Program-made: the position numbers and the translations under genes | Shown: piece by piece, positions 1-45,483 of the stretch | Position numbering within the stretch: the first letter of the stretch is position 1 | Layout: the number at the start of each line of letters is the position of its first letter | Notes under the pieces: model-generated | What the model was told of the DNA's origin: nothing | Databases searched by the model: none | The model's input: the letters and a program-made list of their open reading frames with translations, nothing else | Assembly (NCBI GenBank): GCA_010093995.1 | Contig: ML992511.1 | Coordinates: forward strand, 62,849-108,331 | Origin: Elsinoe ampelina | Lineage: Eukaryota | Reading direction: 5' to 3' | DNA: 45,483 bases

Positions 1-2104
1 ATTTTAACTACCCTTACTATAGTATAGTACGCTACGAGGTTAATAAGTAACTCTTGCTCTAAGTTACTATTAGCATCTTCGATCGCTAGTAAGCTAGGAA
101 AGCTTACTATTAACGACATGTCTACTACTAGTTTAACCTCGGGCGAATATAGAAGGTCTTTTAGTATAGAAGGATAGAGTAGGCCTAAGTTAGAGGTAGA
201 ACTCTTCTATAGGGACCGCGCTTACTTAAGGCGCTTTCTTGTTTAACTTAAAGCCTTCTTCGCCCTAGAGAGAGATAAGTATAGTAACAACGCGGCAAAG
301 GTCCTCTATACCGGGATATATCTTAAGAGCGCCGCCTTCGGGTAGTTTAAGCCTTATATAAGTAGCTACCTAGATAGACAACTAGGCCTAGAGATAAAGG
401 CTATCTTTAAGAGCTTTAGTATCTTCTAGGCAAAGATTAAGTAAGTCTTTAACGTATCTAACGAGAAACGCGTTGCTATGACAAAGATCTAACAATTATA
501 ACAACGTAGGTCTATAGCCTAGTACTATTCCTAGTTCTAACAACTCGTAATACACCTAGACTAGGACAATAGTACTAAACACTTAGCATTCTATTAAGGA
601 CTAAGCGACTTAGTTAAAGACTAAATAATACCTAAGCTACTCGATAGTCTTTAGGAACTAGTAGACACTACAATTGCTATCGATAATAGACTTTACGAAC
701 GACGTATAGAACGTTATAGGGGATATAAGGTAAACACTAGATATACGCGTTTCTCCCGAAACTATAGAGACCCTATAGAACTTAATACTATACACGAAGG
801 CTGCCCCTTATAGATACGAGGCTATAGTCGTAGAGGAAAGTTCCTTAGTAGAAAAGAGAGAGAGAAGTATAGATAAGATAATCTATGTTTTAAGTGTAAA
901 AGACCTAGGCATTAGGCTAGGGACTACTAATAAGGGGCGCTAGCCGATAGATTACATATAATAGTTACTAGGCTAGTAGAAAAAAAAGGTCGACACTACT
1001 ATAGAAGACCTAACGACCTTTAGCGTAGGTAAGGAAACATAGAAGAGGTCTATAACGACTTAAGAGGTAATAGAATTTTCTCCGGATGTTACGCTTAATA
1101 TCTCTATAACTAATAGCGAATAACAAAGCTAATACGTAACGCTATTATAGATAGTATATTACGATAACTCTTGTTATATTTACTTATTAGACAAGTAGAG
1201 ATCTAGTTAGTTCCTATATAAGCTATCTAAGCGTAGGTAACTAACAAAATAGCTAGACTAGGGGCTTAACCTAGAAAGGCTCTCTATAATTAGTAGTAAC
1301 ATTAACTAACCTTAGAAGGTAGTTAGCGACAATTACTAATATACAATTATCGAGACAAAGTATTAGAACGCAAGTGCTATATAATAATATAGTAGCCTTA
1401 CCTTTAGCCTTTATAGCGAACTACAAGGAAAGGTATATTATATATCGCTCTAGAAATATACAAATCTAGATTACGAATAGTACTATACTATCTACTTATA
1501 CGATATGCTTAGAGAAGACGCTATTAGTCTTAAATATACTATAGACTTCTTAGTAATCGAGATAGATAGTACTATTCCCTATAGCTAAGTAAAAGAATAT
1601 ACTTAGTATAGCCTTACTAACTATAACTATACTAGAGGTAGTAGCGATAAAGAGGAATATAACGAAGAATATACCGAACAACTACGATATAACAACATAG
1701 ATAAGGACTTATCTAACAACAACGACAATAACGTACTACTATCGGGCAGACGACTTAAAGTATACCTTATAGAGATATAGAGGAATTATATAATAATATA
1801 CACCTACTACTAGAATAGGATATAATAAGACAAATCTACATAACTTGTTTTTGTCTTTAATACTAACGCCTAGCTATACCTAGAAGGAATAGTTATACCT
1901 ATATAGGTATATAACACTACTTAGTACAACTAGTAGAGAATTATTAGACTTTATAGTTACTAAGGGACTTAGGCGCTAGAAGTTTACCTTACTATGTTAA
2001 ATAGCGATAAAACACAACTTGCCTAATAGATATAGTACTAATAGTAGATACGTATAGGAAGGGATTAGCTACTTATCTAAGGAGCTATAATGACAAAAAA
2101 CTAG
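1..2104 (+). pseudogene. gag: Gypsy-1 gag (long C-terminal extension), RIP-degraded
   Basis: De-RIP reading gives DPMELD-like motif (~770-790) and zinc knuckle LCFKCKRPGHxARDC (~883-927). AAAAAAC-TAG slippery/stop site at 2095-2104. Confidence 0.8.
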
Positions 2105-5100
2105 CTAGTTGTCGCCTAATAAGGTAAGACAATAACACTAGCTAAAGCCTTAATATAATAAAGATCTATATATTAAACTACTTTATACTAGAAGTCGAAA
2201 TATAAGGAAGTAAGGTAAGAGCAATAATAGATTTAGGAGCTAACTATAGCTATATCTCTATAATAGTTACTAATTAGCTTAAACCTTATTAACACTAGAA
2301 GGAGTTACCTTACCTACTTACTATAGCGGATAGAACCTCTATAGGGAAGAACGGGAAAGTTACTTAGGAACTACGAAATGTTATAATCTAAATTAAAACA
2401 CACACGGAAAAACAATCGATCGATATAGTTAACATATAGTATAATATAGTACTTAGTATAGACTAGCTTTAATAACACAATCTAGACGTAGACTAGATTA
2501 AAGAAACACTCGAATTCCCTAAGTATAATTATAGGACATAGGGAGTATAATTAGCTCTATAGATACTAACTATAAGGACAGTATAGGTATAACTAATAGT
2601 TAGAGCTATTACTAGTGTAAGTAATTAAGTACTTCCGCCGGAATATAAAGACTTTAAGGACTTATTTAAAGAAAGAGAAGGTATTATAGCCTTACTCTAA
2701 TATAAACTATAGAATTACAAAATACCTTTTAAAGAAGGTAAATCCCTAACACACTATTAAGGTCTTATACTACTATTAAAACAAGAGGAGAATGTCCTTA
2801 AGAACTATATCGATAAGTACTTACTTAAAGGATTTATACAACTATTAAAATTACCTATTATGTATAGAGTGCTTTTTACACTAAAAAAGGATAGAACGTT
2901 ATAAATATATATTAATTACTAGAAACTTAATACACTTACTAGGAAGAATTACTATTCTCTACTAAGAATTAACAAACTTTAAGACTAACTACTTAAAGCT
3001 AAATAGTTTACTATAATTAATATTAGAGACGCCTATTATTAAGTATAAATAAAGGAGAGTAAGGAGTAGAAGATAGCTTTTAGGACGTAATAGAGTCTAT
3101 ATAAGTACCTCGTTATACTCTTTAGGTTAACTAACACTCCCGTAACTTTCTAAGAGTTAATTAATAACACTCTATAAAAATACCTTAACGATTTTGTCTT
3201 AGTATATTTAAATAATATTATTATCTTCTTAAAGATATATAATAAACATATAGGACATGTTCGTAAAGTACTATAGAAACTAAAAAAAAAAGACCTACCG
3301 GTAAAACTCTCTAAGTGTAAGTTCTATAAACATAAGATATAATTTCTAGGCTATATTATATCTACTAATAGTATCAGACCCGATCTGAAGAAGATCAAGT
3401 TAGTAAATAACTAGCTAGAACCTATAATAGTTAAGGAGGTTTAAGCGCTACTAGAGTTCTTTAACTACTACTATAAGTTTATTAAAGAATTCTCTAAGGT
3501 AGCTATACTAATATCTAACCTTACGAAAAAGGAAACTAGCTTTGTCTTTAACAAGAGATATAGGTAGGCCTTTAAGGAGCTAAAGCTTAGACTTATAATA
3601 GCACCTATTCTAGCACTCTTCGACCTAGACCGATAAGCACTACTAGAAACAGATGCCTCGGACTTTGCGATAGAAGCGTATCTAGCGTAGAAGGGCGTAG
3701 AAGGATAATGCTACTTAATTATATACTACTTACGAAAAATGACCGGACCTAAACTTAACTATAATATATATAACAAGGAATTACTTATAATTATAAAAGC
3801 GTTCCGCGAATAGAGAGTATACCTAGAAGGAACAACCTTACCCGTATAAGTCTATACTAACTATAAGAACCTTCTATATTAGACAATAACTAAGGTTCTT
3901 AATAGACGACAGGTTCGATAGTTAGAAACACTTATAAGCTATAACTTCTAGATCTACTATGTTAAGGGATTAGAGAATAATAGAGTAGACGCTCTTAGCT
4001 GCTAGCTAGATTACTTAAAAAACATAACAATAATAGAGGCCTCTATACTAAAGTAGTAGGACGGCGCTCTAGTCTATAAGCACCCGAAGGTAGAGTAGTT
4101 ATATAGCCTTACCTAGGAGCTTACGTAAGAACGAAAGAAAGAAGTTATTTAAATATACTATAATAACCTAATAGCGGGACATAGTAGGATTAATAAGACT
4201 ATCGAACTTATTACATAAAACTACCTCTAGAAAGAACTCTAAAACAATATTAAAACGTATATCGCTACCTATAATACATGCTATAAGTCTAAGCACTCTC
4301 GATATAGACTATATAGCCTACTATAACTCTTGCCACTACTAGACAAACTATAGTAATTAGTTATAATAGACTTTATAGGACCTCTACTACTATTAGAAGA
4401 ACCTCTTACAGGTATAAAGTATAATAGCATTCTAGTCCTAGTAGATAGGTTTACGAAGTATTACTACTTTGTCCTATATAAGACAATAGTAACTACCGAG
4501 GATATAGCCTTTACCTTCCTTCGAATAATTGTTTTACGACATAGAGTACTATAAGACCTAATAACTAATAGAGATAAGCTATTTACGTTATAATTCTAGT
4601 AATTATTTATAGACCTACTAGGAGTTAAATATAAGCTATTAATCTTCTTTTACCTATAAACGGACGAATAAACTAAATAGGCAAATTAAGTACTAGAGTA
4701 GTACCTATAATACTACCTAAACTATAAGTAAGACTTATAAGCGATACTATTACTGCTCGTAGAGCTCGCTATCAATAATAGAAAGTTAGTAAATAGAATT
4801 TTACTATTCTACGTAAACTATAGAATACACCTAGATCTATACTACGATATACTTAGAATTAAGCTAGTATCTAAGGATGCTAATATACTAGTAGCTAATA
4901 TTAAGAAACTATATAACTAGCTATACTATAATATAGCATTTATATTATAAAGAATAGTAGAGTTTGCTAACCGGAAGAGAATTATAGGACTAATTCTATA
5001 GGAGAGAGAGAAAGTTTACCTCCTTAGTAAAAATATTAAAACAAAACAACCAAGTAAGAAACTTAACTATACTAAACTAGGACCCTTTAAGATCCTAGAA

Positions 5101-5475
5101 AAGAAAAACAAGAACGTATATAAACTAGAACTACTAAGATATATAAGGATTTATCTAGTCTTTTATATATTACTACTAGAGAAAGCACTATAGAATACTA
5201 TACCTAGACCTATCGAACTAGAGGAAGAAACACAGGAGCTACGGTATAAGATAGAAAGGGTTTTACGTTATAAACTTATAAAAGAAAAACGCTACTATCT
5301 TATTTACTAGAAGGGACATTAGTATAGTAAAGTAATATAGGAACTAGAGGAGCACCTTACCTCGTAAGTAATTCTAGATTACTAGATCGAGAACCTATCC
5401 TAAGTAAACTAACTAGACGGACTTAGTACTCTAAACACTAAACAAAAACGAGAATACCTAAGGAAGATTACTTAA
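2101..5475 (+). pseudogene. pol: Gypsy-1 pol (protease, RT, RNase H, integrase, chromodomain), RIP-degraded
   Basis: AMIDSGA-like (2221), KKDGTLRMCIDYRKLN-like (~2884), YLDD-like (~3205), TDASDFAI (3650), TDGQTER-like (~4660), GPF (5080), chromodomain YEIERV..YLIHWKG..TWEPEEHL (5245-5358). In-frame TAA at 5473-5475. Confidence 0.92.
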
Positions 5476-6020
5476 CTAATAGAAGCACCTTAATTGTTAC
5501 TAAGTAAGAAACTCTAATCGGAGTTAAGCATAAATAACTACTAGTCCTACGGTAGGACGGGATCTACTAATAATAGTATTTCCTTCTACTCTAAGACTTA
5601 AATACGAGTCTCTTCTAGAGAGATTACTTTCTCTACCTTATCCTTTAACTTTTACATCTCTTTACATAGGTAAAGCTTATTACCTATAGCTCTTTAATAA
5701 GCCTCTTTTGCCTTTTTATAAGCTTCTTTAGCTTCTCTTCTAGTAGCCTTAGCTATAACTAATTCCTTTCGTAAATAAATATGCTTAGACTAAAGACGCT
5801 ACTATTTTGATTTTATTACCTAAATATTATAACTCGAGTAGTTACTTACGATATACTAGCTATAGATACCCGACTAAATATAGACCTTATAGTCTAGCCC
5901 CTTCGATTTACAACGAGAATAAGCCTACGGTATGTTAGTTCTAAATAGTTTAATAAACTCCGAGAGATTCTTTCGTATAGATATACTAGATTTGCTATGC
6001 CTTCGACAACTAGGAGGCAT
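5472..6020 (-). pseudogene. Antisense accessory ORF of Gypsy-1, ~182 aa, Zn2Cys6-like cluster plus coiled coil (brtn-like)
   Basis: Intact ATG at 6020. Reading TAT/TAC as RIP-mutated TGT/TGC gives A-C-S-R-C-K-S-K-G-L-D-C-K-V-H-I-x-S-G-I-C-G-Q-C-I-A-S-N-x-S-S-C-D (C-x2-C-x6-C-x8-C-x2-C-x7-C), then an E/K/A/R-rich helix. All internal stops are TAG/TAA. Confidence 0.75.
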
Positions 6021-6094
6021 ATTTAGTATATAGCGCGTAAGAATAAGGAAGAATACTTACTTATTAGAATAACTTAATTAAAGGAGAAGAGTAA

Positions 6095-6557
6095 TGTTAC
6101 GAACTAGTAGGATAGCTAGAATATAGAGACGTTAGAACTAATTAAGCTACCGAGATTATCACGTGACCTAGCCTAACGTTTACCTAGTTCTCTATCTTCT
6201 CTAGCGGCTCTACCTCTAAAACTATAGAGCACATAGGTTACTAGCGAACGTGTACTCTATATTACTCCCGACTCTTGCTATAGAGCATATAGAGCACATA
6301 GAGAACATAATAGAGAACACATATATATAGGAATAGTCCTTACCTTATATAAGTACTATAGTTAACCTCGTCTAGATAGCGAACACTAGTATTACTAAGG
6401 CTAGCCTTTATAATACTATCTAATTGTACTTTATTATCTATAAGACATACCTTCTCTAACTCTTACCTTAGTACTATACTACTATAGAAGTAGAACTACC
6501 TTGTTCCTAGCTTAGCTTAGACTACTAGTGTAGGCTATGTTTAGACAGTTCGTAATA
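6095..6557 (+). repeat. 3' LTR of Gypsy-1 (463 bp)
   Basis: Starts TGTTACGAAC just after the PPT and ends GTTCGTAATA (inverted terminus, CA>TA). Internal TAGAGCACAT-like repeats at ~6222-6322. Confidence 0.88.
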
Positions 6558-7033
6558 TAAAGATCCCTAAGCTTCTTAATCCTAAGGTAAGTAAATCTCC
6601 TATACTAGAGCTAATACTCTATCTTAGAGTTATTAGGTCCTAAGTTAATAAGATTCTCTTATTGCTTATCCTAGGTTAGATATATATACTTAGTCTATAA
6701 TGTAATTATAGGCTAGATAGTAAGAAATACTAAATCTTAATTAGCTAGATCTAGAATTAAGCTAGGCTTAGATCTAAAATATAGCTTTTAATTAGCTAAT
6801 TACTTAAAGAGGAATTAGATAATATATACTCCCTCTCGAATTCTAGCTTTAAGTAATAGTTGCTTTTACTAATTAAGAACAAGAAAAGAATTTAAATTAA
6901 GAACTTTAGAAACCTCTAAATCTAAGTATAGCTTATAATAGAAGACTAAATTAATACTAAGATTAGGTATATAAAGAGCCTATATCTTTATCTTATCTCT
7001 CTTCTTAGTCTTAATAACTATAGTTCCTATTAA
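6558..7033 (-). mobile_element. Ty1/Copia element 'Copia-A', fragment 3 (protease C-terminus to GAG-pre-integrase)
   Basis: Minus strand de-RIP reading: IGTVVIK, ALYVPNLGINLV, LWHRRFAHLG..KLRDL. Confidence 0.85.
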
Positions 7034-7244
7034 TATAACAGAGTATCTAGATAGAGTAGGTACGATGTCTCTAAGATAGAGAAGTAATAGAGGAGAAGTA
7101 TACACTATATAAATACAACGACAAATTTCTAACCTCTCTATAGGAGGTTAGGAACTACTACTATATATACTATATAGGATTATAGCTAGAATAACGTATC
7201 TCTAATATCTATCTACTAGTCGTAAGTTTATAGTTCCTATTATA
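7034..7244 (-). repeat. Gypsy-2 3' LTR (211 bp)
   Basis: Colinear with 14745-14955; the differences seen are transitions. Confidence 0.95.
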
Positions 7245-7769
7245 ATTGCCTTCTTCTCTATAGGCCTATCCTTAGGCTAGTCCCTTGTTAAAACTCTCTA
7301 GTAGTAGGGAAAGAGTAGACTACCTTCGGAGCGTTGTTATGCTATATATAGAGGTCTATATACGAGGTCTTAGCATTAGGTAAGGAATGTAAAGTGTAGC
7401 TCTACTTAACTTTATATATAAATTTGCCTTACCTAGTATATATAACAACGTTATTCCCTTGTTTCCTAGCTACTATTATGCTAGCTATAACGATAATTAG
7501 TAGGCTACCTTATTTCTTCTTATATCCTTCTTCTCTTAATTAGTATAGGAGCCTTCTATTATCTATAATAATAAGACAATAGAACAATAGGACGCTCCGA
7601 TATATATACGAGGCTTTTCTCTTATTAGAATATCTCTTCTCTTTCTTCTAAAAACCCTTTTACTAAAGTATAGCTCCTTACTCTCTACCTTATATTCTAT
7701 ACTAATATCTCCTAGTATCTCTCTAACGTCTTATTATTCTTTCTCCGCTATTAGGAATCTTCTTTTAAT

Positions 7770-8455
7770 ATGTCTTCTCTAGTAAGTACTACCTCTAGTA
7801 GACCTAACTATAGCTAGATCTAGCGCGAAGGTACTTCGCTATTGTCTCCTAGTTATACTAACGTTGTTCTTATTATAGAGAGCTCTTACGTTAACTGTCT
7901 TAAGCTTACTACTAAATACGTAATGTCGGATAATACTAACTTTACTAATAACCTCCGCTACTATAAGAAGTAGAATAATTATGCCTTCTACTAGCTCTAT
8001 AAGCTCTGCTATAATAGCTATATCTTTATAGGTCTAACGACTATTCTCCGTCGAAGCGATACTAATACTCCTAGTTCCTTAAGTGCTATAGTAATAAACT
8101 TAAGGCTACTAGAGTTACTTACGAGGCTATCTACGCTCGTTGTTATACTAATAAGGATAAGGAGTTAGACGCTATACTAGCTAATAAGTAGCGTATTTAC
8201 GACGCCTATACTATAATAGTAAGATATATTACTACTCTTAAGGCTAAATATATTTCTACTAAGAAGAAGAGAAAGAGAGGAGAATCTAACTCCGATAATA
8301 ATTCGCCTATGACCTATAAGGACTTTGCCGCCTTACTTGCTAGTAGCTAAAAGACTAACGAGTTATTAGCAAAGATTATCGGCGCCTAGTCTACTAGGAA
8401 GGCTTCTGCCTATACTACTATATCGGCCTCTAGTAGTACTACTAGTAGAGCCTAA
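7770..8455 (+). pseudogene. Gypsy-2 antisense accessory gene A, ~212 aa, Cys cluster + KKKRKR + coiled coil, one intron (8028-8074)
   Basis: ATG at 7770, exon 1 of 86 codons. De-RIP pattern C-x2-C-x20-C-x9-C-x2-C-x6-C-I-F. 47-nt intron (G>A)TAGGT...ACTAAT...CTAG. Exon 2 reads ...KKKRKRGES...KDFAALLASSxKTNELLAKI... Confidence 0.72.
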
Positions 8456-8856
8456 GAGATTTAGGGAGTTAGAGTAGTTACTAGTATAGTATTCGGGTTT
8501 CTAGGTATAAGTATAAGTTCCTTAGTCAATGTAATAGCTTAGAGCTATCGGAGATAGATTTTGCCTTTTAGAGTTTATAGAGTTTTTTGCTTTCTACTTC
8601 TTCTTTTTGCCTAAGTCTTTTATTTTATAGCCCCTAGTAGAGCTATAGCTCTTAGATTACTCTTGCTCCTTTATTAGGGCCTATTATTCCCTTAGGTATT
8701 GTTATATTATTAAGAGTCTATTATTAAGGTAAGTATTATTAAGGAGAGTATTATTGTTTAGATAATAGAGAAGCGATATATATATACTATCTTCTCTCTC
8801 TTTCTCCTTAATCTCCTTAGACTCCTTATTCTCTCTATCTACTTAACTTCTACACT

Positions 8857-9551
8857 ATAATATTAGAATCTTATAGTATTATAACCTACTATGTCTCTAC
8901 CGATTAGATTAATAACTCTAGCTACGCTATGTCCTTCGAGTCTCTAGAGATTACTAACGTTGTTATAGAGGCGATATACTGTCTTAGATTCGGTAGAGAC
9001 TTCTCTAGTAACTATAACTATAACTATAGTAAGAGCTCTAAGCCTAAGTTTCTATAGTTCTAGACCTCTTCTAACTATGCTACGCTAGTGTACTACTATT
9101 AGTATAAGCCTTGTATTTGCTACTAGACTACTATATATCTTAACTATAAGTAGGCCTAGTCCTAACGTATTTATAACAACGATATAGGCACTTTCCTCCG
9201 CTACTATCTCTATTAACACTTCTATACTAAATATGTCTTCGTATGTTTTTGTTCTACGTTGTTACTATAATAGCTAACCTATAGTAGTATAACGTCTCTT
9301 ATACTCTACTTATTAAGAGTCTTATTTCGACCTAGCGCGCCTTTAATACTACTATCTATATTTAGGAGTCTAACGAAGATATAATAGAGTCCCTATATAG
9401 CAATCTTATTCTTAAGCTTATAGAGCTAGATAAGCCTAAAGACTTAGAGGATAGAGTTAAGATAGACCTCTTATAATTCGCTAGTGTTACGTTAGAGATA
9501 TATTATTAGACTAACGTTATACTTTTTTATAACATAGACTTACTTTTTTAA
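8857..9551 (+). pseudogene. Gypsy-2 antisense accessory gene B, Cys cluster, one intron (9241-9287)
   Basis: Frame 8857-9240 (in-frame ATG at 8929) ends de-RIP R-C-H-L-C-Q-H-F-H-T-E-C-V-F. Intact GTATGT donor at 9241, GCTAAC branch site at 9273, TAG acceptor at 9284 or 9287. Acidic helical exon 2. Both ends approximate. Confidence 0.62.
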
Positions 9552-9601
9552 ATCTTAATCTCGTGCTATTTCCTTATCTCTCTCTTTCTCTATAGCGTAA
9601 G

Positions 9602-12600
9602 TTTAAGCTCTTTAAGCCTTATAAGTCTCTTACTTAATGTAGCGTTACTTCGCTATTATGCTTAGAATAAGGCCCTTCTTCTCGAAGTTCTTAATTTTAC
9701 TAATAGTATTCCGTAGATGCTTTATTAGCTCCTAGCTAGCTTCCTCTTTAGAATAGCCTTTCTAGAGTATCTTATAGTAAGTCTTGCCCCTAATAAGACT
9801 CTTATTAACTACCTCTTTAACCTTATATTCTTCTTCCCCCTTAATTTCTACTAGCGGTAGAGTAATATTGTTACCTTATTAGTAAGCCTTAAGGAGAGAT
9901 ACGTAAAAGGTCGAGTAGATTAATTTTATATATACTAGAAGGTTAAGTTAGTATACTTAGTAGCCTACTATCTTAGCGACGGTAAATAGACCTATAAACT
10001 TCGCCGCTAGCTTCTTCTTTAGCTAGAGGGACTAAAGATTCTTAGTACTTAGTATAACTTCTTAGCCTTTCTTAAACCTTATTAGCTAGTGCTTCTTATT
10101 ATAGTATACCTCCTACTACGCGATAGCGTTAAGCCTATACTACTTAAGTTCTTCTCTTATGTCTTATAGGGCCTTTGCTCTTACTTCTACTACTAGTGCT
10201 TCTAGTAGTTATAGAGCTACCTCCTTCTTTATAGCGTTAGCCTTAATATTGTTAGAGAGACATAGGACTATTCCGTAAATATAGTAGAGTAGGCTTACCC
10301 CTAGTAACGCGCTATAGGAGCTATTATAGGCAAACTCGGCCTAATATAGCTAGTATAGCTAGTTATCTTAGTAGAAATTAATAAACACCCTTAGGTACTA
10401 TTCGATTATCTAGTTCTACCTCTCCGTAGCGCTATTAGTTTAAGAGTAAAACGCTATTAAGAGGCGTCTCTAGACCTTCTATCTCTAGTAGAGAAACGTC
10501 TAAAATTTAGACTTAAATAGGGTACCCCTATTAGTAATCTAGCTTCTTAGGAACCTATAGCGACTAAGAATCTTTCTCTCTATAATGTCGACTAACTCTT
10601 AGGCCTCTATGTCTTTTCTTACTAGAACGTATCTAACGTATTTAGATACTCTATCTACTAGCACTAAAATTGAATCGGTAACGGAGCTCTATTAGTCCTT
10701 TACTAGAGGTAAATCAGTAATAAAGTCTATTAACTAATACTAGAGTACTTCTCTAATAGAGAGTAATCTTAGAGCCTATATTTTACTATAGAGCTAATAT
10801 TAAGGAACCTTTGTTCTTTAGCACTTATTATAGTAATTTACGTATCTAGTAACGTCTATCGTTATACCCTTCTAATAGTACTTCTACTTTAGTATAAAGA
10901 GTGTCTTTTCTATTCCGAGGTAGCCTACTATTAGATTATTATAATTTCTATAGAGTATCTCTATAGTTAGTATTTTTATAGCTAGGATAAAGACTTTGTC
11001 TTAGAATAGTAGGACACTATTGTCTTACTATCTCTAGCTCTCTCTCTTAGTAGTCTCTCTTTCTTTAGAATCGCCGAGACGTTTTAGTATTGTCTCTACT
11101 ATAGTATCTCGCTACTATAGCCTCTTTACTAGGCTAAGTAGCCTCGGTAGTGCTTCTTTATATATATTGTCTTCTTTCGTAGCTATCGCGTATAGATATC
11201 TAGAGCTAGTAAGTTCTCTATAATTTCTCTATAATCTCTCTACTATAGTTATCTATAGGGAATAGCAAAAGGAACTACTTACCTCTAGGGGAGCGGACCT
11301 ACTATCTCTACTCTTATAGGGAGCTATCTTAGCTTCCGCGTCTATGTCTAGTATCTTACCTTAGGCTATAACACTCTCTTAGGTATCTTTAGATCTTCTA
11401 GTATACTCTACCTCGCTACGCTATCTCGGTAAGGAGTCCTCGGTAACTACTAAGTTTATATCTAGTATCTTACCTTATACATCTTAGGTTAACTTAACCT
11501 ATTTAGCTACTATTATAGCGTTAAGGAGAAGACGTCTCTCCGGCCTCTTATATAAGTCTCTTAGGACCTATAGGTGCGAGTCTACCTTAGCTTACTTATC
11601 TCTAGTATCTAGGTCTAGCCTTCTCGATAGTCTATCGGTAGAATTAAGCTTCCCCGGGTTATAGGTAATCTAAATATTATATTATAATAGCTCTTCGCTA
11701 ACGCGTGCCTATTAAGCTAAGAGCGTCTTAGTTATTAAGAAGTATTTTAGGTTATTATAATCTATAAATACAGTAGTAGTAGAAGAAATAGAGAGGAGAT
11801 ACTACCGCTAGTAGCGCGCTACCTTAAGGATAGTAAGTAGCTCTTAGTTATACGTAGGCTAGTTTAACTCTACTCTCTATAGTTTCTGCGAATAGTATAT
11901 AATAGAGTACTATTAGACTGCCTTCTCTCCGCCGTCGCCGAATAGTTATATAGTAATCCTAGAGATAGTAAATCTAGAGGAGTTAGTATATATCCTTATA
12001 TTCTTACTTTTATTAAAAAACTATAGGAGGGAAGTAGTTATAAAGCAGTCTTTAAGATATTAGAATAATTACCTAGCACTATTAGTAAAGTAGAAAGGAC
12101 CTATCTATTTTCTATTTTTGCTCTCTATAAGTAGTTATATTATAGGTCTTATTATTTCTATATAGCTATTAATAAACCGTTAGTAAAAGTTTATAAATCT
12201 AAGGAAGATCTAGAGTTCTTTTAGGGAAGTAGGTTCTAGCTAGTCTATAATAGCTTAAACTCTCTAGAGCTCTATCAAGACGCCCTCAGAGCCTAGAACA
12301 TATTCTAGAAACTATACTTCCTTAACTTTAAAGGCGTACTTAGAAGCCTTTATAAAAAGAAGATACTTCCTAAGTCGCGCTAGAACTTCTTTAACATGCC
12401 TACGGTGCTATAACAGATCTCGGGAGTAGATAAGAATATTATCTATATAGACGATATAGTAGTAATTAACTAAGCTATCGAGGCATTAGCTAATATATAA
12501 CTAGAAGGTAGTAGGAGCGTTTACGAGACTAAAAGGTATAACTACGTATTTAAAATATCTATATCTACATCGGAATACTATCTTCTATTCGTTGCTCCCC

Positions 12601-13580
12601 TTAATCTAGATATAGTAATATACGTCCCTAAGATCTATTTTTAAGTATACCTTAGCCCTCTAGATTCTATCGAGCATCTCGGTAATAAGGGGTAAAGAGT
12701 AGTAGTTCTTTACTAAGACGTTGTTAAGACCTCGGTAGTTAACGTAGAGACGTAGCAACTTATTAGCCTTAGATATAAAGAGGATAGAAGCCTCTACGGG
12801 GCTAGTAGAGTAGTAAATATAGCCTAGCTTTAAATTCTTAGCTAGGTACTCTCTAAGAGCACTTAGCTCCGTCTCTACAAGGGCGTAAATAGGTCCTTAT
12901 AGAGGTTACTTCCCTTCGATAAGTTCGATTAAGTAGTTATATAGTGCCGGAGGGGGTATAGTAATAGCTTCCTTATTGTCGAATATATCTAAGAAGTTAT
13001 AGAGCTAGCTTAGGAGCCTACTCTATAACGTTAGAGCGTTATCTTTATAGATTATATTTAAGAAAACTATATAGCACTATAGCTACTCTAACATTTCCTT
13101 AGTAAATTCTTCTACTATTAGGAGTATTATATTAACGCTAGTAGAGCAATGTCTCTACCTCTAGCTTTGCTAATTAATGTCTAGGTTAATACTAAAGAGC
13201 TATATCTAGCCTAGTACTAAGTTGTATCCCTTTATCTCTACTAACTTAAAGCACTATCGAATCTCCTTTATAACGCTATAGTAGTTAGTAGCTTTTACTA
13301 TAAGATAGTAGTATCTATATAAGCGTATCTCGTACTAGTTAAGGAACTTTACTCTTGTTACGCTATTAGTACGTAGGTAAACTTCTTTCTCCTTTACGTA
13401 ATAGTAGTTAATAAAATAAATATTAGTCTCTAAATCTATAAGAGATATAGCTACGCGATTAGTAGATAGGACTCTACCTTCCTAACTAAAGTAAATATCT
13501 ATTCTTAGTTAGCTTAGTAGCGGACCTCCTTTAGATACTCCTAGCTATATAGAGGCGAGATCTATAGCTAGGGTATCTAG
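9602..13580 (-). pseudogene. pol: Gypsy-2 pol
   Basis: Minus strand: IVYMDDILIYS-like (~12423-12455), integrase core, chromodomain EEYEVEEV..YKILWKGY..EASWEP (~9715-9835). Ends approximate. Confidence 0.9.
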
Positions 13581-14650
13581 TTTTTTGTCTTATTATAGAG
13601 GCAGTTAGAGTAGATATAGCTAGGTTACTTACACCTATAGTACTTTACCTCTAAGAGGTCGAGGTAATAGAGTATTAGAGTTATATTAACCCTAGACGCA
13701 GGGTCTTTAAATCTTCTTTTTTCCTTATTTTTGTTATTCTAGAATTTCTAGTTGTCTCCCTTTAGCTTATCTATAAAGTAGCGAGGGATACGTGTCGTCT
13801 TAGAGATAGCTTAGCTCCTAAATACACTCTTAATGTAAGTAAAGTAGGAGATAGCCTCGTCTTTACTCCTTAGAGAGTCTTAGAGCGCTATATAGCTCTA
13901 TTAATATATAGGCTTTACGCCGTTAACGAGGCAGCTTATAAACTAAGCCTTATCTATAGTAGTGTTACTAATTTCCTTAGCGTACTCTTCGAGGTATTAG
14001 GCAAACTTAGCGACCGATTAGTTTAACCTCTAAGCGCCGTTATAGAATAGTTAGGTATATTTTAGAGCTCGGTTACTCTTGTCTATAATACAATCTTTAA
14101 TCTATTCTTAAAAGTGGCTCTAGTTCTTAGCCTAAGGTTCTACGTTGTTAATATAGCTCTTCTATATCGTAGCGAGGGATCTATCTAAATAGCTAGCTAT
14201 AAACTAGGCTCGATCTCTACTAGTAAGATAGATATACTTATAGACCCTAAAGACGGCATAGTATAATTAGATAAACACCTTTACGTTAGCGAGGTGTATA
14301 TATCTCTTTAGTTTCTCTAGTACCTCTAGCTTTTATACTTTCTTAAGGTTAATCTAAAGGGAAAGTATCTCTAGAGAGATATCTAGATTAGAGGTTCCTC
14401 GAGAGATACTATCTTAGTATAACTAATTATTGTTGTCGGACTTCTCTCGCTGTTTCTACGTATCGATATAGATTCTCTTTTAAAGGAGTCTTTTACACTT
14501 AATTACGAGGGCCCTCTAGATCTCTATATACTCTCTATTCCGGCAGAGTTAAGCTAGCTCTTCTTAGGTAGCACGTAGCTCCTCCTTAGATATATTAGAG
14601 AGAATAGGTTCTAATTAGGTAGCTTCTACCGAGCTAGTAGATATAGCATC
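13577..14650 (-). pseudogene. gag: Gypsy-2 gag
   Basis: Lies between the 5' LTR and pol; AAAAAAC-TAG slippery/stop site at ~13577-13586. Start approximate. Confidence 0.7.
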
Positions 14651-14744
14651 TATAGCGGATAATCTATTAGTTCTTTATTAAGCTAACTACGTTAAGACTA
14701 TCGACCTAGGCTATCTTAACTATAGTTTTAGGAGGAATTTAAAT

Positions 14745-14955
14745 TGTAATAGAGTATCTAGATAGGGCAGGTATAATGTCTCTAAGATAGAGAAGCGATA
14801 GAGGAGAAGTATATACTATATAAATATAACGACAAATTCCTAACCTCTCTATAGGAGGTTAGGAACTACTACTATATATACTATGTAGGATCGTAGCTAG
14901 AATAACGTATCTCCGACGTCTGTCTACTAGTTGTAAGTTTATAGTTCCTGTTATA
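14745..14955 (-). repeat. Gypsy-2 5' LTR (211 bp)
   Basis: TGTAAT...GTTATA termini; matches 7034-7244. Confidence 0.95.
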
Positions 14956-15190
14956 ATTAACTATAACTAAAAGTAATACTCCCTAACCTAGATCTATTAA
15001 GTACAAATCTTGCTTAATAGGCCTCTAAAGAGAGTTAGCTTATCTATTATATAGTTAGATACTCTAGAGTTAAGTATCTACTAATAGTGTAGAAGCTTAC
15101 CTTAAACCTCTAATGTAGAACCTATAGTCTTAAGCTCTTTATTACTAGAAAGGACTTCTAGTAGTAGAGATAGAGATATTAATAGTAGAC
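14956..15190 (-). mobile_element. Copia-A fragment 2 (protease active site)
   Basis: Minus strand de-RIP WILDSGASNHMT (~15045-15081); continues across Gypsy-2 into IGTV in the 6558-7033 fragment. Confidence 0.88.
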
Positions 15191-15377
15191 TATTAAAGCC
15201 TTATATTAAAGCTATATATATTATAATATAGAGAACGCCTATCTAACTAAATAGTCTATTAGTAGTAGAACTAATTACTATTAAGTTTAAGGCGTAAGTA
15301 CTACGTAAGATAAGTAGATATATTACATAAGCGGGACTAGCCGCTACTAAGTGCCGCTCTAATACTAGGCTCTTATA
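15191..15377 (-). repeat. Gypsy-3 3' LTR (187 bp)
   Basis: Colinear with 21695-21881. Confidence 0.95.
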
Positions 15378-15791
15378 ATTGCCTCCTCCTCTAGGAGAGC
15401 TATCCTTAGCTTTTAACTAGAAGTATATAACGTATAGCGCCTTCTAGAGGTAATATAGACTTAAGGTAGTTAAGGCATTTATATAAATACCTCGTATGTG
15501 TCTTATATACTATTTAGTAATAGTAATCCTAGGGATCTAGTTCTTATAGGGGTATTTATCTAGTCGCTATAGCGCTAAAGCTAATTAGTAGCGACAATAT
15601 TACTTTTCTTAGAATTTCTAGTAGTATTATAGGAGATATACGCCTTACGCTAGTAGCTATAATAAAGATATAGTATACTAGAGGTTAGTCTATATAACTT
15701 TATTATTCCTTCTTACATTCTTCTTTTCTACCTAAAATATATCTATATTTTATTAATCTTTTACTATATAAGTGTACTACCTATAACTATT

Positions 15792-16587
15792 ATATTATTT
15801 AACTCTAGCCTCTCTATAGCTAACACTTATAGTATAAGGTTAGCTAGCGCCTAGAGAGCTATTACTACTAGCGCCGACCCTATAACTCTCTTACTTCCTA
15901 AAGAGGAGGCTAACACCTATACTAGGTACGCTAATAGCGTTACTAAGGGTAAGCTAATAGAGCTCTTATAAGAGATATAACTAATTCGTAGTAAGTTATA
16001 TCTATACTAGAGGTAACTTTAGTATCTTCTTCTATTATAAGTGTAAATACTACGCCTATAGTAAGTATATATATAAGCTACTTCTATCTATCCTACGTAA
16101 TATATACGTTAACGCCTTTAATATAGTTACTAAGCTTAAGGCCCCTAACTAGGCTAGTATTACTATAGCTAAGAAGTATATATACGCTATAGCCTATAAG
16201 AACGTCCCCGAGGTTAAGAAGTTTAAGACTATACTTAAGGTATACTACACTAATAAGAATAAGATTGTTAGCGAGGTCTTAACTCCTTATATAGGGCCCG
16301 TAGATAGCTTACTTAGTAGTGTTACGCTCGAGTATAAGAAGGTTAAGAAGCTATAGAAGATTAGGTATAGCCTTTATAGCTTAATTACTATCGGTAAGGA
16401 GGTAAGTTAGACTATACTCCTTATACGTTATAAATATAGCTAATAGGTTTAGATAGTACATAACTCTAGTAGTTCTACTACTAAAATTAACTATATTATA
16501 GCTAGTAGGTAGCTTATAGCCCCTATAGCACCCGTAGGGGAGAATCTTAGTATAGAGGTAAATAAGGAGAATAGTAAGAATAAGTAG
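15792..16587 (+). pseudogene. Gypsy-3 antisense accessory gene, ~233 aa, Cys cluster + helical region + acidic tail, two introns (15949-15991, 16402-16452)
   Basis: Introns GTAAGC..ACTAAT..GTAG (43 nt) and GTAAGT..GCTAAT..TTAG (51 nt). Splicing gives a continuous 234-codon frame. De-RIP C-T-R-C-x10-C-x12-C-E-Y-C-x6-C-E-P-L-P, later ELRKIRHSL..LIAIGKE. Confidence 0.75.
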
Positions 16588-16800
16588 GCGTATATAAGCT
16601 AGATACGTATCTCTAGCGCTATACCTATAATAAGGCCTTACGTAGAGTATAATAGAGTATAGAGTTTAGGTTAATACTCGTAATAGTAGCGTAAGTATAG
16701 TGCTTTATTAAAATGTATTTCCCTAGGTAAGGAGTCTACTCTTTACCCTATTTATGTGTTTATATAATCTATTTACTTATATGCTTTATAATTCGCATCT

Positions 16801-19800
16801 TTAGCGACCTTTCTTAGCTACTCTTAGCTACGACTTATATATAGAGATTAGCTCTCTTATATTTATATAATTCTCTTTAGGTTTCTAGCTATTAAACTTA
16901 ATAGGCTAGTCTTTCTACTTTACTAAGTAGAACACTTTACTCTTTATAGTTCTTCTACCTAGAATCTCCTCTACTATCTACTTATCTACTTCGTTAGCGA
17001 GAGATATACTCTCTTTTAGCTTCTTACTAGCTCTACCTATCTATAGTTTAAGAAGAGATATATAAAAGATATTATAGATACAATACTAACTTAGTAAAGC
17101 TAGGTAATATACCTATAATCTAATTGTGTTAAGTATATAGAATAGGCTAAGGAATTATAGTTCTATCTTCTTCTTTAGTATAGGTAGCTATAAGTTCTTA
17201 GCTAAGAGTAGTACTAAGTTACCTATGCTATATACTCTTAGCGTATACTTTCTATTATAGTACTTAGCCTAGTAGGTAGAAGCCTCTTTCTATTACTCTA
17301 CTAGCTTCGTATATATATCTTATAAGTGTTATACTAACTCTACTACTACTAGTACTCTTCTCTCTAAAGTCTCGTCTCGAGACTTAATAGCTATTACCTC
17401 TAACTCTAGATAGTAGCTGTACATTATTTAGAAGAGGCTTATATATAGCGTAGTATAAATGCTATTATTGCTTATAAATTCCACTTATAATAGATGTTTA
17501 GCCTAGTCGTTCTATAGCTCTATATAGTAGCACCTTAGGTACTATTCTAACGTCTAGTTTTACTACTTAGTTTAACTATCTATCTATAGGTAAAAGGCTA
17601 TACTAAGCCTACGCTTTATACGCGTTTCGTAATAGAATTTACTCTAGAACTAGCTAGTAAAGACCAATCCTTAATTACTTACTATCTCTCTTAGAACACT
17701 ATAATAGTAAATAACATAGTTACATAGGATCTCTACTAGCTCTATAGACATACACTTCTTAGTAGTAGAGATATATAGTAACATCTTAGTATAACAGTCT
17801 ATAATTACTAGTACTATATTATAGACGCTACTACCTTACTTACTTAGTAGTAGGTTAGTAATAAAATCTATTATAATTTCTTACTATAGGTAGTCTAGTA
17901 TTAGTAGCGTACGTAGCTCGCTATAGAGGTAATAGTAGCGCGCCTTATACTTCTAGCAAACTTAGTATAACTATACGTAGTTATTAATATCTTTTCTTAT
18001 AGTTAGCTAGAAGTATTTCTATAATAGAAGCTTAAGCGTCTTATCCTTACTAAAGTAACTAGCCTATTCGCCGTTATAGTATATATAGAGTACCTACCCC
18101 TTAATAGCACTATTATTCGAGATAACTAGCACGTTATAGTAGAATAGAAGGTTGTCTTATAGATTCTATAGCGTCTTACTCTTATCTCTACTACTCTCTA
18201 CTTATAAACGTAGCTTTATAATCTTAGAGTCTTATCTTTATAGTAGCTCTATAACTAATAATAGGTCGGCGGATAGATTCTTAAAGGGATTCTCCCTTAC
18301 TATTGCCGCAATAGTAACTTACTAGATCGTTATAAGACTCTAGGAGTTCTTAGAAGAAGTTTTGCCTTTATATAGTATATAGGCGGCCTAGGCCTATCCT
18401 AGGGCAGCCTCGTATATAGTATAAATATATCTAACTAGTAGAGTAGTTTCTTTAGAGTTAGTAGTCTAGTCCTAGACATAGAGCTTATTCTAAAGAGTTA
18501 GAAGAAGATAAGATACCTTCTACTCCTTAGTTACGTAGTTAGGGCGCCTTAAGGGTATATCGGCTAGATTTCTTATACTTAGCTAATACTCTATTATAAA
18601 GTTAAAAGCGGCAAGGAAGGTAGCCTAGTAAGCTTATTAGCTATTTAGCTATTTTAGCTTTATAAATCCTTAGAGATTGTTATAGTTAGTAAGTACTTAA
18701 ATTATATATAAGGTACCTTCGAGGTAGTGTTACTATTACTTAAATACATATATAATTACTAATAGCTCTTAGTTGTATATCTCGTAATTATACTTAGCTA
18801 GGATAAACTTTCTCGACTAAAAGGCTATAGAGTGCTAAGTACTATCGAATAGTTAGGACAGAATCGCTACTACTATAAACTTTAATATATTGCTTTTAAT
18901 ATATAGAGGTAGTGTAGAATTATAGTAGCGAAGGATAGAGGTATATATAAATACGTCTCTAATGTCCTTAAATGCCTACTATTCGCTTACGCTCTATATA
19001 AAAGAGCTATACTTACGACCTTTAACTAAGCCTTTAAGAAGGCTAAAGAGAGGAGTAATAATCTTAGAGTAATACTATATAAAGTAGTAGTAGAAATTTA
19101 TAAAGCTAGTAAACTACTAGACTTTATAATAACTCTTTAGCCTTAGCTAATTCTTAATTGTAGTTACTCTACTTAGATCTATTAAGACGCCTATAGTAAA
19201 GATAATATAGCTAAGGAATTCTACCTCCTTAGTAAAGAATTTACATTTCTTAAGGCTAGTATATAAAGTAAACTTCCGTAGCCTTACTAGAATCTTGCGT
19301 ATGTAACGTATATAGTTCTCCCTTAAGTTACTATAGATAAGAATATTATTAAGGTAAATAACATAGATAGTATTAACTAGTTCACCTAGCGCTTTATTAA
19401 TATACGCTTAGAAGGTAGCTAGGGCATTAGTTAATCTAAAAGGTATAACTAAATACTTAAAATAGCTATAGTATATATAGAATATAGTCTTCTACTCGTT
19501 ACTATACTTAATAGAGATTCGATAATAGACATTCTTTAGATCTAACTTTAAAAACTACTAGGCTTACCCGAGCTAATTAAGCATCTCGCTAATAAGTAGA
19601 AGCAAGTAGCGATTCTTAATAGTTACCTTGTTTAAGCCCTAATAATCTATATATAAGCGTAGACTACTATCTTTCTTAGGCACGAATAGGATAAAAGTAC
19701 TTACCTTGCTTGTAGAGTACCTAATTTACCTATTTAATTAAGTAGTCTCGAGATAGTTCTTAAGCACTTTAAGCTTCTTAACTAAAAGATTATATAAGGG

Positions 19801-21655
19801 CTAGAATAGAGGCCTTCTACCTAGCTCTAGCTTAATTATATACTCGGTACTTAGTAAGCATAGCAGATTTATAATATTCTTATAGACAAAGATATTAAAG
19901 AACTCTACGAACTCTAATAGTAGAGCTAGGTTACCTACGGCATAAGTATAGTCCTTAGACAGAGTCTATACTATAGCGTATATTCTTAGCTTATTTTAGA
20001 GATCCTTTATAAAGTCTTCTAGTTTATATAGGTAAACTATATATAAAGAGTAGCTATACGACTAGTTATCTATAGTGCTATTTATAATTATATATTGTCT
20101 TCTTCGCTATAGACGCTCTAAGATAACTAGAGGGCCTAGTCCTAAGTCTATAGCGTAGAAGAGGCTAATTGTCTCCCTAAGGTTACTATAGGAGTCTACT
20201 AGATATACGCGAAGCTAGTATACACCGTAGTAGAATCTAGCTTACTTTATAAAGAAAGATATACTTAGATACTAAGTATACTTAACCCTTAGTAAATTAT
20301 AACATAGAGTAAATGCCTAAGATATAAGATTAACTTCTATATAATTGTCTATAAGAAATATATAGTCTTTGCGCCCTATAGGCGCTATAATAGCGCTATA
20401 ATAGAGTAGCGATAGATAAGCGTTAATTAGAAGAGGGAAAGGGCTTAGTTACGCTCTTTAGCTAAGCTCTTAAAGTTTCCTAACTTAGAGTTATTAGACT
20501 TGTCTATAGTAGTAACCTTACGTATTGCCTAAGACTTACTATTCTTCTATAGGTGCTTCGACCTATACTCCGGCTTAATATAACTAGTTTTACTATAACT
20601 ATAGCACTTAGCGTCTCTCTTCTACTTGTTAGAGAAACTCCCCTAACTACTAAACTATTTAATAAGTAGGTTAGTAGCTTCGCGCTTATAGTAAGCTTAA
20701 GAGCCGCTACCGGACTAGTAGTAGTATCCTTCTTAGAGGCTACTATAACTACTACACTTACGTAGGTAGTTACTTTTATCTTCCTATATAGCGCGCTTAC
20801 TACTAGTATAGTCTATAGACTCGATATGTAAGTCTAAAGAGACTAACTCCTAGTACGTAGCTAAAATAGTATAGTGTTTAATAATAGTAGTACGTAGCGT
20901 AGGCTATAGCTTAGCAAGGAGATAGTGTATCTTCTACTCTTTAGAGTAGAGAGCTAGTTACTTCTCGAGGGTAGCGAGTTCTAAGGCAAAGGTCTAAATA
21001 GATTAGCCCTTATATTGTTAGGCTCTCTCGTATATAAGAGTTATATATACTCTATAATTAATAGAGTTATTAACTACGTCCTATACGAACTAGTAGAATT
21101 ACTCTTATATATAGCCTTCTAGGCTATCTACGTAGTAGCGGTAATACTATATCTTATCTAGCTTACCTACGAGAAATATAACTCTATAGAGCACCTTCTA
21201 CTAGTTAGTAGAATAAGCCTTAGGGGCTAGAGTAAAAATAACCTTAAGATTCTTTAGGAAGGATCTTACCTCTTTTAGAGTCTTACCCTAGTAGAGATAA
21301 AGTTCCCTTAGTTAAGGTTATCTAGAGAATAGTCTTATAAATAGTCCGCTACTACTATATATGCTCTACGTGCTAGTATTACTTACCGTAGGCTTAGTAA
21401 GAGTACGCGAGCTATAGTCAAAGCCTCCTTAGTAGTATTCTATATTACGTATATAGTATATTTACTTAATCTCTTTCTCGAGGCTTTAAGCTTTAAGCTT
21501 TAGCTCTAAATACTTACGCTTAGCGCGTAGGTATAGTAGCTACTCTATAAGAGTTTCTTCTTTCTCTAGAGAAGTCTACTTAATAGAGTCTATCTCTATA
21601 ACATTATTTACGCGAGGTATAGGCGCCTTACTAATAGAGTTCTAGTTATCTATAG
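16801..21655 (-). pseudogene. Gypsy-3 gag-pol
   Basis: Minus strand: VYLDDILIYS-like (~19330-19360), RNase H, integrase, chromodomain WIVEEILG..FYLVKWKDW..NSW.P (~16875-16981), stop at 16801. Start approximate. Confidence 0.9.
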
Positions 21656-21694
21656 AGTCTAATAGATTATAACTATAGGTAGAGTAATTAGAAC

Positions 21695-21881
21695 TATTAA
21701 AGCCTTATATTAAAGCTATATATATTATAATATAAAGAACACCTATTTAACTAAATAGTCCGTTAGTAGTAGAACTAATTACTATTAAGTTTAAGACGTA
21801 AGTACTACGTAAGATAAGTAAGTATATTATATAAGCGAGACTAGCCGCTACTAAGTGCCGCCCTAATACTAGGCCCTTATA
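21695..21881 (-). repeat. Gypsy-3 5' LTR (187 bp)
   Basis: Matches 15191-15377. Confidence 0.95.
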
Positions 21882-23476
21882 TAGACCTCCTTTAGTAGCT
21901 AGATAGGCTTTGCCTTTCCTCTTTAGCTTAGCTACTTTAAGAGAGTCTATTCTCCTAGTAAGCTACCTTATAAGTCTAATTAGTTTCTAATATTTAAGTA
22001 ACTATTTCCTTATAGAGCTACTTCTTTTAGTAACTCTATAGGATAGCTAGATATACTTCTTAGCTTATTAGAGATAAGGACACCTAGAAATAGTATGTCT
22101 AGGTTCCTTATATAAGATATATATATAGCTTAAGCTCTTACTAGTTCCTTATTATAGTCTGCCTCTTATAAATATTACTATGTCTAGCTTCTTCCTTTAA
22201 TTCTCTTTCTCTCTTAGAATACTTAGGATAGTTTTAATATCTAGCCTAGGCTAGATATCGATACTATCTCTAATAGATTACTAAGATTCTAGAAAAGCAC
22301 TAAGAAGTTACTATAGCTTAGTAATAGAGAGTTCTATCTACCTAGCTTTAAGTATAATATAGATAATTATCCTTACTAGCTAAGTTAGATATGCCTAGGC
22401 TTCTATAATAAAGGTCTTCTCTAATATAGTATAGTTAGAGAACTCCTTTATAAGCTACCTACCTATAGATATAAGCCTCTTAGTATATTTAGCCTTAAGT
22501 ATATTCTATACCTACCTTGCTCTTATCTTACCTTAGATAAGAAGGTTATTCTTATAGTTAATATAAAGCTTAATCTAGTATAGATAAAGGGCATTAGCCT
22601 TTCTAGTCTATAGTAAATGCTAGGACTAAGCAATTAGTATAGAGGTAGTTAAGGAGGATAGTGTATTTAATAAAGAAGCTATTAATAATAATAGTAAATT
22701 AAGATTAGCTATGTTATTATTAAGGATATAGGTAACTTCTTTTGTCTTAAGCTATAATTTTATTATACTAAACTAGTGCTTATAGTTTTTATAGCTAAGT
22801 TCGGCTATAGGCTTTCTAATTGATAATATATCTATAGCGGAGAATAAAAATTAAATAAATAGATAAAGGTTAGAATCCGGAGGTTAATAACCTTTAAGTT
22901 AATTCTTCTAGGTATTAAGATCTCTATACTAGTCTTAACTAGATAATTGTTAATAAGATTAATAGGTGCTTAATCTTAAGAGAGAAAATAGTAATAAAAC
23001 AAATGTTATTTAGTTGTTTATAGCTAATAAATAGCAGCTATTATACAATTACAGAAATGAATCTATAGTAGACATCTTAATACGTCCTACTTAATGCACT
23101 AAGTAACTAGTCTTTTACGCTTTATACTACCTCTACTAATCTGTCTAAGATTAAGATAATAGAAGAGAAATAGAGGAGAATACTAATAGAATCCGGCCTA
23201 ATTTTAATAACGTAGATACTTAACTACGGTATATATAATCCTATACTTGTGCTATAGCTCCGGGCTTATAACCTATTAAGTAGAAGGCACGTTTAGGAGT
23301 GGAATATTATATAGAACCAATTGTACACTAGTTAGGTAATAGACGAGTTAATTAATTAAAAGGAGTCTATCTACTAGAAGAAAGAATAGCTATAAATCCC
23401 TAGGCCTTAGCATTACATAACTTAAGGTTATATAACTTTATAGCCTAATTATCTAGAGAGAGCTATATTCTTAACA
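21882..23476 (-). mobile_element. Copia-A fragment 1: 5' LTR (23274-23476), PBS, leader and gag
   Basis: LTR TGTTAAG...CTTAATA on the minus strand, followed by GGTTATAAGCCC (fungal Copia PBS GGTTATGAGCCC after RIP). gag from ~22835 (ENYEHWF..MKLWL). Zinc knuckle CILCKEPGHTISRC at ~22080-22122. Confidence 0.88.
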
Positions 23477-23560
23477 GTTATTAGTACTAAAAATAACTAA
23501 TGCTAAAAGAAGGTTAGAAAACGTATTATTAGCTAATAAGAGTAGATATTAATTCTAGAG
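23477..23560 (+). mobile_element. Fot1/pogo transposon P1 (type A), internal fragment 1
   Basis: Aligns to the DDE-region sequence at 31472-31555 and to the reverse complement of 43085-43168. Confidence 0.85.
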
Positions 23561-23984
23561 TAATATTATATATCTACGAGTTATATATATCTACGAGTTA
23601 TATATATCTCTATATATCTAATATATAACTTTTATAACTATTCTACCTTCCTATATAATAAATATTATAATTCGAGCTATTCTATTATATATTCTAAAGC
23701 TAATATTAAGGCTACTCTCTAAGGCTATTAGAATAATACTTATATCTCTCTTTAAGCTACTACTAATACATTTTAAATTCTACTATCTATACTTCGAGAT
23801 AGATATTATAGCTAATAATTATATACTATATATAACCTACTAAAGTAATTACTATCTCTAGCTAAAGAATAGACACTTATAGTTTATATTCTTTAGCTCG
23901 ATAGCCTTAGTACCTCTATAATACTCTTCTTCGTCTATAAGCTTATTTATAAGATAATTTAACATCGGTTATAAGTAACTAATA

Positions 23985-24718
23985 ATGTAATTTACCTACG
24001 AGTAGTTCGTCTCTATAAGTAGTTTATAAAATTACTTTTTTTTTTACCTTTTTAGTAATATCTCTATAAAGCCTTAATATCTTAGCCTAATATTATTTAT
24101 AATGCTAGATACTCTATAGATCTATATATACTACTAATTTTATTATTATAGAAGCTTAATTACTACTAGTAATTAGATATTTAGTTTTCTAGATTCTAAT
24201 AATTTAAATTAGCTATATATTAGCTTTAAGAGGTTTATTATAAGAAATTTAAGAAATATTAAATAGCTACTATTATAATTTATATAGTGTTATATTATTC
24301 TAATCTTAAACTTATTTCTAATAAGAGATAAGCTTATTTTTAAAATAATTTTTTAAAAAATAGAAGTTTTTTAGTTTTTAAGCTAATTCTTAAACTAATC
24401 TACTAAAAGAGCTTAATACTACTACTATCTCTATTATATTAAACTATATAAAGTATATAATTTAAATTACTTCTTCTTTTTAAGTATTTATTAAGAAAAT
24501 TAGTTATAAATTTTAGAAATATTAAAACTTATATATTATTAGTACTACTAAGTATTTTAAAGTGTCTTTAATATGACTTATAGTTCTAATATCTTACTAG
24601 TTCTATACTAAATTTAAAGCTATATTAGTTATAGTTTATAGAGATATTACTAAAAAGGTAGAAAAAAGTAATTTTATAAACTATTTATAGAGATAAACTA
24701 CTTATAGGTAAATTATAT
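23985..24718. mobile_element. MITE copy 1 (734 bp, ~85-bp TIRs, TA TSD)
   Basis: ATGTAATTTACCTACGAG...CTTATAGGTAAATTATAT inverted ends; no recognisable coding content; three copies in the window. Confidence 0.9.
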
Positions 24719-24980
24719 TAATACATTAAAGAATAGCGTAATAGCCTTATAGGTTCTAGCTTTAAACTATAGCAATTCTAGCTACTATAACTAATATAGT
24801 TTAATCTCTAAATAACGTTTATAGAATTAATATATCTATGTCCTACTAATAGGATATATACGAGACAAGAGAAGTTTATTAATGTAATTTACCTACAAGT
24901 AGTTTATCTCTATAAGTAGTTTACAAAATTACTTTTTTTTACCTTTTTAGTAATATCTCTATAAACTATAACTAATATAG

Positions 24981-27900
24981 TGTTAACCTATTAACTCTAT
25001 CTAATTATACTAAGACTAGTCTTAGACCCTAAGTACTATAGTTAGACATTAACTATATAATAACTATATAATAGATTATCTTTAACTATAGTTTATATAG
25101 AACTACTAAAGATCTTTATTTACCTCTATATTATTTTAAGTTAATTCTGTTATATATAGCTATAGATATAAGCTCTTAATTCTAAGGCTAAGATAATAAG
25201 TATAGTCTATCTAACACTTTCTATAGTTATAAGCCTAGTATTACTACTACTATAGAAAGACTAGTTACTTATTTCTTTAAGAACTTCTTTCTTATTATAT
25301 CCTCTATTAGCTCTTTAATTACTATACTATTGTCTTTATTCCCTAATAGACTATCTATAAGAGTAACTTATTATTACACTGTTTATTATAGACCTTTATT
25401 ATAGCAATTATGTTAGAATATATAAGCTATACTATCCTATTAGAGAAGCTAGTAGACTAGATAGTATAGATCTACTTAGTTAGAGTTAGAGTATAGGTAC
25501 TTAACATCTAGAACATTATTAATCTATCTTAACTAGTAGTACTATAACTACTATAAGCTCCTTAAAGAGAAGAAGATAAAGACATTAAAGAGTATAAAGA
25601 CAGAAGGATTAACTACCTATTAAAGAAGAAGGGACTTATAGAGATTATTAAATACATCTATAACAATCTTAGCTATATAGCTCTTTAAGTACTAGTAGTA
25701 GAACTAAGTAGTTATCTATATAATTAACTTAAAGCACTTAAGAAGTAGTTTTAATAGAAGACTATAGTACTTAGTTATATATATAAGTAATAGTTTAACA
25801 TTCTTACTAAAGGCCTATTATTACATTAGGACATATTAGTCTAGGCTAATACATAGATTAATCTTATTAGTTAGTGTAACTAATATTAATTTATATAGTT
25901 AAAAGGAATAGAACTATATTAAGTATTCCTTATTAGAGTATAAGACATTAGCTATATAGGTTACTAGGCAAGTATAAGGATTAACTATATCCTTAAGAAT
26001 AAAGAACTAAAAGACTTTATTAATATAGTTAAAGACTTTAAACTAGTATATATAGCATAAAATCTAGCTAAGATTACTAAAGGAGACATTTATATATTAG
26101 CCTTTATAACTAGATTAATAGACAAGTCTAAAGGCAAGAAGGAATTCCTAAAATGCCTTTATAAAGGACATTACTACTATAGCTAATACTTCTATATTAA
26201 TCTAGAGAAGCGCCCTCCTAGACTTACTATTAATAATAAGGAGCTACTTAATATTTAATAGAGAATTAACTCTAACTCTAAGCTTAAATTAACAATTAAG
26301 TAATTACTTAGGAAATATAAGGAAACTAAGCACTATAAAGGTTAATAAGCTTTAGAAAAGCTAGTAGTATTATTTGCTATAACTACTGCTATTTAATTAC
26401 CTAATAAGACAAGTAAGGAATTATTATAGTCTTTTATTATAGCTAAAGATAGTACTTAGTCCTCTTTATTATTTTTATTAGTTATACTAAGGCAAGCTAT
26501 ACCAATTTATAACTTATAGATCCTCGACTCTAGATTAATAGACTATATTACTAATAGTAGTATACTTTATAAATAGAAAAAGACTAGGGATATAAGCCCT
26601 AGAGATACACTATTTACTAGAAATGTCGCCTTACTAATTACTAGCTATAGCTAGATTACTATTAATAGACTTTATAACAAGTAGAGATATCTAATTATTC
26701 TTATAAATGTTATTATAATACTATCTTTTATAACTAACATTATTAGCCTCTATAAACTTATAGAGAAGTATATCTACTAGGACACTTAATTAATAACTCT
26801 TTATAGAGATATTAATTATTAACTAAGGGAATATATCTGTTCTATCTTTAAGAAGGCTAGACATTACCTTATCGAGGATAATATTAGTACTTTAACTTAG
26901 TATATAAGCTTATTTATAACATTAGTAGCCTCTATAATAAGGACACTAATATTATAGTATAATATTATAGCTTATCTATTAATAGAGGTTATTAAGTACC
27001 TTCTAATAAGTATATCTAGCTATAAGATAGCTAAACTACTTCTACCTTATATATTATTACTTAAAGATAAGTTACTATATAGCACTTATTTATAAACTTA
27101 AGTATATTAGCTAGTATTAAGAAAGCCTATATAAAAGGCTCTATCTACTAGGCTATTCTAAAGGCTTATATTTAATCTTATTATTACAAATAAGTAGTTA
27201 TATAATTAGCATAGAGTAATTAGTTATATCTCTTATAAATATACTAACTTTAACTTTATTAACATATACCCTAGTAAAGATATAGTAACTCTTAGTCTTA
27301 TTAAGAGAATTATATACATTATTAAGCATTATAATATAAGAATCTAATATCTTAGATATAATAATAAGATATTAATTATAAGAGTATAATATTACTAGCT
27401 CTTTATCTATAGTATTAAGGTTAAATAGTTAGCTACGTTAATCCCTAAGTAGAATAGCTATATAGAACAGGTAGGAGATGTTTTTACTATTAAGGCAAGA
27501 GCATTATAGATTTAGTTAGGTCTACTAAGTTATCTATAGCCTAAACTATATAAAATAGCTAGATACCTTATAAATAGAATACTAGTTAGAAAGCTTAACT
27601 AGAGTATACTATTATAAGTAGTTATAGGTTAACTACTAAATGTTTATTACCTACGACTAATTAGATATAAGGTATACTATCTTATTAAGACTAGAATTAA
27701 GTAAGGAGATAAGCTTATATCTCGTATAAATAAAGGTTACTTAGTTAGCTATAATTTAACTAACATCTTTAGAGTCTAGATTAACTACCTAAAAGGAGTA
27801 GTTAGGATTAGAGATGTAAGGTTTAATAAAATAGTCTTCTATAACTCTATAGATCTCTATATTCTACTATAGTACCTTTCTATTCTAACTATTAATATCT

Positions 27901-30226
27901 TTTAAGTAGAAGAAGATTAAGATTCTATCTATAATAGTACATATATAAACTTCCTAGAGGAACTTATAGAAGTAGTAAACATTACTAATAAACTACTAAT
28001 ATTAGTAGTATAGGACTTATTAAAGGAATTAATATTAAGGGGTAGACTTATAACTCTAGATCTATTATTAAAGGGTAAATTACTATTAGGATTTACTACA
28101 CTATCTAAGGACGTAGAAATCTAGGGTAACGACCTAGATGCTTTAGACTTATTATAGTTTAATATTATAGTTAATATATTAGAAGATAGAATAGAACTAT
28201 TATCTAAAATTATATTAGAAATCCTTCTAAGTAATATTATTATAATAAGGAGAACTAGAAAGAAGCGCTTAGCCTTCTCTATACTCCTTTATTAGACAGA
28301 AACTTAGCTAGATCTATAGGCTAGATACTATATAGCATTTAATATACATTTTACTACTAAATAAACTTAATAGTATAATCTTAAGGTTAATCTTTTCCCT
28401 ACACCTATAAACTATAAAGGGGTTTAAGGACATCTATATAAAGCTAGATTTATTAAGGCTATAGTTAAAGAGCTATAAAAGCTTAATAATAAGAATATAT
28501 AGGAGATTATTCTAATTAAGTAAGTTATAACTAACATAATACCTATAATATAGATATATATATATAAGACAAATAGTTAAGGTAAAGTCCTTACTAATAA
28601 ATTAAGACTCTATATTAGGGAAGATCTTTAATATACATAAAGTAAGACCTTTATAGTAACACTAGTATTAAAGGTTTTTAGGGTAATTCTTGTTATAATT
28701 ATATAGAAGGATCTTAACACTATTTAAATAGATACTATTAATACTTATATTAACTATAATATTAACGAGGAAGTCTATTATCTAATCCCTCTAGGATTTT
28801 ATTATTTTAAGTTAGACATTAATCTAGCTAAATATATACTTAAGCTAATTAAGGTACTCTATAGACTAAAATAGGTATCTCTTCTATAGTATAAGTACCT
28901 TACTATAACTCTCTTATCCCTTAGAATAATAGTTATTCTAGAAGTACTATACCTTTTCTATAAGGATAGAATCTAGCTCTTCTTCTTTATAGATAATATT
29001 ACTATTGCCTATCCGTAGGCACTTAAATAACAAGTAGAGGTACTATATACTTAACTCTATAAAGTATATAAGATAAAGAATCTTAGTGAACTTAACTAGT
29101 TCCTTTTAATTAACATTATAAGGGATAGATAAGGTAAGTACCTATATCTTAGCTAAGCTTAATATATTAAGAGCATCTATTAAAAGTTTATTAGGGATTA
29201 ACTACATAGACATTTTATAACTCCCTTACTAGATTACTATACATTTATTAAGTATAAGAGTTAAGTATTACTATAAGAGGTTTTTCTATTCTAGGAGAAA
29301 GTTAGTAGCCTTAACTTTGCTACTATTACTACTAGACTAGATATCTCTTTTATATGCTCTAGACTCTCTAAATATCTTAATAATCTATTACCTAAGCATT
29401 AAGAACTAGCTAATAGAGTTCTTATCTATCTATTTAATACTTAGGATGTTAAATTAATGTTTAACAATAACAACTTAGAATTATTACTTATTAGATGTTT
29501 AGATATGTTCTTTGCTAGTACTAAGAATTGTAAGAGTCTATAAGGATTTACTATTTACTTTAATAGTAACTATATTAACTAGAGAGCTAGTAAGTAATCT
29601 ATAGTTATAATATTATTAATAGAGGTAGAGCTCCTTACTCTAGCTAAAACTACTAAGTAAGCTATCTAGTAGTTAAGACTACTAAAATTACTAGAATTAA
29701 TTATAACTATAATTATTCTTTATAATAATACATAAACTATTTACCTTATTAAGTCTCTAATTAAGAAACTAGTTACTAAGCTACGCTATATTAATATTTA
29801 TAATTACTAGCTATAATAGAAGATCTCTAATAATAGATTTATTTTACTTTAACATATTAACACTAATAAGTATATAGCTAATAGACTTACTAAGTTACTT
29901 CTATCTCTAAAGCATAACAACTTTATAAAATAAGTCTTACTATACTAGTAACTATAGTATACTATAGTTACTAAAGAGGTATATTAACCTATTAACTCTA
30001 TCTAATTATACTAAGACTAGTCTTAGACCCTAAGTACTATAGTTAGACATTAACTATATAATAACTATATAATAGATTATCTTTAACTATAGTTTATATA
30101 GAACTACTAAAGATCTTTATTTACCTCTATATTATTTTAAGTTAATTCTGTTATATATAGCTATAGATATAAGCCCTTAATTCTAAGGCTAAGACAATAA
30201 GTATAGTCTATCTAACACTTTCTATA
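24981..30226 (+). mobile_element. Complete Ty1/Copia element 'Copia-B' (5246 bp), RIP-inactivated
   Basis: 245-bp LTRs (24981-25225, 29982-30226), TSD TATAG, PBS-like GTTATAAGCC at 25226, purine tract before the 3' LTR. Confidence 0.96.
25410..29950 (+). pseudogene. Copia-B gag-pol polyprotein
   Basis: ATG at 25410. De-RIP motifs WILDSG (26517), QNGxAE (~27450), KSRLCVRGDLQ (~28600), KALYGLK (28850), FVDDI (~28985), TEAEL (~29620), ADGLTK (~29877). Integrase precedes RT. Confidence 0.92.
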
Positions 30227-30793
30227 TATAGCTTTAAATTTAGTATAGGACTAGTAAGATATTAGAACTATAAGTTATATTAAAGACACTTTAAAATACT
30301 TAGTAGTACTAATAATATATAAGTTTTAATATTTCTAAAATTTATAACTAATTTTCTTAATAAATACTTAAAAAGAAGAAGTAATTTAAATTATATACTT
30401 TATATAGTTTAATATAATAGAGATAGTAGTAGTATTAAGCTCTTTTAGTAGATTAGTTTAAGAATTAGCTTAAAAACTAATATAACACTATATAAATTAT
30501 AATAGTAGCTATTTAATATTTCTTAAATTTGCTATAATAAACCTCTTAAAGCTAATATATAGCTAATTTAAATTATTAGAATCTAGAAAACTAAATATCT
30601 AATTACTAGTAGTAATTAAGCTTCTATAATAATAAAATTAGTAGTATATATAGATCTATAGAGTATCTAGCATTATAAATAATATTAGGCTAAGATATTA
30701 AGGCTTTATAGAGATATTACTAAAAAGGTAAAAAAAAAAAAAAATTTTATAAACTACTTATAGAGATAAACTACTCGTAGGTAAATTATATTA

Positions 30794-32657
30794 ATGTTAT
30801 ATATCTATAATTAATATACATCTATAAGTAACTTATATCTTGTTTTTTTTATATATATACTTTGTAACTATCTTTTCTTTTTATATAATAAATATTATAA
30901 TCTAAATTGTTTTATTATATATACTAAAGCTAATATCGCTACTACTCTAGATAACTATTAATACAAGCGATTTATCTCTCTAGATACTACTACTAACGTA
31001 TTTAAAATCTTACGTGTAATACTTTAATATTAATACTATAGCTAATAATTATAATATATATATAATAAAGAATACTAATTACTATCTCTAGCTAAAGAAT
31101 AGACACTTATAGCCTATATCCTTTAGCTTAATAGCCTTAGAATATCTATAATACCTTACTTTATCTATAAGCTTATTTATAAGATAGTTTAATATTAAAT
31201 ATATTAAATAGACTACTAACTTTCCTTATCTCTATTATAGCTAATTAGTTAAACATAGATATAATAACTATATAAATGTTATCTATAGATTAAGATAGCT
31301 TAGTTACGGTAGCTAGAGTCTTTACGCTATAAAGCTAAAACGTATAAGGCTATTATACTATTCTTTAATATATTATCTAACTTGTTTAAATAATATAACT
31401 ATCTACCTTTAGATATCTATAACCTCGACGAGGTAGGCGCTAGTGTTAGTTTAATATAATTAATATAGATAGTTATTAGTGCTAAAAATAACTAATACTA
31501 GAAGAAGGTTAGAAAGCGTATTATTAGCTAATAAGAGTAGATATTAATTCTAGAATATATATAAGCCTCTAGAAATATACTCTCTTTCCTTGTTATCTAT
31601 AAGGCTAAAAACCTTTAAATAAACTAGATTCTAGATCTATAGCTAGCTAGATAGCAATTCTTAATGTTAAATAAAGGCTAGATAAGTAACACGTACAATT
31701 TTAAGTAGTTATTAATAGTATTTAAGCCTAAAACACGTAACGTTAATAGCTATCGATGCCTTCTTATTCTAGATAGCTATAGCTTATACGTTATAGCTAT
31801 GTTTACCTTCTTCTATTTTAAGTATAATATTAACCTTATTATATTTTCTTCTTATATATTATATATTCTTTAACTACTTAACGTAGCCTATTTTTTACTA
31901 TTAAAGATAGCTCTTATAAGGGAGATCGATAATCTAATACGTCTCGATCTAGGCTAGATATACTATATATAGTAGACTAAGTTCTATATAAACGCTAGAA
32001 TTTATACTCTAATAGAAAAGAATATTAAAGCTAGCTTTAAATACTCTAGTATCTATCTAATAAGCCTTATTATAGTGCTTACTAATTTACTACACGAATT
32101 ATATAATTAACTAGCTATACCGACATAAACTAGCTAATCTAGCTAAAACGTCTTATAGTTAGAGTTACTATAATCCGGCGTAAGTTTATATATAGCTAAC
32201 TATAGTCTTAACGCGTATATAGCTATTATTAATATCGAAACACTAGTTAAGTAATATATTACAAAAATAATATTATAATTTAAATTATTAATAGTAGCCT
32301 TAGTACTACTATAACAGGAAGTTAAATAATAGTAGTAGCTTCTAGAGACGTATAAGTATAAGAAAAGTAGTAAGCGTATTACTATTAAAGGCTAGTTTGT
32401 CTTTAGTAAGCAAGAAATAATTAATATTCTTTATAAGGCTAAAGAAGAGACAAAGAAGAAGAAGAGAAAGAAGTATAAAAAAGTACCTATACTAATACCT
32501 ATACTAGAGGAATTAGAAGAGAAAGAGCTAATGCCTATAGAGTCTAATTCTAGAGACGAACTAGCTTAATTTAATAGAGCAATTATATAATTTACCTTAT
32601 TAATGCCTTTTTATATAAGTTACTTATAAATATATATTAGTTATAGATATATAACGT
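30794..32657 (+). mobile_element. Full-length pogo copy P3 (type A), heavily RIP-mutated
   Basis: 1864 bp, matching TIRs, TA flanks, colinear with 41982-43846. Confidence 0.93.
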
Positions 32658-33545
32658 TATTTAATTTATTTAAAAAATATAACTACTTCTCTTCTAACGT
32701 CTATAACCTTAATAAGGTAGGCGCTAGCGTCGGTTTAACTTAATTAATATAAGTTATTATTAATTTAGATAATACTCGTTATTAAAAGAAGACTAGAAAA
32801 CACGTTATTAGCTAATAAGAGTAGATATTAATCCTTAAGTATATATAAGTCTCTAGAGATACACTTCTTTCCTTTATTATATATAAGGCTAAAAACCTTA
32901 ATACACGCTAGATTCTAGACCTATAGCTAGCTAGATAGCAATTCTTAATATTAAATAAAGGCTAGATAAGTAATATATATAGTTATAAGTAGCTAATAAC
33001 TATCTTTAAGTCTAAAATATGTAACATTAATAGCTATTAACGCCTTCTTATTCTAGACAGCTATAGCTTATATATTATAGCTATATTTACCTTTTTCTAT
33101 TTTAAGTATAATATTAACCTTATTATCTTTCTACCTTATATGTTATATATTCTTTAGCCTTTTAATATGTCTTATTTTTTACTATTAAAGATAGCTCTTA
33201 CAATTAAGATTAATAATCTAATACGTTTTAATATAGGCTATAGACACTATATATAGTAGGCTAAATCTTATAAGTATACTAGAATATATACTCTAACTAT
33301 AAGAAATATTAAATCTAGTTTTAAATACTCTAGCGTCTATCCGATAAGCTCTATTATAGTGCTTACTAATTTACTACACGAATTATATAATAAATTGCCT
33401 AATTAGGCAATTACCCTAATAGAAACTAGCTAATTTAACTAAAGAGTCTTATAGTTAGAGTTATAACAATCTAGCGTAAGCTTATATATAGTTAACTATA
33501 GTCTTAATACGTGTATAGCTATCGTCGACGTCGAAATACTTATTA

Positions 33546-34277
33546 ATGTAATTTACCTACGAGTAGTTTATCTCTATAAGTAGTTTATAAAATTAGCTTT
33601 TTTTACTATTTTAGTAATATCTCTATAAAACCTTAATATTCTAGCCTAATATTATATATAATACTAGATTCTCTATACATCTATATATACTACTAATCTT
33701 ATTACTATAGAAGCTTAACTACTACTAGTATTTAGATCTTTAGTTTTCTAGATTTTATAACTTAAATTAGCTATATATTAGCTTTAAGAGAGTTATAATA
33801 AGAAATTTAAGAAACATTATATAGCTACTACTAAAATTTATATTATATTATATTATTCTAGTCTAAAATATATCTCTATTAAGAGATAATTTAGTTTTTA
33901 AGAACATTTAGCCTAAAAATAGAAATTTTTAAATTTTTAAGCTATTTTTTAGACTTAGCTACTATAAGAGCTTACTACTACTACTATCTACCTTATATTT
34001 AACTAAATATAGTAAATATTCTAGATTATCTCTTCTATATAAATATTTATTAAGAAAATTAGCAGTAAATTTTAGAAATCTAAAAGTCTATATTTTATTA
34101 GCACTACTAAGTTTTTTATAGTGTCTTTAATATAACTTATAGTTTTAATATCTTACTAGTCTTATATTAAATTTTAAGCTATATTAGCTATAGTTTATAG
34201 AGATATTACTAAAAAGGTAAAAAATTTCTTTTTTGTAAACTACTTATAGAAACGAACTACTTATAGGTAAATTACAT
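33546..34277. mobile_element. MITE copy 3 (732 bp), inserted at a TA in the P2 transposase
   Basis: Same TIRs as MITE 1; the flanks rejoin as transposase sequence. Confidence 0.9.
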
Positions 34278-34689
34278 TAAGTAATATATTATAAAAATGA
34301 TATTATAATTCGAATCGTCGATAGCGGCTTTAGCGCTATTATAACGAGAAGTTAAATAATAGTAATAGCTTCTTAAGATATATAAGTATAAGAAAAGTAA
34401 TAAGTATATTACTATTAAAGGCTAGTTCGTCTTTAGCGAGTAAGAGACTATCGATATTCTTTATAAGGCTAAAGAAGAGACAAAGAATAAGAAGTGTAAA
34501 AAGCATAAGAAATTACTTACGCTAGAGAATTTACTAGAGCCTAAGAAAGAGAAGAAGCTAGAGCCTATTAGTTATAATTCTAGAGATAAGCTAGCTTAGA
34601 TTAATAGAGTTATTAACTATTCTTATTTAAAAGTACTATTTTACATATACGACTTATAGACGTATATAACTTATAGACGCGTAATATTA

Positions 34690-35109
34690 TATATAAGTCT
34701 CTAGAGATATATATTCTTTCCTTATTATCTATAAGACTAAAAACCTTTAAACAAACTAGATTTCGAATCTATAGCTAGCTAGATAGTAATTCTTAACCTC
34801 GAATAAAGGCTAGACAAGTAATATATATAGTTTTAAGTAGTTATTAACTATATTTAAGCCTAAAATATATAACATTAATAGCTATTAACGCCTCCTTATT
34901 CTAGACAGCTATAGCTTATATATTATAGCTATATTTACCTTCTTCTATTTCGAGTATAATATTAACCTTGTTATATTTCTTTCTTATATATTATATATTC
35001 TTTAGCTACTTAATGTTATATGTTTTTTACTATTAAAGATAGCTCTTATAAGGGAGATTAATAATCTAATATATCTCGATCTAGGCTAGATACACTACGT
35101 ATAGTAGAC
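34690..35109 (+). mobile_element. Pogo P1 internal fragment 2
   Basis: Directly continues 23477-23560 across P2 (ATTCTAGAG|TA|TATATAAG). Confidence 0.85.
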
Positions 35110-35111
35110 TA

Positions 35112-35961
35112 ATATAATTTACCTACGAGTAGTAACTTATATCTCTATAAGTAGTATATATAAAATAGTACTAATAATATAAATTATATAATTACTCTAT
35201 CAGATTAAGCTAGTTTATCTTCTAAATTAGATAGTCGATCTAGTAGCTATTTCTCTTCTAATTCTTCTAGTGTAGTTAGTAGTATAAGTAATTTTTTACG
35301 CTTTTTGCTCTTCTTCTTCTTTAATACTACTTCGGCCTTATAAAGAATATTAATTGTCTCTTACTTACTAAAGATAAACCGGCCCTTAATAGTAATATAC
35401 TTACTACTTTTCTTACGCTTATATGTCTTAAGAAGCTACTACTATTATTTAATCTTACGCCGGAGTAGTATAAGAGATATTATTACTAATTTAAATTATA
35501 ATATTATTTTTAAGATATATTACTTAACTAGTGTTTCGACGTCGATAATAGCTATATATGTGTTAAGACTATAGTTAACTATACGTAAGCTTATACTAGA
35601 TTATAGCGACCTTAACTATAAGGTGTTTTAGTTAAATTAGCTACTTTCTATTAGAGTAATTGCCTAATTAGGCAATTTGTTATATAATTTATATAGCAAA
35701 TTAGTAAGCACTATAATAGGACTTATCGGATAGATTCTAGAGTGTTTAAAACTAGATTTAATATTCCTTATAGTTAGAGTATATTCTTATATATACGCGT
35801 AGGATTCGGCCTACTATATATACTATACTTAGCCTAGATTAAGGCGGAATAGGTTATTAATCTCTTTCGTAAGAGCTATCTTTAATAGTAAAAAACAAGC
35901 TATATTAAGTAGCTAGAGAATATATAATATATAAGGGAGAAATATAATAAGGTTAATATTA
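35112..35961 (-). mobile_element. Pogo P4 (type C TIR), 3' half
   Basis: TIR ATATAATTTACCTACGAGTAG after TA; transposase C-terminus on the minus strand. Confidence 0.85.
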
Positions 35962-35963
35962 TA

Positions 35964-37826
35964 ATATTATATATCTATAATTAATATATATCTATAAGCG
36001 ACTTATATTTTTTTTTTTTTTAATATATGTACTTCGTAACTATCCTTTCTTTTTACATAATAAATATTATAATTTAAATTATTTTATTATATATACTAAA
36101 GCTAATATTGCTACTACTCTAGATAGCTATTAATATAAGCGATTTATCTCTCTAAATACTACTACTAACACATTTAAAATTCTATATACGACACTTTAAT
36201 ATTAATACTATAGCTAATAATTATAATATATATATAATAAAGGATGCTAATTACTATCTCCGGCTAAAGAATAGACACTTATAGCCTATATCCTTTAGCT
36301 TAATAGCCTTAGAACACCTATAACGCTTTACTTTATCTATAAGCTTATTTATAAGATAGTTTAATATTAAATATGTTAAATAGACTACTAACTTCCTTTA
36401 TCTCTATCGTAGCTAATTAGTTAAATATAGATATAACAACTATATAAATATTATTTATAGATTAAGATAGCTTAGTTATAGTAGCTAGAGTCTTTACGCT
36501 ATAAAGCTAGAACGTATAAGACTATTATACTATTCTTTAATATGTTATTTAACCTGTTTAAATAATATAACTATTTACCTTTAGACGTCTATAACCTTAA
36601 TAAAGTAGGCGCTAGTATTAGTTTAACATAATTAATATAGGTAGTTATTAGTGCCGAAAATAACTAACACTAGAAGAAGATTAGAAAGTATATTATTAGC
36701 TAATAAGAGTAGATATTAATTCTAGAATATATATAAGCCTCTAGAAATATACTTCTCTCCCTTATTATCTATAAGGCTAAAAACCTTTAAACAAACTAGA
36801 TTCTAGATCTATAGCTAGCTAAATAGTAATTCTTAATGTCGAATAAAGGCTAGACAAGTAACACGTATAGTTTTAAGTAGTTATTAATAGTATTTAAGCC
36901 TAAAACACGTAACGTCGACGGCTATTAACGCCTCCTTATTCTAGATAGCTATAGCTTACACGTTATAGCTATATTTACCTTCTTCTATTTTAAGTATAAT
37001 ATTAACCTTATTATATTTCTCCCTTATATATTATATATCCTCTAGCTACTTAACGTTATATGTTTTTTACTATTAAAGATAGCTCTTATAATAGAGATTA
37101 ATAACCTCTAACGTCTTAATTCTAGCTAAATATACTATATATAGTAGGCCGAATTCTATATATACGTAAGGATATATACTCTAACTATAAGGAATATTAA
37201 ATCTAGTTTTAAATACTCTAGCATCTATCTAATAAGCCCTATTATAGTGCTTGCTAATTTACTACACGAATTATATAATTAATTAGTTACTCTAGTAGAA
37301 TAGGTCCTATCTAACAAAAACGTCTTATAGTTAGAGCTATAATCTAGCGTACTATTATATCTAGTTAACTATAATCTTAACGCGTATATAGCTGTCGTAG
37401 ACATCGAATTACTAGTTAAGCGATATGTCTTAAGAATAATGTTACGTTTAGAATTAATAACTATAGCTCTTACGTTATTACAGCGTAAAATTAAATAATA
37501 ATAATAGCTTCTTAAGACATATAAGTGTAAGAAAAGTAGTAAGCGTATTACTATCGAAGGCTATTTTATCTTTAGTAAGTAAGAAACAATTAATATCCTT
37601 TATAAAGCTAAAGAAGTAACAAAGAAGAAGAAGCAAAAAAAGTATAAGAAATTACTTATGCTAGAAGATACACCTAAGGAAGAGAAAGAAGAAGAGCTAG
37701 AGCCTATAGAGTCTAATTCTAGTAACGAATTAGCTTAATTTAATAGAGTAATTAAAGAAGTTACCTCGTTAATGCTATTTTACATATATAAACTTTAGAG
37801 GTGTATAAACTTCTAGTAAATAATAT
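35964..37826 (+). mobile_element. Chimeric pogo P5 (5' half type A, 3' half type B)
   Basis: 5' TIR and N-terminus match P3/P9; 3' half and TIR match 44040-44820. Confidence 0.85.
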
Positions 37827-37828
37827 TA

Positions 37829-38197
37829 TCTTAATAACAAGCTCTAGTGTAAAGTATAGCGTTATAGGCGTTCCTAAGCTATCGAGCTAGTTAAGATAGT
37901 TAATAAGTACTTCTTCTTTAGCTAGTAATAGTAATTAACGTAGTAGATTCTTTATAGTTTATAATTGTTGTCCTTATAATTGTCTATAGAGCGTTATAGG
38001 CGAAATACTAAACGCGTTAGTAGCCTTTCAAATTGAGTTATATTCTTCGTGTTAGTAGATATAGATAGCAGCCTAAATATTAGCTTTGGTATATATAATA
38101 AATAAATTTAAATTCTGATGTTTATTACGTAAGAAGGAAAGATAGTTATAAAATTAGCGCGCGTCGAAAAAAGGGGTCTATATTACTTATAGAGATA
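37829..38197 (-). mobile_element. Pogo P6: 5' end (HTH region and inner TIR), probably the same element as P4
   Basis: Minus strand de-RIP MYTEADIQAAI...AFGISPTTL...QLL...QLDSLGTP; inner TIR TATATCTCTATAAGTA shared with P4. Confidence 0.8.
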
Positions 38198-38199
38198 TA

Positions 38200-40102
38200 A
38201 CGTTACTCCTCTACAATTAATACACCTCTATAAGTAACTAACACCTCCTTATTTTTTTCGCGTGTACTTTGTAATTATCTTTCCTTTTTACATAATAAAC
38301 ATTATAATCTAAATTGTTTTATTATATATATAGAAGCTAACGTCGCTGCCGCCCTAGACGGCTATCGACATAAGCAATTTAACTCTCTAAACGCTGCTAC
38401 TAACGTGTTTAAAATCTTACGTGCTATACTTCAAAAACAATATTACAGCCAATAATTATGTTATTTACGAAACGAAGGACGTCAATTACTATCTTCTACC
38501 GAAGAACAAGCTCTTATAGCTTATATCCTTTAGCTCGATAGCCTTAGAACACCTGCTACGCCGCGGTTTATTCGTAATCTCGTAACTAAGATAATTCGTC
38601 GCTAGTTATGTCTATCTAACAATAATCTCCCCTCGTCTCTAACGTAGCTAATTGGCAAGAACTGGCTTTCTCGACTATATAAACGTTATCCGGTGCTAAA
38701 TTCACTTCGGACTCGGCAATTAGAATCGTTACGCTATAAAGCTAGAACGTATAAGGCTATTGCGCTGTTCTTCGACGCATTATCCGGCTTATTTAAACAA
38801 TATAACTATCTACCTTCGGACGTCTATAACCTCGACGAGGTAGGCGCTAGTGTCGGTTTAACTTAATCGACATAAGTAGTTGTTAATTTAGAGAATACCT
38901 ATCGTCGAAAGAAGGCTAGGAAACGCGTTGTTAGCCGACAAGAGTAGATATCAATTCTAGAGTGTGTATAAGCCTCCGGAGACGCGCTACCCCCCCTTAT
39001 TATCTATAAGGCTAAAAACCTTCGAATAAACTAGATTCCGGACCCGTAGCCGGCTAGATAGCGATTTTTAACATCGAATAAAGGCTAGACAAGTAACGCA
39101 CACAGTTTTAAGTAGTTGTCGACAGTGTTTAAGCCCGAAACACGTAATGTCGACAGCCGTCGACGCCTCCTTATTCTAGACGGCTATAGCTCGCACGTTA
39201 TAGCCGCATTTGCCCTCTTCTGTTTCGAGCATAATATCGACCTTGTTATGTTCCCTCCTTACGCATCACACATCCTCTAGCTGCTTAACGTAGCTTGTTT
39301 TTCACCGTTAAAGACGGCTCTTACGAGGGAGATCGATAATCTAATACGTCTCGATCTAGGCCGAATACACCGTGTATAGTAGGCCGAATCCTACGCGCGC
39401 GCACAAGAGTGTGCTCTAACCGCAAGGAATATCAAATCTGGTTTCGAACACTCCGGCATCTATCCGATAAGCCCTATTATAGTGCTTGCCAATTTGCCAC
39501 ACGAATCACGTAACAAATCGCCTAATCGGGCAATTACTCTAACACAGAGTAGCTAATCCGGCTAAAACGTCTTACAGTTAGGGTCGCCACAATCCGGCGC
39601 AAGTTTACGTACGGCCAACCGTAGTCTTAACGCGCGGATTGCTGTCGTCGACGTCGAAACACTAGTTAAGCAATATATCTCGAAAATGACGTCATAATTT
39701 GAATCGGCAACGGCGGCCTTATCGTTATTACGACGTAAAGTTAAAGAGCAGCGTTAAGCTCTAGAGACACGTAAGCGTCGTAAAAGTGGTAAGCGCGTCG
39801 CTGTCGAAGGCCGGTTTATCTTTAGTAAGCAAGAGACAATTAATATCCTTCGTAAGGCCGAAGAAGAGACAAAGAAGAAGAAGAGGAAGAAGCGTAAGAA
39901 AGCGCCTACGCCGACACCTACACCGGAGGAATCAGAAGAGGAACAGCCATCAGATCGACTATCTGATTTAGAAGACGAACTAGCTTGATTTGATAGAGCA
40001 ATTACATGATTTACCTCGTTGATGCCTTTTTGTGTAAGTCACTTGTAGGGGTGCGTCGATTGTGGGGGAGTGTTAACGTTACCGTTTGTGGGGGAGTCAC
40101 GT
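38200..40102 (+). mobile_element. Pogo P7 (type D TIR); transposase pseudogene 38324-39988
   Basis: TIRs ACGT(T/G)ACTCC..ACAA; NLDEVG and LDGxSSH motifs; several RIP stops. Confidence 0.92.
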
Positions 40103-40104
40103 TA

Positions 40105-40505
40105 TATTACAAAAATGACGTCACAATTTGAATTATCGACGGCGGCCCTAGCACTACTACAACGGGAAGTTGAACAACAGCGGTAGCTTCTAGAGACGCG
40201 TAAGCGTAAGAAAAGTAGTAAGCGCGTCGCTATCGAAGGCCGGTTTATCTTTAGTAAGTAAGAAACAATTAATATCCTTTATAAGGCCGAAGAAGAGACA
40301 AAGAAGAAGAAGAGGAAGAAGCGTAAAAAAGCACCTACGCCGACACCTACACTAGAGGAATCAGAAGAGGAAGAGCTAATACCTACGGAGTCTGATTCTA
40401 GAGACGAACTAGCTTAATTCGATAGAGCAATTACATGATTTACCTCGTTAATGCCTTTTTATGTAAGTCGCTCGTAGACGTACGTCGGTTGTAGACGCGC
40501 GACGT
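40105..40505 (+). mobile_element. Pogo type A 3' end with TIR (probable 3' end of P1); right border of the AT-rich nest
   Basis: Ends ...GTAGACGCGCGACGT|TA, then unique GC-balanced DNA. Confidence 0.88.
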
Positions 40506-41981
40506 TACTACATCATCTAGCCACTCTTGTGCCAGACTAAAAGTCGTAGCAAAACCGAGCCACACCCTGTCTCTCCAAACCCCCGTCACGACCTATTTCG
40601 TTCGAACCATGGCTTTCCCTCTCTTTCATGGTTCGACCTTCAGGTCATCGAGGCACTGACACTCCACTGTTCACCTTCAGAGCACAATAGCTATCACTCC
40701 TATGTCTCTCGCTCCGTCGAAGCAGGGCTTTCGTAAGTTAACTTAGTGCCAATCAGCTCGAAGTCGAGAAGGAAACAAAACGGAACGGAACGGAATCAGT
40801 CACACACAAGGTCCGTTCCATTTTGAACCATTGTTGAGATGCATTGAAGTCTCCCGCTTGGCGGAGTCTTCCACTTGGCCAGGATCTTCATTTCGCTGCC
40901 CACAGGATGCTTCCTTGCTGTTTTTGCCCCAGCAAACTCTGATGCGCTAGCACAAATCTTGAGTGCAGCGACTAAAGAGCAACTTATCGTGCCAGACGCG
41001 CCATTTAGCTCGGACGAAGCCTTGTAATGTTGTCCATTCATTGTCTGTAGCGCTTTGTTCCGCATCCTCCGGTGGTCCAGATGTGCAAGTCAACCTTTCG
41101 AAGGCTCCGGGCGCACACTGACGAGCTTTGCGAAGATCTGTCTTGCAGTTAGACGCCAAGACTCATCAAAGATCTTCATAAAGGCGTAACACTTCCTGCA
41201 CGGTGAATGTAATTGTCTGACGAGGGTCTGAGACGGCAACGTCTTCGTTGTTGACCTCGACACTTGCGCTTCTCGCAATGACCACGACGTGAAAGGCATC
41301 TTGATCAGGAAGCCCGCAATTTTTCAAAACCTCGAGCTACTAAGGCAGAGTATGTCTCTTGGCAGTCCGTTATCATGCAGATATGCAGACTGGATCCCGG
41401 ATCCGAGAATCGACTGATGGTCTTTTCTAGTCACTGGGGTATCAAGCCAGGTTCTGGTCAATCTTAGTGCTCCGTCTTCGTGGTCCCTCGGCTGACTGTT
41501 TTGGGCATCGCATCACCTTGGCCTTCTTTTCATGTGCCAACTTAAGTTAGAGGCTCCAGTATCTATCTACTTCAGACTAGCCGAGTTGACCATCTTGATT
41601 GTAATGTCACGAGACACCGACGTCGTTTCTAGGTCTGTCATCTGCTGGCATTTGATGGTCATCTCTTTGCCTGCCAGGGAATTATGACAATAGCGAGCAT
41701 AGCATCATCAAGCAATCTCGCGACGTGACGATGAATGGAGAAGACAGCCTGCGCTCTTGATGTTGGACGTAACTTAAGAGACTGACCGAAAGACCTCCAG
41801 TCATGTCGCGTGTGGCTATGCTGGTGCTTTGCTAGAGACGCCAAAGTTGCCAGGGTCGTCGTTGAAGATGACTTCTTTGTGCTGTGCCGAGTGTCGCGAT
41901 CGACCGGAATGAGAGAAGGGCGTCGTCGGAATGCTCCGTGTGAGTTTCTGCCGGAAGAAAGATGTTATAGTGGCATGTGTA

Positions 41982-43846
41982 ACGTCGCGCGTCTACAATC
42001 GACGCACGTCCACGAGCGACTTACACAAAAAGGTATCAACGAGGTAAATCATGTAATTGCTCTATTAAATTAAGCTAGTTTGTCTCTAGAATCAGACTCC
42101 GCAGGCATTGGCTCTTCCTCTTCTGATTCCTCTAGTATAGGTGTCGGCGTAGGTGCTTTTTTACGCTTCTTCCTCTTCTTCTTCTTTGTCTCTTCTTCGG
42201 CCTTACGAAGGATATTAATTGTTTCTTGCTCACTAAAGACGAACCGGCCTTCGACAGCGACGCGCTTACTACTTTTCTTACGCTTACGCGTCTCTAGAAG
42301 CTGCCGCTATTGTTTAACTTCCCGTTGTAGTAGTGCTAAGGCCGCCGTCGACGATTCAAATTGTGACGTCATTTTCGTGATATATCGCTTAACTGGTGTT
42401 TCGACGTCGACGACGGCCATGCGCGCGTTAAGACTACAGTTGGCCGTACGTAAACTTGCGCCGGATTGTGGCGACCCTAACCGCAAGACGTTTTGGCCGG
42501 ATTAGCCAGTTTGTGTCGGTGTAGCTGGTCGATCACGTGATTCGTGTGGCAAATTGGCAAGCACTGTAATAGGGCTTATCGGATAGATACTAGAGTGTTC
42601 AAAGCCAGCTTTGATGTTCTTTTCTGTTAGAGCACGGATTCTGGCGTTTACGTAGGACTTAGTCCACTATGCGCGGTGTATCCGGCCTGGATCGAGACGT
42701 ATCAGATTGTTGATCTCCCTCGTAAGAGCTGTCTTTAACGGTGAAAAACAGGCTACGTCAAGCAGTTAGAGGATGTGCGATGCGTAAGGAGGGAACACAA
42801 CAAGGTCGATATTGTGCTTGAAACAGAAGAAGGCGAACGCGGCCGTAACGTGCGAGCTGTGGCCGTCTAGAACAAGGAGGCGTCGACAGCTATCGACGTT
42901 ACGTGTTTCGGGCTTAAATACTGTCGATAACCACTTAAAACCGTGCGCGTCACTTGTCCAGCCTTTATTCGACGTTAAGAATCGCCATCCAGCCGGCCAC
43001 GGATCCGGAATCTAGTTTGTTTAAAGGTTTTTAGCCTTGTAGATGACAAGGGGGGGGAGCGCATTTCTAGAGGCTCGTACACATTCTAGAATTAATATCC
43101 ACTCTTGTCGGCCAACGACGCGCTTTCTGACCTTCTTCTGGCGTTGGTTATTTTCGGCACTAACGACTACCTGTGTCGATTATGTTAAACCGACACTAGC
43201 GCCTACCTCGTCGAGGTTATAGACGTCTAAAGGTGGATAGTTGTGTTGTTCGAACAGGTCGGATAACGCGTCAAAGAACGGCGTAATAGCCTTATACGTT
43301 CCAGCTTTATAGCGTAAAGACTCTAGCTGCCGTGACTAAGCTATCTTAATCTACGGATGACGTTTATATAGTTGTCGTATCCATGTTCGACTAATCGGCC
43401 GCGATAGAGACGGGGGAAGTTAGTTGTCTGTTTGACACGTTCGACGTCGAACTATCTCGTAAACAAGCTCACGGATAAAGTAAGGCGTTGCAGGTGTTCT
43501 AAGGCTATCGAGCTAAAGGATGTAGGCTACGAGTGTCTGTTCTTCGGCCGGAGATAGTAATTGGCGTCCTTCGTTGCGTGTACGTCGTGATTGTCGGCTG
43601 TGGTATCGATGTCGAAGTGTCGCACGTGGGATTTTAAACGCGTCGGCAGCAGCGTTTAGAGAGATAAATCGCTCGTGTCGATAGCCGTCTAGGGCGGCAG
43701 CGACGTCGGCTTCAGTGTACATGATAAAACAATTTAGATTATGATGTTTGTCACGTAGAAAGGAAGGATAGTCACGAAGTACACGCGTCAAAAAAAACGA
43801 GGTGTGAGTCGCTCGTGGACGTGCGTCGATTGTGGACGCGCGACGT
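41982..43846 (-). mobile_element. Full-length Fot1/pogo DNA transposon P9 (type A, 1865 bp), lightly RIP-mutated
   Basis: ~45-bp TIRs ACGTCGCGCGTC(C/T)ACAATCGACGCACGTCCACGAGCGACT(C/T)ACAC, TA on both sides. Confidence 0.97.
42070..43722 (-). pseudogene. P9 transposase (HTH_psq, CENP-B-type HTH, DDE_1), ~550 codons with RIP stops
   Basis: MYTEADVAAALDGY...AADAFKIPRATLRHRY; NLDEVG; LVLDGHSSH; first stop at 43513. Confidence 0.93.
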
Positions 43847-44039
43847 TAACTTAGTGGCTGGACGTCGTGATATCTCGAGAGCGACCAGACTCCTTCATGA
43901 CTTGACTTAAATCACGTTGAGTCAAGTGCGGCGTTTTTATAAGTTAAGAAGTCAAGCATGGAACGGGGCTGACGTCAAATCAAGCAGGAGGAGCCTCCAT
44001 TGACCTATCCTGTAAGGCCGAGAAGGAAGCAATTCAATA

Positions 44040-45093
44040 ACGTTATCCACCGGGAGTTCGCGCACCCCTGAAGTTCGCGCACGTAAAATAGCATCAACAA
44101 GGTAACTTCTTCAATTGCTCTATCAAATTAAGCTAATTCGTCACCAGAATTAGACTCTATAGGCTCTGGCTCGTCTTCTTCCTCTTCCTCGGGTGTATCT
44201 TCCGGCGTAAGCGATTTCTTACGCTTTTTTTGCTTCTTCTTCTTTATTGCTTCTTTAGCTTTACGAAGGATATTAATCGTTTCTTGCTTACTAAAGACGA
44301 AACGGCCTTCGACAGCGACGCGCTTGCCACTTTTCTTATACTTATGCGTCTCGAGAAGCTATCGCTATTGTTTAATTTCGCGCCGTAATAACGTAAGAGC
44401 CGTAGTTGTCGATTCTAAACGTAACGTCATTCTTGAGATATATCGCTTAACTGGCGATTCGATATCTGCGACGGCTATGCGCGCGTTGAGATTACGGTTG
44501 ACCAGATGCAATAGTGCGCCGGATTGTGGCTCTAACCGTAAGACGTTTTCGTCAGATAGGACCTGTTCTGCCGGAGTAACTGATCAATTACGTAATTCGT
44601 GTAGCAAATTAGCAAGCACTATAATAGGGCTTATCGGATAGATACCGGAGTGTTCGAAACTAGATTTGATATTCCTTGCAGTTAGAGCGCATGTCCTTAC
44701 GTACGTGTAGGATTCGGCCTACTATACACGGTATATTTGGCCAGAATCGAGACGTTAGAGGTTATCGATCTCTATTGTAAGAGCCGTCTTTAACAGTGAA
44801 AAACATACGACGTTAAGCAGCTAGAGGATGTGCAATGCGTAAGGGAGAAACATAACAAGGTCGATGTTGTGCTCGAAACAGAAGAAGGTAAATGCGGCTA
44901 TAACGTGTGAGCTGTGGCCGTCTAGAACAAGGAGGCGTCGACGGCCGTCAATGTTACGTGTTTCAGGCTCAAAGATAGTTGTAAGCCACTCGTAACTATG
45001 CGCGTCGCTCGTCCAGCCTTTATTCGATGTTGAGAAACGCCATCCAGCCGGCCACGGATCTGGAATCCACCGTGTTGTAAGGTATTTAGCCTT
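44040..45093 (-). mobile_element. Pogo P10 (type B TIR), 3' portion only; 5' half missing
   Basis: TA|ACGTTATCCACCGGGAGTTCGCGCAC TIR; DDE region to ~45093, then abrupt switch to unique DNA. Confidence 0.92.
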
Positions 45094-45219
45094 AACTGTG
45101 CAATATGCAGGTCAGTAGCTTTGATATCACAGCATTCTACAGAAGCCCCACGGGTTCACCACTCGCCGCTCATCTGGCACTAAGGAAGACGCGACGCAAA
45201 GCTTAAATTTATCCCAATT

Positions 45220-45399
45220 TTATGCACGTAAAGTATCAAGACAGGCCGCGGAGACATTGCCGCCAGTAATGATGACCCCTATGTTCATGGGTCGACCCTC
45301 GAAAGACCCGCGCAGATGCTGATGCAAATGTTTGTTGAAGAGAAGAGCGGCCACTGGGACCGCTGAGCTTGGCTCGATCAGCATGCCTGTCGACTTGTA
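45220..45399 (-). pseudogene. C-terminus of a PLP-dependent serine racemase/threonine dehydratase-family (PALP) gene, interrupted by a pogo insertion
   Basis: YKSTGMLIEPSSAVPVAALLF...NIGVIITGGNVS matches the EPxxAxxxAA...GVIxSGGN signature of fold-type II PLP enzymes. Confidence 0.85.
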
Positions 45400-45483
45400 A
45401 CGTGACCCACCCACGAGTCGCGCACCCCCACAAGTCGCGCACGTAAAAAGGCACTTTTGAACAAGAATAGTCAATTACTCTAT
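45400..45483 (-). mobile_element. Pogo P11 3' TIR (type F); runs off the window
   Basis: TA|ACGTGACCCACCCACGAGTCGCGCACCCCCACAAGTCGCGCACG, then a 3' tail similar to that of P2 (34600-34650). Confidence 0.88.

Follow-up and report, generated by a model that had tools for sequence, protein, structure and literature searches.

Probable relics of antisense accessory genes in RIP-degraded Ty3/Gypsy elements of Elsinoe ampelina

Three degraded Gypsy elements in the window, the whole stretch of 45,483 nucleotides analysed here, raise the question of whether antisense frames lying between chromodomain and polypurine tract (PPT) are the remains of genes or patterns that RIP may create anywhere. An earlier note on this DNA had proposed that each of the three families carries antisense Zn2Cys6-like accessory genes in this place, sharing one six-Cys scaffold. 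The reading preferred here, with a probability of about 0.7, is that the Gypsy-1 and Gypsy-3 frames are what RIP has left of genuine accessory genes carried by fungal Ty3/Gypsy chromoviruses, the product of which would have been an LTR-transcribed dimeric DNA-binding factor.

Element layout and frame statistics

Positions 1-22000 are heavily RIPped (TpA/ApT 2.01; (CpA+TpG)/(ApC+GpT) 0.20). The LTR repeats and Pfam matches to RT, RNase H, the integrase zinc-binding domain and SH3 bear out the presence of three Ty3/Gypsy elements, all RIP-degraded, in the first 22 kb (Table 1). The Gypsy-1 gag-pol matched gag, RVT_1, RNase H, integrase H2C2 and SH3_Tf2-1 in Pfam, and its chromodomain ends near 5370; the Gypsy-2 gag-pol matched RVT_1, RNase H, integrase H2C2, SH3 and, weakly, Chromo. 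The LTR lengths had been given as 463, 211 and 187; the first holds for Gypsy-1, while the Gypsy-3 LTR measures 199 nt, not 187. The junction of PPT and TGTTACG at 6095 is also present in the intact relatives L045, L047, L049 and L075. The depth of the DNA runs is about 2.6-fold higher in the bin 6074-6460 than in 5687-6073, and many loose ends at 6550-6557 mark the far end of this LTR. The spacers between chromodomain and PPT measure about 0.7 kb (Gypsy-1), 2.4 kb (Gypsy-2) and 1.5 kb (Gypsy-3), in agreement with the 0.6-2.4 kb noted before. The frame drawn earlier at 5472-6020 runs in frame from ATG to stop, and 16587 is a stop, but 15792, the other end given for the Gypsy-3 frame, is out of frame.

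Table 1. Coordinates of the elements, their parts and the antisense frames in the window
Feature	Position	Strand	Basis or remark
Gypsy-1 element	1 to ~6557	+	
Gypsy-1 gag-pol, RIP-degraded	1..5400	+	read-through translation; 147 stops in 1800 codons
Gypsy-1 antisense accessory-gene relic (probable)	5421..6020	-	homology to intact antisense ORFs; ATG at 6020-6018
Gypsy-1 PPT (AAAGGAGAAGAG plus 3 nt)	6080..6094	+	direct sequence reading
Gypsy-1 3' LTR, 463 nt, begins TGTTACG	6095..6557	+	PPT junction and depth step
Gypsy-2 element	7036-14958	-	212-nt LTRs, 91% alike
Gypsy-2 3' LTR	7036..7247	-	direct repeat with 14747-14958, 91% alike; junction read
Gypsy-2 PPT	7249-7260	-	read at LTR junction
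First Gypsy-2 frame of the earlier note	7770..8456	+	unsupported as a whole
Second Gypsy-2 frame of the earlier note	8857..9552	+	19 stops in 232 codons
Gypsy-2 internal region (gag-pol), RIP-degraded	9675..14746	-	translation and Pfam
Gypsy-3 element	15189-21891	-	199-nt LTRs, 92% alike
Gypsy-3 3' LTR	15189..15387	-	direct repeat with 21693-21891, 92% alike; junction read
Gypsy-3 PPT	~15388-15400	-	read at LTR junction
Gypsy-3 antisense accessory-gene relic (probable)	15898..16590	+	one database homologue and codon score
Gypsy-3 gag and pol, in two different frames, RIP-degraded	16860..21692	-	translations and Pfam

All four frames could be due to chance, as RIP makes every frame rich in Tyr with TAA or TAG stops, and zinc-finger look-alikes could then occur anywhere. 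TGA makes up 18 of the 4625 stops over the six frames, the others being TAA or TAG everywhere, and Tyr codons make up about 8.5% of each frame. The RIP-type TAG/TAA stops to which attention had been drawn are thus present but uninformative, and neither they nor the Tyr richness have evidential weight for antisense genes, because both occur in all six frames. A pattern scan found the proposed scaffold, with Cys or Tyr at each of its positions, in all four frames. In its loose form, which had been fitted to these same frames, the scaffold starts at 29 positions in 44,000 codons, where Markov shuffles predict 6-7; some of the matches are located in the RT and integrase regions. Matches with canonical spacing number four against about 0.6 expected, two of them inside the proposed frames. 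The codon-usage score, trained on RIPped pol frames and totalled per frame, was +17.8 for the Gypsy-3 frame, which is coding-like and the top value in any spacer, about 0 for the Gypsy-1 frame, and -12.5 and -15.4 for the first and second Gypsy-2 frames; the non-coding scores of the latter two, which also lack relatives, are in line with chance. What speaks against chance is found in the relatives of the other two frames.

Intact relatives of the Gypsy-1 and Gypsy-3 frames

The Gypsy-1-type family comprises five loci (L045, L047, L049, L050 and L075) among 79 related metagenomic loci. In these intact relatives the gene lies on the strand opposite to pol, between pol and the PPT and 3' LTR, converging on pol; in four of the five loci the 3' ends of the two ORFs overlap by 47-140 nt. 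The encoded protein of about 165-215 aa opens with an N-terminal six-Cys cluster, continues as a long helix and ends in an acidic or aromatic tail. In the family alignment none of the six Cys varies, and their spacing is C-x2-C-x6-C-x8/9-C-x2-C-x6/7-C. Among ORFs of intact elements the loose six-Cys motif was found in 9/56 antisense ORFs downstream of pol, 1/71 sense ORFs downstream of pol and 1/819 of all other ORFs; the corresponding figures for canonical spacing are 5/56, 0/71 and 0/819.

The Gypsy-1 frame, with 19 stops in the 207 codons read, matched the intact antisense ORFs of L045 (E 8e-11) and L047 (E 3e-6) in BLASTP. RIP-aware Smith-Waterman alignment gave z scores of 12.3, 9.5 and 4.0, each with rank 0 among 805 null chunks. 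The best place in the whole window for the family HMM is 5996-5766. Six of the six reference Cys columns align to Y or C (Y, C, Y, Y, Y, Y), at codons Y34, C37, Y44, Y53, Y56 and Y64 with spacings x2, x6, x8, x2 and x7, and the cluster is followed by a helical, coiled-coil-like part. These alignments establish homology between the frame and the family's intact antisense ORFs, which are situated just after pol in related metagenomic elements. Its ATG is 60 nt from the PPT and 74 nt from the start of the 3' LTR.

The ORFs could alternatively be host genes, or shadows of the pol frame, that merely adjoin the elements. The pol ORF of L049 does cover 470 nt of the antisense ORF, and in the comparison of L075 with L050 the mirror frame also has a lowered omega (0.166). 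That frame contains stops, however, and omega exceeds 2 in the other four; only the antisense frame is both stop-free and lowest in omega (0.11, or 0.066 over the gap-free block), with 14/12/64 differences per codon position. These values come from a single pair with dS near 1, and by them the antisense frame is under purifying selection in the Gypsy-1-type family; a lack of such selection was one of the refuting outcomes named in the earlier note. Four contigs, 6.1-7.3 kb long, are whole elements assembled in circularly permuted form with the ORF inside, and the spacers with the Gypsy-1 and Gypsy-3 relics are high-copy in the DNA runs. The gene family furthermore follows the pol lineage: the five loci rank 3, 6, 7, 8 and 14 of 79 by likeness to Gypsy-1 pol, against 15-64 by Gypsy-2 pol and 41-73 by Gypsy-3 pol. 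An origin as host genes or shadows is accordingly very improbable.

For the Gypsy-3 frame, a full HMMER scan of 1.84 billion representatives gave one match at E <= 0.001, the Elsinoe fawcettii hypothetical protein KAF4546987.1 (E 6.1e-6; 2e-18 in pairwise BLASTP). Seven of the seven Cys columns of this protein align to Y or C codons of the relic, and the stop at codon 153, one of 11 in 231 codons, aligns to Gln158. The cluster codons are Y24, Y27, Y36, C49, Y52 and Y59, spaced x2, x8, x12, x2 and x6; at position 16043 the Cys49 codon is TGY here, but most other copies in the genome have A there. Among intact pols, the nearest to that of Gypsy-3 is KAF4546986.1 (46% identical, E 2.2e-262). The two accessions are consecutive and each is on an 18192 bp contig, from which KAF4546987.1 is taken to be encoded next to this pol.

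Judged from the aligned codons, the correspondence of Cys to Tyr (TGY to TAY) is what RIP predicts. The earlier note had itself named Cys in relatives spared by RIP as the test; Cys was found for Gypsy-1 and Gypsy-3, and no relative was found for Gypsy-2. With intact homologues having Cys at the aligned codons, and with the null ranks given above, chance is already refuted for Gypsy-1 and Gypsy-3, and as an account of all four frames it has hardly any probability left. The antisense genes in this window are dead.

The Gypsy-2 frames

In the first Gypsy-2 frame only about 7825-8050, with the C/Y motif, is weakly coding-like, and in a fine scan the signal then shifts to another plus-strand frame, from 7997 to about 8470. 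No relatives were found among 528 ORFs of related loci, the z score against ten reference ORFs was at most 2.2, and Pfam found nothing. The second frame has a codon score of -15.4, and with none of the ten reference ORFs did its z score exceed 0.3; most likely it is a chance pattern in Tyr-rich RIPped DNA.

It is possible, with the odds somewhat against it, that Gypsy-2 once had such a gene, beginning with the ATG at 7770 and the C/Y motif at 7887-8022 and then, past either a deletion of 1 nt or a short intron, going on in the frame 7997-8470, the present copy being too damaged to show it. The score is positive at 7825-8050 in the first of these frames and at 8005-8410 in the second, which is protein-like with a KKKRKR stretch, and the ATG is about 520 nt from the LTR, similar to Gypsy-3 (about 510 nt). 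Against this, the homologue searches above found none, the sense strand at 8054-7400 is equally coding-like (+12.7 per 200 codons), and inspection by eye gave no convincing splice sites in the right phase. Gypsy-2 is without a demonstrable counterpart of the antisense gene. Since neither of its frames is supported, "three families" and "each" were overstated, and the proposal stands for Gypsy-1 and Gypsy-3, which have intact homologues.

Possible nature and role of the product

The profile of the Gypsy-1-type family matched PDB sequences of Leu3 (E 0.0028), Lac9 (0.008) and Gal4 (0.074), with Hap1 also found, and Zn2Cys6 proteins make up 11 of its 23 matches. The Pfam Zn_clus cut-off of 21 bits was not reached (10.6 and 13.5 bits), three of the five members having no match, and no other recognisable domain was found in Pfam. 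These profile matches point to a remote relative of the Gal4-type Zn2Cys6 DNA-binding domains, below the curated Pfam threshold. The family shares with Gal4, Leu3, Lac9, Hap1, Put3 and Ppr1 (PF00172) six invariant, canonically spaced Cys that are immediately followed by a helical, dimerisation-like segment. At 166-188 aa, however, its proteins are tiny; they have no fungal transcription-factor middle-homology region, and their gene belongs to a retrotransposon.

In the AF2 model two short helices begin at the CxxC pairs and a long one spans 65-143, in agreement with the helical region expected after the cluster; block-mean pLDDT is 78-85 for the cluster and 77-96 for the helix, at least 89 from residue 71. 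The best 20 Foldseek matches listed are all Zn2Cys6 domains, but every E value is at least 0.41. The homodimer model scored 0.53 against 0.00 for the best control, passing a mark that, among solved structures, 21 of 30 pairs of one chain and none of 23 single chains attain; it was run without an alignment, and the model may have passed because it had learned the known structures of Zn2Cys6 dimers. Between runs the contacts agree to at least 78%, and partner pLDDT is at least 74. The long helix is thus predicted to self-associate. The helices are paired antiparallel, an arrangement from which the helix pairing of Gal4 differs.

Judging by its spacing, the Gypsy-3 family appears to be a variant of the six-Cys cluster in which the first loop is longer, 9 residues in KAF4546987.1 and 8 in the window against the canonical 6, and KAF4546987.1 has no Pfam match. 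Comparison of the two families with hhalign gave E 0.033 and a probability of 1.5%, by which a link between them is unsupported. Instead of one scaffold throughout there are two unrelated-looking families with different first loops, and likeness to Gal4-type clusters is seen in the first and not in the second.

The genes could be real and their product not a transcription factor, but a protein that binds protein or RNA, for example in tethering integration complexes to chromatin or in particle assembly. The unmet Pfam threshold, the non-canonical spacing of the Gypsy-3 family and the antiparallel dimer would fit this, as would the CGG-N(0-17)-CCG sites near the LTR junction, which at 1-2 per element are about equal to a rough chance expectation and hence not enriched. 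The best sequence and fold matches are nevertheless all DNA-binding Zn2Cys6 domains, and the family has no other recognisable domain; this alternative is considered unlikely.

On the preferred reading, an antisense promoter in the 3' LTR (in Gypsy-1 presumably 6095..6557) would drive the gene, given that a mere 45-113 nt separate its start codon from the LTR (45, 113, 106 and 94 nt in four intact relatives). The product, a dimeric and sequence-specific factor, would tune the transcription of the element itself by activating or switching the LTR promoter.

HBZ of HTLV-1 is a bZIP factor encoded antisense, with transcription from the 3' LTR and a regulatory role both shown. Like the putative fungal products it is a dimerising, transcription-factor-like protein whose minus-strand gene is found where an LTR retroelement has its 3' end and starts beside the 3' LTR; it differs in DNA-binding fold and host kingdom; for the fungal genes LTR transcription and regulation are only putative. 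The earlier note had put forward an LTR-binding activator or an anti-silencing factor as possible roles. VANC proteins, its analogy for the latter, are anti-silencing factors of the Arabidopsis VANDAL transposons and likewise transposon-encoded, family-specific, DNA-binding accessory proteins, but they come from a DNA transposon and have an unrelated fold. Boty-like (BcGypsy1) retrotransposons of Botrytis cinerea reportedly carry an antisense gene, brtn, which is, like the two relics, an extra gene lying antisense in a Ty3/Gypsy element of a fungus, the likeness being one of description. Additional predicted ORFs are also mentioned for other BcGypsy families (PMC8365987). Plant Tat/Ogre Ty3/Gypsy elements have antisense extra ORFs with a plant mobile domain or a transposase-28 domain (PMC4408406), and not with a Cys cluster as in the fungal genes.

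Because intact, conserved copies of the gene occupy the equivalent place in related elements, it would seem that these mobile elements bring along a DNA-binding regulator of their own.

RIP and the three Gypsy elements

At positions 1-22000 the G+C content is 27-38% and the signature of RIP is found (TpA/ApT 2.01, (CpA+TpG)/(ApC+GpT) 0.20), and no ORF of 80 aa or more has survived. Element domains were identified with Pfam on read-through translations in which X stands for a stop. RT, RNase H, the integrase zinc-binding domain and SH3 were present in all three elements, while Pfam matched the chromodomain weakly and in Gypsy-2 alone (E 0.087), that of Gypsy-1 and Gypsy-3 being recognised by eye. 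The pol order is that of Ty3/Gypsy chromoviruses (RT, RNase H, integrase, C-terminal SH3 and chromodomain), accompanied by LTRs and by polypurine tracts (PPTs) that can be read in the sequence of each element. The 3' LTR of Gypsy-1 has its first base at 6095, beginning TGTTACG with a PPT immediately before it, and four intact relatives share this junction. The DNA runs place its end near 6557, with a depth step of 2.6-fold and numerous loose ends at 6550-6557. The junction, the relatives and the depth step back the anatomy proposed in an earlier note, including the length of the Gypsy-1 LTR, and the range of 0.6-2.4 kb that it gave for the spacers downstream of the chromodomain was borne out, with about 0.7, 2.4 and 1.5 kb in Gypsy-1, -2 and -3.

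Positions of the Gypsy elements, their antisense frames and other features, with the codon-usage score of each frame (total unless stated)
Feature	Positions	Strand	LTRs or remarks	Codon score
Gypsy-1	1 to about 6557	+	single LTR inside the window, 6095-6557, 463 nt	
Gypsy-2	7036-14958	-	LTR pair, 212 nt, 91% alike	
Gypsy-3	15189-21891	-	LTR pair, 199 nt, 92% alike	
Gypsy-1 antisense frame (P0001)	6020-5421	-		about 0
Gypsy-2 first antisense frame	7770-8456	+		-12.5
Gypsy-2 second antisense frame	8857-9552	+		-15.4
Gypsy-3 antisense frame (P0009)	15898-16590	+		+17.8
Gypsy-2 sense frame in the spacer	7400-8054	-	64-codon open stretch	+12.7 per 200 codons
Gypsy-2 and Gypsy-3 PPT/LTR junctions	7241-7260, 15375-15400	-		
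Gypsy-3 gag (P0006) and pol (P0008)	21692-16301	-	different frames	
Flanks of Gypsy-2 in joined contigs	7017-7035, 14956-15188			
Other repeat family	22000-45483		direct and inverted copies, 0.3-1.8 kb	

The LTRs of Gypsy-2 and Gypsy-3, which had been called unrelated, share a junction because both start AATTATAA after a PPT ending AGGC. Gypsy-1 and four metagenomic relatives have another junction, GATAG/TGTTACG, which is TAA/TGTTACG in the RIPped copy. In some contigs assembled from the DNA runs, 7017 is joined to 14956 and 6780 to 15158. The joins resemble an unoccupied Gypsy-2 insertion site, and Gypsy-2 would therefore sit inside a further high-copy sequence lying after the Gypsy-1 LTR; Gypsy-3 was probably inserted in that sequence likewise. 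The gag and pol of Gypsy-3 are in different frames, which implies either that a frameshift separates them or that the window copy has an indel. In the repeat family that follows the elements, the copies up to about 38 kb are strongly AT-rich (19-27% G+C), while G+C is 45-50% in those at 39-45 kb, where the RIP gradient therefore ends. Nothing in two presumed RNA runs with the same species label aligned to 5300-16900.

The stops of the proposed antisense frames are all TAG or TAA, as the earlier note held, but this is no mark of a gene: TGA accounts for 18 of the 4625 stops over six frames and Tyr codons for about 8.5% of each frame, and because both properties hold for every frame neither the stops nor the Tyr richness singles one out. 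The loose scaffold accepting Cys or Tyr was fitted to the four proposed frames; it starts at 29 positions in 44,000 codons, where Markov shuffles gave 6-7, and RT and integrase segments were matched too. The canonical Zn2Cys6 spacing with Cys or Tyr occurred four times, with about 0.6 expected and two of the four in the proposed frames, an excess that is suggestive only. The codon-usage log-odds score was trained on the RIPped pol frames, and in cross-validation the mean of coding windows was +8 to +17 and that of non-coding windows -16 to -20. Pfam gave no match at E <= 10 on five read-through frames. When all spacer frames of the three elements were compared with one another only composition-level noise was found, the best cross-spacer match (E 1e-4) being that of a Gypsy-2 antisense frame to a Gypsy-3 sense frame.

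Probable antisense genes of Gypsy-1 and Gypsy-3

A metagenome scan with an alignment of 15 intact pols (A2) returned 79 loci, and ORFs of at least 70 aa from these loci were sorted by strand and by position relative to pol. The six-Cys motif was almost confined to antisense ORFs just downstream of pol. In its loose form it was found in 9 of 56 such ORFs, in 1 of 71 sense ORFs downstream of pol and in 1 of 819 other ORFs; the canonical spacing was found in 5, 0 and 0 of these respectively. The five canonical ORFs (loci L045, L047, L049, L050 and L075; the A3 family) are 166-188 aa long and homologous to one another, and in all five intact members the canonical spacing is kept, with six invariant Cys. 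Four of the A3 contigs have identical terminal repeats of 126-157 nt and unit lengths of 6.1-7.3 kb, as a whole element assembled as a circle would show.

The Gypsy-1 antisense frame matched L045 (BLASTP E 8e-11) and L047 (3e-6). RIP-aware Smith-Waterman alignment gave z values of 12.3, 9.5 and 4.0, each top-ranked against 805 null chunks, and a value of 1.5, not significant, for L075. A plain A3 HMM found its best place in the whole window at 5996-5766, yet with only -2.8 bits, and a word-based protein search with the Gypsy-1 frame gave no match. The six invariant Cys columns of A3 fall on the Gypsy-1 codons Y34, C37, Y44, Y53, Y56 and Y64, with the spacing x2, x6, x8, x2, x7, five Tyr codons and one Cys codon, in line with the proposal that Cys codons lie under RIP-derived Tyr codons. 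Ranked by likeness to the Gypsy-1 pol, the A3 loci are numbers 3, 6, 7, 8 and 14 of the 79; the same loci rank 15-64 for the Gypsy-2 pol and 41-73 for the Gypsy-3 pol. Judged by these alignments, the Gypsy-1 antisense frame is homologous to the A3 family.

The purifying selection that was expected of intact relatives is indicated by L075 and L050, one pair only and with dS near 1, for which omega in the antisense frame was 0.11 over 173 codons and 0.066 over the 157 gap-free codons. The differences are distributed 14/12/64 over the three codon positions and the frame has no stops. Among the other five frames omega exceeded 2 in four, and the mirror frame had 0.166 and stops.

For Gypsy-3 a HMMER scan of 1.84 billion representatives with the antisense frame gave a single protein at E <= 0.001, P0013 (E 6.1e-6; pairwise BLASTP E 2e-18). 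This is a hypothetical protein of Elsinoe fawcettii (KAF4546987.1, 213 aa). In the RIP-aware alignment its seven Cys are matched by six Tyr codons and one Cys codon in the window, in line with the same proposal, and its Gln158 is aligned to a stop. The one surviving Cys codon, at 16043, is TAY in most other genomic copies, as seen among the 40 of 1207 differing places that were listed. The closest intact relative of the Gypsy-3 pol is KAF4546986.1 (46% identity, E 2.2e-262), which directly precedes KAF4546987.1 in accession number, and each is on a contig of 18192 bp; pol and the accessory gene thus lie side by side in a genome that is unRIPped. A search with phmmer for P0013 in the six-frame window matched Gypsy-3 alone, and a word-based protein search found only P0013 itself. 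P0013 had no Pfam match at E <= 10 and matched no PDB sequence. In a metagenome scan with the P0013/P0009 alignment, none of 589 pattern matches proved to be a relative, and there was no relative in the 79 pol-fetched loci (best L018, E 0.75). The single-sequence AF2 model of P0013 was unusable (pLDDT 43.5).

An antisense gene in each of the three families, as claimed in the earlier note, was not upheld, since both Gypsy-2 frames have negative codon scores and neither has relatives in Pfam, in the ORFs of related loci or by RIP-aware alignment. In a fine scan the first frame was weakly coding-like at 7825-8050, after which the signal passed to another plus-strand frame at 8005-8410, and the sense strand was equally coding-like at the same place. 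No splice pair of the right phase for an intron joining the two frames was found by eye. The coding-like sense frame of the Gypsy-2 spacer has an open stretch rich in Arg, Lys and Glu, on which Pfam gave nothing meaningful; possible readings are a sense ORF3 and the mirror of an antisense gene.

Other antisense ORFs were observed downstream of pol in the metagenomic loci. L060 has one of 397 aa (3074-4267, minus strand) with a coiled-coil first half rich in Lys, Glu and Ala and a six-Cys motif (x2, x6, x14, x2, x6) in the middle; the coiled coil comes before the motif, so the domain order is reversed. An ORF of L058 (11-313, minus strand) was grouped with it. L044 has an antisense ORF of 357 aa with C-x4-C-x6-C-x10-C-x2-C-x6-C. 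The antisense ORF of L008 (6541-7056, minus strand) matched a DDE_Tnp_1_7 transposase fragment (E 1.1e-8); it probably represents a DNA transposon, neighbouring or nested, and not an accessory gene.

Putative zinc cluster, predicted fold and position

Zn2Cys6 domains of the Gal4 type (PF00172) have the spacing C-x2-C-x6-C-x5-12-C-x2-C-x6-8-C. Two short helices, one beginning at each CxxC pair, surround two zinc ions, a dimerisation helix comes after the cluster, and DNA is bound, usually at CGG half-sites. The assignment of the antisense products to this type is supported for the Gypsy-1 family by its spacing and its PDB profile matches, but not for the Gypsy-3 family, in which the first loop is 9 in P0013 (C31-x2-C34-x9-C44-x12-C57-x2-C60-x6-C67, followed by an acidic tail) or 8 in the window copy (x2, x8, x12, x2, x6) instead of 6. 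The Pfam cut-off of 21 bits for Zn_clus was also missed, with 10.6 bits in L045 and 13.5 in L049, and no Zn_clus row was returned for L047 and L075 in the 12 ORFs scanned. The six Cys of the Gypsy-3 and Gypsy-1 families align only with gaps (E 0.033, probability 1.5%), and the two are therefore treated as separate families; the same scaffold in all elements, as first proposed, is not what was found.

The A3 profile was compared with 177,635 PDB sequences. Zn2Cys6 proteins made up 11 of the 23 matches and ranked first, with all six Cys aligned (Leu3 E 0.0028, Lac9 0.008, Gal4 0.074, Hap1 0.84), a similarity in sequence that is marginal but specific. The AF2 model on the five-sequence A3 alignment had a mean pLDDT of 74, with short predicted helices at 31-35 and 50-55 (block-mean pLDDT 78-85) and a long helix at 65-143. 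In a Foldseek search with this model the 20 best-listed rows are Zn2Cys6 DNA-binding domains, taken to be such from their titles, but all have E >= 0.41 and nothing was found at E <= 0.001. The best local fit was to Lac9, with a target-normalised TM-score of 0.68 and an rmsd of 2.2 A over 32 columns. The A3 homodimer modelled without an alignment scored 0.53 against 0.00 for the best control, a score that the predictor may owe to solved Zn2Cys6 dimers it has learned; among proteins of solved structure, 21 of 30 one-chain pairs and 0 of 23 single chains reached this homodimer mark. The homodimer runs agreed in at least 78% of contacts with pLDDT of at least 74, and the helices are predicted to pair antiparallel.

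The A3 ORF converges on pol; its overlap with the 3' end of the pol ORF is 47-140 nt in four loci, and in L049 it is 470 nt. In Gypsy-1 the antisense frame ends near 5421 and pol extends to about 5400, a position matching that in the A3 loci. The distance from the A3 ATG to the first base of the LTR is 45, 113, 106 and 94 nt in four intact elements and 74 nt in Gypsy-1, and an antisense promoter would therefore be placed in this short segment or inside the 3' LTR. Each of the four elements has CGG-N7-9-CCG sites no more than about 75 nt from the PPT/LTR junction; CGG-N(0-17)-CCG occurs 1-2 times per intergenic region, with no enrichment over a rough chance estimate. A short inverted repeat around CGAGGAC or CGGGAC was seen just upstream of the PPT (30-60 nt before) in L045, L047, L049 and L075, and in L047 and L075 a 40-nt palindrome, AGCTTATAA...TTATAAGCT, surrounds CGG-N7/8-CCG. 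These repeats may form a hairpin in RNA or be bound by a protein.

A putative regulator of LTR transcription

LTR retrotransposons are usually thought to depend on host transcription factors, and accessory regulators count as typical of complex retroviruses. With a zinc cluster, a helix that self-associates and a tail that is acidic or aromatic, the antisense product would have the layout of a minimal Gal4-like activator, and it is for this layout that a putative element-encoded regulator of LTR transcription is favoured. By analogy, such a factor would correspond in fungi to HBZ of HTLV-1. It is already known that LTR elements can carry extra genes in antisense: brtn of the Boty elements is cited in PMC8365987 and PMC4227169, and PMC4408406 reports such genes in plant Tat elements. 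In the literature searched, which leaves out most subscription journals, no antisense ORF of the Zn2Cys6 type was found described for the LTR elements of fungi. Two look-ups with a language model gave nothing but unnamed clusters of 'hypothetical proteins' from Ascomycota with 63-210 members (best rows scoring 0.91-0.94), which are a lead and not proof.

The joint reading is tentative, with a probability of roughly 0.3. Fungal chromoviruses would have a Gal4-type factor of their own, encoded by an antisense gene under the control of the 3' LTR; a dimer on the LTR would switch sense transcription on or off or hold off host silencing, each Gypsy lineage would have its matched version, and the small 'hypothetical proteins' would form a large unannotated family in Ascomycota. 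Such ORFs, which are currently invisible in RIPped genomes, could enter repeat libraries. If the reading is true, a conserved, selected and element-borne zinc-cluster protein would be a private regulator for fungal Gypsy elements, and it would explain many of the small Cys-rich 'hypothetical proteins' annotated in Ascomycota.

Follow-up and report, generated by a model that had tools for sequence, protein, structure and literature searches.

Our favoured reading, which we hold with moderate confidence, is that gene A, the first of two tandem units lying antisense in the Gypsy-2 retrotransposon, is a degraded member of a six-cysteine gene family, that gene B is its diverged duplicate, and that both were accessory to this element, now dead through RIP, with a proposed role in binding zinc and DNA. 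The window analysed is the whole 45,483-nt stretch of Elsinoe ampelina contig ML992511.1 (positions 62,849 to 108,331), and coordinates are counted from its first letter (Table 1).

Table 1. Positions of the Gypsy-2 landmarks, the two accessory units and the antisense gene of Gypsy-1 in the window
Feature	Position	Strand	Basis or remark
Gene C, antisense gene of neighbouring Gypsy-1, overlapping its pol end	5472-6020	-	RIP-aware profile match
Gypsy-2 3' LTR	7036-7247	-	212-nt direct repeat, 91% identity, 7711 nt from the other copy
Polypurine tract AGAGAAGAAGG (minus-strand letters)	7249-7259	-	just inward of the 3' LTR; read directly
CT-rich leader of gene A, putative antisense promoter/5' UTR	about 7590-7769	+	read directly
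Gene A ATG and first four codons, M-S-S-L	7770-7781	+	direct reading
First intron-like segment of A, 42 nt, GTAAGT...CCTAAC...TAG	7782-7823	+	strict motif
Gene A Tyr/Cys-rich exon, frame mod 0	7824-8027	+	codon model 6.3 at 7900
13-mer TACTAACGTTGTT	7856-7868	+	sole other window copy at 8952-8964 in B
A segment homologous to B 9198-9258, offset 1213, across the exon/intron edge	7985-8045	+	ungapped windows
Second intron-like segment of A, 47 nt, ATAGGT...TACTAAT...TAG	8028-8074	+	frame switch, mod 0 to mod 2
Gene A second exon, KKKRKR 8261-8278, A-S-S-stop (TAA 8348-8350)	8075-8350	+	frame mod 2
CT-rich leader of gene B	about 8780-8890	+	read directly
Gene B first exon, frame mod 1, ATG 8929, Tyr/Cys-rich	8929-9240	+	coding signal weak
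Intron-like segment of B, GTATGT...GCTAAC...TAG, 44 or 47 nt	9241-9287	+	strict motif
Gene B second exon, acidic, frame mod 0, stop 9474-9476	9288-9476	+	codon model 8.2 and 5.6, both at 9340-9400
Gypsy-2 pol 3' end, chromodomain and tail	9560-9900	-	minus-strand translation
Gypsy-2 5' LTR	14747-14958	-	partner of the 212-nt direct repeat

Gypsy-2 is a RIP-inactivated Ty3/Gypsy chromovirus, and positions 7770-9476 are its accessory part. Its gag-pol is coded on the minus strand, and in relatives of its pol Pfam recognises RT, RNase H, integrase and chromo domains. The position of the polypurine tract makes the minus strand the sense strand of the element and the accessory region internal to it. 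Units A and B lie within the 2.3 kb between the end of pol (near 9560) and that tract, which bears out the initial annotation in placing two successive plus-strand frames antisense within a retrotransposon. The frames open at ATG 7770 and ATG 8929. The pyrimidine-rich leader that it saw before each unit, the KKKRKR of A and the acidic tail of B are likewise present.

Both genes are dead in the window. Gene A holds four stops in the 86 codons of its exon 1 frame and four in the 127 of its exon 2 frame; gene B holds eight in 105 codons (exon 1) and three in 63 (exon 2). These frames hold fewer stops than the Gypsy-2 pol frame (159 in 1782 codons), and, being broken by stops of the RIP type, they speak for a coding capacity that is ancestral rather than present. 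Since all Gypsy-2 copies seen are mutated, no present function is implied for A or B.

The accessory region is present in most copies of the Gypsy-2 family and is not a one-off transduction. Short contigs from one DNA run of one study (contigs only; 1065 were counted, at a likeness of at least 80%) cover all 30 bins of 7000-10500, with summed depths of 1532-5965 over accessory bins and 4118-6524 over pol bins. Copies differ at 418 listed places, 398 of them transitions by kind, and among 40 of the 418 variant places listed none coincides with position 8028 or with a candidate Cys codon. A single contig, with a side of 22, links 7704 directly to 8998 and skips 1293 nt; it hints at a possible one-unit copy but is too slight to be given weight.

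The family to which we tentatively assign A is best seen in related elements. A scan for six cysteines in Zn2Cys6 spacing, made in six frames over the 626,399 nt of 78 related metagenome Gypsy loci, returned 10 matches in nine loci, every one antisense to pol. The ORFs, of 166-207 aa, lie at or overlap the pol end, finish in GSS or GNS before the stop, and share an architecture of short basic N-terminus, Cys cluster (C-x2-C-x6-C-x5-12-C-x2-C-x6-8-C), long helix and acidic tail; the invariant columns of a 50-sequence alignment are the six Cys and one Leu. The relatives have one intron-less antisense gene, not two. The gene is found in several diverged element subfamilies. Profile searches with an E cut-off of 0.001 gathered 115 and then 258 database proteins. 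For none of those listed, 120 in the case of the 258, is a Pfam family recorded; the named proteins are from Pleosporales, and three Bipolaris members bear the UniRef name 'Zn(2)-C6 fungal-type domai...'.

Likeness to fungal zinc clusters is weak in both sequence and fold. The Pfam zinc-cluster model (Zn_clus) missed the four relatives tested at E up to 1; the best PDB sequence matches of the family are Leu3, Ppr1, Gal4, Pho7 and Lac9 (E 0.17-0.6), and in a Foldseek listing of 20 rows 15 belong to Zn2Cys6 DNA-binding domains, though none reaches E 0.001. The structure model of one relative (mean pLDDT 80.5) has a helix at residues 62-117, and its residues 1-125 were predicted to homodimerise with an ipSAE of 0.51, against 0.01 for the best of three controls; among proteins of solved structure, 21 of 30 that are pairs of one chain, and none of 23 that are single chains, attain the ipSAE mark. 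Across homodimer runs, contact agreement and partner pLDDT were each at least 80 (the former in per cent), and the predicted helix contacts (72 with 96-100, 83 with 83-87) are antiparallel. The homodimer result may be owed to likeness to solved zinc-cluster dimers. Taken as a family, these antisense genes are widespread, unnamed, retrotransposon-borne and zinc-cluster-like.

On sequence grounds, gene C can be firmly assigned to this family as a mutated member. Its RIP-aware profile scores were 95.4 and 136.4 (z 5.6 and 9.4), reached by 0 of 400 decoys. The power of this test was shown on outgroup members mutated in silico, 11 of 12 of which outscored every one of the 400 decoys. Gene A appears, marginally, to be a degraded member. 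Spliced, it scored 58.4 against 37.1 +/- 9.9 for its shuffles (p 0.03; 1 of 400 decoys), and 69.9 with a wider profile (p 0.017; 4 of 400); its unspliced frames scored lower, and under a local variant of the scoring p came to 0.13 in exon 1 and to 0.02 in exon 2. Like family members it begins MSS, it ends A-S-S-stop where theirs end GSS- or GNS-stop, and with both intron-like segments removed it runs to ~163 codons. It lies 1.2 kb from the pol end, away from the family's usual place. Gene B adjoins pol, and its C-terminal ending is unlike that of the family; against the family profile it fell below its own shuffles, with 176 and 309 of 400 decoys reaching its score.

Conventional searches returned nothing of significance. 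Pfam gave no family for the four A/B exons at E up to 10, A exon 2 had no match among 1.84 billion representatives, tblastn of A/B against the 78 loci gave nothing under E 0.59, hmmsearch with the family HMM gave nothing in the window under E 1.8, hhalign of A/B against the family gave probabilities of 0.06-0.2%, and the window shares no DNA similarity with the 78 loci. The first RIP-aware local scans were uninformative, swayed as they were by composition (GC-richer patches, and a DDE transposase at 39-45 kb).

The initial annotation had called A and B Cys-cluster genes, each interrupted two codons past its last Cys. An antisense Cys-cluster gene does exist in unmutated relatives, and the interruptions do fall at that place, but the residue there reads Tyr in both units (Y-I-F before 8028, Y-V-F before 9241), so that Cys is putative in each. 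Tyr, Cys and His together make up 23% of the 49 codons at 7881-8027; in the mutated frames of gag/pol their share is 10-13%. A C-or-Y six-site pattern in A needs a 23-residue middle loop; B is without the full six-Cys-type pattern, and a 6-nt gap disturbs its first Cys pair. Such patterns arise by chance four times (strict) and three times (long loop) in 23.4 kb, and at this level a Cys cluster is not demonstrable in A or in B from the present copy. Nor is that of A placeable, since the register that the RIP-aware alignment gives to its Tyr/Cys is not the one first proposed.

Coding signal in the frames was gauged with a codon model that had the RIP-mutated gag/pol of this same window as its training set and ranked the true frame top in 33/48, 32/42, 27/41 and 7/14 held-out 50-codon windows. 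Its highest scores in the region went to exactly the proposed frames of A exon 1 (6.3), A exon 2 (4.7-6.4 over 8080-8260, dropping beyond 8320) and B exon 2 (8.2 and 5.6); B exon 1 scored 1.3 or less. The model thus picks three of the four proposed exons as plus-strand coding capacity opposite gag-pol. We regard it as distinctly unlikely that there were never genes here and that these are chance frames in a mutated non-coding spacer with an internal tandem duplication. Such a spacer would accord with the stops in every A and B frame, the lack of a database homologue for either unit, the silence of B exon 1, and minus-strand frames that also score 5-7 at 7600-7660, 8320-8380 and 8500-8560. It would not account for three of four exons lying above the wrong-frame 99th percentile (4.7-5.7, set on 50-codon windows whereas the scan of the region used 40 codons), for a frame switch that coincides with a proposed intron, for N-terminal A/B indels in threes, or for a real gene in the same place and orientation in related elements and in neighbouring Gypsy-1.

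An old duplication, as first suggested, finds support over part of the two units. Across all registers the best ungapped windows between A and B are 33/45 and 39/60 identical, each unmatched in 300 dinucleotide shuffles. The offset of 1213 aligns the 5' edges of both intron-like segments; of the 39 bases upstream, 29 agree (null 11.0 +/- 3.1). The common position of the two interruptions, claimed at the outset, is upheld by this homologous segment, in register across both edges (0/300 shuffles). The 13-mer TACTAACGTTGTT stands in the same reading frame in A and B (T-N-V-V) and is followed by two in-frame 6-nt gaps; the indels in the N-terminal motif are all multiples of three. Beyond the common ~60-nt stretch, however, the downstream halves are unrelated (p 0.44), and likeness is limited to the first exon. 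The intron bodies share 17 of 47 bases (p 0.16), the regions 3' of A and of B (28/45, 35/60) agree within shuffles, and global alignments, with MAFFT and with a transition-tolerant method, gave conflicting registers outside the junction segment. The common segment and the same site of intron-like segments make a duplication predating RIP damage the simplest reading. Gene B (8929-9476) is probably a duplicate of A, partial or strongly diverged, that keeps the end of exon 1 and the interruption site.

A and B were probably intron-bearing. In B, GTATGT and GCTAAC are intact from 9241 onward, as first described, in a segment of 44 or 47 nt. The wider claim of phase-0 introns of 47 nt stands as to the places of the segments, but that of A starts with AT and the relatives are uninterrupted. 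In this copy the A segment at 8028-8074 reads AT...AG, with TACTAAT...CCTAG at its 3' end, becoming canonical only once RIP-type changes are undone; when A is joined across it, the family-profile score climbs to 58.4 from 23.1/34.2. The segment at 7782-7823 is in frame and contains two of A's stops, and its removal left the profile score of A unchanged. A middle intron of A at 7920-7973 (GTAATG...TACTAAC...TAG) was dropped because the only hhalign alignment, itself insignificant, pairs A's YVMSDN with the family's YIMPNS.

The 47-nt segments may instead be no introns but a frameshifting insertion or a decayed stretch that arose before the duplication, with A and B pseudogenes already before RIP. 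We consider this unlikely, though deserving of serious weight. Ten relative ORFs and gene C read through the interruption site, so the intron is either specific to the Gypsy-2 lineage or no intron; the A segment begins AT in this copy, and the segment bodies of A and B are not significantly alike. Yet GTATGT, GCTAAC and TAG in B stand at fungal-intron spacing, and only eight such strict motifs occur on both strands of 23.4 kb. The ATAGGT and TACTAAT of A depart from canonical by RIP-kind changes only, and a CG to TA change also occurs at B's own edge in other copies: according to the contigs, positions 9240-9241 are TA in most of them and CG is retained here. Both segments, moreover, are 47 nt long and in phase 0, and accessory depth about equals that of pol, which suggests that the family kept transposing with the segment in place.

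An origin outside the element, whether as a captured host zinc-cluster gene fragment or as a mobile element nested in the family ancestor, is a reading to which we give very little credence. The stretch after pol is much shorter in typical relatives, A is distant from the pol end, and the spacer has no similarity to relatives, as might be expected of foreign DNA. But the repeat search showed no terminal repeats of a nested element, and the presence of the same kind of antisense gene in several diverged element subfamilies argues for an old resident gene. No copy of the pol tail lies 3' of A (28/45, within shuffles), an observation neutral for this reading.

We think it very unlikely that A and B once worked as a two-component module, either a heterodimer or an activator/inhibitor pair, as the initial annotation proposed. 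A is basic with its KKKRKR and the tail of B is acidic, and the self-pairing predicted for the helix of a relative makes pairing between paralogues conceivable. In A and B, though, the second halves, the site of that helix in relatives, are the unrelated parts (p 0.44), B is without family signal and has its first Cys pair hit by the 6-nt gap, and relatives manage with a single gene.

On the preferred reading of a degraded family member and its diverged duplicate, A and B are degraded accessory genes of a known kind, an antisense ORF that lies past pol and before the 3' LTR as in Boty brtn, here duplicated in tandem. Boty of Botrytis is likewise described as a Ty3/Gypsy chromovirus with an extra antisense gene in that place (PMC7264820, PMC8365987, PMC4227169, PMC5987419). 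As far as those descriptions extend, Gypsy-2 differs in its two tandem units and intron-like interruptions; the likeness of kind is one of place and orientation. The named family matches listed include no protein from Botrytis or Sclerotinia. In plants, the relevant sections of PMC7264820 report antisense ORFs between pol and the 3' LTR in maize Grande (gene23), rice RIRE2, Silene Retand and Phaseolus PvRetro13, with an antisense promoter of its own shown for Grande and some ORF products reported nuclear; these ORFs are given there as lacking database similarity and of unknown role. They share place and orientation with A and B but belong to non-chromovirus lineages, are unrelated in sequence, and are described in those sections with no mention of a zinc-cluster-like motif (PMC7264820). 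In the literature we found no relevant report of an antisense zinc-cluster gene in an LTR/Gypsy retrotransposon. We know of no antisense extra gene of LTR retrotransposons, in plants or Botrytis, with an assigned biochemical activity.

The proteins of the relatives resemble Gal4, Ppr1, Put3, Hap1, Leu3 and Pho7 in having Zn(2)-C6 spacing and then a long, predicted self-pairing helix, and Zn(2)-C6 domains are their best, though weak, sequence and fold matches. They differ from Gal4-type factors in missing the Pfam model, in their length of ~170 residues, in having no regulatory or activation domain and in being retrotransposon-encoded. The Gal4 coiled coil is parallel, whereas the helix pairing predicted for the relatives is antiparallel.

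We propose a model in which each gene of the intact element would have been transcribed from its own CT-rich antisense promoter, with the short introns spliced solely out of antisense RNA. Such introns could survive retrotransposition because the genomic RNA would carry them in the wrong orientation. The protein would then enter the nucleus, by way of KKKRKR in A, and dimerise through its helix; its putative zinc cluster would bind DNA, the likeliest target being the LTR or cDNA of the element itself, and so tune transcription or integration of the element. It is tempting to speculate, as something of a long shot, that Pleosporales-type chromoviruses encode a miniature Gal4-like antisense factor, with a zinc cluster and an antiparallel-helix dimer, for LTR control or the steering of integration, and that the Gypsy-2 gene gained antisense-only introns, duplicated, and split into a nuclear basic A and an acidic partner B.

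The copies in the window are dead and have no bearing on present fungal biology; what they add is a gene duplicated in tandem and, in a retrotransposon gene read antisense, interruptions that resemble introns. Introns in such a gene would be nature's parallel to the antisense introns built into retrotransposition reporters. RIP-aware profile scoring, for its part, can establish what a gene is, as it did with gene C, in sequence on which ordinary searches draw a blank. The relatives give the antisense accessory gene a recognisable architecture, a zinc-cluster-like head followed by a predicted self-pairing helix. With this architecture and at least 258 intact database proteins, the role of the accessory gene becomes directly testable by zinc, DNA-binding and dimerisation assays.

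Gypsy-2 is a dead element, and genes A and B, antisense to its gag-pol, lie in the 2.3 kb that separates pol from the 3' LTR. In the AT-rich left 23 kb of the window (GC 0.29-0.38) no open frame exceeds 102 codons, and translation with X at stops shows three Ty3/Gypsy elements there. With the Gypsy-2 pol as query, 195 proteins came up at an E value of 1e-10 or better, the best of them 33-44% identical; their domains are reverse transcriptase, RNase H, integrase and chromo. Gypsy-3 (15189-21891, minus strand) is 6.7 kb long, with gag and pol in separate frames and without a long post-pol stretch.

Features of the Gypsy elements and their antisense genes (window coordinates)
Feature	Position	Strand	Remarks
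Gypsy-1	up to about 5600	plus	translation with X at stops
Gene C (antisense gene of Gypsy-1)	5472-6020	minus	directly after and overlapping Gypsy-1 pol end
Gypsy-2 LTRs	7036-7247 and 14747-14958		91% identical to each other
Gypsy-2 polypurine tract	7249-7259		
Gene A	7770-8350	plus	
A, first intron-like segment	7782-7823	plus	42 nt, in frame; strict motif; removal takes out two of A's stops
A, second intron-like segment	8028-8074	plus	47 nt
Gene B	8929-9476	plus	
B, intron-like segment	9241-9287	plus	44 or 47 nt
Gypsy-2 chromodomain and tail	end near 9560	minus	translation
Gypsy-2 gag-pol		minus	single frame, with 159 stops in 1782 codons; the two alternative frames have 203 and 200
Gypsy-3 LTRs	15189-15387 and 21693-21891		

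The damage to Gypsy-2 is of the RIP kind, since 398 of the 418 differing places, sorted by kind, among its copies in X1, a DNA sequencing run whose short contigs resemble the element, are transitions, and paired CG-to-TA changes are present as well. Every copy seen is inactivated. The window keeps CG at 7598-7599, 8424-8425, 9240-9241 and 10121-10122, where most other X1 copies have TA, a change on both CpG strands alongside the usual CpA-type changes. Contigs of this run (at least 80% likeness) span all of 7000-10500, with depth in accessory bins like that in pol bins and two to three times higher in LTR bins; this shows a repeat family and is not independent confirmation, as the contigs come from one study that may include the window's own sample. 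Multiple copies of another repeat, in both orientations, occupy 23500-38000 and 38000-45483. Those at 39-45 kb (GC 0.46-0.50) translate to a transposase-like protein (..LVLDGHSSHV..FPPYASH..), which may be of DDE/pogo-Fot type, and those at 24-38 kb have GC 0.19-0.27, so that mutated and nearly unmutated states of one family lie side by side.

The coordinates first proposed for both units are all present in the sequence. The motifs said to precede the intron-like segments, C-I-F and C-V-F, are correctly positioned but begin with Tyr (Y-I-F, Y-V-F). Frames in this RIP-mutated DNA were judged with a codon model trained on the window's own mutated gag and pol, which, out of six frames, gave the true one the top rank in 33/48, 32/42 and 27/41 pol windows of held-out elements and in 7/14 held-out gag windows. 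In the accessory region its top scores fell on the proposed frames for A (first exon, plus mod 0, 6.3 at 7900; second exon, plus mod 2, 4.7-6.4 at 8080-8260) and for the second exon of B (plus mod 0, 8.2 and 5.6 at 9340-9400), but not for B's first exon, which gave no coding signal (1.3 or less); scores of 5-7 also occur in a few minus-strand frames that face CT- or T-rich runs. Tyr, Cys and His together make up 23% of both first exons, compared with 10-13% of mutated coding frames and 7-16% of other frames.

The frame switch in A coincides with the proposed intron. Strict intron-like motifs (GTRHGT, with CTAAC 4-28 nt before YAG, 40-90 nt in all) occur eight times in 23.4 kb, both strands counted. 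Six are on the plus strand, and two of these, B's segment and the first of A, lie within the 2.3 kb accessory region. A's 47-nt segment starts with AT in the window copy and is canonical solely after RIP-type changes are undone; the edge of B's segment carries the same CG-to-TA change in most other X1 copies. With both segments removed, A reads as 163 codons ending A-S-S-stop, as in the family described below. Relatives and gene C are uninterrupted at that site, which speaks against introns, yet on its sequence the A/B pair is probably intron-bearing. From how retrotransposition works, we infer that an antisense intron would persist because the genomic RNA holds it in an unspliceable orientation.

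The initial annotation also claimed a duplication with a common intron position. This is supported for the first exon and the interruption site, and not for the second exons (no protein likeness, p 0.44) and the intron bodies (likeness not significant). The best ungapped matches of A and B over all registers (33/45 and 39/60 identical) were each equalled by none of 300 dinucleotide shuffles, and this match, at offset 1213, brings the 5' edges of the two introns into line without breaking either reading frame. Upstream of it a 13-mer has just two copies in the window, one per unit in a common frame, followed by two 6-nt gaps; as proteins, too, the first exons resemble each other (z 3.6, p 0.0045). 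Together with the shared Tyr/Cys/His richness, these observations give good support for a duplication that covered, at a minimum, the first exon with its interruption. Near the exon end the two units can also be aligned with a 30-nt in-frame gap. The sequence CTCCGCTACTAT (L-R-Y-Y) stands at 7953-7964 and 9196-9207, offset 1243 and thus 30 nt from the main register, which would mean ten additional codons in A, or a ten-codon deletion in B, between direct TACTA repeats. One short X1 contig joins 7704 to 8998 and leaves out 1293 nt, roughly the length of an A-to-B repeat unit; recombination of A with B could have produced it as a one-unit copy, but its shorter side has only 22 letters.

Neither gene showed DNA likeness or detectable protein likeness to 78 loci of unmutated pol relatives on metagenome contigs. 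A six-frame search of these loci (626 kb) for Zn2Cys6 spacing gave 10 matches in 9 loci, 10/10 antisense to pol and within ORFs of 166-207 residues adjoining or overlapping its end. These ORFs have a basic N-terminus (often MSS or MP), followed by the six Cys and then by a long stretch rich in Lys, Glu and Ala; the tail is acidic and the end resembles GSS or GNS. The six Cys are invariant across a 50-sequence alignment covering several diverged subfamilies, and 115 (single query) or 258 (profile) database proteins match at E 0.001 or better, with no Pfam domain among the matches listed. The members with names belong to Sporormia, Macroventuria, Ascochyta, Bipolaris, Exserohilum and Pyrenophora, and all three that were checked are Pleosporales. 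The Pfam zinc-cluster model did not match the four relatives' proteins compared with it; sequence comparison with the PDB ranks Leu3, Ppr1, Gal4, Pho7 and Lac9 highest (E 0.17-0.6), and UniRef labels three Bipolaris members 'Zn(2)-C6 fungal-type'. With an AlphaFold model of one member (mean pLDDT 80.5, helix 62-117), Zn2Cys6 DNA-binding domains were 15 of the 20 Foldseek matches listed, none of them reaching E 0.001. The helix is predicted to join two copies of residues 1-125 (score 0.51, best of three controls 0.01; runs agreeing in at least 80% of contacts, partner pLDDT at least 80). The pass mark was reached by 21/30 proteins whose solved structures are pairs of one chain and by 0/23 with single-chain structures; resemblance to solved zinc-cluster dimers may account for the pass here. 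The literature searched held no description of the family. One metagenome contig (L016, minus strand) has two diverged antisense-gene copies, at 173-727 and 6626-7171, at a distance of about 6.4 kb; they presumably belong to two element copies that are adjacent or wrapped. Another related locus (L041) is on a contig whose given length matches that of the window, but the two have no sequence in common, and the match is regarded as coincidence.

Standard HMM and profile-profile searches gave no family signal for the window's genes. We also scored codons against the family profile with C-to-T and G-to-A decay allowed, using codon shuffles and 400 decoy segments of the mutated 23 kb as nulls and six diverged members mutated in silico as positive controls; this test has power, because 11/12 mutated controls exceeded all decoys with the narrower profile. 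Gene C scored 95.4 and 136.4 (z 5.6 and 9.4; 0/400 decoys as high) and starts MPPS..., with a Y-SR-C-KSKGLD-Y stretch, then a helix rich in Lys and Glu, and a GASIS-stop end. We firmly assign it, as judged from sequence, to the family as one uninterrupted frame, so two different Gypsy families of the window carry such a gene. Gene A without its intron-like segments scored 58.4 (shuffle p 0.03; 1/400 decoys), or 69.9 with the wider profile (p 0.017; 4/400 decoys), against 23.1 and 34.2, or 53.2 and 45.5, for its two unspliced frames under the two profiles. In its second exon the profile alignment agrees with our reading (K-A-T-R-x-x-Y-E-A against D-K-T-R-E-E-Y). In exon 1 the same alignment shifts the Tyr/Cys residues relative to our reading, and the six-site C-or-Y pattern is no rarer than chance, so A is probably, short of certainty, a family member whose cluster position is tentative. 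Gene B scored lower than its own shuffles and reads as a partial paralogue of A, nothing beyond that; an A/B heterodimer is a guess.

A Pfam search with the exons of both genes gave no match, nor did a search of 1.84 billion representatives with A exon 2. Passages of PMC7264820 describe additional antisense ORFs that lie between pol and the 3' LTR in plants and, with passages of PMC8365987, a fungal example, the gene brtn of Boty elements. A and B resemble brtn, as portrayed there, in being extra, antisense and placed between pol and the 3' LTR. The pair is a real feature of an already known kind, the antisense accessory gene of an LTR retrotransposon; what is new is its form as a tandem pair, probably intron-bearing and descended from a widespread zinc-cluster-like family.
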